A stretch of 64,000 nt of DNA from Flavobacteriales bacterium (GTDB taxonomy: Bacteria > Bacteroidota > Bacteroidia > Flavobacteriales_D > Sanyastnellaceae). Positions within the stretch are counted from its first letter, which is position 1. Each line of letters starts with the position of its first letter. The stretch spans positions 203,576 to 267,575 of the forward strand of contig JAWKNK010000002.1 in the NCBI GenBank assembly GCA_041391745.1, in the 5' to 3' direction. Of this stretch, positions 1-64,000 are shown piece by piece. The notes below the pieces were generated by a model. That model worked only from the letters and a program-made list of their open reading frames with translations. It was not told the DNA's origin and made no database searches. The position numbers and the translations under genes were made by a program.

Positions 1-913
1 GAAGTTCTTCCCAAGACTGACCTACTTGCGTCATGATTTTTACACCAAGATAATCTCCAGCTTCAAAGCCCTCTGTAAAATAGCGAATGGCCAATGTACC
101 GAGCGGACGTTCGGTTAGTTCAGCGAACTCAAAAGTGAGTGTATGTTCTTGTGCTGAATAGAATTCATTTTCCAGCATTTGAATTTCTAAAATTGGTCTC
201 CGTGAATTGGTTTCTTCCAGCCAATGTATTGACAGGACCCCAAGTGTAAACTCCAGCGTTGTCGTAGTTACTTGGTTCTGGAATAAAGGCCGATTGTCAC
301 CTTCCATTTCAAAGCTGTTTCTAATGTGATTGAAATTTTCAAAGGTGATTGAAGTGACATCACTTTGTGAAGCCATTGCTGCTCCCATTGAAATATCGAT
401 GATAGAGATAGAACCCACAGGATCTACAGAGTAGTCTGCATTTGGTTCACCTTCATTACATACCACAAGTTTGTTGTGGTCATGAGAGATGCCCACCATA
501 TCAGGCAAAGCACCGACATCGAAAATATTGATCATGTTGCCATCTACATCGAAGATCGCCAAAGAACCGTTGTCTTGTTTAGTGAACGCTTCAATTGCCA
601 CGGCCACGTAGCCATCAAAAGCGACTACGCTATTTGCTCCAGCACCAAACAAAGATATATCGATTGAAAAAAGGTATTCAGGAGTTACAGGATTTGGAGA
701 TATTGAGAACATCAATTTGATCCGTTGAACCATTTACCACAAAAGACGCTTCGAACCTGCGTCGTAAGAAGAAATTTCAGCAGTTCCTTCGTCGAAACCA
801 CCTACTAGCTTAGTTGTAGAAATTGGTCTCAGTTGCACCGCAGATGACTGACCAAAGGCAGTCACCGCCGACATCCCTAAAACCGTAATAACAGAACGTA
901 AAAAAGTTTTCAT
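1..913 (-). pseudogene. Choice-of-anchor-I-like secreted beta-propeller protein, 5' part only (runs off the window start). Needs three reading frames, with two apparent 1-nt indels near 688 and 742.
   Basis: ATG at 913 followed by the signal peptide MKTFLRSVITVLGMSAVTAFGQ. The contiguous protein ...GSKRLLVVNGSTDQIDVLNIS-NPVTPEYLF...DNGSLAIFDVDGN...ALPDMVGISHDHNKLVVCNEGEP is only recovered by switching frame at a GG run (~742) and an AAA run (~688). The six-frame track shows no single long ORF here. Confidence 0.5.
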
Positions 914-1032
914 TGAGTAGAATTATTTGCTTGGTGGCAAATAACACTACCTTATATATCTACAATAGAAAGGGGTCTTTATAATTCATTCAGCTAAACG
1001 TTAATTTAGCGCGAACGCGAAACGGGCGTTTG

Positions 1033-1398
1033 TTAACTCTTCGTTTCGTTTGTTAACGCACGAACAAATAGAAATAAGTGTGCGAAGTAAATGATAGCTG
1101 TTCCGATAGCAACTGGTACTTTTTGTTCTTTATTAAAATAAATAAAAATACCAAGGAATGTAGCTGTTACCAGTAGTTTGATCGTAATAGACGCCATAAA
1201 AGCCGTTACAAAACGTCGTGGGCTTTTCTCGTTTGCAGTTAGAATGTTACGATAAAGTAAATAAGACATTACACCGAATCCGATTGCTACAAAGTAAAGT
1301 ACCATTGGAATGGGAATCATCAGGCCAGTAACGTATAGCGCCGATAGAATCACGATGGTAAGAACAAGAATAAAAAGGGTAAAAGATTTTGAGATCAT
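1033..1398 (-). CDS. Hypothetical small integral membrane protein (3-4 TM helices)
   Basis: 121-aa ORF that is hydrophobic throughout. It sits directly downstream of the AtpZ-like gene, with a 4-nt overlap. Confidence 0.45.
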   Translation of the reverse strand: MISKSFTLFILVLTIVILSALYVTGLMIPIPMVLYFVAIGFGVMSYLLYRNILTANEKSPRRFVTAFMASITIKLLVTATFLGIFIYFNKEQKVPVAIGTAIIYFAHLFLFVRALTNETKS

Positions 1399-1586
1399 TT
1401 TTTGAGCAGGTCTTTAATCGTAGTGTACATGGCCACTACCACTGATACGATGGCAAAGGTAAGTGTCCATGCATGAGATTCTATGTGATATTTGTCGTCT
1501 AACCACCTACCAAGCAAAACGCCACCTCCGATAATTACAATCATCTGGGTGGCCATTGCTGAATATTTGAGGAAGTCGTTTTTCAT
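1395..1586 (-). CDS. AtpZ/AtpI-family small membrane protein
   Basis: 63 aa: MKNDFLKYSAMATQMIVIIGGGVLLGRWLDDKY... with two TM helices. This matches the Bacteroidota AtpZ pattern (..YxKYSxxAxQMxxIIxxGxxxGxKLD..). Confidence 0.55.
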   Translation of the reverse strand: MKNDFLKYSAMATQMIVIIGGGVLLGRWLDDKYHIESHAWTLTFAIVSVVVAMYTTIKDLLKK

Positions 1587-1601
1587 GACTTCGTGAGTGT
1601 C

Positions 1602-2018
1602 TTACATTGCTGCGCTAGCAGGCACTTTTTCATCTTTCTTCATGTCTTTCACCTTTGCGCCCATGTTGCACGAGCCAGTGAAAGTAGCACCTGGTTCGAT
1701 GCTCAGTTTATCAGTGAAAATATCACCTTCTACTTTCGCCGAAGCTTTAAGCGTAAGTTGTTGTTGCACCGAAATTTTTCCTTTTACAATACCTTCTACT
1801 TCTGCATGCTGACATGTGATAGTGCCTTCAATGCGTCCGTTTGGACCGATTACTAAACGCCCTTTGGTAGTAAGGTTCCCAACGAATGCTCCATCAATTC
1901 TGATATTCGATTCGCAGCGAATTTCTCCTTCTATTGAAGTTCCTTCCACAATTCTGTTGATCGCCATATCTGGCGCTACTTCTGGTGTTCTTGCCATTGT
2001 TTTAGATTTTGAAAACAT
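1602..2018 (-). CDS. Bactofilin (polymer-forming cytoskeletal protein, CcmA family)
   Basis: 138 aa, rich in beta-helix repeats: ...IRIDGAFVGNLTTKGRLVIGPNGRIEGTITCQHAEVEGIVKGKISVQQQLTLKASAKVEGDIFTDKLSIEPGATFTGSC. Confidence 0.75.
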   Translation of the reverse strand: MFSKSKTMARTPEVAPDMAINRIVEGTSIEGEIRCESNIRIDGAFVGNLTTKGRLVIGPNGRIEGTITCQHAEVEGIVKGKISVQQQLTLKASAKVEGDIFTDKLSIEPGATFTGSCNMGAKVKDMKKDEKVPASAAM

Positions 2019-2020
2019 GG

Positions 2021-4684
2021 TTAATAATAATCTGTAAAGAACTGAAGGTATTCCTCCAAATTCTTGTTTTTGAATAACGCTATATAGTTCGTCTTCGAAA
2101 TTAGGAAGTAAGTGTATCCAGCTTCATTGATATCCTTGAGTGTATTTTGATCTTTTGTAAAGATGTTCATATACGTCTTTCCGTCTTCCGCTCCAGGGAA
2201 GGGTTTCACAAGGATGATGTGATTGTCTTTGTTCAAAAGGTTATTGGTAACCTTGTACCCATTGGATCCAAAGTTGACAGCGTTGTAGTCGCTGATTGTT
2301 GCCTTAGTATTTGAAATATTAGTTCCCTGCACAGGCATTACAATCGCAAAGTAATGTTCGCCTGTCAGATCCAATTTAAACACATTCGTTTTTGGTGCTT
2401 CTTCCGGATCCTTCGGATCGGTTTCATTGTTCGGATCTGAAGGTAATGTTGCTTCTTTATTCAGTGTGTTCAGAATTTCGGTTGCCTTTGCCGCTTCTTC
2501 AGACTCAGGGCAATCTGCCTTTACTGTATTCAATTCTTGAATAAAATTTTCACGAATTCCATATGCTCCATCGGTATAGCCAATACACACCGCTTTTAAG
2601 AAACGATATTTACAGAGCAAATGATTGTCTGGTTCTTCTGTAATCACTCGATTACATTCCGTCAAGGCATCGTAATAATTTCTTCTTGCGTAAACTTTAT
2701 ACGTTTCCTCGTAGGCTTCTTTTTCAGCAGTGCGTTTTACTTCTTGCTCGTCGAGGTATTCTGGGTTGTCGATGAGACGCGCCCATTCGCTATTTGGATA
2801 ACGCTCTCTCACTTGAGATTCCCAATATTTTGAAGAGCATGTTTCGCAGAACGGGTTGGCTTTATAACCGCTCAATTGTTCTTTGTAAAGCCAAGTACGA
2901 TACAATTGATAAAGCGTCATCGGATGGAAATCACTTTCTTCAATGTTCAAGATTTGTTGTTCCCAAATGTCTGTCGCGTTGTCAAAGTCTTCAAGATTTT
3001 CCTTGTACACCACGCCTGCTCGGTAATATGCTTCTGCCAATTCAAGCTGAGAATCTTTCATTTGCTTATCATCGCCACATGGCAGCGAAGCACGCAGTTC
3101 TTCTAGCGTAGGAACTTTATACTTATCAGGCAGCTCCTCTGGATTTGTGGATTCGACCACGCTAATAACAGATTCATCTGGATCGCTGAAGTTCGCATTC
3201 AGCTTCGATTGCAATCTCCAATTGTCTTTTAGTGGTCTGTCTCCCCAATAGTCGATAAAGTTATTTTTTCCTTTATCTCTAAGGTTTTGATTGTACGCCC
3301 AAAAACTTCCAGTGATGGAGTTTGCAGCGTCGGCAGCAGCTTTTGCCGCCAATTCCTCATCTCTTCTTCTCGCTTCATCTGCTGCTCTTTCAGCATCCTT
3401 CACCGCTTTTTTCAAAGCTTTATCCAACTCCTCTTCCGACATCGAACAAAGTGTGTTGATACTGTCATTAAGTTCTATGGTATTCAGGTAGCCAATCAAT
3501 TCAGTTAAGCTTTCCGCGCGCGCTTTCACTTCTCTGAATCGTGGATGCTCGGCTGTAATATTTGTAAGTGTGCTGTCGTAATTCGACTGCGCACTTGCAT
3601 ATTGTCGTTCGTTGAAATAAAGGTCGGCCAGTTTCAAGAAAATTTTTGCGCGCTGTTTTTTATTTTCATCATTTACGCGCAATGCTTCTTCAAAATAATA
3701 AATGGCAAGTGGTCTGTCTTGTTCTTCCAGCGCAAGGTCTCCTAGTGCGTAGTAGATCTGATCGCGGTATTGCTCATTTTTTTCATCCTTGAGCATTTTC
3801 ATCAATTCCTTTTTGATCCCATCAGAGCTACCGCCGCGACGGCTAAATGAAAGCGCTTTATTGATTTTGGCATAGAAAGCCAACTCGTACGGTGGTCTAC
3901 TCTTCAATACCATTTCATAGTTGGTAATGGCCTCCGCACTGCGATTCATGCGTTGGTACATTTGAGCCAAAATGAAATATGGACGTGCGCGATCTTTTTT
4001 CTTTTTGATATACGAAATGGACTTTTCCATTTGCTTGATGGCTTCATTCATATCGCCTTGGCGCATCAAAATATCCGCCATAGCTTTGTGATAGTCAGCC
4101 TTCAATTCATCCTTGTTGTCGGCCTTTGGCTCGAAGCGATTCAGCGCTAAAGTTGCTTTTGAATATTCTCCTTTCTCGGTGTATGTTCTAGCCAGCCAAG
4201 TTGCACTAGAAAGTTGAGTATTGATATCCTTATACTTTCCGTTAACGTATTTGAAAACTTGTTCTGCTTTGAGGTAATTCCTTTTGTAGAAATTGGATTT
4301 TCCGATCACCATATAGTTTTCGTCAATCCATTTATTGAAGACCGGGTGTTTTTTAGAATCCTTGTTTTCCTTTTTCAGTGTATGGCGGTTGATCACTTTC
4401 TCGCTCTTCTCGATGGCTCTTTCCATTTCTGGGAAAGCATCTGGAGCTGTCTCTTCCGAGCCGATTACAAAAATGGGAAGGATGCTATCGTAATCTGCCT
4501 TATAAGCTGTTTGAATTTTTACCAGTCCCTTTTTGATGCTTTCTTCGGCGTTGAAATGGCCGTTAAAGTGCGCAGTCACATTGTGATAGGCTCTATACGA
4601 AAAGCCGTCTTTCTGCGTTGAACACGACGCTCCGAAAACTAAAACACTGATTAATAATAACTTATATATTCTATTTGTGATCAC
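2021..4684 (-). CDS. Large tetratricopeptide-repeat (TPR) lipoprotein. SprE/PorW-like is possible but not established.
   Basis: 887 aa with lipoprotein signal MITNRIYKLLLISVLVFGASCSTQ. Many TPR-like AxxYY/ALxxG/LxxAxxxY repeats, and a charged coiled-coil segment EELDKALKKAVKDAERAADEARRRDEELAAKAAADAAN. Confidence 0.65.
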   Translation of the reverse strand: MITNRIYKLLLISVLVFGASCSTQKDGFSYRAYHNVTAHFNGHFNAEESIKKGLVKIQTAYKADYDSILPIFVIGSEETAPDAFPEMERAIEKSEKVINRHTLKKENKDSKKHPVFNKWIDENYMVIGKSNFYKRNYLKAEQVFKYVNGKYKDINTQLSSATWLARTYTEKGEYSKATLALNRFEPKADNKDELKADYHKAMADILMRQGDMNEAIKQMEKSISYIKKKKDRARPYFILAQMYQRMNRSAEAITNYEMVLKSRPPYELAFYAKINKALSFSRRGGSSDGIKKELMKMLKDEKNEQYRDQIYYALGDLALEEQDRPLAIYYFEEALRVNDENKKQRAKIFLKLADLYFNERQYASAQSNYDSTLTNITAEHPRFREVKARAESLTELIGYLNTIELNDSINTLCSMSEEELDKALKKAVKDAERAADEARRRDEELAAKAAADAANSITGSFWAYNQNLRDKGKNNFIDYWGDRPLKDNWRLQSKLNANFSDPDESVISVVESTNPEELPDKYKVPTLEELRASLPCGDDKQMKDSQLELAEAYYRAGVVYKENLEDFDNATDIWEQQILNIEESDFHPMTLYQLYRTWLYKEQLSGYKANPFCETCSSKYWESQVRERYPNSEWARLIDNPEYLDEQEVKRTAEKEAYEETYKVYARRNYYDALTECNRVITEEPDNHLLCKYRFLKAVCIGYTDGAYGIRENFIQELNTVKADCPESEEAAKATEILNTLNKEATLPSDPNNETDPKDPEEAPKTNVFKLDLTGEHYFAIVMPVQGTNISNTKATISDYNAVNFGSNGYKVTNNLLNKDNHIILVKPFPGAEDGKTYMNIFTKDQNTLKDINEAGYTYFLISKTNYIALFKNKNLEEYLQFFTDYY

Positions 4685-4837
4685 GCAGGCTATTTAGGGT
4701 TTTGGCGGGCTTTAAAAAGGCCGCCCAATAACGGTAAAGTTGCAAAAATATTGGATTTTTCACCGATAAAATGAAAATAATTGAGGATTAGATGCTTCAA
4801 GGTTTTATTTTGCATGCCAGAACCCAAGGACATTCGG

Positions 4838-5707
4838 ATGGCGAAGAAAGAGGAAGTAAAGAGAAAAAAATTGATCAAAAAGCTGAAAAGCCGCTTCAGG
4901 CTTACAGTTTTGAATGAAAAAACCTTTGAGGAAAAGTTCAGTTACTCCCTTACCCCACTGAATTTGATCATCATGTTTGGTGGTTTATTGCTCGTTTTTG
5001 GTTCTCTGATTTATTTGTTGGTGGCTTTCACCCCTCTGAAAGCCTATGTCATTCCAGATTTTACCGACTATTCCTATCGTGAAGACGCCCGTTTGGCGAG
5101 ACTTAAGGCCGACTCACTGCTGATGGTCGCCAAGCAAAACGAGCGCTATTTCGACGATTTGAAAATCATATTGAGTGGCGGAGAAATCTCGATGCCTGGT
5201 GATTCTGCGGCGCGCGAAGCCAGCCAGGTAGCGCTTGACTATCAAGTAAGCGATGTGGATGAGGCTATGCGGTTAAAATTATCGGCAGTAGATCGCTACG
5301 ATCTTGATATGGCGGAAGAAGAACAAAAGGAGAAGCGAGGAACATTGCTTTTCAGACCAGTAACGGGAAGTATTACCAATGATTATGATCCAAAAGCTGG
5401 ACATTATGGCATAGACATGATTGGGCCAAAAAACGATCCCGTGCGCGCCGTGATGGACGGGGTAGTAATGATGTCGTCCTTTACAGCGGAAGATGGCAAC
5501 GTGATTCAAATCCAGCATCCCAACAATTTGGTTTCCGTGTACAAGCACAATTCCGTGTTGCTTAAAAAGCAGGGCGATCGTGTAAAAGCTGGCGAATCAA
5601 TTGCATTTATTGGTGACAGTGGCGACCATAGCGAGGGTCCTCACCTGCATTTTGAACTTTGGATCAATGGTATTCACGTCAATCCAAAAGACTATCTCCG
5701 CGAGTAA
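4838..5707 (+). CDS. M23 family metallopeptidase (LytM domain) with an N-terminal TM anchor
   Basis: Motifs GHYGIDMIGPKNDPVRAVMDGVV and HLHFELWINGIHVNPKDYL. The start is chosen at MAKKEE (4838). The ORF is open from 4781, so the start is uncertain. Confidence 0.8.
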   Translation: MAKKEEVKRKKLIKKLKSRFRLTVLNEKTFEEKFSYSLTPLNLIIMFGGLLLVFGSLIYLLVAFTPLKAYVIPDFTDYSYREDARLARLKADSLLMVAKQNERYFDDLKIILSGGEISMPGDSAAREASQVALDYQVSDVDEAMRLKLSAVDRYDLDMAEEEQKEKRGTLLFRPVTGSITNDYDPKAGHYGIDMIGPKNDPVRAVMDGVVMMSSFTAEDGNVIQIQHPNNLVSVYKHNSVLLKKQGDRVKAGESIAFIGDSGDHSEGPHLHFELWINGIHVNPKDYLRE

Positions 5708-5778
5708 CATCGCATCGTGAAAAACCCTTCGTGATTGATTCATAGGGAATCTTTATTATTCGGATTTTTGTAAAAATA

Positions 5779-6774
5779 ATGATTATGAGAGCATTTATTC
5801 TTGCCGCTTCGGTGGTTGTACTATCTACATCAGGATGTGTTAGTCATAGAAAATATACAGAGTTGGAAACGCGCAAAAACCAATTGGTAAGCGAAGTTGA
5901 TCAGCTCAAAAAAAATAATGAAACACTTGAGGCGACCAACAAAGATTTGATGTCGCAAATCGAAGTGAACAATACGGAAATTGCAGAGCTGAAAGCCGAT
6001 ACAGCAGATATGGGTCGTCAGTATCGCCAGTTAAAAATTCAATACGATAAAATCAACGAGCTCAATGATATTCTTTCAAGAAAGAGTTCGGAGTTGTTGA
6101 GTCAGGCTACAGGTGAAAACCAAAAGTTGGCCATGGAGCTTTCGAAAACACAGGAAGCACTTCAGAAAAAAGAAGATATGCTTAAAGCATTGGAAGCTGA
6201 TTTGAACAAAAAGCAAGCGGATATCGACGCGGCAAACGTTGCCTTGAAAGACCGTGAGGCACGTTTGAATGAGTTGGAAAACCTTCTAGAAGCGCAGCAG
6301 TCTGCATCAGAAGCATTGCGCGCGAAAATTGAAAATGCGCTTCTTGGCTTTAAAGACAAAGGACTTACCGTAACCGAAAAAGACGGAAAAGTTTATGTGA
6401 GCATGGAAGCTAAATTGTTGTTTGCTTCTGGTTCAACCACCGTAGATCCAAATGGTAAAAAAGCGTTGATCGATTTGGCTAAGGCCATCGAAAATGAAGT
6501 GGATATGGAAGTAATCGTAGAAGGGCATACCGATACGGACAAGCTTTCATCACCAACACCTCCACGCGACAACTGGGAATTGAGTGTGCTTCGTGCAACG
6601 GAAGTCATCAAGATTATGACTGCAAATAGCAACATCAAACCAGCGATGTTGAGCGCAGCAGGCCGCAGTGAGTTTCACCCTGTAAGTGAAACCGACAAGT
6701 CGAAGAACAGACGTATTGAGATTATTCTACAACCCAACCTTGGTGAATTGTATAAGTTGATTGAAAACAACTAA
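5779..6774 (+). CDS. OmpA/MotB-family lipoprotein with a long coiled-coil
   Basis: Lipobox LSTSGC. A coiled-coil rich in Q/E/K/L heptads. C-terminal OmpA domain: VIVEGHTDTD...LSVLRATEV...NRRIEII. Confidence 0.75.
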   Translation: MIMRAFILAASVVVLSTSGCVSHRKYTELETRKNQLVSEVDQLKKNNETLEATNKDLMSQIEVNNTEIAELKADTADMGRQYRQLKIQYDKINELNDILSRKSSELLSQATGENQKLAMELSKTQEALQKKEDMLKALEADLNKKQADIDAANVALKDREARLNELENLLEAQQSASEALRAKIENALLGFKDKGLTVTEKDGKVYVSMEAKLLFASGSTTVDPNGKKALIDLAKAIENEVDMEVIVEGHTDTDKLSSPTPPRDNWELSVLRATEVIKIMTANSNIKPAMLSAAGRSEFHPVSETDKSKNRRIEIILQPNLGELYKLIENN

Positions 6775-7541
6775 GCTTTGAATACTTCGTGCAGAATGTC
6801 GAGACTTTTTATTTCTCGAGCATTCTCCAAATGAAGTTGGATATATTGAACCAATAGTTGCAATAGATAATTACGCTCAGCTCCTGACAGGCTGAGCGTA
6901 TTTATTTCTGGAAGTTTCTTATCCAAAAGGTTCAGCCATTTTACTTTCCATTCACCTTCCAAATAGTAGCGGTGAGCGGGACGCAGCGCGCAAGTCTCTC
7001 CGTTCATCATATCAAAATATGAAGTTTCCTCTTCGTTTATTTGAGGATAAAAACCGTAATACTTGGTGAGCTCCATCAAAAACCACAAATGAAAATTGCG
7101 TGTTGATTCGAGTGCATCAAAAGAGAGCAACGCATATTCCAGAAAAGTAAAAAGTCGTTCGTTTTGATAATCGTCGGCGATGGTTTTATAGAGGATTTCA
7201 TCAAGAAAAAGTGCCACTGATGATTTTACCGGGTCGAACGGAATGCTTGCATAAACCGCGTGCAGCTTGATGCTTTTTGGGGTAATTAATTTCTGATTTT
7301 CTTTGAAGTTGGCTGAAATTTCCACGATGTTGAGTGGCTGAATCACAGGCAGCATGTTCGATTTCGGCGTTTTGCCCGATCGAATCAGAAAAGATTTTAA
7401 ACCGAGTTGCTCAGTAAAAATTCGAACAATAAATTGATTATCTTTGAACTTAATACTTTGAAAGACAACTCCTTTTACCTGTAATAACAACTCGCGAAAG
7501 ATTTTATTGAGATGTAAAGATGGCGGATATTTCCTTTCCAC
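6771..7541 (-). CDS. recO: DNA repair protein RecO
   Basis: The pattern KGVVFQSIKFKDNQFIVRIFTEQLGLKSFLIRSGK...VALFLDEIL...FHLWFLMELTKYYGF matches the RecO N-terminal OB fold and helical region. The true start is probably internal (TTG near 7490), which gives about 240 aa. Confidence 0.65.
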   Translation of the reverse strand: MERKYPPSLHLNKIFRELLLQVKGVVFQSIKFKDNQFIVRIFTEQLGLKSFLIRSGKTPKSNMLPVIQPLNIVEISANFKENQKLITPKSIKLHAVYASIPFDPVKSSVALFLDEILYKTIADDYQNERLFTFLEYALLSFDALESTRNFHLWFLMELTKYYGFYPQINEEETSYFDMMNGETCALRPAHRYYLEGEWKVKWLNLLDKKLPEINTLSLSGAERNYLLQLLVQYIQLHLENAREIKSLDILHEVFKA

Positions 7542-7707
7542 AATACATCGTTCAAATCTCTTTTTTAAAGGCGTTGAGTATCAATGATGTCTAATCATCT
7601 TTGAACCGATTCAAATAAGTATAATCGCTTCCTTCGAGGAACTCTATAGATATTGAAAAGTTACATCGTGCGGCAACGTGCGGTGTATGTTTAAAGTTAG
7701 GTTAGGC

Positions 7708-7740
7708 AGGGCAATCTTCGGGTTGCCCTGTTATTTTATA
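7708..7740 (+). terminator. Orphan intrinsic-terminator-like hairpin in + orientation, lying between two minus-strand genes
   Basis: CAGGGCAA-tcttcgg-TTGCCCTG followed by TTATTTTATATT on the + strand. No + strand CDS lies upstream. On the - strand the hairpin is not followed by a U-tract. Confidence 0.35.
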
Positions 7741-7844
7741 TTCATAATTCTTAATTCGCGCTTCGCTTATTCAATATTCTCGATTCCCGATACGTCTTGC
7801 ACCGAGCCAATTCGACAAAATGAATAATAAATTATGAATATTCC

Positions 7845-8966
7845 TCAACTTCTCAGTTGATAGTGGACTTTGACCGAGAGGTCATTTAGGACTAGTTTGG
7901 AATAGGCGTTGCGATGAATATCGTAGTACGCTTCTTCTATGAGTTCCATCAAAGATTCAGCATTGCGCTCATTGATGAATACAGAGAATTTTTGTGAGAA
8001 TTGCGACTCTTGGGCATTCATTCTAGCCAAGTCTTGACCCACATAATTGAGCATTAAATTCTGACGAACTTGATCGAGCGCATACATCAAAAACTCCTTT
8101 TGATCTTCGCGCGATAGTCCGTGCATTTCGTCTGCCCATTTTGTAATTTTCACTACATCTTTTGTGTAGCACATTCTCATCCATTCGATGAATTGAGAAC
8201 TAAAAAACATATTTGGATCTTCCGAGTGTGCGAGCAATTGAGCGCGCCACCAGTTGCCATCAACATAGTGTGTAATACCCTGTGCAATCGACTCTTCCAC
8301 GCCTTCTGAGATCAAAGCGGCTTTCACTATGGCGTCTTCAATTTTTGGAACTACTAATGTTTGTACCCTCGAGATTATCGTGCTCAGCATGCGCTCAATG
8401 TTGTTGGATACAAATAAGAAAATGGTATTTTCTGGTGGTTCCTCAAGTGTCTTCAACAGCTTGTTGGCCGTGTCAGTACTTAGGTATTCAGGTAGCCACA
8501 TGATGAGGATTTTCTTTCCTCCATCATGGCTTTTCAAAGACAATCTTTTTACAATAAAATCTGCTTCATGCACACTCATCTGAAGCACTTTGTTTTCCTT
8601 AGTGATAAGTGTACGCCAATGCTCGATACCTAGATACGTTGACTTTAAAAGTGCTTCTCGAAACTCAGCGGCATAGTGTCCAGAGTTGGTATCATCCAAC
8701 TTTGGTTTTTTAAAATATGGAAAAGAAAAATGCAGGTCTGGATGTTGAAGATTCTTATATCGCTTGCAAGAAATGCACTCCCCGCAGCTGTCGTTTTCTT
8801 GTTTGTTTTGACAATGAATAAACTGTGCGAAAGCCATTGCCAATGCCATGTTCCCACATCCTTCTGGACCGAGAAGCATGATGGCATGTGCGAGGCGCCC
8901 TTGCTTAAAAGAATGAAGCAATTTTGCCTTTACACCCTCTTGACCTATGATTTCTTTAAACTGCAC
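7845..8966 (-). CDS. holB: DNA polymerase III subunit delta-prime (clamp-loader AAA+)
   Basis: MQFKEIIGQEGVKAKLLHSFKQGRLAHAIMLLGPEGCGNMALAMAFAQFIHCQN...CGECISC (zinc module)...ILIMWLPEYLS...SRVQ. Length is 373 aa. Confidence 0.75.
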   Translation of the reverse strand: MQFKEIIGQEGVKAKLLHSFKQGRLAHAIMLLGPEGCGNMALAMAFAQFIHCQNKQENDSCGECISCKRYKNLQHPDLHFSFPYFKKPKLDDTNSGHYAAEFREALLKSTYLGIEHWRTLITKENKVLQMSVHEADFIVKRLSLKSHDGGKKILIMWLPEYLSTDTANKLLKTLEEPPENTIFLFVSNNIERMLSTIISRVQTLVVPKIEDAIVKAALISEGVEESIAQGITHYVDGNWWRAQLLAHSEDPNMFFSSQFIEWMRMCYTKDVVKITKWADEMHGLSREDQKEFLMYALDQVRQNLMLNYVGQDLARMNAQESQFSQKFSVFINERNAESLMELIEEAYYDIHRNAYSKLVLNDLSVKVHYQLRS

Positions 8967-8968
8967 TT

Positions 8969-9442
8969 TTACTTTGGTAATGCCAATCTGAAGCCCACGT
9001 CATAGATTCCTTTGAGGTCGTCTTGACGCATTGCTTGATGAATTTCTAACTTGTAATTTCCTGAAAGTGGAAACTTCTTTCTTTCTCTGAATAAAACGCG
9101 ATTGTCGAAAATGCTTCCTAAACCTGATCCGTACCAGTTGCCCATTGCGTCTGCAAGCGGACACTCCAAAGTGTCGACACTTTTCTTTCCGTTAGGAAAT
9201 TCCATCTCGATAAAGAGATACAAATTGCTGAACGGATATTCTTCTCCATTTCGCAAAGTGACGTAGAAATTATAGAGCTGAAGAGTGTCTTCTACGTTGA
9301 ATTCGAATGTCTTTACGTCATTCAAATTCCACACACCGTTTTCAACGGGGTATGATTGTTCGTACACCACTGCGTTGTCGCACGCCGTGAAAAGCACAGA
9401 CATCGCTGCCAGGAAAATAATGGATAAAAAGGTTTTATTCAT
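8969..9442 (-). CDS. gldH: Gliding-motility lipoprotein GldH
   Basis: 158 aa from the ATG at 9442: MNKTFLSIIFLAAMSVLFTAC (lipobox) ...YPFSNLYLFIEMEFPNGKKSVDTLECPLADAMGNWYGSGLGS...YKLEIHQAMRQDDLKGIYDVGFRLALPK. The start overlaps the PSP1 stop in the sequence ATGAATAA. The longer 286-aa ORF in the track is an artefact of reading through without a stop. Confidence 0.8.
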   Translation of the reverse strand: MNKTFLSIIFLAAMSVLFTACDNAVVYEQSYPVENGVWNLNDVKTFEFNVEDTLQLYNFYVTLRNGEEYPFSNLYLFIEMEFPNGKKSVDTLECPLADAMGNWYGSGLGSIFDNRVLFRERKKFPLSGNYKLEIHQAMRQDDLKGIYDVGFRLALPK

Positions 9443-10910
9443 TGCTTGCAGGAGGTCCTTGAGGTTTTGGTCCTTTATTGTTTCGCGGTCCGCGGTTTCT
9501 ATTGTTTCTGTTCTTGTTAGGTCTTGGTGCACCTTGATTTGGATTTCCGCCTTCTTGATTTTGTGCAGGGGCTTGATCCGGTTTGCCTTGCGGATTATTT
9601 TGAGGTTTGTTTTGAGGACGGTTTTGTTTGTTTTGAGGCTTGTTCGGGTTGTCTTGGTTTCCTTCCTTCTGTCTTTGAGGTTGAGGACCGCCTTGTTTTC
9701 TTGGCCCGTCGTTTCTTTTATTTTCGGGACGGTTGCCGCCAGCAGGACGATTTGGATTCTCGCCTCTATTGTTGTTGTTGCCTCTTCCTCTAGGCTTATT
9801 GCGGCTTTGCTTTCTGCGCTTTTGATCAAAGCGGGTAAGAGAATCCTGACCCACTACTTGAGCGAAATCTGTTTCTTCGATTACCTCTTCTACATCCTCC
9901 ATGAAGTCTTCTACATCTTCGATCTTGATTCCCTTTTTGTTCATCTCAATAATCTCACGAACAGCGTCAACCGACAAAGGGAAAATGGCTTCGCCAGGTT
10001 GGCCTTCATACATGTAGTAGAGCGTTCGTTTGAAAATATCTGTTTTGAAATGAACAGCGGTTCCTTTAGGAAGGTGCAATTTCACAGTGGTACTTGGAAT
10101 ATCCTTTAAGGCTTCTGCGTATTGATCCAATTCATAGTTGAGGCAGCACTTGAGCTTTCCACATTGACCTGCCAGTTTTGACGGATTAAGAGAAAGTTGT
10201 TGGTAGCGCGCTGCGCTTGTAGATACTGCTCTGAAATCGGTGAGCCAACTTGAGCAGCACAATTCGCGACCGCAGGAACCGATACCGCCGAGTCGACCCG
10301 CTTCAACGCGATAGCCAATTTGACGCATTTCGATGCGCACTTTAAAAGATTCAGCGTATTTCTTAATCAACTCACGGAAATCGACGCGATCGTCGGCCGT
10401 GTAGAAGAACGTGGCTTTTGACTTGTCGCCTTGGTATTCTACATCGCTGATTTTCATAGAAAGGTTGAGTTCACGCGCCATGGTACGCGCGCGCATCATG
10501 GTGTCTTGTTCAGACTTGCGCGCTTCTTGCCATTTCTCGATATCCTCTTCTTTTGCCTTTCTGTAGATCTTCTTGATTTCGTAGTTGTCTTTGATGTCCT
10601 TATGCTTCATTTGCATGCGCACGAGTTCACCTGTGATAGAGACCACACCGATATCATGACCTGGAGAGGCTTCCACGGCGACAACGTCGCCTGGGAATAG
10701 TTCTATGTTGCTAGCGTTTCTGTAAAATCCTTTTCTGCTATTTTTAAATCTAACTTCAACAATATCAAAAGGCTTTTGGCCTAGCGGAAGTTCCATTCCT
10801 GCTAGCCAGTCGAATACGTCTAATTTATTGCAGCCATAGGTACCGCAAGCACCGTTATTTTTACATCCACCAGGCAGTCCGCCGTTGGTGGAACAACTTT
10901 TACATCCCAT
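9435..10910 (-). CDS. PSP1 C-terminal-domain protein (RicT/YaaT-like) with a Cys-rich N-terminus and a long N/P/Q/K/R-rich disordered tail
   Basis: MGCKSCSTNGGLPGGCKNNGACGTYGCNKLDV... then the PSP1 core ...FFYTADDRVDFRELIKKYAESFKVRIEMRQIG...GSCGRELCCSSWL...CGKLKCCLNYE. The tail of about 130 aa is low complexity (NKPQNKQNRPQNKPQ...). Gene order is PSP1-gldH-holB on the - strand. Confidence 0.8.
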   Translation of the reverse strand: MGCKSCSTNGGLPGGCKNNGACGTYGCNKLDVFDWLAGMELPLGQKPFDIVEVRFKNSRKGFYRNASNIELFPGDVVAVEASPGHDIGVVSITGELVRMQMKHKDIKDNYEIKKIYRKAKEEDIEKWQEARKSEQDTMMRARTMARELNLSMKISDVEYQGDKSKATFFYTADDRVDFRELIKKYAESFKVRIEMRQIGYRVEAGRLGGIGSCGRELCCSSWLTDFRAVSTSAARYQQLSLNPSKLAGQCGKLKCCLNYELDQYAEALKDIPSTTVKLHLPKGTAVHFKTDIFKRTLYYMYEGQPGEAIFPLSVDAVREIIEMNKKGIKIEDVEDFMEDVEEVIEETDFAQVVGQDSLTRFDQKRRKQSRNKPRGRGNNNNRGENPNRPAGGNRPENKRNDGPRKQGGPQPQRQKEGNQDNPNKPQNKQNRPQNKPQNNPQGKPDQAPAQNQEGGNPNQGAPRPNKNRNNRNRGPRNNKGPKPQGPPASNE

Positions 10911-10957
10911 ACATTCAGTACATTTCGTTCAACACAAGGGTCAAATATAAGGAGAAA

Positions 10958-11335
10958 GGGGACACCTTGCCTCCTCATGATATAGGTTGACAGGGATCGA
11001 GGGGACAATGATTCAAGGATTCGAGGATTCAAGAAACAAGAATTCGAGGATTCAAGGATTCGAGAGGACACCTGTCCCAGGCTCGTCTTGGGAAGGATTT
11101 GGGGGGACAAGAGAGTTTGAAGGTGTGGGAGTGTGAGAGGGATCGTTTTGCAAAACGTGACCCTTCGCTTTGATTTCTTTTTCATGCTTCGCATTTAAAG
11201 AAATCGACGCTCAGGGACCGGGGCTCGAGGAGTAGAATTTGGCGGAGCAGCAAAACTTTGTTTTGCTGCTCCGCGACCATCTTTAGTGCTGCACACGGGC
11301 CCTCGAGCGTAGCGAGAGGTGTTCAGGCTTAGTGC
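10958..11335. repeat. Mosaic intergenic repeat element, copy A: GGATTCRA 8-mer tandems, a conserved two-hairpin core, GTG-rich tracts and a 14-bp perfect hairpin
   Basis: (GGATTCAA/GGATTCGA)n runs at ~11000-11065. The core GGACACCTGTCCCAGGCTCGTCTTGGGAAGGATT (11066-11099) is shared with 25639-25672. GAGTGTGGGAGTGTGAGAGGG follows. The segment ...CTCAGGGACCG... is the reverse complement of 25866-25876. A hairpin GCGGAGCAGCAAAA-cttg-TTTTGCTGCTCCGC lies at 11242-11274. Confidence 0.55.
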
Positions 11336-11845
11336 TTATGAAGTCCAGTGGCGGTGAGGGTCATTGCATAATTCTTTAATTGCGATTGAGCCTGCACTTT
11401 GAAGCTCATTTGCACTACTCCACCGTGGCGATGCACTTGAGCTCGATGGCGATGGGGTGGGTAGAGAGTTGATCTCCACCGTGGTGCGACATGGCTGTGC
11501 ATCTTTGAAATACTCAGCATAAAGCCTGTTGTAGGTATGAAAGTCACGTTTCATATTCACAAGGAAAACAGTAACATCTACCAAGTTTTCCCATTTGCTT
11601 CCGCTTGCTTCTAGAATAGCTTTCACATTTTGAAAAACGCTGCGGCATTGCGCTTCGAAATCAAATTCCACAAAATTGCCGTTTTTATCCAAAACCAACC
11701 CTGGCACTCCACTATCTGTGGCATCACTACCTGCAACTCGAGGTCCAACACCTGACAAGAACAACAAATTGCCAACACGACGAGCGTGTGGGTATAATCC
11801 AACTGGTTTTGGGGCTTTATCTGTAGAAATTTTCGATTCGCTCAT
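11336..11845 (-). CDS. ridA: RidA/YjgF-family enamine/imine deaminase, with an apparent -1 frameshift in a CCCC run about 30 codons from the end
   Basis: RidA motifs are present: ...PVGLYPHARRVGNLLFLSG...RTTVEINSLPTP. The canonical C-terminus PIAIELKCIATVE* sits in the adjacent frame, ending around 11410. It would be restored if cccacccca were cccaccccca. As sequenced, the ORF reads on into an S/P-rich tail, giving 169 aa. Confidence 0.7.
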   Translation of the reverse strand: MSESKISTDKAPKPVGLYPHARRVGNLLFLSGVGPRVAGSDATDSGVPGLVLDKNGNFVEFDFEAQCRSVFQNVKAILEASGSKWENLVDVTVFLVNMKRDFHTYNRLYAEYFKDAQPCRTTVEINSLPTPSPSSSSASPRWSSANELQSAGSIAIKELCNDPHRHWTS

Positions 11846-11848
11846 AAC

Positions 11849-13255
11849 TTATAATTTATACAAAGGTAAACTGTCGATGGTGCCATCGTGCCATTTTATT
11901 TCCATGTTATATGTACCTGGAAAAAGCATGTTTACAAAAATCTGATACACACTTTCTTCATTGGCTAACTCTTGTTTCACCAATTTGCCCGTGTTATTAT
12001 AGATTTTTATTTCACTAATTAATTTACCGTTCGGTGCTGTAATTGTCGTACTCTCATATGTTGGATTAGGCGACACATCAAATGCCTTCGCTAATGATTC
12101 TTCTGTCTCCACGCAGTCATTCAGCCATCGATATGCCCGCGGAAATTCCTCTGCCCAAAACGCTTCACTATGCGACCCTTCGGGCCAATCCATCATGAAT
12201 AGTTGGTTTTCTTGATATCCAATGTCTACCAACAAGTTGTTCATTTTAATCATATCCTGAAGAACCTCACCTCTTCCCTCATTCGTGCCGCAAGCATAAT
12301 AAATCTTAGTATCCACCTTCGGCATGCTGTTCGCAACCATTTTTTCTAGCTCGGGATCCGCCCAATATGCTGGCGATAAGACCATAGCTTTGGAGAACAC
12401 ATCAGGATATTTGATCACTGCTGCCAAGGCCATATTCGCACCCAATGAAGATCCGCCAATACTCGTATTCTTCCGATCCTTTAAGGTGCGAAAATTATAA
12501 TCGATAACCGACTTCAAATTCTTGGTGATGAACTCGAGAATTTCATTTCCTTGCGGTATGTTATGAAGAGAATCGTTGACTCCAAAAGTGTATTCATTCA
12601 ATCGATCATTTCCGCCATTGTCAATACCAACTATGATACTTTTTTGGCATCCTTTCAGCGATGACATCGTTTCGTCAATTTTCCATTCGCCAGCAAACGA
12701 TGTAAATCGATCAAACAAATTCTGACCATCAAGCATATACACTACTGGGTAGTTGACACCACTCACCTGATATTCTTCAGGAAGGTAAACCCAAACTCGT
12801 CTTCGTTTTTTCAACTGAGGAATGAGCATGTCATTATCCAAAATGAGCACTTGTTCATTCATCGTTGTATTAATTGGAATATCCAGCCACTCCGCGACTG
12901 ATATCCCAAAAATACTCCCGTTTTGAATCAATACCTGATGGGTCATCGGTTCGTTCGTCTCGGCATTTCGTTCTGCCGACGCGTCAGATCCACGGTGTAC
13001 TTTTAATGTACACGTCATCCCTTCTGGTTCATCTTCGATTAAAAAATAATAGTGATCATCCTTTTTACGCATTGTTCTTGTAACCGCTTTGCTTGTATCA
13101 TCATCCAACTTATAGGTAACATAAAGCAAATCCAACATTGGCGTATTCTGCGGAACGGACTCCAAGAAAATTGAAGTCTGTGCGCTAGTGCTAAATACAT
13201 TTAAAATCAGGTATGAGCAAATTACCACATACCGAATGATCATTCGGTTTTTCAT
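11849..13255 (-). CDS. Secreted alpha/beta-hydrolase (esterase-family fold) with a type-A T9SS C-terminal sorting domain
   Basis: Signal peptide present. Esterase core ...PVVYMLDGQNLFD...IGGSSLGANMALAAVIKYPDVFSKAMVLSPAYW. C-terminal ~80 aa ...VSPNPTYESTTITAPNGKLISEIKIYNNTGKLVKQ...GTYNMEIKWHDG is typical of a T9SS sorting domain. Confidence 0.75.
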   Translation of the reverse strand: MKNRMIIRYVVICSYLILNVFSTSAQTSIFLESVPQNTPMLDLLYVTYKLDDDTSKAVTRTMRKKDDHYYFLIEDEPEGMTCTLKVHRGSDASAERNAETNEPMTHQVLIQNGSIFGISVAEWLDIPINTTMNEQVLILDNDMLIPQLKKRRRVWVYLPEEYQVSGVNYPVVYMLDGQNLFDRFTSFAGEWKIDETMSSLKGCQKSIIVGIDNGGNDRLNEYTFGVNDSLHNIPQGNEILEFITKNLKSVIDYNFRTLKDRKNTSIGGSSLGANMALAAVIKYPDVFSKAMVLSPAYWADPELEKMVANSMPKVDTKIYYACGTNEGRGEVLQDMIKMNNLLVDIGYQENQLFMMDWPEGSHSEAFWAEEFPRAYRWLNDCVETEESLAKAFDVSPNPTYESTTITAPNGKLISEIKIYNNTGKLVKQELANEESVYQIFVNMLFPGTYNMEIKWHDGTIDSLPLYKL

Positions 13256-16005
13256 TAATGAATTATTTTACCTGTTTTAGTAAGGTTTCCAACACTTAGT
13301 TTATAGATATAAGTTCCTTTCGGCAAATCACTTCCCACCTGCCAGCGAATTTTCTGATCGCCAGCAGTTGCATTTTTCACTGACTTATTCCAAACTTTTT
13401 TACCTGAAATATCATAAACCTCTAGGATAATATTCTCCTGATTACGCGTCTTGAAAGCCCACTGTACCACATCACTAAATGGATTTGGATAAACAGTAAT
13501 ATCACTTTTCAAAACGGCCAACTCATTTACATTCGCCGCTTCTACAGGCTCCACCGATGCTGTATAAATTCCGTTACCGTGTGTGGCTATAGCGATGGTT
13601 CCATCATATGGACGAGCCTTCACCATATTGATCACCACATTTCCAATGGTCTCTGCACCCTCCATTTCCCAAACCGTGTTGTCGCCATCCAGCAATGAAG
13701 TGCTGTACAAACCTGCGCTGGTTCCTGCGAAATAAACTACCGGATCACTTGGATACATTTCTACCCAATACACCGCAGGACCATTTCCAGTTCCGTCAGG
13801 GTTCTCTTCCAAATTACCACTGACATTCTCCCAGGTTTCACCTTTATCAGAACTATGGAAAATGCTTTGAACATTGTAGTTGGAGAAGCTTACCATCACC
13901 TCTTCAACGTTCAAGTCATTGGCTACTATACATGAAGTGTAAGCACCAGTTGGGAATAAATCTGACGTCAAATCAAATCGTGTAGGATTGGTATAAGTGG
14001 TGTCCAATCGATATACATATCCATTTGATGTTCCGTAATAAATGACATCATGATCTATTGGTGCCATGTCTAGCGTAGTGATCGCTCCAACAGATGTTGG
14101 CACTAAACTTTCCGATATATTGTCCCAATATTCATTGGGGAGTTTATTGATATAATTACCTGTAACAGGAATGTCGTTCACATTTGCAAGGTGGCGTATG
14201 GCTCTGTTTCCAGCTATAAAAACATCATTGTGCGTGAAAGGATCCAAAATAAATGGATTGATAAACAAATACTGTGGACCGCTTTGCTGATCAATTCGTT
14301 CTGTACTTAAAAGGTTTCCTTGCTCGTCAATCGTCTTTTTATACATTCTTCCCAATTGCGAGCTCGTGATGATGAAATTTCGTCCTTGAGGAAGCGCACA
14401 AAAAGCACCATCGTCAGCATGCACTTCTTTCCAAGTTTCTTGGTTGTTTGAATTATCTGTAATCCATGTTCCATTGTCTTGCATGCCACCGAATACATAT
14501 TCGGTTTCTGCATAACCTTGCTCCATAGCCACCGTGTAGAATTGAGTTGTAACGTAGCCATTATTCAATGGAGTCCAAAATACAGAATCTGCGAGCGCAT
14601 CATCAGTTCTATAAACACCGCCGTCATTAGCACTAAACATCACCCCCGGGTTGGCTTGACTAAACAGCATCAAATGCTGATCGCTATGGTGATTAGGATA
14701 GCTGTAATTCAAAGGGTTTTCGATGTTGCAACGGTATCCTCCAATCCAGTCTTGATCATCTTGCTCAAATCTTGAGAAACTTCTATGAATATTCACGCCA
14801 CCAATAAAAAGAATGTCTTCTGTTGGGTGGTGAGCGATGCAAAGGTCATAGCTGTTTTGCGAACGGAAGGTTCCAAAATCGAACGTAGTGCCGATTTCCA
14901 ATTCACAAGGATCATCAGGCAAGTTGGCCGACAAGTCGTACCAAACGCCTCCGCCCCCTGTTCCATTACCAGAAAGATATTCGTATCGATATAAAATGTG
15001 ATTGATATCGTTTGCACCATTAGACATTTCTCCAATGAGGTACATTTTAGAATGATCTTGAGGATCGAAACACATCATACATCGTTGTTGATCATACCAT
15101 GCATCAGGAGTAATTTCTGTCCATTCCAATCCGTCATCAGATCTGAAAACACCGCCTTGATTCGCTCCATTGGCAAAAGAAAGCGACGCGTAAACAACTC
15201 CATCATCTGCTACGACCACATCAACATATCTTGAACCTCCTGGGCCAAAACCTAAGACTTGTTCCCAAGAATCCCCTCCATCAGTGCTTCGAATAATTCC
15301 ATTATATACAGCGGCATAAACCTCATCTTCTGTTTCATTTGATGGGTCGATTGCCATTTTTTGTACAAAATCGTAAGAACCGCTTTGTAAAATATTTTGC
15401 GGCGTGTTGCTCGATGTTGATAGTAATGGTGACCATGTCAATCCATTGTCTGTACTCTTATAGACTCCATCCCCACTAAACAAAGAAGTAAAAGACGTAC
15501 CGCTAACAACGCCATAAAATTCTTCACCACTTCCGAAATACCAAGTATCTTGATGACCTTCTCTTGTATCTTGAATGATACATGCCACGCTGTGCATTTG
15601 ATTTGGCGCAGTTGTTTTCGCCCAGGTTTGACCACCGTTTGTGGTGCGCCAAACGCCGCCCGAAACACTTCCCGCAAGCATGATGTTTTCATTTCTAACA
15701 TCATAAGCCAAACTTCTGGTTCGTCCACCTTTATTGAAAGGGCCTCGTGAGGTCCAACTTAAAGAACGATCACTTGAGCGTCTAGGTAATCTTGAGGCAA
15801 ATTCTGCCACAGCACTTTTCATGTGAATTGGAATTTCACCAGTAGCCGGATCCTTCAAACGAGAGTATTCATAGAACTTCCTACTTCCTGGATTCACTCC
15901 AAATCCTTCTTGCTGAGGAGCGGCAGGAGTAACAGGACTTGATTGATTGCATGCTGCAAGACAAGTCACTACAGCAACGAAAAACAAATTGGTCAAGGTT
16001 TTCAT
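13255..16005 (-). CDS. BNR/Asp-box-repeat beta-propeller lipoprotein with a T9SS C-terminal sorting domain
   Basis: Lipobox LAACNQ. Repeated SxDxGxTW motifs (TTNGGQTW, STDNGLTW, STDGGDSW, SDDGLEW, SSDKGETW). C-terminal ...ITVYPNPFSDVVQWAFKTRNQENIILEVYDISGKKV...GTYIYKLSV is a sorting-domain pattern. Confidence 0.7.
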   Translation of the reverse strand: MKTLTNLFFVAVVTCLAACNQSSPVTPAAPQQEGFGVNPGSRKFYEYSRLKDPATGEIPIHMKSAVAEFASRLPRRSSDRSLSWTSRGPFNKGGRTRSLAYDVRNENIMLAGSVSGGVWRTTNGGQTWAKTTAPNQMHSVACIIQDTREGHQDTWYFGSGEEFYGVVSGTSFTSLFSGDGVYKSTDNGLTWSPLLSTSSNTPQNILQSGSYDFVQKMAIDPSNETEDEVYAAVYNGIIRSTDGGDSWEQVLGFGPGGSRYVDVVVADDGVVYASLSFANGANQGGVFRSDDGLEWTEITPDAWYDQQRCMMCFDPQDHSKMYLIGEMSNGANDINHILYRYEYLSGNGTGGGGVWYDLSANLPDDPCELEIGTTFDFGTFRSQNSYDLCIAHHPTEDILFIGGVNIHRSFSRFEQDDQDWIGGYRCNIENPLNYSYPNHHSDQHLMLFSQANPGVMFSANDGGVYRTDDALADSVFWTPLNNGYVTTQFYTVAMEQGYAETEYVFGGMQDNGTWITDNSNNQETWKEVHADDGAFCALPQGRNFIITSSQLGRMYKKTIDEQGNLLSTERIDQQSGPQYLFINPFILDPFTHNDVFIAGNRAIRHLANVNDIPVTGNYINKLPNEYWDNISESLVPTSVGAITTLDMAPIDHDVIYYGTSNGYVYRLDTTYTNPTRFDLTSDLFPTGAYTSCIVANDLNVEEVMVSFSNYNVQSIFHSSDKGETWENVSGNLEENPDGTGNGPAVYWVEMYPSDPVVYFAGTSAGLYSTSLLDGDNTVWEMEGAETIGNVVINMVKARPYDGTIAIATHGNGIYTASVEPVEAANVNELAVLKSDITVYPNPFSDVVQWAFKTRNQENIILEVYDISGKKVWNKSVKNATAGDQKIRWQVGSDLPKGTYIYKLSVGNLTKTGKIIH

Positions 16006-16227
16006 AGCTCAAATATAATCCAAGTCCGGTTAAACAGAGAACCTCCTTGTTCGGCACTATTTTATTCCCATTTAGAATAAAGAATTAGAATAGAATGAAA
16101 ACTACCTTCACCTTTGATAAAAATTCACGCTATGAAAACATAAATTCTCTCGATAGTATAAGTATATAATTTACTTTTTTCTTGTAAAAATGATACAGAA
16201 TTAAATGCCGACAATACGACATCAATT

Positions 16228-16542
16228 TTGCTTGATGGCAATTGGAAAATCACCAATTACATCGATAGCGGCGAAAATGAAACGTATAAATTCAATGGAC
16301 ATACATTCGATTTTGCAAATGGTGGATCAGTGAGTGTTTCTACTGGAAGCGGCACCGTTCAAGGGTCTTGGTCCACAGGAGAAGACGACTCTCACGTAAA
16401 ACTTTACCTGAGCTTTTCTTCTCTTCCACACGAAGACATCAGCGACGATTGGCATGTAGTATCACAAACCAGTTCAAAAATTGAATTGGAAGACATTAGC
16501 GGAGGAAACGGAGGAGCAGATTACCTCACCTTCGAAAGATAA
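16228..16542 (+). CDS. Small hypothetical protein (Gly/Ser-rich beta-type domain). It has no ATG start. A lipobox remnant ..LLFSC lies upstream in the same frame.
   Basis: The frame is open from 16162 (VYNLLFSCKNDTELNADNTTSILLDGNWK...) but has no ATG. The track starts it at TTG 16228. The gene may be 5'-truncated or degenerate. Confidence 0.3.
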   Translation: MLDGNWKITNYIDSGENETYKFNGHTFDFANGGSVSVSTGSGTVQGSWSTGEDDSHVKLYLSFSSLPHEDISDDWHVVSQTSSKIELEDISGGNGGADYLTFER

Positions 16543-16558
16543 CCTGCTTATTTAAATA

Positions 16559-19500
16559 TCATTTGTTTAGGAGAACCCGAACAGCTGCTTCTAGTTGTTC
16601 ATCTCTTCCAGAAGTGGCTGTTTGGGGTCTATTTTCAACTTTCACATCGGGTTCAAGCTGTGTGTTTTCCATAAACTTACCATCATTGGTAATCATTCCA
16701 ACCTGAGGAATTCCAAACACAACTCCATTCTGTAAACCCTCCCACCAAACGGCCGTACCCGTTCCTGGCACTGGCATTCCGATTAATTTACCTACACCTA
16801 ATTCTCTGTATGTAAATGGAAACATGTGTGCATCTGAATAATTACTTTCATTCATTACAACTACAGATGGCTTCGACCATTTGAATTGAGGTTCGCTTCC
16901 CAAATCCTGACCTCTTGGAGAAATGCGGATGTAAGGTTTTCCACCAAGGAAGGTAGCCAAGTCATCGTGCAGCCATCCACCACCATTGAATCGCGTGTCT
17001 ACTACAAGCGCCTTCTTTAATCCGTGCTTACCGAGTGCTTTTTCATAAACTACTCTGAAGCTCGGGTCGTCCATTCCGCGAACATGCACATATCCAATAG
17101 TGCCATTTGACAACGAGTCTACGATGTGCTCGCAGCGCTCCACCCAACGTTGATAAAGCAATTCATTTTCATATCCACGTGAAATAGGTTTCACCACTTC
17201 TTCCCAACGAACGTTTGTTGTTGGGTTGAACAAACTCAACAACGTGTTCTTTCCATCCTTTCTATTTAATAAAGGATAATAATTGAGTTCAGGAGTAATT
17301 TCTACGCCATCAATTTTTTCGATGATAACACCATTTACAATCTTCGAGTCATTTTTTACGATTGGATTTTTGTGAATCACTTCTTTAATTTTCAATCCCT
17401 TTCCAGTGTAAGTATCATCATAGAAAAATCCGAGTGACGCTGTTTGGTCACCTTGAGGTTTTGCATTCCAATAAAAAGCTCCAGTATGCGATGCGTTAAG
17501 CTCTCCAAGCATTTCACCCATCATATCCGCAAAGTCATAATTGTTGTTCACATCTCCCACTTTTTTCGCGTATTCCGCTTTGTAAAAATCCCATTTTACA
17601 CCATGTAGATCTTTCACATAAAACTTCTTTACCACTTGGCGCCAAATGTGTTCAAACAAATAAGCGCGCTCCTCATTGGCGTTCAGAATCATTTCCCCAT
17701 GAACACCAATTGGTTTTGATTCACCGCTAGCCATATCTATTTTATTGATCGATCCATTGGCCACAACAAACAAGAATTTGTCAGTCGAATCAGGGAATAT
17801 ACTTCCGTATCCTGTTCCGAGTTTTGCAAGAATTTTCGTCTCCTTCGTTCTCAAATCTGTTTTCCAAAGGTCCACACCTTTTTCCATTTCAGCCATGTAA
17901 TAAAGCGCGCTGCCATCCTTGCTTACGTAGGCATCCGACAAGTTGGATGAGTGAATTGTAAGGCGAACTTTTCTATCCATGAAACCATCAAGTTCCATTT
18001 TCAATGGTTCGATGCTTTTCTTTTCTTCTTCCTTTTTCTTTGATTTATCGTCCTTCTTTTTTCCCTCTTCAGCCTTCTTTTTTTCCTCTTCTTTTTTCTT
18101 CTTTTCTTCCTGATAAATTTCAAAATCTTCTTTCGACATTTTGAATTCATCAAAAGCTTCTTGCGTCAAAAAGGATGCGTACACATCGGATTGTGCGCCC
18201 CAACTCGCATGATTCTTCAAGCCATTTCTTGATGAAGTCCAAATCACCATTTTTCCATTCATCATCCATCTTGGCATTTCAGCGCCATAGCCTGATTCCG
18301 TTAGGTTAAGCACCGTTCCTTTACCGTCGGAACTCACCAATCCTGCTTGCGAAATCCACTGTGCACCTGGCAAGTAGTTAACTAAAAACCACTTTCCATC
18401 GGGTGACCACTGATAGAACTGATCGCCATCTGCATAAGAATAATTTTTATCGCCAGACACAATTGTTCGAACGGCCTTTGATTCCAAATTGATTACACGC
18501 AAAGTGGTACGCTCTTCCAAAAACGCAATCTCTTTTCCATCGGGTGAATACTGAGGTTGAAACGTCTCCTCTTTGGTAGCGATGATTGTGTCTTCTTTTA
18601 AAACTGTAGATGTATAAAAATACAATTCTTCTTTTCTAGAAATAGATGAACGATAAATGTTCCAAGATCCATTTCTTTCTCCTGAATAAATCAATGCGCG
18701 TCCATCTGGACTGAATTGAATATCCCGTTCTTGTTCGGGTGTGTTGGTGATACGCTTCGTGGTGCCTTCAGCTGTTGAAGCCACAAATACTTCTCCTCTA
18801 TGAATGAATGCAAACTCTTTTCCGTTTGGCGAAAGAGCGAAGTCGCTGACATTGTTTACAGGAATTGTTTCCACTGGAGTGTAGTGTCCGTCAACCGCAA
18901 TTTTCACATCTACTTTTTGTGGTGTTCCTCCTTCACGCAATGTGAAAATTTCACCATGATAGATGTAGCATAAGATACCATCTGAACTCACGCTCAACGA
19001 TCGAACGGGATGTTCCATATAGCTTGTTAAAACGGATGCACCTCTTGCTCCAGGCTCCGTTTTAAAGATATTCATACTACCATCCTGTTCGCTCAAAAAA
19101 TAAATGCTCTTGCCATCTGGAGCCCACACAGGATCAAGGTCTTCACCTCCGAAAGTGCTAACTTTTGTATACTCTTTTGTATTAAAATTATACGTCCAAA
19201 TATCGCGCGTCACCGATGAAGTATGGTGTTTTCTGAATTCATCCTCATAGCCTTTTTGATCTTGGAACACAATCACAGAACCATCGGCATTATAATCCAC
19301 TTCCAATGCAGGTGTTGTCAAAATTTGAATTTCTCTTCCACCAGTAACAGCAACTTTATACAATTCAGGAAATGCCCCAGTCGGATTTTGCTGATAGTTC
19401 GCATTGTCCATTCTAGACGATGAGAAAACTATAAACTTCCCGTCTGGCGTGAAGTCACATGGAGTATCCCCGCTGCTGTGATAGGTGAGGCGCGTGGCTG

Positions 19501-19792
19501 TTCCACCTGTTGCGGGTACTATGAAAACATCGAAGTTTCCGTATCGATCTGAAGCGAATGCAATTGATTTTCCATCGGGCGACCATATTGGATTTTTCTC
19601 ATATGATTCGTCAAGTGTAAGCACCTTCGCCTCACCTCCATCCGATGCTACCACGTACACGTCGCCCTTATAACAGAAGGCGATTTGTGAACCATCAGGA
19701 GAAATCGAAGGAAATCTCATCCATTCTGGAGTTGTCTGAGCTTGAAAAACAAATGCTGCTAATACAGCAACTAGACTTAAAGCGTATTTCAT
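16559..19792 (-). CDS. Tricorn-protease-like S41 peptidase: TolB-like beta-propellers, PDZ and an S41 catalytic domain, 1077 aa
   Basis: Signal peptide present. Repeated ..SPDGKxIAF.. propeller blades. C-terminal S41 region ...VVDTRFNGGGW...SDAHMFPF...GTGTAVWW. A K/E-rich low-complexity insert (EEKKKKEEEKKKAEEGKKKDDKSKKKEEEKK) lies in the middle. Confidence 0.75.
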   Translation of the reverse strand: MKYALSLVAVLAAFVFQAQTTPEWMRFPSISPDGSQIAFCYKGDVYVVASDGGEAKVLTLDESYEKNPIWSPDGKSIAFASDRYGNFDVFIVPATGGTATRLTYHSSGDTPCDFTPDGKFIVFSSSRMDNANYQQNPTGAFPELYKVAVTGGREIQILTTPALEVDYNADGSVIVFQDQKGYEDEFRKHHTSSVTRDIWTYNFNTKEYTKVSTFGGEDLDPVWAPDGKSIYFLSEQDGSMNIFKTEPGARGASVLTSYMEHPVRSLSVSSDGILCYIYHGEIFTLREGGTPQKVDVKIAVDGHYTPVETIPVNNVSDFALSPNGKEFAFIHRGEVFVASTAEGTTKRITNTPEQERDIQFSPDGRALIYSGERNGSWNIYRSSISRKEELYFYTSTVLKEDTIIATKEETFQPQYSPDGKEIAFLEERTTLRVINLESKAVRTIVSGDKNYSYADGDQFYQWSPDGKWFLVNYLPGAQWISQAGLVSSDGKGTVLNLTESGYGAEMPRWMMNGKMVIWTSSRNGLKNHASWGAQSDVYASFLTQEAFDEFKMSKEDFEIYQEEKKKKEEEKKKAEEGKKKDDKSKKKEEEKKSIEPLKMELDGFMDRKVRLTIHSSNLSDAYVSKDGSALYYMAEMEKGVDLWKTDLRTKETKILAKLGTGYGSIFPDSTDKFLFVVANGSINKIDMASGESKPIGVHGEMILNANEERAYLFEHIWRQVVKKFYVKDLHGVKWDFYKAEYAKKVGDVNNNYDFADMMGEMLGELNASHTGAFYWNAKPQGDQTASLGFFYDDTYTGKGLKIKEVIHKNPIVKNDSKIVNGVIIEKIDGVEITPELNYYPLLNRKDGKNTLLSLFNPTTNVRWEEVVKPISRGYENELLYQRWVERCEHIVDSLSNGTIGYVHVRGMDDPSFRVVYEKALGKHGLKKALVVDTRFNGGGWLHDDLATFLGGKPYIRISPRGQDLGSEPQFKWSKPSVVVMNESNYSDAHMFPFTYRELGVGKLIGMPVPGTGTAVWWEGLQNGVVFGIPQVGMITNDGKFMENTQLEPDVKVENRPQTATSGRDEQLEAAVRVLLNK

Positions 19793-19847
19793 AGTAGGGG
19801 TATTTCCGTGCCAATATATTTATTCCACTCCAAAATGACGTGCCGCT

Positions 19848-19877
19848 CATCCTATTTGTTGCAATCCACAAATAGGA
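19848..19877. promoter_or_regulatory. Perfect 10-bp inverted repeat (TCCTATTTGT-N8-ACAAATAGGA) in the divergent promoter region. It is a candidate operator.
   Basis: tcctatttgt tgcaatcc acaaatagga lies between the tricorn-like protease (-) and the SAM-methyltransferase (+). No U-tract follows on either strand. Confidence 0.4.
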
Positions 19878-19911
19878 TCAAATAAAAAATATCGTCTAAA
19901 TTCACCACCCA

Positions 19912-20592
19912 ATGAACACGGAAACAGAAAAAATAAAAGAGCGATACGCCAAAAGAGCGGCAAGTGAAACTGTTCTAAAACACAGTCAGTCGGCGGTGTA
20001 CAATGAGTTTTCTCGCGAAGAAAAGGAGCGAGTTTTCGAACGATTCATACGTCAATATGTAGGTGATCCAGAAAAATTGAGTGTGCTAGAAATTGGAGCA
20101 GGAGGTGGTATAAATATTTCTTTTTTTAAAAATATCGGAGTTCCAGCTCATCAAATCTTCGGAAATGAGCTTTTAGCAGAACGCGTAGAAGACTTGCAAT
20201 TGCGCCATCCCGACATTCACATTATAGCGGGTGATGCACTCCAAATAGATGAAAACACATTTGGTAAAATGGATGTCATTTTTCAAAGCACCGTTTTCAC
20301 TTCCATTTTAGATGATGGTTTTAAAAGCAAATTGGCAGAGAAAATGAAAGCACTTCTTAAGCCAAATGGAATGGTGCTTTGGTATGACTTTGTTTACAAT
20401 AATCCTTCAAATAAAGATGTAAAGGGAGTCCCTGTTGCAGAAGTCCGAACACTGTTTCCAGACTTTGATTTTCATTTTGAAAAAGTAACGCTTGCTCCAC
20501 CTATCGGCCGTCGCGTGGGCAGTATGTATCCCCTTTTCAATGCACTTCCTTTTTTAAGAACACATGTTGTAGGCGCGGGAATTAGACTTTAA
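19912..20592 (+). CDS. Class I SAM-dependent methyltransferase
   Basis: Motif I LEIGAGGGINISFF, with the downstream D/E acidic loop typical of the Rossmann methyltransferase fold. Confidence 0.7.
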   Translation: MNTETEKIKERYAKRAASETVLKHSQSAVYNEFSREEKERVFERFIRQYVGDPEKLSVLEIGAGGGINISFFKNIGVPAHQIFGNELLAERVEDLQLRHPDIHIIAGDALQIDENTFGKMDVIFQSTVFTSILDDGFKSKLAEKMKALLKPNGMVLWYDFVYNNPSNKDVKGVPVAEVRTLFPDFDFHFEKVTLAPPIGRRVGSMYPLFNALPFLRTHVVGAGIRL

Positions 20593-21050
20593 ATTTTCAA
20601 TTGTCTTGAAAATGATTCTTCCAAACTGATCAAGGTTTCAGTTCTTGCTACGCCATCCACTTTTTGAATGCGATCTGAAAGAACATCACGCAAGTGACTT
20701 GTGCCCTTGCATTGCACTTTCAAAAAAAGTGAATATGTTCCTGTAGTGTAATGGCATGAAAGCACTTCGGGGATTTTCTGTAGTTCGCGAACCACCTTGT
20801 AGTACACATCGCTGCTCGCAAGGTACACCCCAATAAAAGCGGTGATATCCCAACCCAAAGCTGCAATGTCGATTTGCAATTGTGGCTTTTTGACAATGCC
20901 AGCTTCCTCCATTTTTTTCATGCGTACGTGCACAGTACCCGCAGCCACGTGCACTTTTTTAGCCACTTCAGTATACGGAGTAAAAGCATCCTGAGAAAGA
21001 ATGTTCAAAATCTTAATATCGATGTTGTCAATTTGATAATTCATCGCCAT
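20589..21050 (-). CDS. Lrp/AsnC-family transcriptional regulator
   Basis: N-terminal HTH (DNIDIKILNILSQDAFTPYTEVAKKVHVAAGTVHVRMKKMEEAGIV) plus a C-terminal RAM domain. Length is 153 aa. Confidence 0.8.
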   Translation of the reverse strand: MAMNYQIDNIDIKILNILSQDAFTPYTEVAKKVHVAAGTVHVRMKKMEEAGIVKKPQLQIDIAALGWDITAFIGVYLASSDVYYKVVRELQKIPEVLSCHYTTGTYSLFLKVQCKGTSHLRDVLSDRIQKVDGVARTETLISLEESFSRQLKI

Positions 21051-21181
21051 AATTTTGATGTAAAATTATCATATTTTTAATAAAAACACTATTTTATTAA
21101 ATTTCATCTAAAAATAATAGTAAAAACGTGCGTTTTTCGTAATAATTCAAGTGTTTAGCATACTTTTGTCATGTCAATCAA

Positions 21182-21325
21182 TCGAAAATACTGTTGGGTG
21201 ATGAAATTGGCAGACATACCCTACTGTCGCTAGGGTGAGGAGTTCGAAATAAAGAGAGAACGAGCTAAATGATGCAGGAAATTTGGTTCGTTTAATCCTA
21301 ATCGCCTCGTGGGGGTTCGAGTCCT
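21182..21325 (+). ncRNA. tRNA-Asp(GUC)-like RNA gene. The acceptor stem, D-loop, anticodon arm and T-arm are split by a ~70-nt insertion at 21231-21300.
   Basis: 5' TGTTGGG pairs with 3' TCCAACA (6 Watson-Crick pairs plus one G-U). D-loop AATTGG. Anticodon stem-loop ACCCTA-CTGTCGC-TAGGGT with GTC at 21216-21218. T-arm GGGGG-TTCGAGT-CCTTC matches the GGTTCGAGTCC of Bacteroidota tRNA-Asp. The total length is 144 nt. No CCA is encoded. Confidence 0.45.
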
Positions 21326-21373
21326 TCTCCAACAGCAATCAAATGTGGTTTGTTTGGTTATACAGAGTTTATC

Positions 21374-21400
21374 TCAGAAAATCAGCGCTCAAACGTGAGC
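21374..21400 (+). terminator. Rho-independent terminator downstream of the tRNA-like RNA
   Basis: AGCGCTCA-aac-GTGAGCGCT followed by TTTTTTTATTT. Confidence 0.7.
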
Positions 21401-21495
21401 GCTTTTTTTATTTATACCCCCGAAATTCAAGAATTTAAGGCTGTAAAGTCTCATGTATTTCATCGTATATTTGCAGGCCTTTTTTCGGCACACAT

Positions 21496-23286
21496 ATGAA
21501 GCACATTCGTAACTTTTGTATCATCGCTCACATCGACCATGGAAAATCAACTTTGGCCGACCGTCTTTTGCAAGTCACTGGCACGGTAGACAACCGTAAG
21601 CTAGTAGCGCAAACTCTTGATGATATGGACCTTGAGAGAGAGAAGGGTATTACCATCAAAGCACACGCTATCCAGATGGAGTACACTCACAAAGGAGAAA
21701 AATACGTTCTCAACCTTATCGATACTCCAGGTCACGTTGACTTTAGCTACGAAGTTTCTCGCTCTATCGCTGCATGCGAAGGAGCATTGCTTATTGTGGA
21801 TGCAACACAAGGGATTCAAGCACAGACCATCTCCAATCTTTACTTAGCATTGGAGCATGATCTTGAAATCATCCCTGTGTTGAACAAGCTCGATCTTGAT
21901 AATGCTGAACCAGAAGTGGTGAAAGATCAAATCGTTGATTTGATCGGTTGCGATAGAGATAGCATCCTTGCTGCATCAGGAAAAACGGGTTTCGGAGTAG
22001 ACACTATTCTTGATGCTATTATTGATAGGGTCCCTTCTCCAAAAGGAGACGTTGATGGGCCACTTCAAGCAATGATCTTCGACTCGATGTTCAACTCGTT
22101 CCGAGGAATCATCGCTTACTACCGTATTCTAAACGGTACTTTGAAAAAGGGAGATAAGGTTAAATTCCTCAGCACCGACCGCACTTATGAGGCAGACGAA
22201 GTAGGTGTATTGGGATTGGACCTCAAACCAAAAAGCGAAGTTCGCGCAGGCGACGTTGGATATATCATCAGTGGTATCAAAACCGCTACGGAGGTTAAGG
22301 TCGGCGACACCATCACTACGGTGGCAAACCCTTGTACCGATGCGGTAAAAGGTTTTGAAGATGTGAAGCCAATGGTATTCGCAGGTGTTTATCCTGTTGA
22401 TACTGAAGATTACGAAGAACTACGCGCATCGATGGAAAAACTCCAATTGAACGATGCTTCTTTGGTATTTGAACCTGAAAGTTCTGCCGCACTTGGATTC
22501 GGTTTCCGCTGCGGATTCTTAGGAATGCTTCACTTGGAAATCATTCAAGAAAGATTGGAGCGCGAGTTCAATATGACTGTAATTACAACCGTTCCAAACG
22601 TTAGTTACTACGCCTACACTTCTCGCGGAGAAAAGCTTGAAATTCATAACCCAAGCGAACTCCCAGATCCTGCAAAATTAGATTACGTAGAAGAACCATA
22701 TATCAAAGCGCAAATCATTACGAAAAGTGAATACACTGGTTCGGTAATGACTTTATGTATTGAAAAAAGAGGAATGTTAATCAATCAGCACTACCTCACT
22801 GCAGACCGCGTGGAGCTTACTTTTGAGATGCCACTTGCAGAAATCGTGTTCGACTTCTATGATCGTTTGAAAACCATTTCAAGAGGTTATGCTTCTTTCG
22901 ACTATTTCCCATTGGGTTATAAAGAAAGTGCCCTTGTGAAAATGGATATTCTCCTCAATGGTGATCAAGTAGATGCCTTGTCGGCATTGATTCACCGCGA
23001 CCACGCATTCGACCTTGGTAAGAAAATTTGTTTGAAGCTAAAAGAATTGATCCCAAGACAACAATTCGAAATTGCGCTTCAAGCAGCCATTGGTGCGAAG
23101 ATCATTGCGCGTGAAACCATTAAGGCGCTCCGTAAAGACGTAACCGCGAAGTGTTACGGTGGTGACATTTCTCGTAAAAGAAAACTTCTTGAAAAACAGA
23201 AAGAAGGTAAAAAGAGAATGCGTCAAGTAGGTAGCGTAGAGGTTCCACAGGAAGCATTCCTAGCCGTATTGAAGCTTAATTCGTAA
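21496..23286 (+). CDS. lepA: Translation elongation factor 4 (LepA)
   Basis: [25 protein letters not shown]...DTPGHVDF...NKLDL. Length is 596 aa. Confidence 0.9.
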
Positions 23287-23287
23287 G

Positions 23288-23782
23288 TTGTATTATCTTC
23301 GGAAAATCATGCTAACGGTTTTTCGAATACTTTCTATCATTGGTTCTGCCGGAATGATCCTGGCTATTTTCTTGCATTTAGCTATGCAGGAAGGAAGCCT
23401 TGAATTTTTCGATTACCTTCAAATGGGAATGGTTGTTTTTCTTTCGGCACAGTTGATTTATGTGCTGTCCACAAGCAAGCTTATATCCGGTAAAAAGTAT
23501 CACGACCTCGAAACGATTGATACCGCCTGGGCTTATGAGGAAAAGGAAAATCAACAAGTCATAAGCAACAATATGTTTCTGATTTCCATGGCGGTCATGG
23601 GTGGGCTCGTTTGGCTTTACTTCCTTTTCGTATTTGCCATTACCATTCGGTACCTACCTGGCCTTGATTACTCAGATACCAAAGCTCAAATATTCCTCGT
23701 CGCCATCGTGTCACAGTTCCTCGGAGCAGTTCCATCAGTAATATACAATGTAAGAACCTGGAATAAAAGCGTTCTTGCATAG
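23288..23782 (+). CDS. Hypothetical membrane protein
   Basis: 164 aa with 4 TM segments. The start may instead be at 23309 (MLTVF...). Confidence 0.4.
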   Translation: MYYLRKIMLTVFRILSIIGSAGMILAIFLHLAMQEGSLEFFDYLQMGMVVFLSAQLIYVLSTSKLISGKKYHDLETIDTAWAYEEKENQQVISNNMFLISMAVMGGLVWLYFLFVFAITIRYLPGLDYSDTKAQIFLVAIVSQFLGAVPSVIYNVRTWNKSVLA

Positions 23783-23857
23783 TCACACACCAACACTTGT
23801 TCATAATCGTTAGCAACGCGCTGCCCATTCGTTGGACAATGATTTTATTTTTAGCCC

Positions 23858-25445
23858 ATGAAATTATTTAGATACTTCCTTTCCATTTCATTGATGCTTC
23901 AGATCTTTTTTGCATCAGCTCAAACCCAGGAATTTCAAGATAAATATCCCAATGGCAACGTGCGAAGCGAGGGTATTTACGAAAGAGGATTTGAAGATGG
24001 TCTTTGGAAATATTATTATGAAGACGGAACTCTGCAAGAAGAAGCCAACTACAAAATGGGAAAGTTTCATGGCAGCGTGTTTCGCTACCATCCAAATGGA
24101 AAATTGATGGTAGAAGGCTACTTCAAAAATGACAAGCAAGACAGCATCCAGCGCACATTCACGGCAGACAGCATCCTTGTGGAGCAAGGCCTTTGGGCAA
24201 AGGGAGTGAAGACCGGAGAATGGGATTATTTCTACGCAAGTGGTGATACCATGATGATAGAAAATCATCTTGACTCTGTGGTAATGATGCTCGAGTATTT
24301 CACTTCATCGGGTGAGCATACTTTGAAAAAAGGCAACGGCACCGTCGCGGATCATTTTGAAAACGGTCGATTAAAATCGATCACGAATTATAAAAATGGT
24401 TTGCCCGACGGAAAATTCGAGGAATACTTTTCAGGTGGTTCCGTTCGCATTTCTGGAAATTATATTCAAGGGAAAAAAGATGGGGAATGGGTCGATTTAT
24501 TTCCAACAGGAAAAACAAAAAAATCACCACTTATAGTCAAGGTATTTTAAATGGAAAAATCGAAGAGTATTATGTGAATGGTCAGCTCAACGTAAAAGGC
24601 AATCACACCAATGGTAAAAAGAATGGACATTGGGAATGGTTTTTAGAAGGTGGTGAAAAAGACATGCAAGGGGACTTTGTAGACGACGTGCAGCAAGGAG
24701 ATTGGATCTATTGGTATAAAAACGGAAACAAGCAGTACTGGGGAGCCTACGAAGATGGCAGATGCATGGCACATGGCAATATCAATATTGGGGAGGAGAA
24801 AAATGGAAGTCGGGCAACTATGCAAAAGGACTGAAAGAAGGAGCTTGGCAATATTGGTTTGAAAATGGAAAATTGTTGATGGAGGAAATTTCAAAAACGA
24901 TTTGGAACAAGGAGTTTGGACGAGTTATTACGATTCGGGAAGATTAAAAGACAAAGGCTCGTACGATAAAGGCAAGCTGAAAGGTGCATGGGAAGGCTAT
25001 TATCCTAATGGAGTGAAAACCTATGTAGGAAGCTGAATGGTGATGTGAAAACAGGAAGTTGGTCATATTGGTCAGACCAAGGAAAATTGGAAAAGAAAGA
25101 AACCTACAACGCTGAGGAGTATTGAATGGTCCAAGCGAAACCTATGGTGAGAATGGAAAGCTTGAAAGCAAGGGTTCATTCAAAAATGGTAAGCCCAATG
25201 GAAAGTGGGAGTACTATTATGGACATGGAGCGCCGCTCAGATTTTGCAGTTTCAAAGAAGGCAAGCTCGATGGTAAGTCAACCATGTATGGAAAGAATGG
25301 AAGAATTGTAGAAGAGTGCGACTACAAAAACAATAAGCGTCACGGTATCTACACCAGCTACGATGAAAAAACGGGCAAGGTTGTTCTCAAGCAAGAATAC
25401 AACGAGGGTGTAGCGGGCAAAGTGCTCGAGGGAAAACCGAAGTAG
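23858..25445 (+). pseudogene. MORN-repeat / YwqK-family (antitoxin-like) repeat protein gene, fragmented by at least five 1-nt frameshifts
   Basis: Signal peptide at 23858. The GxWxxYYENGxLxxEGxYKNGKKxGxW repeats continue through four track ORFs (23858-24550, 24487-24834, 24762-24947, 25122-25445) and two short untracked frames (24950-25120). The shifts are at an A7 run (~24520), ~24770, GG/GGG (~24883), agc(t)tgaatgg (~25033) and tat(t)tgaatgg (~25110). Confidence 0.6.
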
Positions 25446-25890
25446 AAAAGGAGACTAGAGAGTGTGAGGGTTTGGAAGAGTTGGATTATTTGGAGAGATT
25501 GGATTTTTTTGGAATTGTTGGAAGAATTGGAAAGTATGGAAGTCTGAGAATTTTCCAATAGTAGATTCACATTGCTCAAGGATCGAGGATTCAAGGATTC
25601 GAGGATTCGAGGATTCGGATTCGAGGATTCAAGATCGAGGACACTTGTCCCGAGCTCGTCTCGGGAAGGATTGAGGATTGGAGAGACAAAAGAGTGTGAG
25701 AGTTTGGAAGATGGGAGTGTGGGAGTGTGGGAACGTAATGTGAATCCACTGACGAAAACAATTCTCGATGCTCAATTCTCGAATCGAGAATCGGGAATCG
25801 GGAATCGAGAATCGGGAATCGAAAATCCTGCAGATTAAAAGGGCGGTCCCTGAGAGGAGCGCAAGCGAAGTCGAAGGGGGAACCAAAAAA
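25446..25890. repeat. Mosaic intergenic repeat element, copy B: TTGGA-rich tract, GGATTCRA tandems, the conserved core hairpins, GAGTGTGGGAGTG tracts and GAATCGRGAATCGGG tandems
   Basis: The core GGACACTTGTCCCGAGCTCGTCTCGGGAAGGATT (25639-25672) differs from copy A by compensatory changes (CCCGA/TCGGG here, CCCAG/TTGGG in A). CGGTCCCTGAG at 25866-25876 is inverted relative to copy A. The convergent gene ends flank the element. Confidence 0.55.
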
Positions 25891-25912
25891 AAACCGCGTT
25901 TCCGCGGTTTTT
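25884..25912. terminator. Bidirectional intrinsic terminator
   Basis: AAAAAAAAA-CCGCG-tttc-CGCGG-TTTTT. On the - strand it is followed by T9 and terminates the isomerase gene. Confidence 0.7.
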
Positions 25913-25916
25913 GATA

Positions 25917-26900
25917 TTAGATTTTTGCTAGTTCACCTTTGAGGTAGATAATCGCTGGGATAGCCACTGGATCTTCGTTTTTCAACTCCGCCAAGTGAAT
26001 GCTCAACCAGTCACCTACATGGTTCAAATAGAAAGTACGCTCCACGCGATTGCTTCCCTTCGACCAAATTTCAATAATCGTATCGCACTTCTCACCCATC
26101 AACTTTTTACAAAGTTCCATGCGTACTTGTGATCGTTTGTGATCATCTTCATTGCGAAGCATCAACACAGCAACGCGATTGTCGCCACCAGTCCAACCTA
26201 CCAGTTCGTTGTGGTTCATTTCTGGGAACACGTGGTGCCAACATAGCATTTTGCTATTCTCATTGATTTGCTGTCTCCAACGAATAGCAATGCCTTCGTA
26301 TTGAGCTTCTGCATATAGAATTGGAATGCGACTCACAATTTGATCTGCAATGGCCTTTGTGCTCGACTGGATTTCTGCAGCGTCTGCCTCCAATAGAGTA
26401 ATTACGTTTTCAAGTGAAGCTTCAAATGAATTATCGATTAAGCCATAAGCATTCAACACATAAAATTGCTGAACCGCGCTGTAACCAAACATCGCACGTG
26501 GAGGATTTCCTCCAGGAATGATGATACAGTTCAATCCGAATTCTTTGGCAAAACCTGCGATTTTACCACCGCTAGTAATACATGCAATCTCAGCACCTTT
26601 TTCGCGTGCCTCGTGGAAAGCTGCTACTGTTTCTTCAGTATCACCGCTATAACTACTGATGATTACCAAAGTGTCCTGATTTACAAATCCTGGAAGTACA
26701 TAGTCATTGGTACAGATGATTGGAAGCGCGCATGTCTCACCAACAAGTTGAGACACGATTTTACCACCAATTCCTGATCCACCAAGACCAGAGATAACAA
26801 TATTCTTATAAGTTCTATTCGGAATGTTGAATTGCGCAGCACGACCAATTTTAATGGCCTCACGCAAATGTGTTGGAAAAGCTTCTACTAATGCTTTCAT
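25917..26900 (-). CDS. Bifunctional phosphoglucose/phosphomannose isomerase (SIS domain, PGI/PMI family)
   Basis: 327 aa: ...NIVISGLGGSGIGGKIVSQL...LVIISSYSGDTEETV... with the two SIS domains characteristic of archaeal-type PGI/PMI. Confidence 0.7.
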   Translation of the reverse strand: MKALVEAFPTHLREAIKIGRAAQFNIPNRTYKNIVISGLGGSGIGGKIVSQLVGETCALPIICTNDYVLPGFVNQDTLVIISSYSGDTEETVAAFHEAREKGAEIACITSGGKIAGFAKEFGLNCIIIPGGNPPRAMFGYSAVQQFYVLNAYGLIDNSFEASLENVITLLEADAAEIQSSTKAIADQIVSRIPILYAEAQYEGIAIRWRQQINENSKMLCWHHVFPEMNHNELVGWTGGDNRVAVLMLRNEDDHKRSQVRMELCKKLMGEKCDTIIEIWSKGSNRVERTFYLNHVGDWLSIHLAELKNEDPVAIPAIIYLKGELAKI

Positions 26901-26982
26901 TTTAATTATGATTTTGAGACAAATATAGGAGGATATGGCATATACAAAAAACTAAGTGTATTTTTTACACTTAGTTAATATT

Positions 26983-27016
26983 TGAAAAGAAAAAGTCCCG
27001 TCGCAAAACGGGACTT
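26983..27016 (-). terminator. Intrinsic terminator for the DUF3108-like gene. A second palindromic hairpin lies at 26951-26977.
   Basis: - strand: GTCCCGTTTTGCGACGGGAC then TTTTTCTTTTC. The second hairpin is AACTAAGTGT-atttttt-ACACTTAGTT. Confidence 0.6.
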
Positions 27017-27036
27017 CCTCTATAAAAGTGATGAGC

Positions 27037-27858
27037 TTACTTAACCAAGGCCACAGTGTTTGCGAGGCCTTCGTAAGATTGTAATTCCATCTTTATCGAA
27101 CCGACTAAAATTTTTGCTTCGGCAAGGATAGGCAGGTGGTTTTCATCGTCTGTAACCCAGACACTTAGATCTTCTTCTTTCTTAAATACACGACCTTTTT
27201 GCACCACCGGAGCGAAACGGATACACTTGAATTTACCAGCATCCACTTTCACTGTTTCTTTACCTAAATATTTCATTTTCAATGGATAAATCTCCCCATC
27301 TACTATTGTCATAATGGTTATGATGTCTCCTTTCTTTTTCGTAGAATAGTCTATTGTGCGTGCATAGAAGTAGGCGCTAATCATGTCCTGAACAAAGTCT
27401 GGAGTAGCAAATTCTTCGCTTTTCTCGTCCTTATATGCTCGCTTATCTTGGTAGAATGTATAGTCTTGGTTGATTTTGTATCCACCCTCATCTACTTTTC
27501 GAATAAAGCGGTAAGGAAAGACACCTTGCTTATCGATATATGTTTCGTAATGATCACGAACTTTAAAAAACCAGTCAAAAGAACCTAAGCTTTTACCTTT
27601 TCCTACTACGTGATAGGCTTCACGACCACCGAATGTGTATTTACTTTCTTCAACTGAAATTGTAGCTTCACCAGCGTTGATAAAGCCGTAGTGAATGCGG
27701 TAGGTAACCTTTTCACCTGCTTGGAAAGCATTATTAGCCAATGTGCGATAGCCCTTAGAAGTGAGGGTATCTATATCGACTTTTGGTGGCTTTGTTGACT
27801 GAGCAAACAAATGACTCACACCAAAAATCAGAGCGAATATGAGAATGATCTTTTTCAT
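27037..27858 (-). CDS. Secreted hypothetical protein (DUF3108-like beta-rich domain)
   Basis: Signal peptide MKKIILIFALIFGVSHLFAQS. Start set at 27858. The track ORF extends to 27966 without a plausible signal peptide. Confidence 0.5.
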   Translation of the reverse strand: MKKIILIFALIFGVSHLFAQSTKPPKVDIDTLTSKGYRTLANNAFQAGEKVTYRIHYGFINAGEATISVEESKYTFGGREAYHVVGKGKSLGSFDWFFKVRDHYETYIDKQGVFPYRFIRKVDEGGYKINQDYTFYQDKRAYKDEKSEEFATPDFVQDMISAYFYARTIDYSTKKKGDIITIMTIVDGEIYPLKMKYLGKETVKVDAGKFKCIRFAPVVQKGRVFKKEEDLSVWVTDDENHLPILAEAKILVGSIKMELQSYEGLANTVALVK

Positions 27859-27921
27859 GAGTTTTGAATTTCGTATCTCGATAGACAAAAGCCTTGCCAC
27901 AGTTTGAACAACTACCAAGAT

Positions 27922-27950
27922 ATAAAAAAAATCCCGACCGAAGTCGGGAT
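27922..27950 (-). terminator. Intrinsic terminator after the Ig-like T9SS-substrate gene
   Basis: - strand: ATCCCGAC-ttcg-GTCGGGAT followed by TTTTTTTT. Confidence 0.7.
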
Positions 27951-27973
27951 TCAAAATCCAAAACATTCACATA

Positions 27974-29404
27974 CTACTTGACGATAATCAATCGGTCAAA
28001 CTCTACTTTACCATTCTCCAGTGTGCTTTGAAGCATGTACTGTCCAATAGGGAGTTCGCTAAGATCGAGTGATGCGCTCAGCGCGTTTGACTGAACCAAC
28101 TTCACCACTTGACCAATACTATTTATTACTTGTATTGAGTTAATTTTTGAAGGAGCATCAATTCTTACCAATCCATTTGATGGGTTCGGATAAACTGAAA
28201 CGATGTTGTTCGCCAATTCGTTGATGCTTGTATAAACCGCGTTGATTGTGCCAGAAGTTTCACAGCCACTTGGACTTGATGCAGATACTGTGTAAACGCC
28301 AGATGCTTCAATTTCGATTGATTCACCAGTACCCATTAAAATATCATTTAAATACCATTCATAGTTTTCAAAACCCAAAGCTGCAAACAAGGTATTTCCA
28401 TCTTGAACGACAATAATTTCTGGAGTAGGCTCCACGAAAATATTAATAGGGGCTGAACTTGTTCCGCCACACTCATTGTAAGCTGTTACAACATAGATTC
28501 CCGAATTTTGTGGTATTACACCATTCAACGTCAATTCCGGCAATCCTGTGTTAAACACTTCTTGACCATTCAAAGTCCAGTCATATTCTACGATTGTACC
28601 AGAGAAGTATCCGAACATTGTAATGTCGTTTCCGATGCACAGATACTGATCTAAACTTGTTTCTAGAAGCGTCGGTAATGGCATTACATCAAGGGTAAGG
28701 TGGGTTGTAGCAGGACAACCAGATTCCGTTGGAGTTTCATAAGTAAACTCACCTTCTTGGTTGAATGTAAGTCCATCTACAAGATAAGCTTCACCTTGAC
28801 AAATAGAAGCGGTGATGGTAGTCGTCTCGGCTGGCACAACATACACAGTTACCAAATCTGACCAATAAACTCCGCAGTTAGAGAAGATTCCCATTTGATA
28901 AACACCCGCGTCTTCTAAATTACCGCTAAGCATTAATGGAAAACTTGTCCATGGAAAAATTTCACCATCCTTATACCAACTGATGTAATTGAACTCGTTA
29001 ATTTCATTCGGACCGGTAATGGCGGTAGTCACACCTTCACAAACTACGTAAGATGGAGCAAAATTGACATAAGACGTATTGAATTGTACTGTGGCAGTAA
29101 TAGAATTCACCGAACCACATTCGTTCGAAATTTGTACAGAATAAGTGTACACAGCGTCTGGTCCGCCCGTATAAACCAAACTCAAGCTCGACCCTGTTTG
29201 TCCATCCATAGGTTGATTGTCTTCGAACCATTGATACTCTAGAAAGTCTCCAACAACAGCTGGTGCAAGCGTGAAGGTTTCACCATCACACATATACACA
29301 TTTTGAGGAAGATCATAGGTAATGAATGGAGCACATTCATTCTGAGCTGTCGCTGCAAATGCAAGTGCAAACAAAGAAAAAGTTGAAAGTAAATTTTTGA
29401 TCAT
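27974..29404 (-). CDS. Secreted Ig-like/beta-sandwich repeat protein with a T9SS C-terminal sorting domain
   Basis: Signal peptide present. Cys-containing beta-repeat modules. C-terminal ...IVSVYPNPSNGLVRIDAPSKINSIQVINSIGQVVKLVQ...GQYMLQSTLENGKVEFDRLIIVK. Confidence 0.65.
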   Translation of the reverse strand: MIKNLLSTFSLFALAFAATAQNECAPFITYDLPQNVYMCDGETFTLAPAVVGDFLEYQWFEDNQPMDGQTGSSLSLVYTGGPDAVYTYSVQISNECGSVNSITATVQFNTSYVNFAPSYVVCEGVTTAITGPNEINEFNYISWYKDGEIFPWTSFPLMLSGNLEDAGVYQMGIFSNCGVYWSDLVTVYVVPAETTTITASICQGEAYLVDGLTFNQEGEFTYETPTESGCPATTHLTLDVMPLPTLLETSLDQYLCIGNDITMFGYFSGTIVEYDWTLNGQEVFNTGLPELTLNGVIPQNSGIYVVTAYNECGGTSSAPINIFVEPTPEIIVVQDGNTLFAALGFENYEWYLNDILMGTGESIEIEASGVYTVSASSPSGCETSGTINAVYTSINELANNIVSVYPNPSNGLVRIDAPSKINSIQVINSIGQVVKLVQSNALSASLDLSELPIGQYMLQSTLENGKVEFDRLIIVK

Positions 29405-29507
29405 AAAATTGAATTATGCATCAAAACTCTTTCAATCAATTAAAATGACTTTTTCTATTTAGTAGAACAGGGCTGCGACCTAGTGAAACTGGGCTACTTT
29501 TTAATGA

Positions 29508-30218
29508 CTATTTCCATAAGCGCTCTTCGTATCCGAACAACTCACTCATTTTCGCTCTAAGAATTCCTTTTACTTCTTCGATGTCCACCGACCTTCCAAG
29601 TTCAGTGTGCATGCTCGCTACATCTTTATCATCGATGCCGCATGGAACGATGTTTTTAAAGTAATTCAAATCTGTATTGACATTAAAAGCGAAGCCGTGC
29701 ATCGTTACCCAACGACTGCACTTTACCCCAATCGCAGCAATTTTTCTTGCCTTCTTTTCATCCTCAGGGTCTATCCACACACCGGTGAGTCCTTCGATTC
29801 TTCCCGAAGCAATTCCATATTCTTTTAAAGTAAGAATTATAGCTTCTTCCAAGTATCTCAAGTACTTGTGAATATCTGGAAAATAGTGTTCCAAATCAAA
29901 AATGGGATACCCAACGATTTGACCAGGACCATGATAGGTAATATCACCACCACGATTGATCGGGTAGAAAGTTGCATTGGCATTTTTAAGCCCTTCTTCA
30001 TCAAGAAGGAGGTTGGCCAAGTCTCCACTTTTACCAAGGGTATAAACATGAGGGTGCTCCACAAACAAGAGATAATCTTGTGTAGGATTTTCTACGCCAT
30101 CGTTTCGTCGGCGATTATCGAGTTTGATTCCGCAGCTGGCACCGAAGAGTTGTTCTTGAAAGTCCCAACACTCCTTATAGTCCATATTGCCCAAATCCCG
30201 AAAAAGCACCTTATTCAT
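29508..30218 (-). CDS. lipB: Lipoyl(octanoyl) transferase LipB
   Basis: ...NRGGDITYHGPGQIVGYPIFDL...AIGVKCSRWVTMHGFAFNV. Length is 236 aa. Confidence 0.85.
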   Translation of the reverse strand: MNKVLFRDLGNMDYKECWDFQEQLFGASCGIKLDNRRRNDGVENPTQDYLLFVEHPHVYTLGKSGDLANLLLDEEGLKNANATFYPINRGGDITYHGPGQIVGYPIFDLEHYFPDIHKYLRYLEEAIILTLKEYGIASGRIEGLTGVWIDPEDEKKARKIAAIGVKCSRWVTMHGFAFNVNTDLNYFKNIVPCGIDDKDVASMHTELGRSVDIEEVKGILRAKMSELFGYEERLWK

Positions 30219-30237
30219 AGTGCAAATTTACAGCGAA

Positions 30238-31116
30238 TTAAGCCTTAGGTGCAGGTTGATTTACAACCACTTGTGGGAAAGGAATTTCAATACCTTCATT
30301 ATCAAAAGCAATTTTTAAACGCTTTCTCAATTCGCCCGCTGCTCTCCATTGTTCCGAAGATTTCGTTTCGCCCAGAATTTTTACAACTACTGAAGAGTCT
30401 GCAAACTCATCCACACGCAAGAATTGAGGTGGTGATGTGATTACTTCTTTCCATTCGGGATCTTCAGCCAATTCATTTCCAACACGATTCACCACTTCAA
30501 TGACGTGTTCCAATTTTGCGTTGTACGACACTCCGATATTGATGTTGATGCGCGAGAAATACTTGGTCATGTTAGACACTTTGGTAATTTCACCATGAGG
30601 CACGTGATGGACAGTACCATCCAAATCGCGCAAGGTTGTCATGCGAAGGCTGATATCTTCTACCCCTCCACTCACGTCTGCTACACGAATGACATCACCG
30701 ATGCGGTATTGATTTTCTAGAATAATAAAGAACCCTGATATGATATCCTTAATCAGATATTGACCACCAAAACCAACGGCAATACCAATGATACCGGCAC
30801 CAGCAATGATTGGCCCGATTGGTACGCCTAGTTCTTGAAGAATCATAAGAATCACCATCAACCAAAGTACAATGGTGAAAACCCAAGAGAAAATACGAAT
30901 CAATGTGTCCTCTCTTTTCTTTTCTGAAGCTGCAGAAATATGTCTGTCTGTAACTACCGCGATTCGGATGATTTTTTCAATAAAATGATTACCGAGTTTA
31001 TGCACGATAAATGCACCAATGATAATTCCCAGAATTGTAATACCATGACTTAATAACCAAGGAGAGATGACTTCCCACCACTTTTCGAGTGTTTCGTTCA
31101 TAATGAAATTTTTCAT
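30238..31116 (-). CDS. Small-conductance mechanosensitive channel (MscS family)
   Basis: Three TM helices plus the MscS beta-domain: ...IGPIIAGAGIIGIAVGFGGQYLIKDIISGFFIILENQYRIGDVI. Length is 292 aa. Confidence 0.8.
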   Translation of the reverse strand: MKNFIMNETLEKWWEVISPWLLSHGITILGIIIGAFIVHKLGNHFIEKIIRIAVVTDRHISAASEKKREDTLIRIFSWVFTIVLWLMVILMILQELGVPIGPIIAGAGIIGIAVGFGGQYLIKDIISGFFIILENQYRIGDVIRVADVSGGVEDISLRMTTLRDLDGTVHHVPHGEITKVSNMTKYFSRININIGVSYNAKLEHVIEVVNRVGNELAEDPEWKEVITSPPQFLRVDEFADSSVVVKILGETKSSEQWRAAGELRKRLKIAFDNEGIEIPFPQVVVNQPAPKA

Positions 31117-31195
31117 GCCTTAGAACAAGGCAGAATTAATAATACTTGAATTGACGCAAAGATACAAAATTCGAAACCCCTTGTCAAATGAACAG

Positions 31196-31220
31196 AAAAG
31201 GCGCTCTATGAGCGCCTTTT
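31196..31220. terminator. Bidirectional intrinsic terminator between the flotillin operon and mscS
   Basis: AAAAGGCGCTC-tatg-AGCGCCTTTTC. Confidence 0.6.
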
Positions 31221-31243
31221 CAAGTATTTGTAAAACCGAATGT

Positions 31244-32758
31244 TTATTCGGTTTCGTTTGCATCTGTTGTTGGAGTGGTTGTTTCCTTTCCTTCATTCTG
31301 ACCTTTCAAATAAGTTGGAAGGTTTAGACCTGCCATATTGAATAAGTCATTCAATGGTGGAACAGCTTTCATCATTCCGCTTACGAAATTTGCGGTTGAG
31401 CCATTGCCATCAGCGTTGTTTCCAGAATCCCAAACAGTAACTTTATCAATTTTGATATTCTTAACTGCTTCCACTTGTGTTTTAACCAGCTCAGGAAGTT
31501 TTTCAATAAGCAAGAGTTGGAATGCATTTGTAGAATCACCACCAGCAGCCTTAACCACTTGCTCATAACCTTCCGCTTGTTTGGTAAGGATTTCATAAAG
31601 ACCTTTCGCTTCTGCTTCCATCTTTGCATAGATCGCGTCAGCTTCCCCTTTCGCGTTTACGCGAATTCTTTCCGCTTCTGCTTGTGCTTCGATGATGGCT
31701 CTTTGCTTAGCGATTTCCGCAGGTACAACTACGTTTGCGATTTGGGTTGAGCGTTCTCTTTCCGAACGCGCCAATTCCGCCTTTTGTTCTGCTACATAAG
31801 CCGCTTCAAGCGCCAAGGCTTGTTGTACTTTCTCGGCAGCCATTGCAATACGAAGTGCTTCCGCTTCCTTCTCTCTTCTTAATGCTTCGGAAGATGCAAT
31901 AGCAATCTTCGCTTCGTTTTCCCCTTTAATCGCAATCGCATTCGCTTCAGAGGTTTTGATACGCGTATCTCTTTCCGCTTCGGCCTTACCGATAGATTCA
32001 TCTCTACCCGCGGCAGCGATGCTGATTTCTCTGTCTTTTTGCGTAATCGCAATTTTAACGTCACGATCTCTGTGCGTTTCAGCGATAGAGGTGTCCTTTT
32101 CTCTATCAGCCAAAGCCTTTCCTGTTTCCCCGATCTTCTCTTGTTCAGCCACAGAAATCTTAGCTTCGTTGATCGCTTTCGCCGCAGCTTCTTTACCAAG
32201 AGCCTCGATGTAGCCAGATTCGTCCTTGATGTCCGTAACGTTTACGTTAATCAATTTCAACCCGATTTTTTTCAATTCGCTATCGACATTCTTAGAAATA
32301 TTCTCCAAGAATTTATCTCTATCCGAGTTGATTTCTTCGATGGTCATCGTAGCAATTACCAGACGTAATTGACCGAACAAAATATCTTTTGCCAATTCCT
32401 GAATTTGTTCTGAAGACAAACCGAGCAAACGTTCGGCCGCAGTATTCATATTGTCCGCTTCCGTAGAGATGGCAATAGTAAAACGACATGGAACGTCCAC
32501 GCGAATATTCTGCCTGCTCAGTGCATTGGTCAAGTTCGCTTCAATTGAAAGTGGTTTCAAGTCTAGGTATGCATAGTCTTGAATTACGGGCCAAATAAAG
32601 GCACCACCACCATGTATACATTTTGCAGAAGATCCGCCTGTGCGGCCATATACTACAAGTATTTTGTCGGAAGGACATCGCTTATACCTCGCAACAAGTG
32701 CAGAGATTAAGACGAAAAATACAACAGCTCCGACTGCTATAATTAACAACTGATTCAT
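31244..32758 (-). CDS. Flotillin / SPFH (band-7) domain protein
   Basis: N-terminal TM helix, an SPFH domain, and a long A/E/K-rich flotillin coiled-coil. Length is 504 aa. Confidence 0.8.
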   Translation of the reverse strand: MNQLLIIAVGAVVFFVLISALVARYKRCPSDKILVVYGRTGGSSAKCIHGGGAFIWPVIQDYAYLDLKPLSIEANLTNALSRQNIRVDVPCRFTIAISTEADNMNTAAERLLGLSSEQIQELAKDILFGQLRLVIATMTIEEINSDRDKFLENISKNVDSELKKIGLKLINVNVTDIKDESGYIEALGKEAAAKAINEAKISVAEQEKIGETGKALADREKDTSIAETHRDRDVKIAITQKDREISIAAAGRDESIGKAEAERDTRIKTSEANAIAIKGENEAKIAIASSEALRREKEAEALRIAMAAEKVQQALALEAAYVAEQKAELARSERERSTQIANVVVPAEIAKQRAIIEAQAEAERIRVNAKGEADAIYAKMEAEAKGLYEILTKQAEGYEQVVKAAGGDSTNAFQLLLIEKLPELVKTQVEAVKNIKIDKVTVWDSGNNADGNGSTANFVSGMMKAVPPLNDLFNMAGLNLPTYLKGQNEGKETTTPTTDANETE

Positions 32759-32780
32759 AGATAGATTTTGGTTATTTAAA

Positions 32781-33344
32781 TTATAATTTTTCTACAAAAA
32801 GAATTTTATCCACCACAGATTTTACGCGCACCATTGCACTTGTCTCAATTTTCTCTGTATCAGACATGGCGTCCAATTCGTGAGTGCTTCCTCTTACGCT
32901 TATAAGTACTTTTCCTTTTCCTTTCTTTTCTTCAGGAATGGTCAAATACACTTGAGCAGTCAAGCCCACTGTTTCTTCCATGCGGAAAGAATTGTCTTCA
33001 GCCAATTTTGTAAGCTGACGGATAATCACGAAGAAAACTCCGACAAAGAGCACCCCCACCAAAAGTGAAAGTACAATTAGTATCCATTTCGTTTCAATGG
33101 TATCGTAAAACGAAATTCCCATCCAGCTGAATCCGAGCATGAAGTTGATCAAGTTTCTCAAAGAGAAAATTTGAAATCCATGATCGCCGCCAGAAAGGTC
33201 GCCATCAAAATCTGCATCCAGCCCGTCCGTTGCGTCGGCTCCAATAAAGGTCATGATCGACTGGATAATGAAAATTACGCTAGTTGGAATGGCCATGAAC
33301 CAAAAAGTTCGCAACATGGGTTCCATTTCATTAAAGTATTCCAT
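32781..33344 (-). CDS. NfeD-like membrane protein (flotillin partner) with a C-terminal OB fold
   Basis: TM helices plus ...KGKGKVLISVRGSTHELDAMSDTEKIETSAMVRVKSV. It sits immediately upstream of flotillin. Confidence 0.65.
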   Translation of the reverse strand: MEYFNEMEPMLRTFWFMAIPTSVIFIIQSIMTFIGADATDGLDADFDGDLSGGDHGFQIFSLRNLINFMLGFSWMGISFYDTIETKWILIVLSLLVGVLFVGVFFVIIRQLTKLAEDNSFRMEETVGLTAQVYLTIPEEKKGKGKVLISVRGSTHELDAMSDTEKIETSAMVRVKSVVDKILFVEKL

Positions 33345-33429
33345 GGTACTAATTTACATCAAATGCAATGATTTTTAAAGAGAAATCGGATACGCGGTAA
33401 TTTTTATATTTGAATATAACTTTTCGGAA

Positions 33430-34044
33430 ATGGATACTTCGCTAATACTTCATATTATTTCTGGATTCACCGCCCTTGCTAGCGGAACGGCAGCAATGGT
33501 TGTGAAAAAAGGCAATAAAATTCACAAAGCGGCAGGAAAAATTTTCTTCTTTGCGATGCTTGGAGTCGCATTTTCCGGAATGTGGATCAGCTATTTCAAA
33601 AGCAATTTGTTTCTGTTTACCATTTCCATTTTTGCACTCTATCAAAACGTAGCAGGATTTCGTTCTATCAAAAACAAATCGCTTCAACCAAACGCAGTCG
33701 ATTACTTTTTTTTGCTGATTGGTTTCGTGAACGGAGCAATTATGGTTTACACCACCAACATCGTTTTAATTGTGTTTGGCGGAATTCAGTTGATGCTTGT
33801 TCTAGGCGATATACGCACATTTCGAAAGGTGCGCAAGGGAATGATACTTCCGCCATTGTCTTGGCTGCGCCGACATATAGGAATGAAAATAGGAGCTTAC
33901 ATCGCTACAATCACCGCGTTCTTAGTTGTGAATGTCAATAATGTTCAACCGTATTGGGTGGTGTGGTTGGCACCAACCGCTGTGTTTATTCCTTTGATGA
34001 TTTATTGGACTAAAAAACACACACAACCGAAAGTCAGAGCTTAA
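33430..34044 (+). CDS. Hypothetical polytopic membrane protein
   Basis: 204 aa with 5-6 TM helices. Confidence 0.4.
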   Translation: MDTSLILHIISGFTALASGTAAMVVKKGNKIHKAAGKIFFFAMLGVAFSGMWISYFKSNLFLFTISIFALYQNVAGFRSIKNKSLQPNAVDYFFLLIGFVNGAIMVYTTNIVLIVFGGIQLMLVLGDIRTFRKVRKGMILPPLSWLRRHIGMKIGAYIATITAFLVVNVNNVQPYWVVWLAPTAVFIPLMIYWTKKHTQPKVRA

Positions 34045-34505
34045 TCGTTGTGGTAGCTCTCTCCTTTTAAAATGGTATAGGAGCGATAGATTTGTTCGAG
34101 CAAAAACAGACGAATCATTTCGTGTGAAAATGTCATTTTCGAGAAAGAAAGTAATCCATTAGCACGGTCGTACAACTCAGGACTGAAGCCAAAAGCACCA
34201 CCTATCACCAATACCATTTGACGGGTACCCGCATTCATTTTCTTTTGAAAAAAATTAGCCAATTCTCTGGAGGAAGGGTTGTCTCCTTTTTCATCTAGAA
34301 GAAAAACCAAGTCATCGGATTTGATGTGTTTCAAAATCGCTTCACCTTCCTTTTCCTTTTGTCTATCTCTTTCCTTGTAGTGCACATCAGGAATTTCAAT
34401 CAATTCCGTTTTCACGTAATGCTTCAATCTTTTGAAATAAACATCTAACCCTTCCTTGATGTAGGGCGTAGAGGTTTTTCCTATGGCAACTATTTTTATA
34501 TTCAT
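34041..34505 (-). CDS. rlmH: 23S rRNA (pseudouridine1915-N3)-methyltransferase RlmH
   Basis: MNIKIVAIGKT...LVFLLDEKG...MVLVIGGAFGFS. Length is 154 aa. Confidence 0.85.
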   Translation of the reverse strand: MNIKIVAIGKTSTPYIKEGLDVYFKRLKHYVKTELIEIPDVHYKERDRQKEKEGEAILKHIKSDDLVFLLDEKGDNPSSRELANFFQKKMNAGTRQMVLVIGGAFGFSPELYDRANGLLSFSKMTFSHEMIRLFLLEQIYRSYTILKGESYHND

Positions 34506-34541
34506 GAAAAAAAACCGAGCGAATGCTCGGTTTTGATTTTT

Positions 34542-35621
34542 TTATTCTCTGTAATCCTCTTTATCTCTTACATCTTGTCTTTGCAGAGGTTTTGACGCGT
34601 ACTCTTTATACTCTCTTCTCTTCTTGTAAACGTCGCATGCCACGAAAATAGCTGAGCGCAATGAGCCTTCATCTGCCTTTCCCTTTCCTGCGAGATCATA
34701 AGCTGTACCATGGTCTGGAGACGTGCGCACTATTGGTAATCCAGCTGTATAGTTTACTCCATTGTCAAATGCTAACGCTTTGAACGGCGCTAATCCTTGA
34801 TCGTGGTACATGGCTAGCACCGCATCGTACTTTTTATACGCGCCGCTACCAAAGAATCCATCTGCGCCATAGGGACCAAATGTGAGCATTCCATTTTCAG
34901 ATGCTTCTCGAATCGCTGGTGCGATGATTTCCTTTTCTTCTGTGCCCAGCAAGCCATTGTCGCCTGCATGTGGGTTTAAACCTAATACTGCAATTTTTGG
35001 TTTAGGAACTCCGAAGTCTTTCAGAAGACTTTCTTCCATCATCTTCAGTTTCTCCAAAATGCGCTCTTTCGTAATGTTTGCAGCAACATCTTTCAAAGGC
35101 AGATGACCTGTAACAATACCCACTTTCAAAGAGTCGCTCACCAAAAACATCAACACCTTATCGGTTCCAGCAATTTTCGCCAAGTATTCTGTATGTCCTG
35201 GGAAATTGAAATCTTTACTTTGAATCGTGTCTTTGTCAATCGGTGATGTTACTAGTACATCAATCTTGTTTGAAGCTAAATCTTCAGTCGCTTTCTCAAT
35301 GCTTCTAAAAGCAAATTCGCCAGCTTCTTTGCTTGGTTTTCCGATTTCGATGTGGTCTTTAAATTCCTTCCACACGTTTACTAGGTTCACCTTTTTCGGG
35401 TTGGCTTCACTTGCATCATTCACCGAAGTGTATTGAAATTCATCGATGCGACATACTTTTTTATGATGCTTGATGATTTCGGGATGAGCGTAAACTACCG
35501 GAATAATGGAGTCGTGCATGCGTGGATCGGCCAACACTTTCATGATGGTTTCGATACCCACTCCAGCGGGGTCTCCAGAGGTAATACCTACTCTTAATTT
35601 ATCTTCTCTTTTGTCAGACAT
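34542..35621 (-). CDS. pdxA: 4-hydroxythreonine-4-phosphate dehydrogenase PdxA
   Basis: ...GITSGDPAGVGIE...FPGHTEYLA...AGLPIVRTSPDHGTA. Confidence 0.85.
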   Translation of the reverse strand: MSDKREDKLRVGITSGDPAGVGIETIMKVLADPRMHDSIIPVVYAHPEIIKHHKKVCRIDEFQYTSVNDASEANPKKVNLVNVWKEFKDHIEIGKPSKEAGEFAFRSIEKATEDLASNKIDVLVTSPIDKDTIQSKDFNFPGHTEYLAKIAGTDKVLMFLVSDSLKVGIVTGHLPLKDVAANITKERILEKLKMMEESLLKDFGVPKPKIAVLGLNPHAGDNGLLGTEEKEIIAPAIREASENGMLTFGPYGADGFFGSGAYKKYDAVLAMYHDQGLAPFKALAFDNGVNYTAGLPIVRTSPDHGTAYDLAGKGKADEGSLRSAIFVACDVYKKRREYKEYASKPLQRQDVRDKEDYRE

Positions 35622-35637
35622 AAATCAACTGCGAATT

Positions 35638-37080
35638 TTATTTCGCGTAGTTTGTTTTAATAAAATTATAAAGCATTCTCACGCCAACACCTGTACCGCC
35701 TTTCGTGCGGTATGCGCTTGCAGAATTGCTGTATGCAGGTCCTGCGATATCAATGTGAATCCAAGGATAATTGGTAAAGTGCTGCAAGAATTTACCTGCA
35801 GAAATATGTCCACCGTTTCCCCCACCAAGGTTTTTCAAATCGGCTACATCACTTTTTAATTCATCCGCATATTCTTGCCATAAAGGAAATTGAACTACGC
35901 GTTCCCATACCTTGAAAGAGCTTGAGGTGAGTGAGTCCATTACCTTTTGATCGGCGGTACCCATCGTGCAGCTCGCATATGTTCCGATAGCACGAATTGC
36001 CGCTCCGGTAAGCGTTGCAAGATCGATTACTAATTCTGGATTGTATTTTTTAGCGTAGCATAGTGCATCTGCCAAAATCAATCGGCCTTCAGCATCTGTA
36101 TTCAATACTTCCACTGTTGTGCCATCCATCATGTGAAGGATGTCTTGGGGAACGATTGCATTTTGTCCTGGTCTGTTGTCTGTAGCGGGCACAAGACCTA
36201 CTACGTGCACAGGAAGTTTGTTGGATGCCACTGCGAACATTGCTCCAACCACTGCTGCCGCTCCCGCCATGTCGCACTTCATTTCGTCCATTGAGTTTGG
36301 CGTAGGTTTCAAGCTCAATCCACCTGTATCGAATACAACTCCTTTGCCCACTAATACGACTGGTTTTTTATTCTTTGCACCTTTTGGTTTGTATTCCATT
36401 ACAGTGAAAGTTGGAGGGTCGATACTTCCTTTGTTTACACCAAGAAGTCCGCCCATTCCCATGTCTTCAATTTGCTTTTTATTGTAGACCTTGGTGCTAA
36501 AACCTGCGAGCTTACCTGCTTTCTGCATTTCTTTTGAGAACTGAACTGCAGTAAGGTAGGATAATGGCTCATTGATCAAGTCGCGGCAAAGCATTGTTGC
36601 TTCCACCGTATTATGCAATTCAAGCAATGCTTCATCTTTCAAATTCGCATCTTGAACAAAGATTTTTTCCAAAGAGTTTTTGCGATCTTTCTTGTCTTTG
36701 TAGTACTTCAAGAATTGGTAGTTTCCAAGACTTGCTCCTTCTACGAAAGCCAATGTCGCTTCTGGACAATTGATATCGCTAATGATGTGAAGGCTGTCTG
36801 CTTTTGCAGCGCATGCCATATTCTGAAGCTCCTTTCCAAGTGATCTCCACGACTCCAACACGCGGTCATCGCCGGCTTGCTTCGGGTCGATAATGAAGTA
36901 CTTTTGAGTTTGTCCCAAGTGTTGGAACGTAACAGATGCCGAACCTTTTTTAGCCTCCGCCGCTAGGTACGCCAATTGTTCTTTAGAAAGTCCTTTTGAT
37001 TTAGGAGCTGCTTCTTTAGAGGAAATAACCGCGGTAATTACCGCGGTTGAAGTATTTTTCTTTGATTTTTCAATATTCAT
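35638..37080 (-). CDS. pepA: Leucyl aminopeptidase (M17 family)
   Basis: ...VGKGVVFDTGGLSLKP...NTDAEGRLILADAL... Length is 480 aa. Confidence 0.85.
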   Translation of the reverse strand: MNIEKSKKNTSTAVITAVISSKEAAPKSKGLSKEQLAYLAAEAKKGSASVTFQHLGQTQKYFIIDPKQAGDDRVLESWRSLGKELQNMACAAKADSLHIISDINCPEATLAFVEGASLGNYQFLKYYKDKKDRKNSLEKIFVQDANLKDEALLELHNTVEATMLCRDLINEPLSYLTAVQFSKEMQKAGKLAGFSTKVYNKKQIEDMGMGGLLGVNKGSIDPPTFTVMEYKPKGAKNKKPVVLVGKGVVFDTGGLSLKPTPNSMDEMKCDMAGAAAVVGAMFAVASNKLPVHVVGLVPATDNRPGQNAIVPQDILHMMDGTTVEVLNTDAEGRLILADALCYAKKYNPELVIDLATLTGAAIRAIGTYASCTMGTADQKVMDSLTSSSFKVWERVVQFPLWQEYADELKSDVADLKNLGGGNGGHISAGKFLQHFTNYPWIHIDIAGPAYSNSASAYRTKGGTGVGVRMLYNFIKTNYAK

Positions 37081-37119
37081 AGGAGCAAAGATAGGTAAAG
37101 CCTACCATCTTTTTCTCTC

Positions 37120-39210
37120 CTACTCGAATATCACTTTTTGAGCTTTTCTGAAGCCGTTTTTGCTGAAAACGACCATGTACACACCAGCAGATTGGTGAGG
37201 CAATTCCCAAATGTGATTTCCAGCTGCCAATTGTTCGTCTGCAATTACTGCAATACGCTGACCCAAATTGTTGTACATCTCCACTGTAACGCGCTCACTT
37301 CCTACAGAGTTGTATTTGATTAATGCGTTTTCTTTTGCCGGATTTGGGTAGATATTGAAAGTGAAATTGTTCGGCAATTCACTCACACTTTGAATCACCG
37401 CCGAAACGGTGTCAGAAGCTGTAATGTTGATGTCGTCTAGGAAGAAATTATTTCCACCACGACCAGTAAACTCAAATCGAACTCTAAAGCCTTCTGTCAT
37501 CCAATCAGAGTTGGTAAACATCAATGTTTCAGAACTCCATTGACTATCGGTTGTAGGAGTGAATTGCGCATTTGTAGCGTTCGCAGTAGTCAAGGTGTTG
37601 AAACCTGTGCGAGTTCTTCTTGTATTCCAAGTTTGGCCACAATCACCGCTTACTTGAATGCGTAGTCGGTCTTCCGTTTCTGTCAACTTGTTCGCATAAG
37701 CCCAATGATACGTCATGTAGATGGTATCCATTGCACTCATGTCGTAGGTGGTAGAAAGCAACTCATCGTATTTTTCTCCTGTTGATGCGCTGAAGTTTCT
37801 GAGTTTTAAAGAACGGCTTCCAGTTACAGAAGCACTTGGAGTAATTTCCCAAGTTAAATCACCATCCTGGTTGAAAATAACCCAAGCTTCATTTGGCCAA
37901 GCATCTTCAAAACCTTCTGCGAAAGGAGGTAGAGCTGTTTCATAATCCAAAATAGTAATCAGGTTCTCTACGCTGTATGACAATGATGAAGCACTGTTTG
38001 AAACAGTCATTACAACGGTGTAGTTGCCTGCTGTTTCATAAATGTGTGTTGGGTTTTTATAGATTTCAGGATCTGAACCTTCCATTGAGGTACCATCACC
38101 AAAGTTCCATGACCAAAACGTAACGCCGTGATATGAGCGATCGTGGAATTGGATAGGCAAGCCCACACAAGTGCTGTTTTGATCCACAGTGTATTTAGCT
38201 ACGCACAAAGCGGGATCAAGCACTCCTGTTGCTTCAAGGTTTTCCTGTGTAATCAAAGAACTTCTTTCAGCGATATTACTTGTGATTGCTGCTCTCATGC
38301 GGTCTCTTTGACCTAGTGTGAACATTCTCGAGCAGTAGCTATATTCCATGTAGTTTTGCACATTGTCTAATGATCCGCAAGACTCGCCATCCAAGTCACA
38401 TGCAGTATAACCCACTGTGTTAGGAGTGTCGTCTACGTTATCATCAAAGTCGCAATTGCCAGCATCTCCAGGACTGTTTGTTGGTCCCCAAGTGTGACGA
38501 AGGTTGAGCCAGTGACCACACTCGTGAGTAAGTGTGCGGCTGCGGAAAATAGAGCTTGTTCCAATGCTTCCAGTGTAATCGTGACGAAGCACAATTCCAT
38601 CGCTTCCAACACCCCAAGGTCCATTTACTGAATTCGGGGTAAAAGTGTATCCTGCTGTTCCATCGCCAGCATCGGCACATACCCAAACGTTCATATACAT
38701 ATCGCGTGGCCAAATAGAAAGTGCTTTCATTTGATCACCGCCTTCTGTTGTTAATGTGCTCTGAACACGGTTAATTCCCGAATGACAATTTCCGTCTGGA
38801 TCTAATGATGCTAAGCGAAATTCAATTCCGATATCCGCAGTAATACCTGCAAACTCTGGTATAACTACACTAATGTCTTCGTTCAACATTCTGAAGTCTC
38901 TATTCAAAACATTGATGGCATCGTAAACTTGATCGTCGGAAATATTTTCAGGACCATTGTTGTGAATAATGTGAAACACAACTGGAATGATATAAATTTC
39001 TTGGCTACCACCGCGACCTTCGCTAATAAAATCTTGTGTCCATTGCTCCAAATCTTGAGCTGCGATATCGGCTTGGTGAGAACATCCTGGATGATCTTCG
39101 AAAAGTTTGGCTGTGCGACCAACTTGGCCACAATACAATACATTTTCAGATTGACCAAAAGACAAAACGCTCATCACCGCGAATGCGGCTGCTACAAAAA
39201 TATTCTTCAT
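37120..39210 (-). CDS. Secreted M43 (cytophagalysin/pappalysin-type) zinc metalloprotease with a T9SS C-terminal sorting domain
   Basis: Signal peptide MKNIFVAAAFAVMSVLSFGQ (start set at 39210). HECGHWLNLRHTW zinc motif. C-terminal NIYPNPAKENALIKYNSVGSERVTVEMYNNLGQRI...GVYMVVFSK. Confidence 0.75.
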   Translation of the reverse strand: MKNIFVAAAFAVMSVLSFGQSENVLYCGQVGRTAKLFEDHPGCSHQADIAAQDLEQWTQDFISEGRGGSQEIYIIPVVFHIIHNNGPENISDDQVYDAINVLNRDFRMLNEDISVVIPEFAGITADIGIEFRLASLDPDGNCHSGINRVQSTLTTEGGDQMKALSIWPRDMYMNVWVCADAGDGTAGYTFTPNSVNGPWGVGSDGIVLRHDYTGSIGTSSIFRSRTLTHECGHWLNLRHTWGPTNSPGDAGNCDFDDNVDDTPNTVGYTACDLDGESCGSLDNVQNYMEYSYCSRMFTLGQRDRMRAAITSNIAERSSLITQENLEATGVLDPALCVAKYTVDQNSTCVGLPIQFHDRSYHGVTFWSWNFGDGTSMEGSDPEIYKNPTHIYETAGNYTVVMTVSNSASSLSYSVENLITILDYETALPPFAEGFEDAWPNEAWVIFNQDGDLTWEITPSASVTGSRSLKLRNFSASTGEKYDELLSTTYDMSAMDTIYMTYHWAYANKLTETEDRLRIQVSGDCGQTWNTRRTRTGFNTLTTANATNAQFTPTTDSQWSSETLMFTNSDWMTEGFRVRFEFTGRGGNNFFLDDINITASDTVSAVIQSVSELPNNFTFNIYPNPAKENALIKYNSVGSERVTVEMYNNLGQRIAVIADEQLAAGNHIWELPHQSAGVYMVVFSKNGFRKAQKVIFE

Positions 39211-39311
39211 CACAGGTTTAAAAATTTTAAAACGAGGCGCTAATTTACTCCTCAAAGCGATAGAAATACCTCTACAAACTAATTTACCCTACCCTTTTGG
39301 GATTCCAAGCA

Positions 39312-40823
39312 TTAATTGTAGTTGATGTCCTCTTCGTCATCCGAGAAAAGTTGGTTCATAACGTCCGAAAACTCAATAGATGAATCCATTACACTTTTGC
39401 CAATTAAGCTATATTCAGCTAATCCATGTAAGATAAACTCCATCATTAACAGCTTCTCATTGTCGTCGCTACCTGGGCAATATTTATTGACGATTTCATT
39501 GAGCATGGGTACAGCATAAAGCTTAGCCCCCCATTCTTTTGATGAAATATTTCGTTCCAACTCAACTTGATTCTGACCAAACCACTCAATAATTGGGTCG
39601 TATGGACTTGGTAATCGCTTTCTTTTGAATGTGTCTGGATTCGGAAAAATTTGCGGAAACTTCTTTCTAATGCTTTGACCCAAAAGGCGCATGGCTACGA
39701 ACTGTGGACCTTCTTGCTCGCCTTCATAAACAAGTTCTACTTTGCCCGTTACCGCTGGTATCACTGAAAGCAAATCGTTGATGCGCGCGGTAGTTGTTTT
39801 TTCTCCGTTGATTAAAGCTCGAAGTTCTGCGCCGCTTACCAAGTTTTCGTATGCCGAAATAGTCAACCTTGCCGACACCCCGCTTTTATGATCTACGTAT
39901 TCCGACTCGCGTGCTTCAAAAGCTATCATTTCGATCAACTCCGCAAGAATTGGTGGAATCACTACGCGCTTCTTTTGCTCTTCTGTCACATTTGCTTCTT
40001 GTTGGGTAATAGATTGCGATATTTCAATCGACTTTGGATAGTGCGTTAGAATTTGCGATTGAATGCGGTCTTTCAACGGAGTGATAATGCTACCGCGGTT
40101 GGTATAGTCTTCCGGGTTTGCGGTAAACACAAATTGAATATCCAGTTCGAGTCGCAACTGAAAACCTCTGATTTGGATGTCTCCTTCTTGCAAAATATTG
40201 AACAGTGCAACTTGAATCCTTGGTTGCAAATCGGGCAATTCATTGATCACAAAAATGCATCGATTGCTTCGAGGAACTAACCCAAAGTGAATTACTCGTT
40301 CGTCGCTGTAGTTCAATTTCAAATTGGCTGCCTTAATAGGATCCACATCCCCAATCAAATCAGCTATGGTAACATCCGGTGTTGCCAGTTTTTCTACATA
40401 TCTATTCGATCTATGCAGCCAATCAATTGGAGTTTTGTTGCCCATTTCAGCAATCAAATCTTTCGCAAATCGACTGATTGGATTCAACGGATCATCGTTG
40501 AGTTCGCTTCCTTTTACAATTGGAATGTACTCATCCAAAAGGGTGGTAAGTGCTCGGGCAATTCTCGTTTTTGCTTGTCCACGGAGTCCAAGTAAATTCA
40601 TACTATGACCACTCAAGATGGCACGTTGAATATCTGGAATTACCGTTTCTTCATATCCTAAAATGCCTGGGAAAATTTCTTCGCCACTTTGCAATTTTGA
40701 AATCAAATTTTTTCTCAATTCTTCAGCGATTGATTGAGAGGTGTATTTCGATTTTTTAAGTTCTCCGAGAGTACTTGGTTTGCTCATATTATCTTCTTCT
40801 TTTCCGATTTCTTTCATAGTCAA
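39312..40823 (-). CDS. MoxR/ChlI-like AAA+ ATPase, 503 aa
   Basis: ...AILSGHSMNLLGLRGQAKTRIARAL resembles the MoxR Walker-A region. The sensor/arginine-finger region follows. The 5' end overlaps the vWA gene by 35 nt. An alternative start lies at 40787. Confidence 0.65.
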   Translation of the reverse strand: MTMKEIGKEEDNMSKPSTLGELKKSKYTSQSIAEELRKNLISKLQSGEEIFPGILGYEETVIPDIQRAILSGHSMNLLGLRGQAKTRIARALTTLLDEYIPIVKGSELNDDPLNPISRFAKDLIAEMGNKTPIDWLHRSNRYVEKLATPDVTIADLIGDVDPIKAANLKLNYSDERVIHFGLVPRSNRCIFVINELPDLQPRIQVALFNILQEGDIQIRGFQLRLELDIQFVFTANPEDYTNRGSIITPLKDRIQSQILTHYPKSIEISQSITQQEANVTEEQKKRVVIPPILAELIEMIAFEARESEYVDHKSGVSARLTISAYENLVSGAELRALINGEKTTTARINDLLSVIPAVTGKVELVYEGEQEGPQFVAMRLLGQSIRKKFPQIFPNPDTFKRKRLPSPYDPIIEWFGQNQVELERNISSKEWGAKLYAVPMLNEIVNKYCPGSDDNEKLLMMEFILHGLAEYSLIGKSVMDSSIEFSDVMNQLFSDDEEDINYN

Positions 40824-41892
40824 TTAAAATTCCATCTCCTAGCCCAGAAAGCCCTGTGAATAAAGCTTTGCCATTATTTGCTTCCGTAAAGTCATCTACA
40901 AATTGTTGCAAATAGGGATCGTCTGTTAGCATGAATGTGGTGATAGGAATACTCGCTTTTCTGCACATGCGAGCGAGGTTCAAACATTTGCCTACAATGT
41001 ATGGATCGAGGCCAAATGAATTTTTATAGTACTCACCTCCTTCTTTCAAACAAGAAGGTTTACCATCGGTGATCATAAATATTTGTTTGTTTGAAGACTT
41101 TCTTCTTCTCAGAATATCCATTGCCAATTCCAAGCCCGCCACGGTATTGGTGTGGAATGGCCCCACTTGCAAATAAGGCAAATCTTTGACCTGTATAGGC
41201 CACGCATCATTGCCAAACACCACGATATCTAAAGTGTCCTTTGGGTATCGCTTCATGATCAATTCAGAAAGCGCCATTGCCACTTTCTTGGCAGGAGTGA
41301 TACGATCTTCGCCGTACAGAATCATGGAGTGTGATATATCAATCATCAACACCGTGGAAGCTTGTGATTTGTTTTCCGTTTCATACACTTCCAGGTCAGC
41401 CTCTGTTAAAATAAACTCGTCCGCACCGTTATTGATTTGTGCATTTCGAAGCGATTCACTCATCAAGATTTGCTCCGGCTTATCGCCAAATACAAACGGT
41501 CTTGTCATTTCCGTTGCTTCATCACCTCCACCAGTAAACTTCGTTTTGTGGCCACTTTTGCCCGCCTTTTTCATTTTACCAAAAAGCTGTTCTAAAGCTC
41601 TCTGACGAATGGCTTGCTCTGCCTTTCCGGTAATTTTTATACCACCAACACTCCCTTTTTTAAATTCCTCTTTTATAAAACCTTTACGCAACAACTCTTG
41701 CTCAAAGTCTGTGCGTGAATAATTTTCAGGGAAAATGGGTTGTTGCTTATCAATTTCCTCCATCCAATCTAGGGTGTCTAGCGGGTCACCGTTGGTATAG
41801 TTGAGCAATTCGAGAAATAATGGCAAAAGTCTTTCGAAGGGAGATCTCTTATCTTCCTCTGGAATAAATTCTGAAAAACGAAATCCTATCAT
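40789..41892 (-). CDS. von Willebrand factor A (vWA) domain protein, partner of the AAA ATPase
   Basis: MIDAS motif ...VLMIDISHSMIL...TD... and ...IFMITDGKPS. Length is 367 aa. Confidence 0.7.
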   Translation of the reverse strand: MIGFRFSEFIPEEDKRSPFERLLPLFLELLNYTNGDPLDTLDWMEEIDKQQPIFPENYSRTDFEQELLRKGFIKEEFKKGSVGGIKITGKAEQAIRQRALEQLFGKMKKAGKSGHKTKFTGGGDEATEMTRPFVFGDKPEQILMSESLRNAQINNGADEFILTEADLEVYETENKSQASTVLMIDISHSMILYGEDRITPAKKVAMALSELIMKRYPKDTLDIVVFGNDAWPIQVKDLPYLQVGPFHTNTVAGLELAMDILRRRKSSNKQIFMITDGKPSCLKEGGEYYKNSFGLDPYIVGKCLNLARMCRKASIPITTFMLTDDPYLQQFVDDFTEANNGKALFTGLSGLGDGILIDYERNRKRRR

Positions 41893-41942
41893 GTTGAGCT
41901 GTGAGGCGGTCGAAAGTAATTCAAACCTCGAAGAGAAACTAA

Positions 41943-43481
41943 TTGTTCACGTTTATTCACACATTAAGCTTTCATTATATTAGCCACGTGAACTTATACA
42001 GCAATAAGCAACGTTGGAAAATCTTCTTGTTTACAATAGCGATGGTTATTGTAGGCATTACGCTATGGTACAGCAATCACATTGCCGAGCGCATCAGAGA
42101 AGGTGAAAGGGAAAAAGTAAAACTGTGGAGTGAGGCTATCGAACGACGTGCAGAGCTGGTGTCGTTTACTGAAGAGCTTTTCGACAATCTTCGAGATGAA
42201 GAAAGAAAAAAGGCAAATCTCCTTGCAAAGGCGTATCAAATTTTGAGCGACCCTACCGATCAAAATGATTTGACTTTTGTAACAGATTTCATTTGGGGCA
42301 ATTCGACCATTCCTATTTTAATTTATGATGAAAAGGGAAGGTTGAGCAACTCTGCAAACATTCCCGAAAACAGAGCCAATGACAACGACTATATTGATTC
42401 GCTTTATCAGGTAATGAAAACCAAATACGAGCCTATCAAATTTCCTGAAGTTGGTTTGAAAGTGTATTACAACGACAGTTATATTTTCATGGAGTTGCAG
42501 CACACTATGGATGACTTGATCAATAGTTTTATTTCTGAAACTGTAATCAATTCGGCGAGTGTACCAGTGATTGTAACCGATAGCACTCAAAAGAATATTC
42601 TGCGATTTGGGAATATCGATACACTCGCTTTTTCTACGCACGATTTGCGATTGAATAAAATCGCTTCTATGAAAAATGACAATCCGCCCATCGAGATCAA
42701 TCTTCCTGGTCAGGGTAAGCAATTCATTTTTTATGAAGACTCTGAAGTGCTTAAGCAATTGCAAAATTTCCCGATTTTACAGTTGATTTTAATTGGTGTT
42801 TTCTTGGTGGTAGCCTATCTCATTTTTTCTACTTTCAGAAAAGCAGAACAGAATCAAGTTTGGGTTGGTATGGCGAAAGAAACGGCTCACCAATTGGGAA
42901 CTCCGCTATCATCATTGATGGCTTGGAGTTCACTGCTTGAGGCGCAGGGAGTGGACCAGAGCACGATGGTCGAGTTGAATAAAGACATTGAACGACTGAA
43001 TACAATAACCGATCGTTTTTCTAAAATTGGTAGTGTCCCGGAACTTCAAAACACCGATTTGTATGATGCTGTGAAGGGCGCGTTCGACTATTTAGAAGGA
43101 CGTGTAAGCCGCAGGGTAAGCTTTAGTATCCTCAATGAAACGCCGACGACTATCGCAGCACTTAACCTTCCTTTGTTCGGATGGGTGATTGAAAATCTTG
43201 TAAAAAATGCCGTAGATGCAATGGACGGTGAGGGTTCGCTAACTGCTCGCGTGTTTACAGAAAATGGTTCTCCTATAGTAGAGATTACAGATACAGGTAA
43301 AGGTGTTCCAAAGAATAAATGGAAAACCATATTCCAACCGGGCTATACCACCAAAAAACGCGGATGGGGATTGGGCTTGAGTTTGGTAAAACGTATTATT
43401 GAAAATTACCACAATGGCCGCATTTTCATCAAACATAGTGAAGCCAACGTGGGAACTACTTTTCGCATTGAGTTAACGTAA
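41943..43481 (+). CDS. Sensor histidine kinase (two TM helices, periplasmic domain, HisKA + HATPase_c). No cognate response regulator is in the window.
   Basis: H-box AHQLGTPLSSLMAWSSLLE. N, G1 and G2 boxes ...NLVKNAVDAM...GKGVPKN...GWGLGLSLV. The start is uncertain (41943 to ~41990). Confidence 0.75.
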   Translation: MFTFIHTLSFHYISHVNLYSNKQRWKIFLFTIAMVIVGITLWYSNHIAERIREGEREKVKLWSEAIERRAELVSFTEELFDNLRDEERKKANLLAKAYQILSDPTDQNDLTFVTDFIWGNSTIPILIYDEKGRLSNSANIPENRANDNDYIDSLYQVMKTKYEPIKFPEVGLKVYYNDSYIFMELQHTMDDLINSFISETVINSASVPVIVTDSTQKNILRFGNIDTLAFSTHDLRLNKIASMKNDNPPIEINLPGQGKQFIFYEDSEVLKQLQNFPILQLILIGVFLVVAYLIFSTFRKAEQNQVWVGMAKETAHQLGTPLSSLMAWSSLLEAQGVDQSTMVELNKDIERLNTITDRFSKIGSVPELQNTDLYDAVKGAFDYLEGRVSRRVSFSILNETPTTIAALNLPLFGWVIENLVKNAVDAMDGEGSLTARVFTENGSPIVEITDTGKGVPKNKWKTIFQPGYTTKKRGWGLGLSLVKRIIENYHNGRIFIKHSEANVGTTFRIELT

Positions 43482-43483
43482 AA

Positions 43484-43530
43484 CGACAAGGATTCAAGTA
43501 GACAAGGATTCAATTCTCAATTCTCGAAGG
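43484..43530. repeat. Short member (copy C) of the GGATTCAA / CTCAATTCTCGAA repeat family, between convergent genes
   Basis: GACAAGGATTCAAgtaGACAAGGATTCAATTCTCAATTCTCGAAGG shares its modules with copies A and B. Confidence 0.4.
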
Positions 43531-44035
43531 ATGAATAAGGAATTTGGAATGTCATTATATAATCATTCATGTAATATCCATTGCCGATGTGTACATCGAC
43601 TTCTTCAACTACTTTGAACTGCATTCGATCATAGAAAGTTTTGGCTTTGTTGAATCGATTTACATTAAGTGATAAGGACTTTCCGTTTTGCTTTTTTACC
43701 TCCGAAATAACATTCTCAAGAAGTGATTTTCCCGCTCCTATGCCTTGAATAGTAGGGAGGACGTAAATCTTATGCAGTTTAAATTCGTGAGGTTCAATTT
43801 CAGAATATGAGGCAAAACCAATAGGTGTATTTCCATCATACATCAAAATGAAAACACATCCTTCCTCTTCCATCTGACGCTTCAATGATGCTTCACTATA
43901 CATCATTTCCAACATGTAATTGATTTGTTCTTCGCTTAAAATTTCACGATAGGTTTGCGGCCAAACTTGCAAATTCAATTCTTGAATTAGAGGAATGTCA
44001 GAAGTATTCGCAAATCGGAATTTGAAATTAGCCAT
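43517..44035 (-). CDS. GNAT-family N-acetyltransferase
   Basis: ...IQGIGAGKSLLENVISEV... acetyl-CoA-binding motif. Length is 172 aa. Confidence 0.75.
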   Translation of the reverse strand: MANFKFRFANTSDIPLIQELNLQVWPQTYREILSEEQINYMLEMMYSEASLKRQMEEEGCVFILMYDGNTPIGFASYSEIEPHEFKLHKIYVLPTIQGIGAGKSLLENVISEVKKQNGKSLSLNVNRFNKAKTFYDRMQFKVVEEVDVHIGNGYYMNDYIMTFQIPYSSFEN

Positions 44036-44627
44036 GCATCGTTTCTTTTTTCCCGTACTTTTCCATCAATGACGCTTCGAAATCAAGAAACTCATTCCAT
44101 CGTTTATCCACATCTACACCCGTTCCATATTTGCGGGCATAGCCCAGAAAAGTGGTATAATGTTCGGCCTCAGAAGCCATTAGATCATAGTAAAAACCGC
44201 GTAAGTTTTCGTCTGCAATGTTTTCAGAAAGCAACCGAAAACGTTCGCAACTTCTTGCTTCGATCATCGCTGCAAACAGCATGCGATCTACAAAAATTTG
44301 ATGTTTATTTCCGCCCTGCATTATAAATGAAGCAAGGTCGTGAACGTATGTATCTTTACGTTCACGACCTAATTGCATTCCTCTTTTAATTAGCTCTTGG
44401 TGCACCATTCCGAAGTGTTCCATTTCTTCTTGAGAAATGCGAACCATATCGTCCACCAAGTCGGGATATTCAGGGTATCTCACTATCGTAGAAATAGCAT
44501 TGCTCGCTGCTTTTTGTTCGCAGTAGGCGTGATCCGTAAGGATTTCTTCAATGTTTTTTTCTACAATGTTTACCCATCTAGGGTCAGTAGCCAAGCGCAA
44601 GCCGAGCATTACTTTTTTCTTTTCCAT
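44028..44627 (-). CDS. miaE: tRNA-(ms2io6A)-hydroxylase MiaE (ferritin-like diiron)
   Basis: ...DHAYCEQKAASNAI...EEMEHFGMVHQEL...EARSCERF...SEAEHY. Length is 199 aa. Confidence 0.75.
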   Translation of the reverse strand: MEKKKVMLGLRLATDPRWVNIVEKNIEEILTDHAYCEQKAASNAISTIVRYPEYPDLVDDMVRISQEEMEHFGMVHQELIKRGMQLGRERKDTYVHDLASFIMQGGNKHQIFVDRMLFAAMIEARSCERFRLLSENIADENLRGFYYDLMASEAEHYTTFLGYARKYGTGVDVDKRWNEFLDFEASLMEKYGKKETMHG

Positions 44628-44633
44628 AAAAAA

Positions 44634-45179
44634 TTATAACCAGAAACTAACTCCAAGTCTACCAGCACTCATTACAGTTCCACCAGCGAGTTGAAGATTC
44701 AAAGATAACTTACCTGGCTTTACGTGATAGCGGCCCCCGATTAATCCGGAAATTCCTGCGCCACCCAAGCCAGATCCGCTGTACTCAACGGTACCATATT
44801 TATTATCCACAAGTCTTGTACGCCAAACATAGTATTCCGCTTGAATACCAGCATATAAGTCAAAATCACTTGGGAGGTCAATGAGGTTGTCGAAATAATA
44901 ATTCCCCGCGATTTGCAATCCGAGGATATTATGTCTCCACCCTATTCTCTGGCCTGGTAAGTAATAATACCTTTCTACACGGGATTGATAAGACCCACCT
45001 ACGGATAAGGTAAAATCATTGGCAATTGGAAATTCGAAGTTGGCATAAATCGGCACACCCCATCCAGAAAGTCCTACTCCAGCATTGAGAAATTTCTGAT
45101 CTGGTCCACCTTGAGCTAACAAATTGTTTGAGGAGATCCCTAATACAATTAGGGCGATAAAGAGCACTAACTTTTTCAT
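44634..45179 (-). CDS. Outer-membrane beta-barrel (OmpW/porin-like) protein
   Basis: Signal peptide MKKLVLFIALIVLGISSNNLLAQ (start 45179). Alternating amphipathic beta-strands. C-terminal ...GVSFWL. Confidence 0.6.
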   Translation of the reverse strand: MKKLVLFIALIVLGISSNNLLAQGGPDQKFLNAGVGLSGWGVPIYANFEFPIANDFTLSVGGSYQSRVERYYYLPGQRIGWRHNILGLQIAGNYYFDNLIDLPSDFDLYAGIQAEYYVWRTRLVDNKYGTVEYSGSGLGGAGISGLIGGRYHVKPGKLSLNLQLAGGTVMSAGRLGVSFWL

Positions 45180-45338
45180 AACGTGAGGGTTTTTGAGGTT
45201 GTACAAATGTAACCATAATATAGCCAAAATATTCTGTAAAGCGCATCTAACGCGGTTTTAAAAAAAGTTAATTGACCAATAAGCAACTTTACTTCAGACC
45301 AAATTTTCCTTACTCCAATCATCCCTATCTTTGCTCCA

Positions 45339-47588
45339 ATGGCAAAAAAGAAGAAAAAAGGCTATGGCTCTTTTAAAGAAGAGCTTCGCAAAGAAATCAT
45401 TCATGTATTTCAGAAATCCGGTCAGAAAGCACTCAACTATAAACAAGTGGCTTCTGAATTGGACATTTCTGACAGTGGGATCAGAATGCTCATTCACGAC
45501 ATTCTGGAAGCGGAGGTGATGGATGGTACATTGAAGGAAGTAGAGAGAGGAAAGTATATTCTCACAAAACAGTCGGTATTTAGTGTTCAAGGGACGATTG
45601 AAATCAATCGCTTTGAAAAAGGATATGTCACAGTAGAAGGTGAAGCACGCGACATCGAAATTCCAAAAGGAAAAACTGGTTTTGCCCTCAATGGAGATTT
45701 GGTTGAAATTACATTTAATCCTCATGCTAGAAGAAAGCAAGGTGAAGTGATTCGCGTGGTTCAAAGATCGAAGCACCAATTTGTTGGAGTATTAAAGCAA
45801 GAGTCCGTTGGAATGTTTATGATTCCTAGCGACAAGAAAGTCCACGTTCATTTTTTCATCTCAAAAGAACAAATGAATGGAGGAAAAGATGGCGATAAAG
45901 TTTTGGTAAAAATTCTCGATTGGGACAGACCAGGATCTAGCCCTTTCGGTAGAGTGGAAGAAGTATTTGGAAGACCTGGAGATCACAAAGCTGAGATGCA
46001 TTCTATCATTGCTGAGTTTGAACTTCCTTATCATTTTCCAAAACATCTTGAAGAAATTGCTAATCGAATTGATAGTGGTATTACTCCAAAAGAAATTTCG
46101 AGAAGACGAGACTTTAGAGAAATTACAACTTTCACCATAGACCCGTTTGATGCAAAGGATTTTGATGATGCGTTGAGCATTCAAAAATTGGATAATGGAA
46201 ATTACGAGGTAGGTGTTCACATTGCCGATGTGAGTTTTTACCTCACTCCAAATAGTCCACTTGAACCAGAGGCTTTTGATCGTGCAACATCGGTTTACCT
46301 TGTGGATCGCACCATTCCAATGCTTCCGGAGCGGCTGTCCAACTTCTTGTGCTCGTTGAGACCGCATGAAGAAAAGCTTTGTTTCAGTGCCGTTTTTGAA
46401 TTGAATGAAGAAGCAGAAGTGGTTTCTGAATGGTACGGAAGAACAGTAATCTTCAGTGATCGCCGATTCACATACGAAGAAGCACAAGCAATTATTGAAG
46501 GTGAAGAAGGCGATTTCAAAGAGGAAATCCTGACGCTCGATCGACTTGCCAAAAAAATGCGTGCGGATCGCTTCGACAACGGAGCCGTTGATTTCAGCAG
46601 CGAAGAAGTGAAATTTAATTTGGACGACAATGGTGTGCCAACTGGGGTGTACATCAAAAAGATGAAAGATTCCAATCAATTGATTGAAGAGTTTATGTTG
46701 TTGGCCAACAAAAAAGTGGCTGCCTTTATTGGCGACACGAGTTTGCCATTCAATCATACATCAAAGCCAAAAACTTTTGTTTATCGTGTGCACGATGAAC
46801 CTCAGGAAGACAAAATTGAACAACTCAGAAAGTTTGTAAAACAATTGGGTTATAAATTGGGTAAGCCTTCTGGCAAAGGCAATGGCGCTGTAATCAAAGA
46901 TTTACTCAAAGCAGTAGAGGGTCAACCAGAAGAAAGTGTGATTCAAACGATGGCGATTCGTTCGATGGCCAAAGCTGAATACAGCACACACAATGTGGGA
47001 CACTTTGGATTGGCATTCGATTTTTACACCCACTTTACCTCACCTATTCGAAGATATCCGGATGTGATGGTGCATCGATTGTTGCAGCATTATCTCGACA
47101 AAGGAAAGCCTGTTGATGAAGGAGAGTATGAAATGAAGTGTCGCCATAGCAGTGCAATGGAAAAGCGCGCAGCTGAGGCCGAGCGCGCTTCTATAAAGTA
47201 CAAGCAAGTAGAATATATGTTAGCTCGCAAGGGTCAAGTGTTTGAAGGTGTTATTTCTGGTCTTGCCGATTGGGGAATTTATGTGGAAGAAAAGGAAAGC
47301 AAGTGCGAAGGACTGGTGTCTCTGAATACATTGGAAAACGACTATTACAGCTTCGATCCTGATCGTTATGTGGTGTACGGCGCACGCACCAAACAGGAGT
47401 ATCACATGGGCGATGAAATCATGTTTGTGATGGTGGATGGAGATATTCAACAGCGCACATTGGATTATGAAATTGCTGACAACCGCAAAACATTCAAGTC
47501 ACAGCGCCCAGAAAACAAACGCAGCAGTGGTCCTAAAAAGACATTTTCTCAGAAAGCACGAGGCAATTCGAAGAAAAAGCGTCGATGA
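45339..47588 (+). CDS. rnr: Ribonuclease R
   Basis: MAKKKKKGYGSF... winged-helix N-terminus, cold-shock domain, RNB catalytic domain (...DFDDALS...), S1 domain and a K/R-rich tail. Length is 749 aa. Confidence 0.85.
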   Translation: MAKKKKKGYGSFKEELRKEIIHVFQKSGQKALNYKQVASELDISDSGIRMLIHDILEAEVMDGTLKEVERGKYILTKQSVFSVQGTIEINRFEKGYVTVEGEARDIEIPKGKTGFALNGDLVEITFNPHARRKQGEVIRVVQRSKHQFVGVLKQESVGMFMIPSDKKVHVHFFISKEQMNGGKDGDKVLVKILDWDRPGSSPFGRVEEVFGRPGDHKAEMHSIIAEFELPYHFPKHLEEIANRIDSGITPKEISRRRDFREITTFTIDPFDAKDFDDALSIQKLDNGNYEVGVHIADVSFYLTPNSPLEPEAFDRATSVYLVDRTIPMLPERLSNFLCSLRPHEEKLCFSAVFELNEEAEVVSEWYGRTVIFSDRRFTYEEAQAIIEGEEGDFKEEILTLDRLAKKMRADRFDNGAVDFSSEEVKFNLDDNGVPTGVYIKKMKDSNQLIEEFMLLANKKVAAFIGDTSLPFNHTSKPKTFVYRVHDEPQEDKIEQLRKFVKQLGYKLGKPSGKGNGAVIKDLLKAVEGQPEESVIQTMAIRSMAKAEYSTHNVGHFGLAFDFYTHFTSPIRRYPDVMVHRLLQHYLDKGKPVDEGEYEMKCRHSSAMEKRAAEAERASIKYKQVEYMLARKGQVFEGVISGLADWGIYVEEKESKCEGLVSLNTLENDYYSFDPDRYVVYGARTKQEYHMGDEIMFVMVDGDIQQRTLDYEIADNRKTFKSQRPENKRSSGPKKTFSQKARGNSKKKRR

Positions 47589-47639
47589 ATTGCAATATTT
47601 AACAAAGGCATATTACATTTGCCGCCCCATTAAGGGATT

Positions 47640-47713
47640 GCGCCTATAGCTCAGTCGGTTAGAGCAACAGACTCATAATCTGTGGGTCCCTGGTTCGAGC
47701 CCAGGTGGGCGCA
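47640..47713 (+). tRNA. tRNA with CAU anticodon: elongator tRNA-Met or tRNA-Ile2 (lysidine)
   Basis: GCGCCTA-TA-GCTC-AGTCGGTTA-GAGC-A-ACAGA-CTCATAA-TCTGT-GGGTC-CCTGG-TTCGAGC-CCAGG-TGGGCGC-A. G1-C72 rules out an initiator. No CCA is encoded. Confidence 0.85.
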
Positions 47714-47718
47714 CTTGA

Positions 47719-47757
47719 AGACCGTTTCCAATTGCAAAATGGAAACGGTCTTTTTTT
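47719..47757 (+). terminator. Intrinsic terminator after the tRNA
   Basis: GACCGTTTCCATT-gcaa-AATGGAAACGGTC followed by TTTTTTT. Confidence 0.75.
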
Positions 47758-47776
47758 ATCTTCTTATATTTGAAGT

Positions 47777-48874
47777 ATGAAAACATTAATACTACTGATA
47801 GCAGCAATAGCTTTGACCGCCAATGGCTTTTCTCAAAATGATAAAGTCACAGAGGCGCTTTTTAAAACACCAAATATTGTGATTCAAGAAATCACGACAC
47901 AACACGGCGAGGGTGTTCAAACAGCCCAATCTGCCCTGGTTTTCGGTGAAGAGAATGACTTCGAAAAATTCTGGAAAAAATTTGCGAAGAGTAATTATGC
48001 CGTAGATGGGAAGCGAGAAAGCGGATATTATGCATCAACCAATTTTGTGTCGCCAAAACTTTCCCCAGATTCTCTTTCATTTTATTATAAAGTAGAAAAG
48101 GATGGCGACTTCTGCAGAATCACTTCACTAACGAAGCAAAAAGGGGCGTACTTATCATCTGGTGCTACCTATGAAAATGTGCGCGCGATGATGGAAAAGG
48201 GTATTTATGAATATTATGTAAGCCTATATGATGAAAAAATAAGTGTGCTTCAAAAAAACTACGATCGCCAAGTGAAGGACGCTGAAAAACTGGAGAAGCA
48301 GGGAGAGCGTTTGCAGCGTGATAAAGATGATCACGAAAAGTCGATCAATAAATTGAATGGAGATATTTCAAGTTTGAGATCTTCCATGGATAAAACGAAC
48401 AGTGATAAAAAAGCTTTAGATAACGAAGTGGAAATTCTGAAGCGTGAATTAGAGCAGCAGAAAAAAGAAATCAAGCGTGCAGAGGATGACTTGAAGGTAG
48501 CAGAGTTAGATTACAACACCAAGCTAGCGGCAGGCGACCTTTCAGAAAAAAAGGCTGAAAAAGGATTGAAGGATATTACTAAAAGAAGAGAGAGCATTTC
48601 GAAGCTTCAGGGTAAGTTGACCGATAAGAATACCAAGGTTACTGAGACCGAAAATAAATTGATCAATGCCGACCGCAAGCTTTCTGAGACACAAAATAAT
48701 TTGGAGAAAAAGGAAGCCGAAGTTTCTAACCATCGAAGCGATATTGAAAGATTGAATAAAGAAATCAATGCGAATAAAGACAACATCAACGAAGAAAAAC
48801 TACAAGTTGAAAATGCGAAAGGCGACTTGGAGAAGTTGAAAATGGCGAAAGGCGGACTTACGATTTTACAATAA
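47777..48874 (+). CDS. Secreted coiled-coil protein, hypothetical
   Basis: Signal peptide MKTLILLIAAIALTANGFSQ, an N-terminal globular part of about 150 aa, then about 200 aa of K/E/L/N-rich coiled coil. Confidence 0.5.
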   Translation: MKTLILLIAAIALTANGFSQNDKVTEALFKTPNIVIQEITTQHGEGVQTAQSALVFGEENDFEKFWKKFAKSNYAVDGKRESGYYASTNFVSPKLSPDSLSFYYKVEKDGDFCRITSLTKQKGAYLSSGATYENVRAMMEKGIYEYYVSLYDEKISVLQKNYDRQVKDAEKLEKQGERLQRDKDDHEKSINKLNGDISSLRSSMDKTNSDKKALDNEVEILKRELEQQKKEIKRAEDDLKVAELDYNTKLAAGDLSEKKAEKGLKDITKRRESISKLQGKLTDKNTKVTETENKLINADRKLSETQNNLEKKEAEVSNHRSDIERLNKEINANKDNINEEKLQVENAKGDLEKLKMAKGGLTILQ

Positions 48875-48880
48875 TAATTT

Positions 48881-49117
48881 ATGCACTTTTTACTCTCTGT
48901 TTTTCCCCATGAGCCGGTAGATTTGGTGGGGTATGCTGCCTCACTTTTGGTTTTAATTTCCTTCTTGATGAAGGACATTAAGAAGTTAAGGACAATAAAC
49001 AGCATCGGATGCCTGCTTTTTGTGGCTTACGGCGTCATGCTAAACTACTCAATACCAATCATTTTAACTAACGCCGCGATACTTGGCATCAATATCAACG
49101 CGTTAAGAAAGAAATGA
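48881..49117 (+). CDS. Small membrane protein, hypothetical
   Basis: 78 aa with two TM helices. It starts 7 nt after the upstream stop. Confidence 0.35.
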   Translation: MHFLLSVFPHEPVDLVGYAASLLVLISFLMKDIKKLRTINSIGCLLFVAYGVMLNYSIPIILTNAAILGININALRKK

Positions 49118-49148
49118 TATACAACGTGAGATACTTTTTCTTAATGTT

Positions 49149-50471
49149 GTGCCCGATTTTGAAACAACCGTTTTATTAATTCCTGCAAACCGAATGGGAA
49201 ACAATGCACCTGTTAGGCAGTCGATGTACGAAAGTGTGAAATATCAGTTCGACAAAGCTGCAGACAAGATGGGACTTGACGAGGGAGTTCGCAAGATTCT
49301 TTCCATCACAAACAATGAAATTGTAGTAAACTTTCCTGTAAAAATGGACGATGGTCGCATCGAATGTTTTACAGGTTACCGTGTGCAGCACAACAATGCA
49401 CTTGGTCCTTACAAAGGTGGTCTTCGCTATCACCCAACTGTGGATATAGATGCTGCCAGAGCTTTGGCAACATGGATGACTTGGAAAACTTCACTTGCTG
49501 GTTTGCCTTACGGCGGCGGAAAGGGTGGTATTCAAATCGATCCGAAGAAGTACTCTCAAACTGAATTGGAACGTATTACTCGTCGTTTTACGTTTTCATT
49601 GGGAGACAACATTGGTCCTGAACTAGACATTCCTGCACCAGACGTAAATACCAACGCACAAATGATGGCTTGGATTGCGGATACTTACATGCAAACAAAG
49701 CCAGCAGCAGAGCGCTCAGCTTTCAAGCACGTAGTAACAGGAAAACCTGTTGGTTCGGGCGGACTAGAAGGTCGCGACCGTGCAACTGGATTTGGTGTGG
49801 TAACCACAATCAAAGAGTGGGCTAAGCACAGAGGAAAGTCTTTGAGAGGTATGAAATATATCGTTCAAGGGTTTGGTAATGTTGGATACTGGGCTTCTCA
49901 CTTCATGCATTCTGAAGGTGCAATTTTGATTGCTGTTCAAGATGCAAGTGGAACTATTTTCAACGCTAATGGTATCGATCCTGAGCGTTTGAATGATTAT
50001 GCAACGCCGAACTTCCATGGAGTAGTTGACTTCCCAGGAACTGAAAGCATCGATAGCTCTTCATTCTACGGATTGGAGTGTGATATCGTTATTCCTGCCG
50101 CATTAGGTAATCAAATCACTGAAGAAAACGCAAACGACATCAAAGCGCAATTGGTAGCAGAAGGGGCTAATGGTCCTGTAGATCCAAAAGGAGATGCTAT
50201 TTTGATTGAACGTGGTATCGATGTGATTCCAGATATTCTTTGCAACAGTGGTGGTGTAATCGGAAGCTATTTTGAGTGGTTACAAAACCGTCAAGGTGAG
50301 CTTTGGGAAATGGACGAAGTGATCAGCAAGCTTGAAGCGAAGATGACGAAGTCTTTCAACCAAGTGATTGCTTGTGCGAACAACTACCAAACCGATTGGC
50401 GTACGGCTGCATATATTGAAGCTATCAGCAGAATTGATTTGGCTTATAAGCAAAGAGGTATTTTCCCTTGA
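49149..50471 (+). CDS. Glutamate dehydrogenase (Glu/Leu/Phe/Val dehydrogenase family)
   Basis: ...LPYGGGKGGIQIDP... catalytic Lys-Gly motif. NAD(P) Rossmann ...VQGFGNVG. The start may be at 49194. Confidence 0.85.
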   Translation: MPDFETTVLLIPANRMGNNAPVRQSMYESVKYQFDKAADKMGLDEGVRKILSITNNEIVVNFPVKMDDGRIECFTGYRVQHNNALGPYKGGLRYHPTVDIDAARALATWMTWKTSLAGLPYGGGKGGIQIDPKKYSQTELERITRRFTFSLGDNIGPELDIPAPDVNTNAQMMAWIADTYMQTKPAAERSAFKHVVTGKPVGSGGLEGRDRATGFGVVTTIKEWAKHRGKSLRGMKYIVQGFGNVGYWASHFMHSEGAILIAVQDASGTIFNANGIDPERLNDYATPNFHGVVDFPGTESIDSSSFYGLECDIVIPAALGNQITEENANDIKAQLVAEGANGPVDPKGDAILIERGIDVIPDILCNSGGVIGSYFEWLQNRQGELWEMDEVISKLEAKMTKSFNQVIACANNYQTDWRTAAYIEAISRIDLAYKQRGIFP

Positions 50472-50497
50472 TATCCAATTATCTCGATTCAAAATAT

Positions 50498-50529
50498 AAA
50501 ATCCCGACAGTTGTCGGGATTTTTTTTTC
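50498..50529 (+). terminator. Intrinsic terminator after the GDH gene
   Basis: ATCCCGACAG-TTGTCGGGAT followed by TTTTTTTTT. Confidence 0.75.
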
Positions 50530-50591
50530 TGACAATAATCATGTTATTTCGTTGTGAATCACACTATTATTGAGAGAGATAAACCTTAACC

Positions 50592-50930
50592 ATGTCACAA
50601 CACCACATTCCAGATGGACTCTTCCATGAGGTATGGCAATTGTATGAAACAGGCCATAGTTCAGATGAAATACTCGCTCGTTTAATAAAGCGTGGCACCG
50701 ACTTGGACGTTGCCGAAGCCGTTATGTCTAAAGTAAAACACATGCGCACTTCTAAGAAGCGCGCACGAGGTTTTTATTTCTTTTTGGCCGGTGGTTTGAC
50801 TTTAGTGGCGGCGTTTATGACCACTTTTCTACTTTATCAAACCAATTCGGATACAGGTATCGCCTTATATGGTCTCACCTCCGTTGGAATCACCTTACTG
50901 TTTATAGGTATGGTGCATTACTTCAGCTGA
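50592..50930 (+). CDS. Small membrane protein, hypothetical
   Basis: 112 aa with an N-terminal soluble part and two C-terminal TM helices. A convergent hairpin ACCGAACG-aa-CGTTCGGT lies at 50930-50947. Confidence 0.4.
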   Translation: MSQHHIPDGLFHEVWQLYETGHSSDEILARLIKRGTDLDVAEAVMSKVKHMRTSKKRARGFYFFLAGGLTLVAAFMTTFLLYQTNSDTGIALYGLTSVGITLLFIGMVHYFS

Positions 50931-50950
50931 CCGAACGAACGTTCGGTAGT

Positions 50951-52108
50951 CTACTTATTCAGCCAATGTAATGGAACTACCTTATAATAAAACTTGGTTA
51001 ATGGCTCAATAAACCGAACCATTAAAACAAAAATTAAAATGAAAGAAAGGCTTATTAGTCCTGATGAAAGAGGATCGAAATTTCTGTTCAATAAAAGTGG
51101 TTTTAGTCCAAAACCAAAAATCCCTTCATACAAAATAATGACGTGTACGATGTAAATAGAGAGTGTATTTCGACCCATTTTTAGGAAAAGGGATTCTTTT
51201 ATTTTAAAGTATTTATCGATCACAATGAGCAGTGAAATAAATATTAAAATAACGCCGAAGCTTTTTAAAGGATAGGTATTTGTAGCCTGCACTTTTGCAT
51301 CGGTCCAACCAAGATACATTGATAGTTTATCAATTCCTCTAAAGAAGTATTTAATGAGCGCTAAAATCAATACACCCGTTCCAGCAACTATTCCGATAAA
51401 TGACCAATTGAAAACCTTGTCTTCGTATTTGCGAATGATACTGCCTAGCATTCCGCCTAGAACAGTATAGCCTGTAAATCGGAGTATGCTGAATTCAGAG
51501 TATTGTCCATAAACAATGTTTTGAATGAATTTTGGAGCACCTTCAGGCCAATATCTTTTCGCTTGTAAAATGCCTTCGCTAATCAACTGTTTGTCTACAT
51601 CAATTCTATGATTGAGCCATCCATTGAATCCAAAGAAAATAATTGCGGCTATCAAATAATACCAATGCAACTCGATTTTACCAATCCATTTATATAAACC
51701 ATAAAATACAAGCAACATCAATATTCCAAACCCAATGCCCTGTAGTACGTGAAAAGCTTGCAGCCAATCCGCATCGTATGAACTACCATGAAAAATGGTA
51801 TAATAAAGCGCCTTTAAATTAATTTGTATCAGGTAACCCCAAAACAACAATTGAAGAACCCGCTTATATCCTTTTCTTACGCGAACATTTTTCCAATAAG
51901 CAAATTCATTGTGAGCAGATAGAAGGTAGGTAAAAATCACACCAGAAACAGTGAAGAATAGCACCGATGTCCATCCGTGAATCTGACCCCATATGGCATA
52001 TCCAAGGTACTCCTTATTTCGATATTGATCGGCAAGAGCTGCGCCTGTGCAGTGCCCTTCAAGCATCAAAATAATAGCCACGGACCTTGCCATATCAATG
52101 AATTTCAA
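50951..52108 (-). CDS. Acyltransferase-3 / DUF1624-type polytopic membrane protein
   Basis: 385 aa with about 10 TM helices. N-terminal MKFIDMARSVAIILMLEGHC pattern. Confidence 0.5.
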   Translation of the reverse strand: MKFIDMARSVAIILMLEGHCTGAALADQYRNKEYLGYAIWGQIHGWTSVLFFTVSGVIFTYLLSAHNEFAYWKNVRVRKGYKRVLQLLFWGYLIQINLKALYYTIFHGSSYDADWLQAFHVLQGIGFGILMLLVFYGLYKWIGKIELHWYYLIAAIIFFGFNGWLNHRIDVDKQLISEGILQAKRYWPEGAPKFIQNIVYGQYSEFSILRFTGYTVLGGMLGSIIRKYEDKVFNWSFIGIVAGTGVLILALIKYFFRGIDKLSMYLGWTDAKVQATNTYPLKSFGVILIFISLLIVIDKYFKIKESLFLKMGRNTLSIYIVHVIILYEGIFGFGLKPLLLNRNFDPLSSGLISLSFILIFVLMVRFIEPLTKFYYKVVPLHWLNK

Positions 52109-52168
52109 TCGAGGCCTTTTATCTATGTGGGTAACCTTGCTCAGTGCGAAATTTTTTGCTAAGATAAT

Positions 52169-53569
52169 TTAATCGTGAAATATCGGAGAAAGGATATTCC
52201 CGGGAAGCACTGTTATTCCTGAAGGTGGCAAGTTAAGTGTTGTCGTGCAAGGAGGTGCACCTGGTAATGTAACTTCCAAAACATCAATTACTATATCAGA
52301 AGTAACTGGGCCGACATTCACTATTGCTTCACCATTTGCGTCGAACTGGACGGTTTGTTCTATTCCTCCATCAATAGTATATGAAACTGTTGCGTTTGGA
52401 GTACCCGTGAAAATCACCTCAGAAAACTCACCCGAACAAACATTCGGTTCTGGAATTTCAAAGCTTGCTACTGGTGCGTCAATTACTGCAATTGTTGTGG
52501 TACTTGATGCATAGCATGGAGGATTCCCGATTTCATAAAGAATATCGTAAGTACCGATTCCTGCATCTGACGGATCGAATATTCCATCTATTGTTGTTGA
52601 CTGGCCTGTCCACGATCCCCCCATATCGCTGGCTTGCAGCTGCACCGGTCCTGACGATTCACAAAAGGGTCCTGCATTTAACAGTACTGGACTCGGGGGG
52701 CCACTTTGAGCATTTGGCGGAGGGCCTAATGACAACGTGAATTCCGAAGATTCGCCATCTTGCCAGTCTTCCACTATAATCATAATTGTTTGCCCCGCCA
52801 CGACATTAGGAGAAGGGACACTTGATGTGCATGGGTAGAACGTTCCGAATTGGTTGCAGCCATCCCAAAAATCGGCATAGTTACAGCCAATTTCATTATT
52901 CAAATCTTGAATGGCGTCGCAAGGATCGATTCCTTCAGGAATATCAAAAACAGAAACGTCTAAATAACCCGTAGTTCCGTTTCCATCAATCAGTAAACTC
53001 AAAGGACCTGAGGTCGTAATGTTTACCATGATGTATGTGAATTGTGAATTGGAAAACCAATCGAGACAAGAACTCACAGGTGGGCCTGGAGGTCCAAAAG
53101 AAAATGGACCGGCAGAATTTTGACATAATATCACATCTGTATTACAGCCGTCACCATCCCCATTCCATAGACCACAACTCACAGTTAAATCCATGCACTC
53201 ATCCAAGTCTTCACAAGGAAATTCGTCGAGCATTACAAACACAATTCCCGTGTAATCTGCTGTCCAGGTGATAGAAGATTGCAGTCCACAAAAATCATCG
53301 TTGTAATCAATGAAAAATCCAAATTCATCATACAAAGTTATTTGCGAATCGAAGAAGCCTCCACCACAAGTTGAAAATGTATATTCAATTCCTTCTACCA
53401 CATCCACTTCTACATATTCACCACCATACATGCAGAAAGCAGTTTCGCTTCCCGGACATGAAGGAGAAAGCCAAGTATAGTAGTTGTTGTCAAAATCACA
53501 CTGCGCAAGAACTCGATTTTCGAAAATGAAAATAGTAACTAAAGAAAATATGAGTAGCCGAATAGGCAA
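52169..53569 (-). CDS. Secreted Cys/Pro/Gly-rich beta-sandwich protein, hypothetical
   Basis: Signal peptide MPIRLLIFSLVTIFIFENRVLAQ. Many Cys residues and GPPGPP/GPPSP stretches. No recognisable T9SS sorting domain. Confidence 0.45.
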   Translation of the reverse strand: MPIRLLIFSLVTIFIFENRVLAQCDFDNNYYTWLSPSCPGSETAFCMYGGEYVEVDVVEGIEYTFSTCGGGFFDSQITLYDEFGFFIDYNDDFCGLQSSITWTADYTGIVFVMLDEFPCEDLDECMDLTVSCGLWNGDGDGCNTDVILCQNSAGPFSFGPPGPPVSSCLDWFSNSQFTYIMVNITTSGPLSLLIDGNGTTGYLDVSVFDIPEGIDPCDAIQDLNNEIGCNYADFWDGCNQFGTFYPCTSSVPSPNVVAGQTIMIIVEDWQDGESSEFTLSLGPPPNAQSGPPSPVLLNAGPFCESSGPVQLQASDMGGSWTGQSTTIDGIFDPSDAGIGTYDILYEIGNPPCYASSTTTIAVIDAPVASFEIPEPNVCSGEFSEVIFTGTPNATVSYTIDGGIEQTVQFDANGEAIVNVGPVTSDIVIDVLEVTLPGAPPCTTTLNLPPSGITVLPGNILSPIFHD

Positions 53570-53600
53570 GGTTTAGGAGTTGAAGAACGAAGATAATATT

Positions 53601-54581
53601 TTAATGTAAAGAATGCATTTTTACATCTAATATTATTCTCTCTGCAGGTGTATTCTGCCCCCCTTCCGTGCTCATCAATATACGATGAACTAATTTGGAA
53701 GCGGCTAATTTTCCAATTTCGAATCCACTATGATAAAAGTATTTCAGTGGAAAATTGACGATTTCTGGAATCATTCCATCACTGATGCCAACAACCAAAC
53801 AACCCTTTCCACTTAATGGTTGAGATGCCGCTGCCATCAGCTCATCACTCATCAAAAACATACCATCAGGATGATGTGAAGACAAGTAATCTGCCAATGC
53901 GATTTGTGCTTTATTAAAACTCTCAGCGTACACAAACGTAGCCTCTACATTGGCATTCACTAGCGCTAAACGAGCACCACGCTCTCTTCTTTTTGTAATC
54001 AGCAAATTCTCATTTCCTAGTATAATGGCGATATTTTTACATCCTTCATGAACTAAGTTTTTTACAGCTTGAAAAGCGACATCCTCATCATCAATTACTA
54101 CTTCATCAAATGGTGAGTTTTCGATACTCTTATCGAAAAAAACAACAGGTATTCCCGATGCAGGGAGGTTTATAAGGTGATCAATATTGCTCGTCTTGTT
54201 GCTTAGTGAAATTAGAATACCTTCCACGGAATGATCAAGACACATTTGAATATTTCGCTTTTCATGTTCAAGATCATCATTGCTTTGCAATACCAGTAAT
54301 TGATATCCATTTTCTCTCGCCACTTCTTCCACACCTTTAATCACTGAAGGAAAAAAGAACATCGAAATTTCAGGAATGATTAGAGCAATAATTTTACTAC
54401 TTCTCTTTCTAAGTCCTGCCGCGATATGATTTGGATGATAATTAAGTTCCTTAGCCTTGTCTTTGATCAACTGACACATATCCTTGCTAATATCAGGATG
54501 ATCTCTCAACCCTCTTGAAACAGTGCTTACAGAGATATCAAGTGCTTTCGCGATGTCTTTTATAGTAGCTCTTTTTTGCAT
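53601..54581 (-). CDS. LacI-family transcriptional regulator
   Basis: HTH ATIKDIAKALDISVSTVSRGLRD plus a periplasmic-binding-fold domain. Start set at MQKRAT (54581). Confidence 0.8.
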   Translation of the reverse strand: MQKRATIKDIAKALDISVSTVSRGLRDHPDISKDMCQLIKDKAKELNYHPNHIAAGLRKRSSKIIALIIPEISMFFFPSVIKGVEEVARENGYQLLVLQSNDDLEHEKRNIQMCLDHSVEGILISLSNKTSNIDHLINLPASGIPVVFFDKSIENSPFDEVVIDDEDVAFQAVKNLVHEGCKNIAIILGNENLLITKRRERGARLALVNANVEATFVYAESFNKAQIALADYLSSHHPDGMFLMSDELMAAASQPLSGKGCLVVGISDGMIPEIVNFPLKYFYHSGFEIGKLAASKLVHRILMSTEGGQNTPAERIILDVKMHSLH

Positions 54582-54640
54582 AAAAATTTCGGATTGCAAT
54601 AACGTTCATCAGTGAATGTTCGAAGATAGTATTTTTTAAC

Positions 54641-54664
54641 CGCAAACGATTGCGCAAACGATTG
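54641..54664. promoter_or_regulatory. Tandem CGCAAACGATTG repeats, a candidate LacI-family operator, upstream of the invertase gene
   Basis: cgCAAACGATTGcgCAAACGATTG. Each unit is a near-palindrome centred on CG (TGxAAxCGxTTxCA-like). A hairpin ACTGCCTG-N13-CAGGCAGT followed by TTGGTTTTT lies at 54776-54815 in the leader. Confidence 0.45.
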
Positions 54665-54867
54665 TTATTGTTAAATGCCTTTATTCATAAGTGTTTCGGT
54701 GCAAAAACTGAATTATTTTGTTTCTCCTTAACCAAAACAAACATATACGAGTGAAAAATCTCATTTAGAGAAAATCGACTGCCTGTAATCTCTTCCTGCA
54801 GGCAGTTGGTTTTTCACTCGGATAAAAGCTTTCACCTTCAACATAGCATTTATACTTCTATCATGTC

Positions 54868-56044
54868 ATGATTTTTTTAGAATCTGCATACGTTCTGCTA
54901 CATAACTGCATCACCGAAAACGGTTATGTTGCCTCGCCAATCAAGCACGATAACTATAATCGTGTGTGGGCGAGAGATAGCGCTATTGCTGGACTTGCGG
55001 CTCTTTGTGTGAATGATGAAAAAGGCATAAATGCACTCATCAGAAGTACCGTTCATTTGTCGCGCCACCAAGCTGACTAACGGACAAATTCCAAGTAATG
55101 TGAGTACTGATGGAAAGGTAAGTTTTGGCGGTACTGCCGGCAGAATTGACGCTACTACATGGTGGATTGTTGCGGCATGTTGGGCATTGAATCTGGATTA
55201 TTCTTTAGAAGATTATTTACTCCCAAAAATTAAAAAGGCCATGGCCGTTACCAAGGCCTGGGAGTACAATCAGAAAGGGTTTGTATACACACCGTTGGGT
55301 GGTAACTGGGCAGACGAGTATATCTCAAGTGGATACACATTATATGATCAAGCGTTACGCTACTGGGGAATGCGATCATTGGGCTCGGTGATTCAGGATA
55401 CTCAGATCCTCGAAGAAGCCAACGAACTTCGTCAAAATATTATTCACAACTTCAGCTTTAGTCATAAACCTGACGGCAGTGAATATCACCCTGTTGCGTA
55501 CAAAGAAGCATACAAAAAAATGGACTTCTGGCCGAGTACTTTTTCTCCCGCAGGATACGATAGCCGCTGGGATTTAGCGGCAAATGCTTTGGCACTACTC
55601 GTTGGCCTTAACAATAATGTGAATGAACTGGCGAACTATGTGAACCAGTTTTTTGAGATGAATAGTTCGCAAATGCTTCCCGTATTTTTTCCGATCATCC
55701 AACCAGAAGATGATGAATGGAAATTATTGAGTCATAATTATAGTTATTCCTTCAAAAATTACCCATATCAATTCCATAATGGAGGCAGCTGGCCCGTGTT
55801 CAATGGACTATTGGCCTTAGCGTTCACCCTCAATGGCAGAGATGATATTTCTAAAAACATCCTCGCATCTCATCATGATAATTTCACTGGAAATGATGCT
55901 TCTAAAATGTTTAGTGAGTACTGGGATGTACGCAGTGGTGAACCAAAAGGTGTGAGTCAACTTTGCTTCTCTGCAGCAGGTTATATCATGATGAATACCA
56001 CCCCAAAAGAAATTAGGGATGTAAAAAATAAAATTTTATGCTAG
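54868..56044 (+). pseudogene. GH100-family neutral/alkaline invertase homolog, split by one frameshift between about 54990 and 55060
   Basis: N-terminal fragment ...HDNYNRVWARDSAIAGLAAL... (GH100 NYDxVFxRDFxPSA motif). C-terminal frame ...GRIDATTWWIVAACWAL...GYTLYDQALRYWGMRSLG...YQFHNGGSWPVFNGLLALAF is collinear with cyanobacterial and plant invertases. Confidence 0.6.
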
Positions 56045-56679
56045 GAGATATTATTACCATAAAAGATGAGTTTTTTCAAACTTCAAAATCGATTGTACAA
56101 CAACTTTCGAAACGAAATTTTTGGAATAATAAATTCGTAATTGCCATTGCGGGAGAATCTGGAAGTGGAAAGTCAGTTACCGCAACTTGCTTGCAACAAG
56201 AACTTCTTTTTGAAAATAAAAAAGCATTGGTTCTTCACTTAGATGATTACTTCAAGCTTCCTCCCAAAACCAATCATGAAGCGCGTGAGAAGGATATTTC
56301 ACGAGTAGGCGTTCAAGAGATACGACTAGGTCTCGTGCAATTACACATCAATGAGTTTTTAGAAAATAAATCTGAAATATTAAAACCAATCGTTCACTAC
56401 AAAGAAAATAAAATACTCGCCGAACAAGTCGATATTGAGAAATATGATTGTATCATCGTAGAAGGTACATACTCCTTTTTTCTTGAAAACTTGAATTTTA
56501 AAATTTTTCTCGATAGTACATTTCAAGAATCGAAAAAAAGAAGAGACGCAAGAGGCAGAGAAAAGTCCAGCTTATTTATTGAATCTGTCCTAAAAATCGA
56601 ACAAGCTATTATTCGTTCTAGAAGAATTCAATCCAATTTGATTTTTGATCACAATTATAATCTTATCTTGACCCAGTAG
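56038..56679 (+). CDS. P-loop nucleoside/sugar kinase (uridine-kinase/PRK-like fold)
   Basis: Walker A AIAGESGSGKSVTA. Length is 213 aa. It overlaps the invertase stop. Confidence 0.55.
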   Translation: MLGDIITIKDEFFQTSKSIVQQLSKRNFWNNKFVIAIAGESGSGKSVTATCLQQELLFENKKALVLHLDDYFKLPPKTNHEAREKDISRVGVQEIRLGLVQLHINEFLENKSEILKPIVHYKENKILAEQVDIEKYDCIIVEGTYSFFLENLNFKIFLDSTFQESKKRRDARGREKSSLFIESVLKIEQAIIRSRRIQSNLIFDHNYNLILTQ

Positions 56680-56680
56680 A

Positions 56681-57961
56681 ATGGCGAAAGAAAGATTGAA
56701 TTTTTGGCAAATATGGAACATGAGCTTCGGGTTTCTCGGAGTACAATATGCCTTTGGCCTTCAGCAGGCCAACATGAGTCCCATATACCGATACCTCGGA
56801 GCCGATGAGTCGCAGATACCTTGGCTGTGGCTAGCCGGGCCGATTACGGGGTTAGTTGTACAGCCAATTATTGGCGCCATGAGTGATCGCACATGGCATA
56901 AAAGATGGGGTCGACGACGACCATATTTTATTGTTGGTGCATTACTTACGTCCATCGCATTAATTCTTATGCCTTTTTCATCCGAGCTGTGGATGGCAGC
57001 AGGGTTGCTCTGGCTTCTCGATGGTGCTGCAAATGTTACCATGGAACCTTTTCGCGCATTAATTGCAGATAAACTGCCCGATGATCAACGAACATTGGGG
57101 TATAGCGTTCAAAGTTTTTTTGTGGGCTTAGGGCAAACACTGGCCAATCTAATGCCCATCCTTCTTGCCTCCATGGGAGTGGCCACTGTTGTAGCTTCGG
57201 GAAGCATAGAAAAGATTCCAGACTTTGTAAAACTTAGTTTTATGTTCGGTGCAGTTGCAATAATTCTATCGATTGCTATTACCGTTATTACCACAAAAGA
57301 AAATCCACCAACCACAGAAATTAAAAAGCGCTCTTTCAAAGATTCTATCGCTGAAATTCTAGTTGCGTTTAAAGAAATGCCAAGTGAAATGAAACAACTT
57401 TGGTGGGTAAAATTCTTTACGTGGTTTGGTCTTCCATTGATGTGGCAATACTTGTCCCTATCCATCGCGCATCACTGTTTCAATGCAACCGATGCAGTTG
57501 ACATCGGTTTTACAGATGGAATCAAGTTTGGAAACTTGGGTCTCGCCATTTTTAATATCCTTTGTTTTGTCTTTGCGCTATTGCTACCTTTTCTAAGCAA
57601 GTTTCTTTCTTCAAAAAAAATACATGCTTTTGCATTAATGCTCGGGGGAATTGCATTTATCTCTATGAAATTTCAAACCGAAACATTGGGCTATATGATC
57701 GCGATGGGAGTGGTTGGAATTTCTTGGGCGAGCATAATGTCTATGCCTTACGTAATGCTTTCTAAATCAGTGCCCGCAGAAAGAATGGGTGTGTATATGG
57801 GCATATTCAATATGTTTATTGTGATACCACAAATTGTAAGCATGATTGTTGTTCCATTTATCTATACTAGCATTCTTCAAAACGATCCTGTCAATGCACT
57901 TGTACTTGCTGGAGTGAGTTTAATACTTGGAGCTATTGCGAGTTGGCGTCTTAAGTTTTAG
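56681..57961 (+). CDS. Sucrose/H+ symporter-like MFS transporter (GPH / plant SUT / SLC45 family)
   Basis: ...LGVQYAFGLQQANMSPIYRYLGADESQIPWLWLAGPITGLVVQPIIGAMSDRTWHKRWGRRRPYFIVGALL matches the signature of plant SUC transporters. 12 TM helices. Confidence 0.75.
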   Translation: MAKERLNFWQIWNMSFGFLGVQYAFGLQQANMSPIYRYLGADESQIPWLWLAGPITGLVVQPIIGAMSDRTWHKRWGRRRPYFIVGALLTSIALILMPFSSELWMAAGLLWLLDGAANVTMEPFRALIADKLPDDQRTLGYSVQSFFVGLGQTLANLMPILLASMGVATVVASGSIEKIPDFVKLSFMFGAVAIILSIAITVITTKENPPTTEIKKRSFKDSIAEILVAFKEMPSEMKQLWWVKFFTWFGLPLMWQYLSLSIAHHCFNATDAVDIGFTDGIKFGNLGLAIFNILCFVFALLLPFLSKFLSSKKIHAFALMLGGIAFISMKFQTETLGYMIAMGVVGISWASIMSMPYVMLSKSVPAERMGVYMGIFNMFIVIPQIVSMIVVPFIYTSILQNDPVNALVLAGVSLILGAIASWRLKF

Positions 57962-58056
57962 ATGACTGTTATTGATGCTTAACTAGACAAAAGAAGGGCA
58001 TGAAATTTCACGTGTTTCTGTGCAACAGACTTAGCTTGCGCGCACACTAGCCTACC

Positions 58057-58308
58057 ATGAAATTCTCTCTCGAATTAAATCAGGCAAAAAATGCGATAGC
58101 CATTTCAATATCGGATTTCACGCCTTCCAAATACATCTGTGAAATAAGAAATTCACAAGGAATAAGATTAAGCTCATTGGTACTCAACGAACCTTTCTCA
58201 ATGATTGATTTAACGCTTTATCCTAAACAAGAATTGATATTAAATTTTTTCGAGAATTCGCAATTAATAAAGTCTTTTAAAATCAAGTCTTGTTGGGTCG
58301 AGGGGTAG
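58057..58308 (+). CDS. Hypothetical small protein
   Basis: 83-aa ORF with no recognisable motifs. Confidence 0.3.
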   Translation: MKFSLELNQAKNAIAISISDFTPSKYICEIRNSQGIRLSSLVLNEPFSMIDLTLYPKQELILNFFENSQLIKSFKIKSCWVEG

Positions 58309-58387
58309 TGAGAATGCGGGTTCTCTTCAGTTTACAGACTGTTTTTTAAATATTTGGTATATTTGCAACCTAAACCTATACTAAGTA

Positions 58388-59674
58388 ATGAAAAACATCC
58401 TGAGATCATTATTTTTAATTCAAGTGTATTCGTTTGGGATAATGGCCACATTATCTTGTTCTAAAAACGAGCCTGAAATCGCTGACAACTCCTCCACCGC
58501 AACTTCGGAATTTGCATTTTACCAGTATCTTCAAGTTCCTGGAAGTGACCCAGACAATGGATTGGTTGCAAAACAAGTTGACAATACCACAGGTGATGAA
58601 ATTTTCTACTATGGGTCTTTCGATGAAGATGGACTTCCACAATCACCCAAGTCTATTGTTGTCAAAAAATTCTCTACCGATACTATGATGAATGTTTTCG
58701 TAGATGAATACATGCGACCAACGATGGTTTATTTTTCACACACAAATGGAGAAAAATACTCGACATTATGGACATATGAATGGAGTTCAGACAATACATT
58801 TTTATTCAGAAAATTCACTTACGATTGGGCACCGGAAACAGACAATCTCGACTATGAGTCATTTGTGACATACACCGATGGCCAGTATTATTTCGAAGAT
58901 AATTTTGTGAGATCATTGCATACTGAACTCGATGTTCCAGCAATGTTTGAAGAAAATATGAACTACAGAGGTGGAACTGCCTTTTGGACTAGTGTTGCTA
59001 GCAATGTAGTTACAGGCATCGGAGTAGTTGCAGCGGTTGGCGTAGGCATTTACGGTGCGGTTACCTTCGGAACTGTGTATGGTGTGGTTGGTGCCCTTAC
59101 CATCCTTACTGGTGTATTGATGGGAACGGCTAATGCTAGCGAACCACCTATCAACAACAACAATAATAACACGCCACCCAATCCGAACAATACTCCAAAT
59201 CCGAATCCGGTAAGTAATGTAAATAATCCTACCAACCTGACTACCACAACGGGAACCACAGGTACTACGGGCACAACAGGTACTACAGGATCTGACGGAA
59301 CTACCACAGGAACCACGGGAACAACGGGAACAACAGGAACGACGAGTACTTCTGGAACCGACGGAACAACAAGTACAACGAGTACTACTGGAACTGACGG
59401 AACTACAGGAACTACAAGCACAACAGGTACAACAGGTACAACGAGCACAACAGGTTCTGATGGAACAACTACTGGTACTACGGGTACTACGGGAACTACT
59501 GGCACTACAAGTACAACGAGCACCTCAGGAACAGATGGTACTACGGGCACCACTAGTACAAATAGTACAACAGTGACAACTAACGACACCATTATCGGAA
59601 TGACGATAGATCAACAAAAACTTAACAATCAATTGCGTCGTGAGTTGTTCAATAATCGCCGAGGTAAGAACTAA
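58388..59674 (+). CDS. Lipoprotein with an N-terminal globular domain, a glycine-zipper TM segment and a long Thr/Gly-rich repeat region
   Basis: Lipobox ATLSCSK. GIGVVAAVGVGIYGAVTFGTVYGVVGALTILTGVLMG. About 120 aa of (TTG)n/TST repeats. Confidence 0.55.
   Translation: MKNILRSLFLIQVYSFGIMATLSCSKNEPEIADNSSTATSEFAFYQYLQVPGSDPDNGLVAKQVDNTTGDEIFYYGSFDEDGLPQSPKSIVVKKFSTDTMMNVFVDEYMRPTMVYFSHTNGEKYSTLWTYEWSSDNTFLFRKFTYDWAPETDNLDYESFVTYTDGQYYFEDNFVRSLHTELDVPAMFEENMNYRGGTAFWTSVASNVVTGIGVVAAVGVGIYGAVTFGTVYGVVGALTILTGVLMGTANASEPPINNNNNNTPPNPNNTPNPNPVSNVNNPTNLTTTTGTTGTTGTTGTTGSDGTTTGTTGTTGTTGTTSTSGTDGTTSTTSTTGTDGTTGTTSTTGTTGTTSTTGSDGTTTGTTGTTGTTGTTSTTSTSGTDGTTGTTSTNSTTVTTNDTIIGMTIDQQKLNNQLRRELFNNRRGKN
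59221..59580 (+). repeat. Tandem 9-nt (ACN-ACN-GGN) repeats encoding the Thr/Gly-rich tract
   Basis: Imperfect repeats actacgggt/actacagga/acaacgagc. They lie inside the coding sequence with no spacer architecture. Confidence 0.6.
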
Positions 59675-59698
59675 TTTTTTGAAATGATAATTTAAATA

Positions 59699-59730
59699 AA
59701 GGCCTGTACTATGTGCAGGCCTTTATCTTT
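59699..59730 (+). terminator. Intrinsic terminator
   Basis: AGGCCTG-tactatgtg-CAGGCCT followed by TTATCTTTC. Confidence 0.55.
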
Positions 59731-59735
59731 CAAAG

Positions 59736-61187
59736 ATGAATTTATTTCAACGCACTTTCTCCCTCGACATGAGGTCTCTCGCTTTAATGAGAATAGCGAT
59801 TGGCATTATATTGATATTTGATTTAGGCGTTAGATTCTCAGACTACGTCGCTTTCTATAGCGACTATGGCGTACTTCCAAGAGAAGCACTTATCATGCTC
59901 CTCAATCAAAAGGATTTTCTTTCACTACATCTTGTTTCTGGGCAGCCCTATTTTATCGCATTTTTATTTGCTCTTGCTTTGTGGTCTGCCATTCATTTTC
60001 TCATTGGAAAACAAACAAGACTCTACACTATTCTATCCTGGATATTACTATTATCTATTCAAAATAGAAATACCTTAATCGGTCAAGGTGGTGATGACGT
60101 TTTGAGATTAGCACTGATGTGGAGTATCTTTTTACCAATAAACAAATATTATTCATTAGATGCGCTTCGTGCAATTAAGCCAGAAAAAAATGAATATTTC
60201 GGTTGGGCTGGAGTAGGTTTAACCCTTTTGATTTTTTCCCTTTACTTTTTCTCTGCTTGCATGAAAACCGCACCAGAGTGGACCACTGACTACACTGCTG
60301 TCTATTATGCATTAAGTCTCGATCAGATCGCACTACCATTAGGAAAATCACTTTTACAATATCCTTTCATTTTAAAAATTATCACAGCGTCGGTTTATTA
60401 TATCGAACTTCTCGGTCCGTTTCTACTTTTTATTCCTTGGAAGAAAAACCTCTTCAGAACATCATTTGTGGTGATGTTTTTTTGCTTTCATTTAGGTCTC
60501 GCGTTTACCATGTTTATAGGTTTTTTTCCCGCTATTGTGATGGCGGTATTGTTAGGTTTCCTCCCAACATCTATCATGAATAAAATAGATGCTTCTATAT
60601 CGAAACTAACCCGAAATGTAAAATGGACAGCGAATAAACATGTTCATATGCTGCAAGGTGAAGCCATTATTTCTGGATGGAAAAAACACATCAGTGCGGC
60701 TGCGCTAATCTTAATAGTTATCCATCAATTGGCCTGGAATTTTGGCACAGTCAGCTGGATTCCATCTAAATTCATTCCTCTAAAAACCTTGGCTTTCAAC
60801 CTCCGGTTGGATCAAAGTTGGGGTATGTTTGCTCCTGGGGTATTCAAAGAAGATGGCTGGTTCATTTTTGAAGGAATAACCAAAGACAACAAGATCATTG
60901 ATATTTCCCGAGATGGAAAAGCTGTGAGATATGGAAAACCCAAGTTAGTCTCCGCAATGTTCAAAAACGATAGATGGAGAAAGTACACTGAGAATATGTT
61001 GCTTCGACGTCTTCATGAACTTCGGTTTTACTACGCCAGTTACCTCTATTCAAGATGGACAGAGCAACATCCAGAAACGCCAATAAAAGAAATTAGGCTC
61101 ATCTACATGAAGGAGATGACCTTGCCAGACAACCAATTTTCTGAACCGAAAAGGGAGGTTTTGATCGATTGGGTTCACAGTGAGTAA
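59736..61187 (+). CDS. HTTM-domain (vitamin-K-dependent gamma-carboxylase-like) integral membrane protein
   Basis: ...RSLALMRIAIGIILIFDLGVRFSDYVAFYSDYGVLPREAL... is the HTTM signature. 483 aa, polytopic. Confidence 0.7.
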   Translation: MNLFQRTFSLDMRSLALMRIAIGIILIFDLGVRFSDYVAFYSDYGVLPREALIMLLNQKDFLSLHLVSGQPYFIAFLFALALWSAIHFLIGKQTRLYTILSWILLLSIQNRNTLIGQGGDDVLRLALMWSIFLPINKYYSLDALRAIKPEKNEYFGWAGVGLTLLIFSLYFFSACMKTAPEWTTDYTAVYYALSLDQIALPLGKSLLQYPFILKIITASVYYIELLGPFLLFIPWKKNLFRTSFVVMFFCFHLGLAFTMFIGFFPAIVMAVLLGFLPTSIMNKIDASISKLTRNVKWTANKHVHMLQGEAIISGWKKHISAAALILIVIHQLAWNFGTVSWIPSKFIPLKTLAFNLRLDQSWGMFAPGVFKEDGWFIFEGITKDNKIIDISRDGKAVRYGKPKLVSAMFKNDRWRKYTENMLLRRLHELRFYYASYLYSRWTEQHPETPIKEIRLIYMKEMTLPDNQFSEPKREVLIDWVHSE

Positions 61188-61251
61188 AATGAAACCTATT
61201 TCCTAATACTTCGTATAAATACTCATCACCTATACACCTAACTATACTACG

Positions 61252-61539
61252 ATGAGTACAATGGTATTTCATGGTAATACAACTTTCGAAGAAGTATTCC
61301 ATAAAAACGCTCTAGCCATTTACGAAGCTGTGCTAGAAAAAATCAAGAAAAATATTCATGCCCGCTCGAAAGAGATTATTCGGATTGCCACTATAAGGTT
61401 GAATAATTTGGAATATAACATAGACATTCCTGCGTCAAATTTCTGCGATGTTCTTCAACGCGCTTCTCAAGTCTTTAAGGAATATAATAAGCCTAATAAA
61501 AGTGTTGAGTGTTTGGAATTACTAAAGGAAATGAGATAG
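61252..61539 (+). CDS. Hypothetical small protein
   Basis: 95-aa ORF with no recognisable motifs. Confidence 0.3.
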   Translation: MSTMVFHGNTTFEEVFHKNALAIYEAVLEKIKKNIHARSKEIIRIATIRLNNLEYNIDIPASNFCDVLQRASQVFKEYNKPNKSVECLELLKEMR

Positions 61540-61542
61540 TTT

Positions 61543-62620
61543 CTATTCCTCTATTTTTCTATAAAAACCTTCATGCAAAACTTGATCGTCAGATTTGAGT
61601 TCAATGCGATAGAGGTTTGGTGATAGATTGCTCAAATCCACTATCTTTTTTGACGTAAAAATGCGGTCATGATGAATGTGTTCTCCGGCCAGAGAAGTAA
61701 TAATCATATCTACAGGAAAAGACTCCACCTCGCCTAATTCTGCGATGATGATATCTATGAATGGGTTCGGAGAAAGTTTCATTTCGCAAAAATTAAAGAG
61801 CTACATCTATAACCAATGGAAAGTGGTCGGACAACTCTCTACCTGCTTTCGTCTTTGGAGTCAATATTTGAAAATTTGAATACGATTTTATACTCTTAGA
61901 TAAAAAGATGTAATCAATATGCTTCAGTGTATCTCCTTGACGATAAAAGCCATTATAGGTAGGAACAGACAGAAGACTATCAGGACATGTGCCATGAAGC
62001 GCTGTCTCAAGATTTTTAATACTCAAATTTTCTGGCTCAGCATTCAGATCTCCAACTAAAATAACCTCGGCATTTTGATCTTGAATAGTAGAAATATAAT
62101 TCAAAATCAGTTCTGCTGAGTTCTCACGTGCCGTTTGACTCATGTGATCCCAGTGAGTATTAATTACAACAAATTTCTTATGCGAATTTTTTTCTTCTAA
62201 GAATAAAATTGTGGCCAATCGCTCACAAGCAGCGTCCCATCCTTTTCCAGGAATTTCAGGATTCTCCGACAGCCAAAATGTTGAGTCGGACAGTAAGTTG
62301 AATTTCTCTTTTTTATAAAAAACTGGACAATACTCTCCCCTTTCCTTTCCATCTTCTCTACCCACACCGTAAACCGAATAAACATTCGGTTTAGTATTGA
62401 TATCGTCTAATTGAGATTTCAAGACTTCCTGCAAACAAAAAATATCTGGCTGCAGGCTATCTATAAATGTGTGAAAGTCATCTTTTCGATTGATCCACGC
62501 GTCCTCTCCATCTCCAGGGTTACTATACCTAATGTTATACGTACAAATTTTTATAGCCTGCGCATACATGCTCTCACCACCTATCATTAAAGCTAATATT
62601 AAAAATATTCTAATCATCAT
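61543..62620 (-). pseudogene. Endonuclease/exonuclease/phosphatase (EEP) family secreted protein, separated by a stop plus frameshift (~61790-61800) from a type-A T9SS C-terminal sorting domain
   Basis: EEP: signal peptide MMIRIFLILALMIGGESMYAQA ...CLQEV...GDLNAEPE...SDHFPLVIDVAL*. The other frame is open from 61800 and encodes LFNFCEMKLSPNPFIDIIIAELGEVESFPVDMI...LYRIELKSDDQVLHEGFYRKIEE, a T9SS sorting-domain pattern. Confidence 0.55.
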
Positions 62621-62626
62621 ATATAG

Positions 62627-62699
62627 TACCCCCACCGCGACTCGAACACGGATTGGCTGTTTAGGAAACGGCTGTTCTATCCTGTTGAACTATGGGGGC
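62627..62699 (-). tRNA. tRNA-Arg (anticodon CCU)
   Basis: - strand: GCCCCCA-TA-GTTC-AACAGGATA-GAAC-A-GCCGT-TTCCTAA-ACAGC-CAAT-CCGTG-TTCGAGT-CGCGG-TGGGGGT-A. The 1-72 pair is G-U. There is one mismatch in the anticodon stem. No CCA is encoded. Confidence 0.7.
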
Positions 62700-62762
62700 A
62701 AAAAAAATAGAAGGCAAAAATAGTGGAATTTTTGCCTTCTATAAATTTGCAAATGCTACAAC

Positions 62763-63368
62763 TTATGCTAATTCTCGCTTGTATAAATGCCAGAAAAAGA
62801 CAGGTACAAATATCAGCGTAAGTATTCCCATTCCAGAAACAAACAGTATACCACCAGATACAATATGTTGCACTTTGAAAGCAACACCGAGTCCTAGTAG
62901 TAATCCGCCGAAAGCACCAGTGAGAACGCGAAATTTATCATTAGCCTTGTATTGATCCGCGTTCATAAATACGCTCGCAATCAAGACCAACATAGCAACC
63001 ACTAAGGCTGCGGCTCCAGATACCTGAGTAATATTAGCAAATGGCCACCGCATCATTTTCATGGTTTGACCAGCCATTGTAAGAAAAGTAGCTAAAAAGC
63101 CAAAGACATACAATATTCGTTTCATTGTTTTTTGTGTTTTTGATTGTAAAACATAGATTAATTCAGCCTCAATTTTGTGCAGACCATCTGGAGACAAGAA
63201 GTTCACCGATCGCTTGAACTCCTCATGAAAATCACTGTGCTCATCCATGGTGGTTTCTAACTGACAACAGCAATGGTCGATCAACTCCAATTGCAACTGC
63301 TCGTTGGAAACACAGGCCCGAATGTGGGCACAGATCAAATCATATTCCTGATCTGATAGATCACGCAT
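62763..63368 (-). CDS. Membrane protein encoded downstream of PadR, hypothetical
   Basis: 201 aa. N-terminal Cys/His-containing soluble part (CAHIRAC...HCCCQ) plus 4 TM helices. An 8-nt overlap with padR suggests an operon. Confidence 0.45.
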   Translation of the reverse strand: MRDLSDQEYDLICAHIRACVSNEQLQLELIDHCCCQLETTMDEHSDFHEEFKRSVNFLSPDGLHKIEAELIYVLQSKTQKTMKRILYVFGFLATFLTMAGQTMKMMRWPFANITQVSGAAALVVAMLVLIASVFMNADQYKANDKFRVLTGAFGGLLLGLGVAFKVQHIVSGGILFVSGMGILTLIFVPVFFWHLYKRELA

Positions 63369-63705
63369 TTAAAAGTGGCTTATCGTTGAGTATAAGTGTT
63401 TGAATGGTATCAAAAAATGAAAGCAATTCAGAAACCTTTTCAGTGGTTTTCGAAATACCCATTTCGGTCAATCGATAATAAATGCGCTTACGCTTTCCAA
63501 TTGACTCCTCTTCACTTTGAATAAGTCCTTCTTGAAGAAGTTTATGTAATGCAGGATAAAGTGAGCCTTCTTTTAAGAGTATCTTTCCAGAAGTTCTCTC
63601 TTTAACTGCTTTGGAAATATCATACCCATACATTCTACCATTCTCTTTTAATAGTTTTAAAATGATGGTAGAAAGGGTGCCTTTTATTAATTCGTTTGAA
63701 TGCAT
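63361..63705 (-). CDS. PadR-family transcriptional regulator
   Basis: ...LKGTLSTIILKLLKENGRMYGYDISKAVKERTSGKILLKEGSLYPALHKLLQEGLI... winged HTH. Length is 114 aa. Confidence 0.8.
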   Translation of the reverse strand: MHSNELIKGTLSTIILKLLKENGRMYGYDISKAVKERTSGKILLKEGSLYPALHKLLQEGLIQSEEESIGKRKRIYYRLTEMGISKTTEKVSELLSFFDTIQTLILNDKPLLNA

Positions 63706-63713
63706 AGGACAAA

Positions 63714-63736
63714 TATACGTAGAACTTCTATGTATC
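63714..63736. promoter_or_regulatory. Imperfect palindrome ATACGTAGAA-c-TTCTATGTAT upstream of padR, a candidate PadR operator
   Basis: 10-1-10 inverted repeat with one mismatch, about 10-30 nt upstream of the padR start. An intrinsic terminator for the upstream methyltransferase gene lies at 63757-63790. Confidence 0.35.
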
Positions 63737-63827
63737 GCATAACGAGGTATATAAAATAATATTGCCCCGTGAGTATTTCACGAGGCAATACATTTATACT
63801 TAATGGGTTAAACTCAGAATTTAATGG

Positions 63828-64000
63828 TCTGTTTTCACTATATAGCAAGGAGTCATTGCGAAAGGAAACTTCTTAATTTCTACATTCTTATCCTTGAAAT
63901 ATTCATCAACTGCCTTAGTTTCACCAGGAAACGTACCGTAGTCATCAAGTATAAGAACACCTCCCTTCACAATTCGGGGCCAAAGATGTTCGAGTATGGC
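63828..64000 (-). CDS. C-terminal fragment of a class I SAM-dependent (TylF/MycF-like) methyltransferase. The gene continues beyond the window end.
   Basis: ...AILEHLWPRIVKGGVLILDDYGTFPGETKAVDEYFKDKNVEIKKFPFAMTPCYIVKTDH*. Confidence 0.55.

What the first reader, a model, noticed from the sequence alone, without database searches (positions are those of the whole stretch)
10958..11335. Mosaic intergenic repeat, copy A, with conserved hairpin core and a 14-bp perfect hairpin
The repeat sits in the 5' region of the PSP1-gldH-holB operon.

It starts with GGATTCAA/GGATTCGA 8-mer tandems (~11000-11065). The core GGACACCTGTCC-CAGGCTCGTCTTGGG-AAGGATT follows at 11066-11099. After that come GTG-rich GAGTGTGGGAGTGTGAGAGGG tracts.

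The same core occurs at 25639-25672 with two changes in the second stem: CCCAG...TTGGG here, CCCGA...TCGGG there. Base pairing is preserved, which argues for selection on a hairpin (RNA or cruciform DNA).

Copy A also contains a module (CTCAGGGACCG, ~11199-11209) that is inverted relative to copy B, so the modules are shuffled and flipped.

A 14-bp perfect hairpin GCGGAGCAGCAAAA/TTTTGCTGCTCCGC lies at 11242-11274. No U-tract follows it, so it is not a simple terminator.

The architecture resembles REP/BIME-like or MITE-like elements, or an sRNA family, that I cannot assign to a described Bacteroidota repeat.
Basis: seen in the sequence. Interest (0 to 1): 0.6.

Follow-up and report, generated by a model that had tools for sequence, protein, structure and literature searches.

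The report
Strain-variable intergenic mosaic repeat, two copies
A real repeat of about 160 bases (an 8-base tandem array, a 34-base palindromic core and a G-rich tail) sits in two spacers of an uncultured Flavobacteriales genome; it comes and goes between close relatives and behaves like unstable or selfish spacer DNA, not like a conserved RNA gene.

Summary
The sequence features are real. The 34-nt core occurs exactly twice in 64 kb (0 expected). Each copy lies inside a ~160-nt homologous unit: an octamer array, the core, then a G-rich tract (A 10983-11145; B 25562/25576-25736).

There is no Rfam match. There is no excess folding stability (z -1.0 to +0.3). No family turned up in genome or metagenome scans.

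The 7-bp hairpin stays paired in every copy. With 4-5 sequences this is not significant (100-130 of 500 shuffles do as well).

The informative evidence comes from relatives.
- A conspecific assembly (98% nt identity in the flanking gene) lacks the whole unit at locus B and has three fewer heptamers in the neighbouring array.
- In a sister species the two arms of a 14-nt inverted repeat that brackets unit B abut as one palindrome.
- The sister species has an orthologous octamer array at locus A. It has C-free TTGGAA-type arrays at the same spacers, but no GGACAC palindrome.

The window holds no transposase or RAYT gene. No terminal inverted repeats or target duplications were found that both copies share.

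Best reading: a lineage-specific, slippage-prone, minisatellite-bearing intergenic repeat. It is loosely BIME/MITE-like, and the closest described analogue is BrickBuilt of Porphyromonas. It lies in palindrome-rich spacer DNA. Interest is modest.

The parts
10911..11414 (.). Locus A: the whole variable spacer between the RidA stop and the PSP1/RicT start.
   Evidence: ORFs and Pfam. True RidA end from tblastn with the sister protein. Homology to the sister species stops at about 10962.
10983..11145 (+). Unit copy A: leader, octamer array, core and G-rich tail.
   Evidence: blastn, MAFFT and nhmmer against copy B. G 37%, C 13%.
11006..11061 (+). GGATTCRA octamer tandem array, about 7 units. An orthologous array is present in the sister species.
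   Evidence: TRF. Alignment with L042. nhmmer hit on L042/L043, E = 0.005.
11066..11099 (+). Core copy A: palindrome GGACACCTGTCC (11066-11077) overlapping a 7-bp hairpin (11075-11093).
11100..11145 (+). G-rich, C-poor GTG tract that ends the unit.
11146..11414 (.). Cluster of nested palindromes. These are CGTTTTGCAAAACG (11146-11159); the CCCTTCG...CTCAGGG module (11161-11216); a long-range inverted repeat (11189-11202 with 11372-11385); and the 15-bp hairpin. The cluster is strongly structured on both strands.
   Evidence: Inverted repeats. Fold z = -6.0 and -5.8.
11242..11274 (.). Perfect 15-bp hairpin with a 3-nt loop and no U-tract. Single copy in the window.
25446..25916 (.). Locus B: the whole spacer between the convergent MORN-repeat gene and the PGI gene.
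25446..25544 (+). C-free TTGGAA-type short tandem arrays. This is the most extreme GC-skew window of the 64 kb. The composition is conserved in the sister species but the sequence is not.
25560..25573 (+). Left arm of the 14-nt inverted repeat that brackets unit B. In the sister species it abuts the right arm as one palindrome.
25576..25736 (+). Unit copy B: octamer array 25579-25641, core 25639-25672, GTG tract 25673-25735. It is absent from the conspecific contig L041 and from the sister species at this locus.
25737..25750 (+). Right arm of the inverted repeat. It is present in the unit-less alleles.
25781..25827 (+). GAATCGR heptamer array, 6.7 units here and three fewer in L041. The motif is the inverse of the octamer's GATTC.
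25844..25880 (+). GGTCCCTGAG...CGAAGGGG hairpin module, inverted relative to locus A. Conserved in L041 with 1 nt changed.
25889..25912 (.). Bidirectional intrinsic terminator shared by the two convergent genes. Conserved in all relatives.
43482..43560 (+). Locus C: a small third mosaic, with 2 x AAGGATTCAA, CTCAATTCTCGAA and GGAA motifs, between convergent genes.
   Evidence: families D3 and D5; E = 0.32, weak.

Best explanation
This is a lineage-specific, low-copy dispersed intergenic repeat embedded in hypervariable, palindrome-rich spacer DNA. It is most likely neutral or selfish DNA, not a structured RNA gene.

The unit is about 160 nt. It consists of a short leader, a GGATTCRA octamer minisatellite, a 34-nt core made of two overlapping small palindromes, and a G-rich, C-poor tail.

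Shown here:
1. The unit exists in two diverged copies 14.5 kb apart, in the same orientation.
2. At locus B it lies between the two arms of a 14-nt inverted repeat. In the sister species those arms form one uninterrupted palindrome.
3. A conspecific strain lacks the unit at B.
4. The neighbouring heptamer array differs by exactly three units between strains.
5. The octamer array at locus A is orthologous in the sister species.

Inferred:
- The arrays grow and shrink by replication slippage.
- Because GATTC and GAATC also occur in the palindrome arms, the arrays probably grew from arm-derived seeds.
- The unit was copied from an A-like donor into the centre of the palindrome at B, by an unidentified transposition, template-switch or recombination event. 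The 20% divergence between A and B is far more than the 2% between strains, so the copying probably predates the strain split.
- The unit-less allele in the conspecific strain is then more likely a later microhomology deletion (GGAAGT / GGGAGT) that left the scar AGTGTGGGAAC.

Any effect on neighbouring genes (insulation, termination) would be incidental.
For: - Repeat reality and extent. nhmmer finds only A and B as full copies in 171 kb of window plus relatives.
- Presence/absence and array-length polymorphism in L041, which has 98.1% nt identity in PGI.
- Sister species L044/L045/L047 (85% nt identity): uninterrupted palindrome TAGATTCGCATTGC|AATGCGAATCCA, only a 2.5-unit proto-array of GAATCGA, the same terminator, C-free arrays of different sequence.
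- Inverted repeat bracketing unit B, 13 of 14 complementary.
- Orthologous octamer array upstream of PSP1 in the sister species, with two independent short-read contigs ending at the same base inside it.
- No Rfam family. No folding signal for the unit.
- Indels are concentrated in the arrays while the core is indel-free.
- A described Bacteroidota analogue carries an internal minisatellite, leader and tail, and varies between strains: BrickBuilt, PMC4596501.
Against: - Only two full copies and one fragment were seen. The rest of the 307-kb contig and of the genome could not be searched, so neither 'low-copy' nor 'dispersed family' is established.
- No terminal inverted repeats or target-site duplications shared by both copies. 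No transposase, integrase or RAYT in the 64 kb. Mobility is therefore inferred only from one indel polymorphism, which a plain deletion also explains.
- The C-free composition of the flanking arrays is kept across species while their sequence is not. This hints at some constraint that a purely neutral model does not predict.
- The hairpin is paired in all 4 window and sister-species sequences. A Bacteroidales MAG carries a similar motif with a different stem base pair; one of its two copies has a single unpaired position.
Confidence: 0.6

Rival explanations
1. Structured RNA element. The core hairpin UCCCRRG-loop-CYYGGGA is a selected RNA structure on the plus strand, for example a 3'-UTR element or small RNA. 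G.U pairs occur only on the plus strand.
For: - All 7 pairs are kept in A, B and two sister-species sequences, with one double and two wobble changes.
- At B the plus strand is the 3' UTR of the MORN gene up to the terminator.
- Two intergenic copies in a Bacteroidales MAG, just after stop codons in the sense orientation, share GGACACTTGTCCCGA...TCGGGAAGGA. They have a U-A pair where the window has G-C.
Against: - Pair statistics are not significant: 130/500 and 100/500 shuffles do as well.
- Fold z-scores for the core are +1.0, -0.1, 0.0 and -0.6. In copy A the hairpin is not in the minimum-energy structure of the whole unit.
- No Rfam hit.
- The first palindrome is missing in the sister species.
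- At A the plus strand is antisense to both neighbours and has no promoter-like site.
- A conspecific strain lacks the unit.
- The same stem, TCCCGA/TCGGGA, is used by ordinary terminators of this genome, so stem similarity can be convergent.
- Genome and metagenome scans gave otherwise only chance hits.
Confidence: 0.12
2. Rho-dependent terminator or insulator tracts. The strand complementary to the G-rich arrays gives C-rich, G-poor, unstructured RNA (unit: C 37%, G 13%; left part of B: C 33%, G 3%). That RNA would load Rho on read-through transcripts coming from RidA (locus A) and PGI (locus B), before they enter the PSP1 promoter or run antisense into the MORN gene.
For: - Composition.
- Locus B holds the two most extreme GC-skew windows of the 64 kb and locus A is in the top ten.
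- The minus-strand RNA of the unit is weakly folded: -21.8 kcal/mol over 163 nt.
- The same compositional feature is kept at the same spacers in the sister species although the sequence differs.
- At the two tandem-gene loci (window A and sister L042) the C-rich strand is the transcribed one.
- From general knowledge: Rho prefers C>G unstructured RNA, and Bacteroidota encode Rho.
Against: - At convergent loci either orientation fits, so only two loci are informative.
- PGI already has a strong intrinsic terminator upstream of the tract.
- A strain does without the unit.
- There is no expression or termination data.
- This explains the composition, not the core or the repeat structure.
Confidence: 0.12
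3. Protein-binding array. The contiguous 8-bp and 7-bp GATTC/GAATC repeats and the GGACA-N2-TGTCC palindrome act as iteron-, operator- or centromere-like sites, or as a dense cluster of GANTC methylation sites that regulates the PSP1-gldH-holB promoter.
For: - Regular spacing of a 5-bp motif in direct and inverted arrays.
- GANTC density is 10-30 per kb in the loci against 2.9 per kb elsewhere.
- Array A lies about 55 nt upstream of a TAnnTTTG box (read from the sequence).
Against: - GANTC is not depleted or enriched genome-wide: 201 observed against 233 expected.
- Locus B is a convergent terminator region with nothing to regulate.
- Unit number varies between strains and the palindrome is absent in the sister species.
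- No candidate binding protein is nearby.
Confidence: 0.05
4. Assembly artefact. The MAG contig was misjoined or mis-polished through repeats, so the RidA|PSP1 junction and the unit copies do not reflect the real chromosome.
For: - RidA carries one frameshift and the MORN gene several, while the sister genes are intact. This suggests an indel-prone assembly.
- Both loci are synteny breakpoints relative to more distant relatives, and the RidA|PSP1 junction is not shared with the sister species.
- Short-read contigs break in the array.
Against: - The two copies are about 20% diverged, so a collapse or misjoin through them is unlikely.
- Independent Logan assemblies reproduce the arrays, the module and the terminator at B, and the array at A.
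- The MORN|PGI arrangement is shared with the sister species.
- Even a misjoin would leave the unit as a real multi-copy sequence.
Confidence: 0.05

Closest known systems
BrickBuilt MITE of Porphyromonas gingivalis (Klein et al. 2015, PMC4596501)
   Same: - Found in Bacteroidota and strictly intergenic.
- A non-repetitive leader and tail flank an internal array of spacer-less tandem repeats whose number varies between copies and strains.
- Small inverted-repeat ends.
- Species-restricted.
   Different: - BrickBuilt has a 23-nt repeat unit; this one has 8 nt.
- BrickBuilt has 19 copies per genome; here 2-3 were seen in 64 kb.
- Its TIRs match IS5-family insertion sequences. Here no TIR is shared by both copies and no partner IS is known.
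- Promoter activity was shown for BrickBuilt and was not tested here.
- There is no sequence similarity.
REP / BIME elements with RAYT transposases (Nunvar 2010, PMC2817692; Ton-Hoang 2012, PMC3333891; Di Nocera 2013, PMC3733652)
   Same: - Intergenic clusters of small imperfect palindromes arranged as mosaics, with modules in alternating orientation.
- The palindrome flanking unit B starts with GTAG (GTAGATTC...).
   Different: - High copy number is not shown.
- No RAYT gene was seen.
- The core has no GTAG or CGTC tag.
- Tandem octamer and heptamer arrays are not part of BIMEs.
Insertions into the centre of REP palindromes (IS1397/ISKpn1, IS110-family ISPpu9; PMC1525189, PMC12288879)
   Same: At locus B a discrete segment sits between the two arms of a palindrome that is intact in a relative.
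   Different: The inserted segment is 160 nt and non-coding, and no transposase is known. The same pattern could arise from expansion at the palindrome centre or from template switching.
Intrinsic terminator hairpins of the same genome
   Same: The core stem TCCCGAG/CTCGGGA is nearly the stem of bona fide terminators at 27932-27949 and 50502-50519 (TCCCGAC...GTCGGGA).
   Different: The core hairpin and the 15-bp hairpin lack the A and T tracts that the real terminators of this window have.
Variable-number tandem repeats / contingency-locus microsatellites
   Same: Array length changes by whole units between strains (three heptamers).
   Different: The arrays are not inside a promoter spacer or a reading frame, so a phase-variation switch is not evident.

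Membership tests
REP/BIME | A 20-40 nt imperfect palindrome is the repeated unit. | tested here: inconclusive
   The core holds two small overlapping palindromes of 12 and 19 nt. The repeated unit itself is about 160 nt and mostly non-palindromic.
REP/BIME | High copy number, usually more than 100 per genome. | not testable with these tools
   Two full copies in 64 kb and none in 107 kb of relatives. The source genome is absent from the searchable genome collection.
REP/BIME | A GTAG or CGTC tetranucleotide at the 5' end of the palindrome. | tested here: not met
   The core begins GAGGACAC. GTAG occurs only in the separate flanking palindrome, GTAGATTCACATTGC.
REP/BIME | An associated RAYT (Y1 transposase) gene. 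| tested here: not met
   No PF01797-like hit or any other transposase hit among the 48 ORFs of the window that were scanned. The rest of the genome was not searched.
MITE | Terminal inverted repeats. | tested here: inconclusive
   Copy B is bracketed by a 14-nt inverted repeat, 13 of 14 complementary. Both arms remain in the unit-less sister allele, and copy A has only weak counterparts.
MITE | Target-site duplication. | tested here: not met
   No flanking direct repeat is common to A and B. There is only the imperfect GGAAGT/GGGAGT pair at the L041 indel and RGGAWCG at the unit ends.
MITE | Size 50-1000 bp, non-coding and intergenic. | tested here: met
   About 160 nt with no Pfam hit, located in spacers.
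MITE | Presence/absence polymorphism at orthologous sites. | tested here: met
   L041 (conspecific) and L044/L045/L047 (sister species) lack the unit at B. The absence in L041 may be a secondary deletion.
MITE | A partner IS or transposase with matching ends. | not testable with these tools
   None in the window. The genome is not available.
BrickBuilt-like minisatellite MITE | An internal spacer-less tandem array between conserved leader and tail, with repeat number varying among copies. | tested here: met
   TRF arrays of 7.1 units (A) and 8.5 units (B). The leader CARGGATCGAGG and the GTG tail align between the copies.
Rfam RNA family | A covariance-model match at the gathering score. | tested here: not met
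   Only two tRNAs were found in the window. Hits in the two loci under the E-value threshold are noise: miRNA models on hairpins, and CsrC at 17.8 bits against a gathering score of 61.
Structured RNA (generic) | Statistically supported covariation, and folding stability above shuffled sequence. | tested here: not met
   130/500 and 100/500 shuffles reach the observed pair measures. The unit's z-scores are -0.2, -1.0, +0.3 and -0.3.
Intrinsic terminator | A GC-rich hairpin followed by a U-tract. | tested here: not met
   Neither the core hairpin nor the hairpin at 11242-11274 has a T-run on either strand. The scan finds only 25889-25912 in locus B.
Rho-dependent terminator (rut region) | C-rich, G-poor, unstructured RNA downstream of a gene. 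| tested here: met
   Minus-strand RNA of the units has C 36-37% and G 13%. The left part of B has C 33% and G 3%. Weak fold. Function was not tested.

The most novel reading that the evidence does not exclude
Two more novel readings are not excluded.

1. The unit could be a new kind of non-autonomous element without TIRs or target duplication. It would carry an octamer minisatellite and insert into the centre of host palindromes. The core palindromes GGACA-N2-TGTCC / TCCCGAG-N5-CTCGGGA would be its recombination site.

2. The C-free arrays could be kept by selection on composition, for example as Rho-loading or RNA-binding-protein platforms in a Flavobacteriales lineage.

A similar motif, GGACACTTGTCCCGA...TCGGGAAGGA, lies just after stop codons in a Bacteroidales MAG. 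That would then point to a wider, undescribed Bacteroidota element.
Probability: 0.12. Interest if true: 0.55.

Novelty: new member of a known kind. Interest (0 to 1): 0.3.

Why it matters
If the reading is right, this is one more example of how Bacteroidota spacers are filled and reshaped by slippage-prone minisatellites and small palindromes.

Such sequences have practical consequences:
- They break short-read assemblies. Two independent contigs end at the same base in the array.
- They mark rearrangement junctions.
- They create strain-level markers.

The finding does not open a long-standing question. The points worth a follow-up are the insertion exactly between the arms of a palindrome, and the conservation of a C-free composition without conservation of sequence.

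Tried and rejected
- Genome-collection scan with GGACACNTGTCCCN{9,13}GGGAAGG. The source genome is not in the collection. Of 9 hits, 7 look like chance (coding regions, high-GC actinobacteria) and 2 are in one Bacteroidales MAG.
- The same pattern in metagenomes. Of 18 hits, all look like chance. One AT-rich, ORF-poor, probably eukaryotic contig (L028/L033) has a superficially similar context.
- Six-frame translation of both units used as a protein query, to catch spurious ORFs over other copies: nothing.
- Octamer triplet scan of viral contigs. Four unrelated contigs carry GGATTCRA arrays in spacers. I judged these to be independent slippage products, not homologues.
- blastn of locus A against plasmids and of locus B against phages: nothing meaningful.
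- Literature search for the sequences themselves: only unrelated primers.
- Integrated island between the two direct copies: rejected, because the 14.5 kb holds housekeeping genes (LepA, tricorn protease, RidA) that are syntenic with relatives.
- CsrA-sponge idea (many GGA motifs): not pursued. There is no CsrB/CsrC-like Rfam match above noise and no evidence for CsrA.
- G-quadruplex: the G-runs have loops that are too long.
- tRNA T-arm origin of TCGAATCC: only a resemblance.
- GANTC methylation: the site is not unusual genome-wide.
- Exact-protein look-ups for RidA, PSP1, the esterase and HolB of the window failed. Relatives were reached through cluster members instead.

Full report
**Setting**

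The window comes from an uncultured Flavobacteriales genome. The NCBI MAG proteins MEZ47986xx lie on a 307-kb contig. GC content is 41%.

Locus A (10911-11414) lies between two minus-strand genes.
- Its right-hand neighbour is a RidA gene. The ORF 11336-11845 is 169 aa only because of a 1-nt frameshift near 11453. The true stop is at about 11415.
- Its left-hand neighbour is PSP1/RicT (9435-10910), followed by gldH and holB.

Locus B (25446-25916) lies between the 3' ends of a MORN-repeat gene (plus strand, fragmented by frameshifts) and a bacterial-type phosphoglucose isomerase gene (25917-26900, minus strand).

**Checking the observation**

- The octamer array is at 11006-11061 (period 8, 7.1 copies) and at 25579-25641 (8.5 copies).
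- The 34-nt core is found only at 11066-11099 and 25639-25672, even with 3 mismatches allowed. Shuffled sequence gives 0.00.
- The two cores differ at four positions, and the 7-bp stem UCCCRRG/CYYGGGA stays fully paired.
- CTCAGGGACCG is at 11210-11220, and inverted at 25844-25854. It belongs to a longer hairpin module, CCCTGAG...GCGAAG...GAAGGG.
- The perfect hairpin at 11242-11274 has 15 pairs (z = -7.5) and no T-run. It is unique in the window.
- The real unit of homology is larger than the core: A 10983-11145 matches B 25562-25735 at 78-80% identity outside gaps, with many indels in the arrays.
- A small third mosaic with the same motifs lies at 43482-43560.

**Is it an RNA?**

- Rfam gives nothing at gathering thresholds and only noise at E <= 1.
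- The unit folds no better than dinucleotide shuffles on either strand: z = -0.2, -1.0, +0.3, -0.3.
- The core hairpin forms locally on the plus strand but is not unusually stable: z = +1.0 and -0.1.
- I counted pairs on A, B and two sister-species homologues. The stem is 100% paired, with one pair changed on both sides and two wobble changes. But 130 of 500 column shuffles do as well.
- Adding two similar sequences from a Bacteroidales MAG does not change this: 100 of 500.
- The core is not significantly better conserved in substitutions than the rest of the unit (30/34 against 78%, p = 0.10). It is only free of indels.
- The first palindrome, GGACACYTGTCC, is missing from the sister homologue.
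- The same TCCCGA/TCGGGA stem is used by ordinary terminators of this genome at 27932 and 50502.
- At B the plus strand is a 3' UTR. At A it is antisense to both neighbours.

Taken together, the case for selection on an RNA hairpin is weak.

**Is it a widespread family?**

- One scan of 185,579 species-representative genomes and one of JGI metagenomes, with a pattern that left the inner stem and loop free, returned 9 and 18 hits. Almost all are chance.
- The source genome itself is not in the genome collection.
- Two hits in one Bacteroidales MAG (L002, L005) are a genuine small repeat just after stop codons. They share six unforced bases with copy B. I record this as an open lead, not as homology.
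- A six-frame protein trick and searches of plasmids and phages found nothing.

**Comparison with close relatives**

This was the most informative step. Exact-protein cluster look-ups led to Logan assemblies of two relatives:
- a conspecific strain (L041, 98.1% nt identity in PGI);
- a sister species (L042-L049, about 85% in PGI and 80% in PSP1).

At locus B the conspecific contig has the same terminator and the same CCCTGAG module (1 nt changed, plus a 13-nt insertion). Its heptamer array has exactly three fewer units. It lacks about 180 nt that contain the octamer array, the core and most of the G-rich tract. The junction reads GGAAAGTATGGAAGT|GTGGGAAC.

In the sister species the same spacer has:
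- C-free TTGGAA/GTGGAAA arrays of different sequence;
- an uninterrupted palindrome, TAGATTCGCATTGC|AATGCGAATCCA;
- a hairpin homologue, GTCCCGAGCCAGATTCGGGA, without the GGACAC palindrome and without an octamer array;
- a 2.5-unit proto-array of GAATCGA;
- the same terminator.

In the window the two arms of that palindrome (25560-25573 and 25737-25750, 13 of 14 complementary) are separated by 163 nt. The homology between A and B begins within a few bases of the left arm. So unit B is a discrete segment lodged at the centre of a palindrome.

At locus A, homology with the sister species stops at about 10962. Beyond that the sister species has a weakly alignable octamer-like array. Two independent short-read contigs end at the same base inside it.

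In the sister species RidA is followed after 57 bp of TTGGAA arrays by a convergent alpha/beta-hydrolase gene, not by PSP1. The RidA|PSP1 junction is therefore specific to the window's species. More distant relatives have RidA-DUF3108-PGI-LplA with 30-80-bp spacers and no such arrays. Both loci are therefore old rearrangement junctions.

**Anatomy beyond the unit**

- The right half of locus A (11146-11414) is a cluster of nested inverted repeats. It is far more stable than shuffles on both strands (z = -6.0 and -5.8).
- Locus B holds the two most extreme GC-skew windows of the 64 kb (+1.00 and +0.89). Locus A is among the top ten (+0.66).
- Base composition: the units have G 36-37% and C 13%. 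The left part of B has 3% C.
- The octamer (GGATTCRA) and heptamer (GAATCGR) arrays carry the same GATTC motif in inverse orientation, as do the palindrome arms. This suggests the arrays grew from arm-derived seeds. That step is inference.
- No transposase, integrase or RAYT is encoded in the window.

**Interpretation**

The best-supported reading (about 0.6) is a lineage-specific, slippage-prone intergenic repeat that carries a minisatellite and sits in palindrome-rich spacer DNA. It was duplicated once or a few times, and it is gained or lost between strains.

Copies A and B differ by about 20%, while the strains differ by about 2%. The duplication therefore predates the strain split. The unit-less conspecific allele is more likely a microhomology deletion that left the scar AGTGTGGGAAC. 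An allele that never had the insertion and carries a separate 25-nt deletion cannot be excluded.

How the copy reached the centre of the palindrome is not shown. Transposition in trans, template switching and recombination are all possible.

Rival readings:
- a selected RNA hairpin (0.12);
- Rho-loading C-rich tracts on the minus-strand transcripts (0.12), which would explain conserved composition without conserved sequence;
- a protein-binding or GANTC-methylation array (0.05); GANTC is not unusual genome-wide;
- an assembly artefact (0.05); independent assemblies reproduce the arrays.

**Comparison with known systems**

- The architecture is closest to BrickBuilt of Porphyromonas gingivalis, a Bacteroidota MITE with leader, tail and an internal 23-nt minisatellite that varies between copies and strains (PMC4596501).
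- It resembles BIMEs in being a mosaic of small palindromes. It fails the tested REP criteria (no GTAG/CGTC tag on the core, no RAYT). Copy number is untestable here.
- It meets the MITE criteria of size, non-coding intergenic location and presence/absence polymorphism. It does not meet the criteria of shared TIRs or target duplication.
- Its position inside a palindrome recalls IS1397 and IS110-family insertions into REPs (PMC1525189, PMC12288879), but no transposase is known.

I file it as a new member of the general kind 'small dispersed intergenic mosaic repeats', not as a member of any named family.

**Verdict**

Novelty is low to moderate and interest is 0.3.

Noticed in passing
window 11415-11845 (minus strand), near 11453-11456: The RidA gene has a 1-nt deletion in a C-run. 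The sister protein aligns at 97.7% over residues 1-131 in one frame and 100% over residues 131-143 in the next. The annotated 169-aa product therefore has a false C-terminus that runs into the repeat region.
   Followed up: yes
window 23858-25445 (plus strand): The MORN-repeat gene is split over at least three reading frames, while the sister species has an intact 518-aa gene. This is either a pseudogene or indel errors of a long-read assembly. It warns that single-base irregularities in the arrays may be errors.
   Followed up: partly
window 13231-13248, 14488-14505, 31235-31252, 62373-62390 (weaker: 29109, 50930): A second palindrome family, ACCGAAT-N4-ATTCGGT, has four perfect copies in 64 kb. 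Some lie at gene ends and one lies inside the sortilin-like gene. It could be a terminator stem family or an operator.
   Followed up: no
window 27932-27949 and 50502-50519: Canonical terminators share the stem TCCCGAC...GTCGGGA, almost the stem of the core hairpin. The one at 27932 lies inside the 309-aa DUF3108 ORF, whose real start is therefore further downstream (the sister gene is 273 aa).
   Followed up: partly
window 58388-59674 (plus strand), repeats 59239-59580: A gene with long 9/27-nt tandem repeats (ACNGGNACN...) and a weak collagen-repeat Pfam hit. It probably encodes a Thr/Gly-rich repetitive surface protein.
   Followed up: no
L002 4560-4837 (Bacteroidales MAG BRZ_KH bin41): About 11 tandem copies of the 23-nt unit ACCCCTTTAGGCAAAAGGGTGCG lie in a spacer. 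The repeat length is the same as in the BrickBuilt minisatellite of Porphyromonas. The same MAG carries the two copies of GGACACTTGTCCC-hairpin-GGGAAGGA found after stop codons (L002 6007, L005 3126).
   Followed up: no
L036-L040 (IMG/VR contigs): GGATTCRA octamer arrays occur in spacers of four unrelated viral or giant-virus contigs, next to other GGGTTCAA/GGGGTCAAGG-type arrays. They are probably independent, but the recurrence of this unit is curious.
   Followed up: partly
L042 and L043, position 1 (sister species, 144 nt upstream of PSP1): Two contigs from different sequencing runs end at exactly the same base, ...AAGGATTCAC, inside the array. This suggests a longer repeat or palindrome there that short reads cannot cross.
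   Followed up: no
window 8969-9829 and 9435-10910 (minus strand): The long gldH ORF overlaps PSP1 by about 400 nt. Relatives call gldH as 157 aa starting at the PSP1 stop, so the upstream extension is spurious.
   Followed up: partly

What the first reader, a model, noticed from the sequence alone, without database searches (positions are those of the whole stretch)
21160..21410. tRNA-Asp(GUC)-like gene interrupted by a ~70-nt insertion, with its own terminator
Positions 21182-21325 contain, in the correct order, every element of a tRNA-Asp.
- A 7-bp acceptor stem formed between the two ends: TGTTGGG and TCCAACA.
- A D-loop AATTGG.
- A 6-bp anticodon stem with loop CTGTCGC and anticodon GTC.
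- A T-arm GGGGG-TTCGAGT-CCTTC, whose loop matches the GGTTCGAGTCC of Bacteroidota tRNA-Asp.

The anticodon arm and the T-arm are separated by about 70 nt (21231-21300), not by a 4-5-nt variable loop.

A near-perfect terminator lies at 21374-21400 (AGCGCTCA/TGAGCGCT followed by a T-run). A TAnnTTTG-like -7 promoter motif lies at ~21160.

Bacterial tRNA introns are normally group I introns in the anticodon loop and run to hundreds of nt. A 70-nt insertion at the variable-loop position is unusual. It could be a novel small tRNA intron, a tRNA-derived structured sRNA, or a tRNA pseudogene disrupted by a miniature element.
Basis: seen in the sequence. Interest (0 to 1): 0.7.

Follow-up and report, generated by a model that had tools for sequence, protein, structure and literature searches.

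The report
tRNA-shaped RNA with giant variable arm
This is a conserved, stand-alone gene for a tRNA-shaped small RNA whose variable arm has grown to 72 nt; it is probably a tRNA mimic rather than a decoding tRNA, is absent from the RNA family library searched, and also occurs in phage contigs.

Summary
Window 21191-21336 (+) folds as a complete cloverleaf. A 72-nt structured arm (21237-21308) sits exactly where class II tRNAs carry their long variable arm. A Bacteroidota-type -7 promoter box lies upstream and an intrinsic terminator downstream.

ARAGORN and Rfam 15 find nothing here. Once the arm is deleted in silico, ARAGORN calls tRNA-Asp(GTC).

Homologues occur in seven chromosomal lineages of uncultured Flavobacteriales, always divergent from an AsnC/Lrp-family regulator gene. 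They also occur in two phage-like contigs and at one prophage integration junction. Covariation is strong: 98.6% of cells are paired against about 50% in slid controls, and 17 of 43 pairs show compensatory change.

The insert is therefore not an intron, a miniature mobile element or pseudogene decay. It is a selected domain.

The D arm and overall geometry are tRNA-Leu-like, not Asp-like. The anticodon loop is not kept as a decoding loop: positions 33 and 37 vary, and some lineages have AAA, a 6-nt loop or no arm at all. Yet G34, U35, C36, C38 and G73 persist in five lineages.

Best reading: a non-decoding tRNA mimic matured by tRNA-processing enzymes. In the window's subclade it carries an invariant GU-rich 3' trailer. 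Its molecular partner is unknown.

The parts
21161..21168 (+). Bacteroidota-type -7 promoter box TACTTTTG (TAnnTTTG). The transcription start is inferred about 6-9 nt downstream.
   Evidence: Read directly. The box is invariant (TA..TTTG) at the same alignment position in all 11 chromosomal homologues compared. The sigma-70 scan does not cover this promoter type.
21175..21190 (+). Inferred 5' leader of about 15 nt, expected to be removed by RNase P.
   Evidence: In homologues the distance from the -7 box to the acceptor stem varies from about 11 to about 95 nt, and the sequence is not conserved. Processing is inferred, not shown.
21191..21236 (+). 5' part of the cloverleaf. It holds the acceptor 5' strand (C-1, U1-G7), U8 and G9, a tRNA-Leu-like D arm (ATG/CAT stem, loop with GG), A26, an anticodon-like hairpin (CCCTA-CTGTCGC-TAGGG, GTC at 21226-21228) and U44.
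   Evidence: RNAalifold and pair counts. The D stem shows A-U to G-C to U-A changes. The D arm is closest to tRNA-Leu among 106 tRNAs.
21237..21308 (+). Giant variable arm, 72 nt. It consists of a base helix GAGG/CCUC, a 4-nt bulge, the helix CGA/UCG, an internal loop with conserved AAAGA and CCUAA, and a 13-14-bp hairpin with the conserved apical loop UGCAGGA.
   Evidence: In A4, helix 4 has 1 of 4 pairs with compensatory change, helix 5 has 2 of 3 and helix 6 has 10 of 14. The same architecture occurs in the phage copies L172 and L316.
21309..21336 (+). G47 and U48, T arm (GGGGG-TTCGAGT-CCTTC), acceptor 3' strand TCCAACA, G73 and the invariant next base C. No CCA is encoded.
   Evidence: These columns are invariant or nearly so in all homologues. 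The two genuine tRNA genes of the window also lack an encoded CCA.
21337..21383 (+). 3' trailer. It contains the invariant GU-rich block TGTGGTTTGTTTGGTTATA (21344-21362) and TTATCTC (21369-21375).
   Evidence: The block is 100% identical in five lineages: window, L081 group, L085 group, L088 and L099. It is absent from the L167 and L169 lineages. It occurs once in the window, against 0.02 expected.
21384..21409 (+). Intrinsic terminator: AGCGCTCA-AACG-TGAGCGCT followed by a T run.
   Evidence: Terminator scan. The stem covaries among homologues; 5 of 8 pairs show compensatory change.
20589..21050 (-). Divergently transcribed AsnC/Lrp-family regulator gene (153 aa). It is the only conserved neighbour of the RNA gene.
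   Evidence: Pfam gives HTH_AsnC-type, HTH_24 and AsnC_trans_reg. The divergent arrangement is kept in all seven chromosomal lineages, although the pair is inverted relative to lepA and other neighbours.

Best explanation
Window 21161-21409 is a stand-alone gene for a structured small RNA derived from a class II (tRNA-Leu-like) tRNA. Its variable arm has expanded into a 72-nt conserved domain.

Shown:
- It has the full tRNA core: a 7-8-bp acceptor stem, U8, A14, G18 and G19, a 26:44 pair, U48, and a T loop UUCGAGU.
- It has its own conserved promoter box and terminator.
- It is under selection for structure.

Inferred:
- The primary transcript of about 235 nt is matured like a tRNA. RNase P removes the variable 5' leader. 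An endonuclease such as RNase Z cuts after G73, because no CCA is encoded, as in the genome's real tRNAs. CCA may then be added.
- The product works as a non-decoding tRNA mimic. It presents an invariant acceptor and elbow, and in most lineages the aspartate-identity nucleotides, to a tRNA-binding protein.
- In the window's subclade the released 3' trailer carries an invariant GU-rich 19-mer. This trailer probably acts as a second, separate RNA.
- Expression is probably controlled from the shared divergent promoter region by the adjacent AsnC/Lrp-type, amino-acid-sensing regulator.
For: Structure:
- The RNAalifold cloverleaf has 16 compensatory pairs.
- On A4, 98.6% of cells are paired against 46-55% in slid controls, and 17 of 43 pairs show double changes against 1-3 in controls.
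- On 16 sequences, 97.7% of cells are paired and 31 pairs show double changes.
- ARAGORN calls a tRNA once the arm is deleted in silico.

Gene status:
- The -7 box TAnnTTTG is invariant while leader length varies from 11 to 95 nt.
- The terminator is present and covaries.
- No CCA is encoded, as in the window's tRNA-Met and tRNA-Arg.

Not decoding:
- Anticodon loops across lineages are CUGUCGC, CAGUCUC, CUGUCCC, CAGUCCC, UCGUCUC, CUAAAAA and a 6-nt AAACGA. The arm is absent in L088.
- U33 is not kept, and position 37 is often a pyrimidine.

Ancestry:
- The family model scores tRNA-Leu at 62.5 bits and tRNA-Asp at 25.2.
- The D arm is one mismatch from a tRNA-Leu D arm.

Context:
- The gene is always divergent from asnC and is not tied to lepA.
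- Homologues occur in the phage-like contigs L172 and L316.
- A prophage integrase sits directly 3' of a copy in L173.

Modularity:
- The trailer block is invariant in five lineages and absent in two that keep the cloverleaf.
- L088 keeps only the acceptor, D loop, T arm and the block.
Against: - There are no expression data. The transcription start, the processing sites and CCA addition are all inferred.
- The window's own loop, CUGUCGC, has U33 and a purine at 37, so decoding by this particular copy is not excluded.
- No partner protein or target was identified. A duplex scan of the 64-kb window found no target for the GU-rich block above background.
- Regulation by AsnC rests on gene arrangement alone.
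- The family is known from few lineages, all of them metagenome assemblies.
- L164 (AsnC 79% identical) has the promoter and acceptor-like ends but no T arm, so the structure is not indispensable everywhere.
- The alignment behind one search was fitted to the model, which favours the model's structure.
Confidence: 0.6

Rival explanations
1. It is an aminoacylatable, non-decoding carrier RNA. AspRS charges it through G34, U35, C36, C38 and G73. Because its first pair is U1-A72, the tRNA-dependent amidotransferase (GatCAB) then converts Asp to Asn on it. An AsnC-family regulator controls the gene.
For: - In five lineages, two of them phage, exactly G34, U35, C36 and C38 are constant. Positions 33 (U/A/C) and 37 (G/U/C) vary. 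G73 is invariant.
- These five nucleotides are the 'five strong determinants' of aspartate identity (PMC9976931, section 29, read).
- U1-A72 is present in 14 of 16 sequences. This pair is the determinant for amidation of Asp-tRNA(Asn), and G1-C72 is the antideterminant (same review, section 48).
- The neighbouring gene belongs to the AsnC/Lrp family.
Against: - L099 (loop CUAAAAA), L169-171 (6-nt loop), L088 and L295 (no anticodon arm) keep the rest of the RNA but lack the Asp anticodon.
- G1-C72 is described as strictly conserved and important in bacterial tRNA-Asp, yet this RNA has U1-A72.
- A 72-nt variable arm may clash with AspRS.
- The presence of GatCAB in these genomes was not tested.
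- AsnC/Lrp-family members sense many different amino acids.
Confidence: 0.1
2. The tRNA-like module is mainly a processing and stability handle. The functional product is the 3' trailer, a GU-rich base-pairing small RNA released by RNase Z. This would resemble tRNA-linked RNAs such as the MALAT1 3' tRNA-like element (mascRNA) or herpesvirus tRNA-miRNA units.
For: - The most conserved stretch in five lineages is the trailer 19-mer.
- L088 has reduced the tRNA-like part to acceptor, D loop and T arm. That is what RNase P, RNase Z and the CCA-adding enzyme need. It keeps the block intact.
Against: - L167/168, L169-171 and the phage copies L172 and L316 keep the full cloverleaf and arm but lack the block.
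- The giant arm has conserved loops and covarying helices that a mere handle would not need.
- No target was found in the window.
Confidence: 0.15
3. It is a genuine decoding tRNA with an extra-long variable arm, reading Asp codons. It could be charged by AspRS. Alternatively, with a class II body and G73, it could be charged by SerRS and cause deliberate mistranslation.
For: - The window, L081-group and L167 loops have U33 and the anticodon GUC.
- The complete tRNA core is present, and ARAGORN calls tRNA-Asp after arm deletion.
- A long variable arm together with G73 are serine determinants, and serylation is independent of the anticodon (PMC9976931, section 26).
Against: - Lineages with an otherwise conserved RNA have A33 or C33, pyrimidine 37, an AAA anticodon, a 6-nt loop or no anticodon arm.
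- The acceptor stem stays constant while the 'anticodon' changes.
- Neither ARAGORN nor the Rfam tRNA model recognises the native sequence.
Confidence: 0.1
4. It is a tRNA gene interrupted by a small intron or a miniature mobile element, or a decaying pseudogene.
For: After the 72 nt are removed, the halves make a normal cloverleaf.
Against: - The insert sits where class II tRNAs already have an arm, and it is joined in class II fashion: 26:44 pair, arm starting at position 45, two linker bases.
- It covaries and has conserved loops.
- No other copy exists in the window or the fetched loci.
- No insert-less allele was found.
- Rfam gives no intron or ribozyme match at E<=10.
- The promoter and terminator are conserved.
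Confidence: 0.04

Closest known systems
Class II tRNAs (tRNA-Leu, tRNA-Ser, bacterial tRNA-Tyr)
   Same: - Cloverleaf with a helical variable arm that starts right after the 26:44 pair.
- A tRNA-Leu-type D arm (UGGUGAAAYGGCAGACAC), A15/U48, G18 and G19, and a canonical T loop.
- The family model's best genuine-tRNA match is tRNA-Leu.
   Different: - The arm is 72 nt and has three helices and conserved loops, far longer than the short hairpin of ordinary class II tRNAs (general knowledge).
- The discriminator is G, not the A73 needed for leucine identity.
- The anticodon loop is not kept as a decoding loop.
- tRNA finders do not recognise it.
tmRNA tRNA-like domain
   Same: - A non-decoding RNA with an acceptor stem, T arm and D loop, and extra RNA inserted between them.
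- The gene is used as a prophage attachment site (L173).
- Copies occur in phage contigs.
   Different: - No G3:U70; the pair here is U3-A70.
- No tag reading frame and no pseudoknots.
- About 145 nt long.
- It keeps a D stem and an anticodon-like hairpin.
- ARAGORN's tmRNA search is negative.
Bacterial Y-RNA-like YrlA (tRNA-mimicking module; PMC4201824, listed)
   Same: A bacterial non-coding RNA that mimics the tRNA elbow.
   Different: - From general knowledge, YrlA ends lie in a Ro-binding stem rather than in the acceptor stem, and YrlA genes sit next to rsr.
- The immediate neighbours here are a methyltransferase, AsnC and LepA; no rsr-like family appeared among the 30 larger window ORFs scanned with Pfam.
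- No Rfam family matches at E<=10.
tRNA-like processing handles (MALAT1 mascRNA, gammaherpesvirus tRNA-miRNA units, plant tRNA-snoRNA)
   Same: A tRNA-like fold directly followed by a conserved RNA. This layout is consistent with RNase P and RNase Z cuts defining two products.
   Different: - Those systems are eukaryotic or viral (general knowledge).
- Here the tRNA-like part is itself elaborately conserved, and it persists without the trailer block in some lineages.
allo-tRNAs and other non-canonical cloverleaf tRNAs (Mukai et al. 2017, PMC5389517, listed)
   Same: Unusual tRNA-shaped genes from metagenomes and phages.
   Different: - allo-tRNAs have 8/4 or 9/3 acceptor/T-stem configurations (abstract). 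This RNA has a 7(+1)/5 configuration.
- This RNA has a 72-nt arm and a non-conserved anticodon loop.

Membership tests
tRNA (Rfam RF00005 / ARAGORN) | Recognised by tRNA covariance or heuristic models | tested here: not met
   There is no ARAGORN call on the native sequence, with or without the intron option. There is no RF00005 match at gathering score or at E<=10. A call is obtained only after the 72 nt are deleted in silico.
tRNA (Rfam RF00005 / ARAGORN) | Cloverleaf with canonical tertiary-core nucleotides (U8, A14, G18 and G19, T54-C56, A58) | tested here: met
   These columns are invariant in alignments A4 and A5, and the helices covary.
tRNA (Rfam RF00005 / ARAGORN) | 7-nt anticodon loop with U33 and purine 37, and an anticodon conserved among orthologues | tested here: not met
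   Position 33 is U, A or C and position 37 is G, U or C. L099 has AAA, L169 has a 6-nt loop and L088 has no arm. The window copy itself does have U33 and G37.
tRNA (Rfam RF00005 / ARAGORN) | Aminoacylation and use in translation | not testable with these tools
   This needs acid-gel, aminoacylation and ribosome assays.
tmRNA | G3:U70 alanine determinant, tag reading frame, pseudoknots | tested here: not met
   The pair is U3-A70. The RNA is 145 nt with no resume codon or tag frame. ARAGORN's tmRNA search and the Rfam tmRNA models are negative.
Group I / group II intron or self-cleaving ribozyme in a tRNA gene | Intron or ribozyme core detectable, with insert-less alleles existing | tested here: not met
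   No Rfam match at E<=10. The insert is 72 nt and sits at the variable-arm position, not in the anticodon loop. All full-length homologues retain it.
Miniature mobile element (MITE) insertion | Multiple dispersed copies, terminal inverted repeats, target-site duplication | tested here: not met
   There is no second copy in the 64-kb window or in the fetched loci outside the orthologous position. The complete genome was not available.
Intrinsically terminated stand-alone sRNA gene | Own promoter and Rho-independent terminator, and not tied to a downstream gene | tested here: met
   The -7 box is invariant. The terminator is present and covaries. In the L085-87, L088 and L099 lineages the gene points away from lepA; in L085-87 it runs toward the 3' end of a convergent methyltransferase gene. 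Transcription itself was not tested.
Substrate set of aspartate identity (AspRS) | G73, G34, U35, C36 and C38 (PMC9976931, section 29) | tested here: inconclusive
   All five are present in the window, the L081 group, the L085 group, L167, L172 and L316. The anticodon-loop determinants (G34, U35, C36, C38) are absent in L099, L169-171, L088 and L295, which keep G73 or, in L295, C73. The first pair is U1-A72 instead of the bacterial G1-C72. Charging was not tested.

The most novel reading that the evidence does not exclude
This is a previously undescribed class of non-decoding 'carrier' tRNA mimic, shared by Flavobacteriales and their phages. It has a tRNA-Leu-type body and a giant variable arm. 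It retains exactly the AspRS identity set (G34, U35, C36, C38, G73). It also carries the U1-A72 pair read by the tRNA-dependent amidotransferase.

On this reading it is aspartylated, and possibly amidated to Asn, outside translation. It would serve as an amino-acid sensor, donor or decoy, under an AsnC-type regulator.
Probability: 0.12. Interest if true: 0.85.

Novelty: new variant of a known kind. Interest (0 to 1): 0.66.

Why it matters
tRNA-shaped non-coding RNAs such as tmRNA, Y-RNA-like YrlA and viral tRNA-like structures have each revealed a way in which cells or viruses reuse the tRNA machinery. This family adds several things:
- A case in which the class II variable arm, rather than the anticodon arm, has been expanded into a 72-nt conserved domain.
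- A modular build: the tRNA core, the giant arm and the GU-rich trailer are gained and lost independently.
- Conserved pairing with an amino-acid-sensing regulator gene.
- Copies in phage contigs and use as a prophage integration site.

The aspartate-identity nucleotides are retained while the positions needed for decoding drift. That gives a directly testable biochemical hypothesis. The family also shows that standard tRNA and Rfam annotation misses such genes.

Tried and rejected
- **lepA synteny.** A genome-contig scan with LepA returned 80 loci from other Bacteroidota. None has the element near lepA by nhmmer, blastn or the family model.
- **Exact look-up of the window's LepA.** Not on record.
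- **Metagenome scan with the trailer 18-mer.** It gave 63 hits, of which only L115, L136 and L137 are real. The rest are chance matches.
- **Viral scans.** The trailer 19-mer hit only a phage coding gene. The degenerate 5' pattern gave 120 chance hits. The acceptor pattern with a normal tRNA-length gap gave unrelated phage tRNAs of many identities.
- **Target search for the GU-rich block in the window.** Nothing rose above background except its own antisense strand.
- **Small-ORF reading of the trailer ((M)WFVWLY...).** Rejected as the main explanation. The start codon varies (AUG, CUG, UUG). All third positions of the block are invariant across diverged lineages. The sequence downstream of the block diverges in content and length. 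In the window the terminator hairpin lies inside the frame.
- **cis-Regulatory leader of lepA.** Rejected because orientation and neighbours change while the link to asnC stays.
- **Literature searches.** No description of this RNA was found.
- **Pfam on 30 window ORFs.** No aminoacyl-tRNA synthetase, GatCAB or RNase Z gene lies nearby.
Full report
**1. What is in the sequence**

The internal coordinates are shifted by about +10 nt.
- The cloverleaf runs from C21191/U21192 to A21334/G21335.
- The acceptor pairs UGUUGGG with UCCAACA, and C21191 can also pair with G21335.
- U8 and G9 follow, then a D arm with stem AUG/CAU and a loop containing GG, then A26.
- The anticodon-like hairpin is CCCUA-CUGUCGC-UAGGG, followed by U44.
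- A 72-nt segment occupies 21237-21308.
- Then come G and U, the T arm GGGGG-UUCGAGU-CCUUC, and the acceptor 3' strand.
- The base after G73 is C. No CCA is encoded.
- A Bacteroidota-type -7 box, TACTTTTG, lies at 21161-21168.
- An 8-bp GC-rich hairpin followed by a T run lies at 21384-21409.

ARAGORN finds only tRNA-Met and tRNA-Arg in the window. Rfam 15 finds nothing in this region at gathering scores or at E<=10. After the 72 nt are deleted in silico, or shortened to a 4-bp stem, ARAGORN calls tRNA-Asp(gtc) at default settings.

**2. Organism and homologues**

- The window's LepA is identical to a protein from an NCBI MAG labelled Flavobacteriales bacterium.
- The nearest species representatives, Cryomorphaceae and Crocinitomicaceae MAGs, share at most 81% LepA identity. 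They carry no such element beside lepA.
- Closer relatives were reached through LepA and AsnC protein clusters, and these do carry it.
- The chromosomal lineages are:
  - the window;
  - L081/82/83/136/137;
  - L085/86/87/115;
  - L088/89;
  - L099;
  - L167/168;
  - L169/170/171.
- In every one of them the RNA gene is divergent from an AsnC/Lrp-family regulator gene. The asnC start codon lies about 110-125 nt from the RNA's -7 box.
- In several lineages the pair is inverted relative to lepA and the other neighbours. The conserved unit is thus asnC plus the RNA, not the RNA plus lepA.
- The -7 box TAnnTTTG is invariant. The distance from it to the acceptor stem ranges from about 11 to about 95 nt, and that stretch is not conserved in sequence. 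This is what one expects of a leader that is removed.

**3. Structure**

- RNAalifold on nine sequences returns a cloverleaf, a hairpin in the trailer and the terminator. Sixteen pairs show compensatory change.
- Counting the named structure on ten sequences gives these results:
  - 98.6% of cells paired, against 46-55% when the 3' partners are slid by 1-3 columns;
  - 17 of 43 pairs with changes on both sides, against 1-3 in the slid controls;
  - 0 of 500 shuffles reaching the observed values.
- On 16 sequences aligned to the model, 97.7% of cells are paired and 31 pairs show double changes. That alignment is fitted to the model, which favours it.
- The 72 nt form an arm attached exactly as in class II tRNAs. 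A26 pairs with U44, the arm starts at position 45, and two nucleotides link it to the T stem.
- The arm has a 4-bp base helix, a 4-nt bulge, a 3-bp helix, an internal loop with conserved AAAGA and CCUAA, and a 13-14-bp hairpin with the conserved apical loop UGCAGGA.
- Invariant columns include U8, A13-A15, G18 and G19, A21, U48 and the T loop.

**4. What it is not**

- **Not an intron.** Every full-length homologue keeps the arm, the arm covaries, there is no intron or ribozyme match, and it replaces a position where class II tRNAs already have a helix.
- **Not a miniature element.** The window and the fetched loci hold no other copy.
- **Not a pseudogene.** The promoter, terminator and helices are all maintained.
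- **Not a leader of lepA.** See section 2.
- **Probably not a decoding tRNA.** Across lineages with an otherwise conserved RNA the loop takes many forms:
  - CUGUCGC in the window and the L081 group;
  - CAGUCUC in L085;
  - CUGUCCC in L167;
  - CAGUCCC in phage L172;
  - UCGUCUC in phage L316;
  - CUAAAAA in L099;
  - the 6-nt AAACGA in L169-171;
  - no anticodon arm at all in L088.

U33 and purine 37, which decoding tRNAs keep (general knowledge), are therefore free to vary here.

**5. Ancestry**

The label 'Asp' rests on the loop alone.
- The family model R1 scores a genuine phage tRNA-Leu(taa) at 62.5 bits, tRNA-Tyr at 34.9 and tRNA-Asp at 25.2.
- The D arm UGGUGAAAYGGCAGACAC differs by one base from that tRNA-Leu D arm. 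It is the best match among 106 tRNAs in the held loci, where tRNA-Asp scores 4 out of about 19.
- The body is a class II, tRNA-Leu-like scaffold whose existing variable arm expanded.
- The discriminator is G. E. coli leucine identity needs A73, whereas G73 with a long arm is associated with serine identity (PMC9976931, sections 12 and 26).

**6. A pattern worth testing**

- In the five lineages that have GUC, positions 34, 35, 36 and 38 are constant, while positions 32, 33 and 37 vary. G73 is invariant.
- G73, G34, U35, C36 and C38 are exactly the 'five strong determinants' of aspartate identity (PMC9976931, section 29).
- The first pair is U1-A72 in 14 of 16 sequences. That pair specifies amidation of Asp-tRNA(Asn), and G1-C72 is the antideterminant (same review, section 48).
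- Together with the AsnC-family neighbour, this suggests a non-decoding carrier that is aspartylated and perhaps amidated.
- The lineages without GUC argue against this as the universal function. It is kept as the novel case and not as the main claim.

**7. Modularity and the trailer**

- Downstream of G73 the window subclade has CAAUCAAA, the invariant UGUGGUUUGUUUGGUUAUA (21344-21362), UUAUCUC, and then the terminator.
- The 19-mer is identical in five lineages whose LepA proteins are 88-93% identical to the window's and whose flanking DNA is unalignable.
- L085-87 carry an 18-nt hairpin inserted after the block.
- L167/168 and L169-171 keep the cloverleaf but lack the block.
- L088 keeps the block but has only the acceptor, a 14-nt D-loop-like linker (UAAUAAAAUGGCAA) and the T arm.
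- L164 keeps the promoter and acceptor-like ends but has no T arm.
- The tRNA core, the giant arm and the trailer thus behave as separable modules.
- The window's two real tRNA genes also lack an encoded CCA. An endonucleolytic cut after the discriminator followed by CCA addition is therefore the expected pathway, and it would free the trailer. This step is inferred.

**8. Phage connection**

- L172 (a 67-kb IMG/VR contig) carries a full-length homologue (79.8 bits). It has a thymidylate synthase, PHROG families of unknown function and no bacterial housekeeping neighbours.
- L316 (an 8-kb IMG/VR contig) carries a full-length homologue (86.2 bits). It shares the same arm architecture and the GUC-N-C loop.
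- In L173 the 3' part of a copy lies at the edge of a provirus. It is followed directly by an integrase and repressors. This is the classic arrangement of a prophage integrated into a tRNA-type gene.
- L295 has the same acceptor sequence with a different centre.

**9. Verdict**

This is a real, selected and previously unannotated tRNA-derived small RNA family, with a giant class II variable arm.
- **Shown:** the anatomy, the conservation, the covariation, the gene context and the phage copies.
- **Inferred:** transcription, processing by RNase P and RNase Z with CCA addition, the tRNA-mimic role, control by AsnC and a function for the trailer.
- **Unknown:** the molecular partner.

The known distribution is narrow, covering a clade of uncultured Flavobacteriales and some phages.

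Noticed in passing
L173:1-57 and 238-3204: The 3' part of a copy of the tRNA-like gene lies at the edge of an IMG/VR provirus. It is followed directly by a tyrosine integrase (phrog_1, 1e-38) and phage-type repressors. The RNA gene therefore serves as a prophage attachment site, as tRNA and tmRNA genes do.
   Followed up: partly
L172:1997-2159 (-) and L316:4753-4906 (+): Full-length homologues (79.8 and 86.2 bits) sit in phage-like contigs. They have the same giant-arm architecture and anticodon loops CAGUCCC and UCGUCUC. L172 also has an enlarged D loop.
   Followed up: partly
L295:3485-3634 (+) and L313:1703-1811 (-): This is a second kind of phage tRNA-like RNA. It has a canonical D arm (GGCGGAAUGGUAGACGC) and T arm (CAGGUUCGAAUCCUG), but about 45-90 nt in place of the anticodon arm. 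ARAGORN does not call it. L313 also carries 11 ordinary tRNA genes.
   Followed up: no
L296:4693-4833 (same sequence in L294): A 141-nt match to the Rfam tRNA model (40.9 bits) has 83 nt where the anticodon arm should be. It lies in a GC-rich phage contig with repeated CCAGCCGTGTTGGTG units and further tRNA-like pieces.
   Followed up: partly
L164:2660-2880 (-): In a lineage whose AsnC is 79% identical, the divergent locus keeps the TAnnTTTG box, acceptor-like ends (UUUUUGGA / UCCAACGA) and a terminator, but it has no T arm. It is either a decayed or a remodelled version of the RNA.
   Followed up: partly
window 10983-11069, 25569-25616, 25765-25819: Short tandem repeats of 7-8 nt (GGATTCAA/GGATTCGA and their complement GAATCGRG) recur in at least three regions that lie outside the larger predicted ORFs.
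   Followed up: no
window 59239-59580: A 9-nt periodic repeat (ACNGGNACN-like) lies inside the ORF 58388-59671 and would encode a Thr/Gly-rich low-complexity stretch.
   Followed up: no
L004:4400-4540 and 4770-4900: A direct duplication of about 140 nt, including a hairpin-forming GGGAATGAC...GTCATTCCC, lies upstream of lepA in a Crocinitomicaceae MAG.
   Followed up: no
P0001 (786-aa LepA cluster member): This LepA protein has an internal duplication of about 190 residues. It is most likely an assembly artefact.
   Followed up: no
window 45339-47585 and 47640-47714: An RNase R/II-family (RNB domain) gene is followed within 55 nt by tRNA-Met(CAT). Neither this tRNA gene nor tRNA-Arg(CCT) at 62626-62699 encodes CCA.
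   Followed up: partly

What the first reader, a model, noticed from the sequence alone, without database searches (positions are those of the whole stretch)
25446..25915. Mosaic intergenic repeat, copy B, between convergent genes and ending in a bidirectional terminator
This is a 470-bp non-coding gap between the MORN-repeat pseudogene and the isomerase gene.

It opens with a TTGGA-rich tract, followed by GGATTCRA tandems. The conserved core GGACACTTGTCCCGAGCTCGTCTCGGGAAGGATT lies at 25639-25672, followed by GAGTGTGAGAG/GGGAGTGTGGGAGTGTGGG tracts.

A second tandem family, GAATCGAGAATCGGGAATCGGGAATCGAGAATCGGGAATCG, lies at ~25772-25815. A related CTCAATTCTCGAA unit occurs again at 43506-43518 (copy C).

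The element ends at an A9-hairpin-T5 terminator (25884-25912).

ORFs called inside the element (25572-25838 on +, 25629-25886 on -) are low-complexity translations of the repeats.

The intergenic spacer is unusually long for this otherwise compact genome.
Basis: seen in the sequence. Interest (0 to 1): 0.55.

Follow-up and report, generated by a model that had tools for sequence, protein, structure and literature searches.

The report
Mosaic short-repeat spacer in a Flavobacteriales genome
The long gap between the MORN and isomerase genes is real non-coding DNA made of short tandem repeats around a small hairpin; it recurs once nearby, is missing in a sister strain and sits at a gene-order breakpoint, but it belongs to a known kind of fast-evolving bacterial spacer repeat.

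Summary
The 471-nt gap (25446-25916) contains four arrays of 7-9-nt units, a 34-nt core, a GC-rich hairpin and the isomerase terminator.

A block of about 160-183 nt is a low-copy repeat. It consists of the GGATTCRA array, the core and the GRGTGTG array.
- A second copy, 82% identical, lies at 10984-11140.
- The block (25544-25726) is missing from the same spacer in a conspecific metagenome contig.
- Short related pieces lie at 7742-7823 and about 43486-43555.
- A sister species carries TTGGA and GGAVTCGA arrays at the copy-A site, and three of its assemblies break there.

Both full copies sit at gene-order junctions found only in this lineage.

The core was found nowhere else:
- exact-pattern scans of the genome, metagenome and viral collections;
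- BLAST against plasmid and phage records;
- 5.8 billion proteins searched in all six frames;
- 1.15 Mb of relatives searched with a covariance model.

In contrast, 7-8-nt intergenic arrays are common in this freshwater Flavobacteriales clade, and GGATTCRA arrays occur in at least 120 unrelated metagenome contigs.

The best reading is slippage-generated arrays plus a block copied or lost by recombination between array units. There is no sign of terminal inverted repeats, target duplications, a known RNA family or a protein product. It is a new member of a known kind (long simple-sequence and heptamer-repeat spacers, BIME-like mosaics). Interest is modest.

The parts
25459..25479 (+). AGAGTGTGAGGGTTTGGAAGA, repeated 20/21 at 25691-25711 (an internal direct repeat 232 nt apart)
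   Evidence: Read; GAGTGTGAG positions; weak nhmmer self-hit
25471..25543 (+). TTGGA-rich tract (irregular units of about 9 nt). Unit order and number differ in the conspecific contig L001.
25544..25726 (+). 183-nt strain-variable block, absent from L001. Its borders are ATGGAAGT (25536-25543) and GTGGGAGT (25719-25726).
   Evidence: Alignment A2; PGI 100% aa and about 97.5% nt identical between window and L001
25563..25726 (+). Copy B of the duplicated block (homologous to 10984-11140; 82% identity over 144 aligned nt)
25579..25641 (+). Tandem array (A)GGATTCR(A), about 8.5 units of 8 nt
25639..25672 (+). 34-nt core: palindrome GGACA-NN-TGTCC overlapping the hairpin TCCCGAG-CTCGT-CTCGGGA (stem 25648-25654 / 25660-25666)
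25692..25733 (+). Tandem array GRGTGTG(G), about 5 units
25781..25827 (+). Tandem array GAATCGR, 6.7 units. It is three units (21 nt) shorter in L001.
25845..25884 (+). GC-rich hairpin module GGTCCCTGAG...GCGAAGTCGAAGGGGGAACC. It is conserved in L001, which has 13 extra nt after it.
   Evidence: (z = -2.7 together with the terminator)
25885..25912 (-). Intrinsic terminator of PGI (A9, stem CCGCG/CGCGG extended by A/T pairs, T5). Identical in L001; could also act on the + strand.
10984..11140 (+). Copy A of the block: GGATTCRA array 11006-11061, core 11066-11099, GGGAGTGTGAGAG 11127-11139. It lies between the PSP1 start (10910) and the RidA end.
11157..11319 (.). Copy-A-specific right part:
- GGTCCCTGAGCG...AGCGAAGGGTCAC on the - strand (11157-11219);
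- a 15-bp-stem hairpin (11241-11274);
- GGGCCCTCGAGCGTAGCGAGAGG (11297-11319).
It folds well (z = -3.75).
7742..7823 (-). Fragment D: an 82-nt segment of the HolB-RecO spacer that is absent from sister species L207. It contains ATCGGGAATCGAGAAT (16 nt identical to the copy-B array) and AAGCGAAGCGCGAA.
   Evidence: (I2, I11)
43486..43555 (+). Fragment C: two CAAGGATTCAA units, ATTCTCA x2 / CTCAATTCTCGAA and TTGGAAT, between convergent genes. A weak relative.
   Evidence: (D4)

Best explanation
The spacer is non-coding, fast-evolving 'mosaic' DNA in a freshwater Flavobacteriales genome.

Composition:
- arrays of 7-9-nt units;
- a 34-nt double-palindrome core;
- a GC-rich hairpin;
- the PGI terminator.

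Proposed mechanism:
1. The arrays arise and change length by replication slippage. Shown: unit-number differences between conspecific strains.
2. The block of about 160-183 nt (GGATTCRA array, core, GRGTGTG array) is a low-copy repeat. It has been copied to, or lost from, spacers by illegitimate recombination or template switching between array units. This is inferred from TGGRAGT microhomology at the indel borders and from the absence of terminal inverted repeats or target duplications.
3. Such spacers accumulate at, and probably favour, gene-order breakpoints. Shown: both copies lie at lineage-specific junctions. Causality is inferred.

No product is encoded. Any effect is probably incidental, such as transcript 3' end or insulation, or spacing upstream of the PSP1 promoter.
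For: - All modules verified.
- Second copy 82% identical.
- The conspecific contig L001 lacks 25544-25726 and three GAATCGR units, and has a different TTGGA tract, while PGI is 100% aa identical.
- Sister species (PSP1 93% aa, about 83% nt): TTGGA and GGAVTCGA arrays start at the same boundary upstream of PSP1, and three independent assemblies end inside them.
- The 82-nt fragment D is present or absent between species.
- More than 20 relatives keep RidA-DUF3108-PGI-lipB, and one keeps MORN-PSP1. The window has RidA-[A]-PSP1 and MORN-[B]-PGI.
- Relatives carry their own 7-8-nt arrays in the same spacers, varying in unit type and number.
- No Rfam family, no Pfam family or homologues for the internal ORFs, and no sigma-70-type promoter-like site within the spacer.
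- Published parallels: heptamer-repeat assemblages in Flavobacteriia whose relatives lack them, contigs that end in them, and a suggested link to rearrangement (PMC4679880).
Against: - The two block copies are in direct orientation. Neither a simple inverted-repeat-mediated inversion nor splitting of one ancestral spacer explains them.
- If the copy-B block were a recent insertion, its source should be more than 95% identical, but copy A is only 82%. So either closer copies exist outside the window, which would favour true mobility, or L001 has a deletion.
- The right border of the indel coincides with the right end of A/B homology, and the left border is within 19 nt of the left end. This hints at a discrete unit.
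- Three of the four core substitutions keep the stem paired, which hints at selection on structure.
- Strong strand asymmetry (30 GGA on + against 5 on -) is not explained by slippage alone.
Confidence: 0.58

Rival explanations
1. The block is a non-autonomous mobile element (REP/BIME/REPIN-like or MITE-like). A transposase encoded elsewhere recognises the core hairpin and moves it in trans. The arrays are secondary.
For: - Discrete block shared by two loci.
- Presence/absence between conspecific strains, with borders close to the ends of A/B homology.
- Extragenic hairpin with one compensatory and one wobble change.
- CGTC tetranucleotide within the hairpin (compare the REP tags in PMC3733652).
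- Mosaic association with other motifs, as in BIMEs.
- The 82% A/B identity implies closer source copies elsewhere if B is a recent insertion.
Against: - No terminal inverted repeats common to A and B. A 10-nt inverted repeat (25565-25574 / 25738-25747) exists in B only, and its right arm is retained in L001.
- No target-site duplication in A.
- CGTC lies in the loop, not at the palindrome end.
- Only two copies in 64 kb, and none in 1.15 Mb of relatives or any collection.
- No transposase was identified, though the window was not fully screened.
Confidence: 0.17
2. The purine-rich + strand is transcribed as a functional RNA. It would be either a 3'-UTR-derived or stand-alone small RNA, or a protein 'sponge' whose repeated (A/G)AGGAUUC and UUGGA units titrate an RNA-binding protein, ending at the 25885-25912 terminator.
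For: - 30 GGA motifs on + against 5 on - in 438 nt, about 5 times the window density.
- CAAGGAU units resemble the CsrA-binding consensus (own knowledge).
- Weak CsrC-like hit of 17.8 bits.
- Terminator at the 3' end.
- The core hairpin is kept in both copies.
- Heptamer repeats elsewhere have been proposed as binding sites for S1, Csp or CsrA proteins (PMC4679880).
Against: - The hit is far below the Rfam gathering score (61 bits).
- No sigma-70-type promoter-like site lies within the spacer, and inspection for the Bacteroidota-type -33/-7 motif found only partial -7-like matches without a correctly spaced -33.
- In copy A the flanking genes run on the opposite strand.
- The block is dispensable in a conspecific strain and absent from relatives.
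- Fold energies are not better than shuffles for the + strand.
- CsrA is not known to me in Flavobacteriia and was not tested here.
Confidence: 0.1
3. The arrays are contingency (phase-variation-like) repeats whose length tunes expression of a neighbouring gene, for example PSP1/RicT in copy A.
For: - Copy A begins about 15 nt upstream of a TAnnTTTG-type -7 box (CAAATATA at 10942-10949 on the + strand), so it occupies the -33 and upstream region of PSP1.
- Array length varies between strains.
- Relatives have arrays directly upstream of start codons.
Against: - Copy B lies between two gene 3' ends, where no promoter is expected.
- Units of 7-8 nt with many variants are unlike classical switch tracts.
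- The neighbouring genes are housekeeping genes.
Confidence: 0.08
4. The finding is a chance similarity or an assembly artefact.
For: - The window shows possible homopolymer indel errors (RidA, MORN).
- Repeats do break short-read assemblies.
Against: - The core match has 0 expected by chance.
- Independent assemblies (L001, L207-L209) contain the same module types.
- The two flanks of the 183-nt indel share no 31-mer that could collapse a de Bruijn graph.
Confidence: 0.02

Closest known systems
Long simple sequence repeats with 5-11-nt units, especially heptamer-repeat assemblages in intergenic regions of Flavobacteriia, Cyanobacteria and Beggiatoaceae (Mrazek 2007 as cited in PMC4679880; MacGregor 2015, PMC4679880). 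The cyanobacterial STRR heptamers are cited from my own knowledge.
   Same: - Intergenic arrays of 7-8-nt units, several unit types mixed in one spacer.
- Close relatives have shorter spacers without them.
- Contigs end inside them.
- Association with local gene rearrangement.
- Copy number varies between strains.
   Different: - The unit sequences (GGATTCRA, GRGTGTG, GAATCGR, TTGGA-type) are not TAACTGA or the STRR units.
- The arrays flank a unique 34-nt hairpin core, and the whole block is duplicated at a second locus.
BIME/REP (bacterial interspersed mosaic elements built from palindromic units) and REPINs (PMC3116915, PMC3733652)
   Same: - Extragenic, and often between convergent genes or at 3' ends.
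- Short imperfect palindrome combined with other short motifs in variable order and orientation.
- Presence/absence between strains.
   Different: - No GTAG or CGTC tag at the palindrome end.
- Copy number unknown and apparently low.
- No RAYT gene identified.
- The palindrome is flanked by simple tandem arrays rather than by the BIME linker motifs.
Small dispersed repeats (SDR) of Nostoc, which sit within tandem heptamers (Elhai et al. 2008, Genome Res 18:1484). Cited from memory and from reference lists; the paper itself could not be read.
   Same: A very small repeated unit embedded in, or next to, tandem heptamer-type arrays, with mobility inferred from presence/absence.
   Different: A different phylum and different sequences. 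SDRs are reported in many copies per genome, whereas only two copies were seen here.
MITEs
   Same: Size (about 160-180 nt), non-coding, polymorphic between strains.
   Different: No terminal inverted repeats or target-site duplications shared by the copies.

Membership tests
Long simple sequence repeats / heptamer-type tandem arrays | Head-to-tail repeats of a 5-11-nt unit, longer than chance allows | tested here: met
   TRF found 8.5 x 8 nt, 5.2 x 8 nt and 6.7 x 7 nt arrays. The two-unit pattern gave 8 hits against 0.1 expected.
Long simple sequence repeats / heptamer-type tandem arrays | Copy-number variation between close strains, consistent with slippage | tested here: met
   L001 has three fewer GAATCGR units and a different TTGGA tract. 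Arrays in L004, L007 and L010 differ in unit number.
Long simple sequence repeats / heptamer-type tandem arrays | Intergenic location and recurrence across the lineage | tested here: met
   About 30 arrays of period 7-8 were found in 1.04 Mb of related loci. All those inspected were intergenic.
REP / BIME | Imperfect palindrome of 20-40 nt, extragenic | tested here: met
   7-bp stem with a 5-nt loop inside the 34-nt core, in both copies.
REP / BIME | GTAG or CGTC tetranucleotide at one end of the palindrome (PMC3733652) | tested here: not met
   There is no GTAG. CGTC lies across the loop and 3' stem (GCTCGTCT), not at an end.
REP / BIME | Tens to hundreds of copies per genome | not testable with these tools
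   Only a 64-kb window is available, and it holds 2 copies. The source genome is absent from all collections.
REP / BIME | A cognate RAYT (Y1 transposase) gene in the genome | not tested
   The genome is not available, and the window ORFs were only partly annotated.
MITE | Terminal inverted repeats | tested here: not met
   The only inverted repeat is 10 nt, in copy B alone, and its right arm is outside the indel. Copy A has none.
MITE | Target-site duplication | tested here: inconclusive
   The copy-B borders ATGGAAGT and GTGGGAGT match 6/8 but are themselves array units. No duplication is seen around copy A.
CsrB/RsmZ-type protein-sponge RNA | Match to the curated RNA family | tested here: not met
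   The CsrC hit scores 17.8 bits against a gathering score of 61.
CsrB/RsmZ-type protein-sponge RNA | Many GGA motifs on one strand, bounded by a promoter and a terminator | tested here: inconclusive
   GGA counts are 30 (+) against 5 (-), and a terminator is present. No promoter-like site lies within the spacer; the one sigma-70-type site called is at 25925-25952, inside PGI.
Intrinsic terminator | GC-rich stem-loop followed by a T run | tested here: met
   Called on the - strand at 25912-25889 with a T tail. Fold energy -14.3 kcal/mol, z = -2.1.
Known RNA families (Rfam 15) | Score at or above the gathering threshold | tested here: not met
   Only two tRNAs were found in the window. Local E-value scans gave only sub-threshold noise.

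The most novel reading that the evidence does not exclude
The block, and the wider class of purine-rich octamer arrays, may be a functional or self-propagating element rather than slippage debris. Two forms are possible.
- A transcribed multi-site RNA that titrates a GGA- or heptamer-binding protein.
- A new kind of hairpin-plus-array element that seeds arrays and drives local gene-order change.

The wider class is broad. GGATTCRA arrays were found in at least 120 metagenome contigs of 30-68% GC. About one in six of the arrays examined has an inverted partner array that could form a long hairpin.
Probability: 0.08. Interest if true: 0.65.

Novelty: new member of a known kind. Interest (0 to 1): 0.3.

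Why it matters
The finding documents array-rich mosaic spacers in an uncultured freshwater Flavobacteriales lineage. These spacers turn over between strains, break short-read assemblies and mark gene-order breakpoints.

This is useful for interpreting MAG fragmentation and synteny loss. It also adds a Flavobacteriales example to the poorly understood heptamer and octamer repeat phenomenon.

As it stands, the finding does not reveal a new mechanism or open a new question.

Tried and rejected
- **Exact-pattern scans for the core.** GGACACNTGTCCCN{9,13}GGGAAGGATT gave 0 hits in genome contigs, metagenome contigs and viral contigs.
- **Protein-level census of spurious ORFs.** An alignment of one minus-strand frame, then all six frames of both cores joined together, gave no hit among 5.8 billion proteins.
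- **Models on held DNA.** nhmmer (1.7 Mb) and a covariance model (1.15 Mb) found only copies A and B.
- **nhmmer with the 5' and 3' parts of B, the 3' part of A and the L002 spacer.** No significant cross-species hit. The resemblance of the GGTCCCTGAG...GAAGGG hairpin and CGRAATC arrays in L002 and L008 therefore stays anecdotal. The regex count was 4 against about 1.6 in shuffles.
- **Plasmid and phage BLAST.** No match.
- **Look-ups of RidA, PSP1 and the 172-aa ORF for other strains.** Not on record.
- **Orthologous MORN/PGI spacer comparison.** Impossible, because the junction is unique to this lineage.
- **Inversion mediated by copies A and B, or splitting of one ancestral MORN-PSP1 spacer.** Rejected, because the copies are in direct orientation and B is oriented opposite to what either model predicts.
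- **Long-range pairing of the GGATTCRA and GAATCGR arrays.** Not predicted by folding. The + strand z is -1.3. The - strand z of -3.0 comes from a local hairpin in the GAATCGR region and the 10-nt inverted repeat.
- **Literature search for the unit sequences.** Nothing found. Elhai 2008 is not held.

Full report
**Observation**

The gap between the stop of the last MORN_2 ORF (25445) and the stop of the bacterial-type phosphoglucose isomerase gene (25917, - strand) is 471 nt. It contains the following, in order:
- a TTGGA-rich tract (25471-25543);
- an array of 8.5 AGGATTCG units (25579-25641);
- the 34-nt core at exactly 25639-25672;
- a GRGTGTG array (25692-25733);
- a GC-rich hairpin, GGTCCCTGAG...GAAGGGGGAACC (25845-25884);
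- an A9-stem-T5 hairpin (25885-25912).

The core occurs twice in the window, at 11066-11099 and 25639-25672, with 0 expected by chance. The two-unit GGATTCRA pattern gives 8 hits against 0.1 expected, all in these two loci. The median intergenic gap in the window is about 60 nt, and this is the longest gap between convergent genes. The terminator scan calls the final hairpin on the PGI strand. The internal ORFs have no Pfam family and no homologue.

**Organism and comparators**

The PGI protein finds 80 loci in species-representative genomes. All are freshwater Flavobacteriales MAGs, some labelled Crocinitomicaceae, and the best is 86% identical. The window's own genome is in none of the collections.
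- L001 is a Logan contig (SRR14126293). It encodes an identical PGI protein and its DNA is about 97.5% identical, so it is a conspecific strain.
- L207-L209 are contigs from three other runs. They encode a PSP1/RicT protein 93% identical and align to the window at about 83% nucleotide identity, so they represent a sister species.

**What is repeated**

Alignment of the two core-bearing spacers shows one homologous block: 10984-11140 (copy A) and 25563-25726 (copy B). It comprises the GGATTCRA array, the core and the GRGTGTG array. Identity is 82% over 144 aligned positions, plus array-length gaps. Outside the block the two spacers differ. They share only a GGTCCCTGAG...GAAGGG-type hairpin, which is in the opposite orientation in A.

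Two small fragments also exist.
- Fragment D is 82 nt (7742-7823). It carries 16 nt identical to the GAATCGR array, and the whole segment is missing from the sister species.
- Fragment C is a weak piece with two GGATTCAA units at about 43486-43555.

**Polymorphism**

In L001 the same spacer keeps the terminator, the GC-rich hairpin, a GAATCGR array three units shorter, and a TTGGA tract of different composition. It lacks 25544-25726 altogether. The junction reads ATGGAAGT|GTGGGAAC, where the window has ATGGAAGT|...GTGGGAGT|GTGGGAAC. The right border of this indel coincides with the right end of A/B homology. The left border lies 19 nt outside the left end.

In the sister species, homology to the window upstream of PSP1 stops at 10962. 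Beyond that point come a TTGGA tract and GGAVTCGA units, and all three assemblies end there. So the module family predates the species, occupies the copy-A site in both, and breaks short-read assemblies.

**Genomic setting**

More than 20 related loci keep the order RidA-DUF3108-PGI-lipB. The one relative that covers it (L210) has LepA-159aa-MORN-PSP1-GldH-HolB. The window instead has RidA-[copy A]-PSP1 and MORN-[copy B]-PGI. Both copies therefore lie exactly at junctions created by lineage-specific rearrangement. Inversion of the roughly 14.5-kb RidA...MORN segment explains junction A, and a further local inversion is needed for junction B.

The two blocks are in direct orientation. B is also oriented opposite to what a split ancestral MORN-PSP1 spacer would give. 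So neither recombination between the copies nor simple spacer splitting explains them. The link to breakpoints is shown; its cause is not.

**Arrays are generic, the core is not**

Related species have their own 7-8-nt arrays in the same neighbourhood. Examples:
- TAGTATGC x15, ATTCTGA x8 and GAATTTC x10 directly after PGI;
- ATGGTTG x14 and GTGGGTTC x10 elsewhere;
- some arrays occur as inverted pairs.

Copy number and unit type differ among species of 80-84% identity. Two contigs at 95% identity diverge completely at one such spacer.

Twenty-one of the 127 arrays examined had an inverted partner array.

The core was found nowhere else:
- three collections by exact pattern;
- six-frame protein searches;
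- plasmid and phage records;
- an HMM over 1.7 Mb of held DNA and a covariance model over 1.15 Mb of window plus relatives.

**Structure and coding**

The core contains a 7-bp stem with a 5-nt loop. Three of the four differences between the copies fall in the stem and keep it paired: one A-T to G-C double change and one G-T/A-T change. With two sequences this is not significant (219 of 500 shuffles do as well). Fold energies of the core are no better than shuffles.

No Rfam family reaches threshold. The + strand is markedly purine- and GGA-rich, with 30 GGA against 5 on the - strand, and gives a sub-threshold CsrC-like hit. This is a lead only.

**Interpretation**

The best-supported reading (about 0.58) is a neutral or nearly neutral mosaic spacer.
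- The arrays are made and resized by slippage.
- The low-copy block is duplicated or deleted through array microhomology.
- The spacer is located at breakpoints.

This matches published descriptions of heptamer-repeat assemblages in Flavobacteriia, where relatives lack them, contigs end in them, and a role in rearrangement was suggested. It also matches long simple sequence repeats generally (PMC4679880; see also PMC4692102). The mosaic resembles BIMEs in layout (PMC3116915, PMC3733652).

Rival readings:
- a trans-mobilised REP- or MITE-like element (0.17). It is favoured by the discrete block and by the argument that a recent insertion needs a closer source than copy A. It is disfavoured by the lack of inverted termini, target duplications, an end tag or further copies.
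- a functional + strand RNA or protein sponge (0.10);
- an expression-tuning repeat (0.08);
- an artefact (0.02).

**Verdict**

This is a real feature and a correct observation. The copy number is low. The arrays are a general clade trait. The setting is a rearrangement junction rather than a conserved spacer. It is a new member of a known kind, and interest is about 0.3.

Noticed in passing
window 11415-11464 (RidA, - strand): RidA has a 1-nt deletion in a C run relative to four relatives. This shifts the last 13 or so codons and extends the ORF to 11336. The original-frame stop is at 11415-11417. It is either a real frameshift or a homopolymer sequencing error, and it makes spacer A about 504 nt long.
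   Followed up: partly
window 23858-25445: Against 530-560-aa orthologues, the MORN_2 gene is split into three frames and has an in-frame stop at 24945-24947. The frame changes lie near A5-A7 runs (24470-24560, 24730-24850). The 'pseudogene' may therefore be partly an assembly-error artefact.
   Followed up: partly
window 10911-25916 compared with L004, L210 and more than 20 other loci: The roughly 14.5-kb segment from RidA to MORN is inverted relative to the gene order conserved in relatives. The DUF3108-PGI-lipB block is rearranged further. This neighbourhood also differs among the relatives themselves (L002, L005, L008, L009).
   Followed up: yes
L004 10990-11113; L007 10990-11048; L010 4904-5029; L009 6807-6901; L008 1849-2035; L027 1035-1153; L078 1705-1813: Related Flavobacteriales carry species-specific 7-8-nt tandem arrays in intergenic spacers. 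Several form inverted array pairs that could make long hairpins just upstream of a start codon.
   Followed up: partly
L082-L206 (for example L089 2310-2670): GGATTCRA-type octamer arrays occur in at least 120 metagenome contigs of very different GC content, and in 5 viral loci on 4 contigs, one of them a giant-virus MAG contig. They are often mixed with GGTTAGAG or GGTTGGAG arrays and followed by the complementary arrays. Some 30%-GC termite-gut contigs are more than 50% such satellite. I found no paper that quotes these units.
   Followed up: partly
L207 9354-11357 compared with window about 1586-1618: The sister species has a two-gene insertion (an AAA_15/AAA_21 ATPase and a 148-aa ORF, a possible defence-type island) that is absent from the window.
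   Followed up: no
window 31233-31254 and 62371-62392; 27924-27951 and 50500-50527: Two pairs of near-identical terminator-like hairpins recur at distant gene ends in opposite orientation: AAACCGAATGTTTATTCGGTTT, and A8-TCCCGAC...GTCGGGA-T. They may be another small repeat family.
   Followed up: no
window 59239-59580: A long coding tandem repeat of period 9/27 (ACNGGNACN-type, rich in Thr and Gly) lies inside the 428-aa ORF at 58388-59674.
   Followed up: no
L001 1306-1336: Beyond the TTGGA tract, the conspecific contig continues into 31 nt that occur nowhere in the window. The MORN 3' end is not there, so the neighbour of this spacer may differ even within the species.
   Followed up: partly
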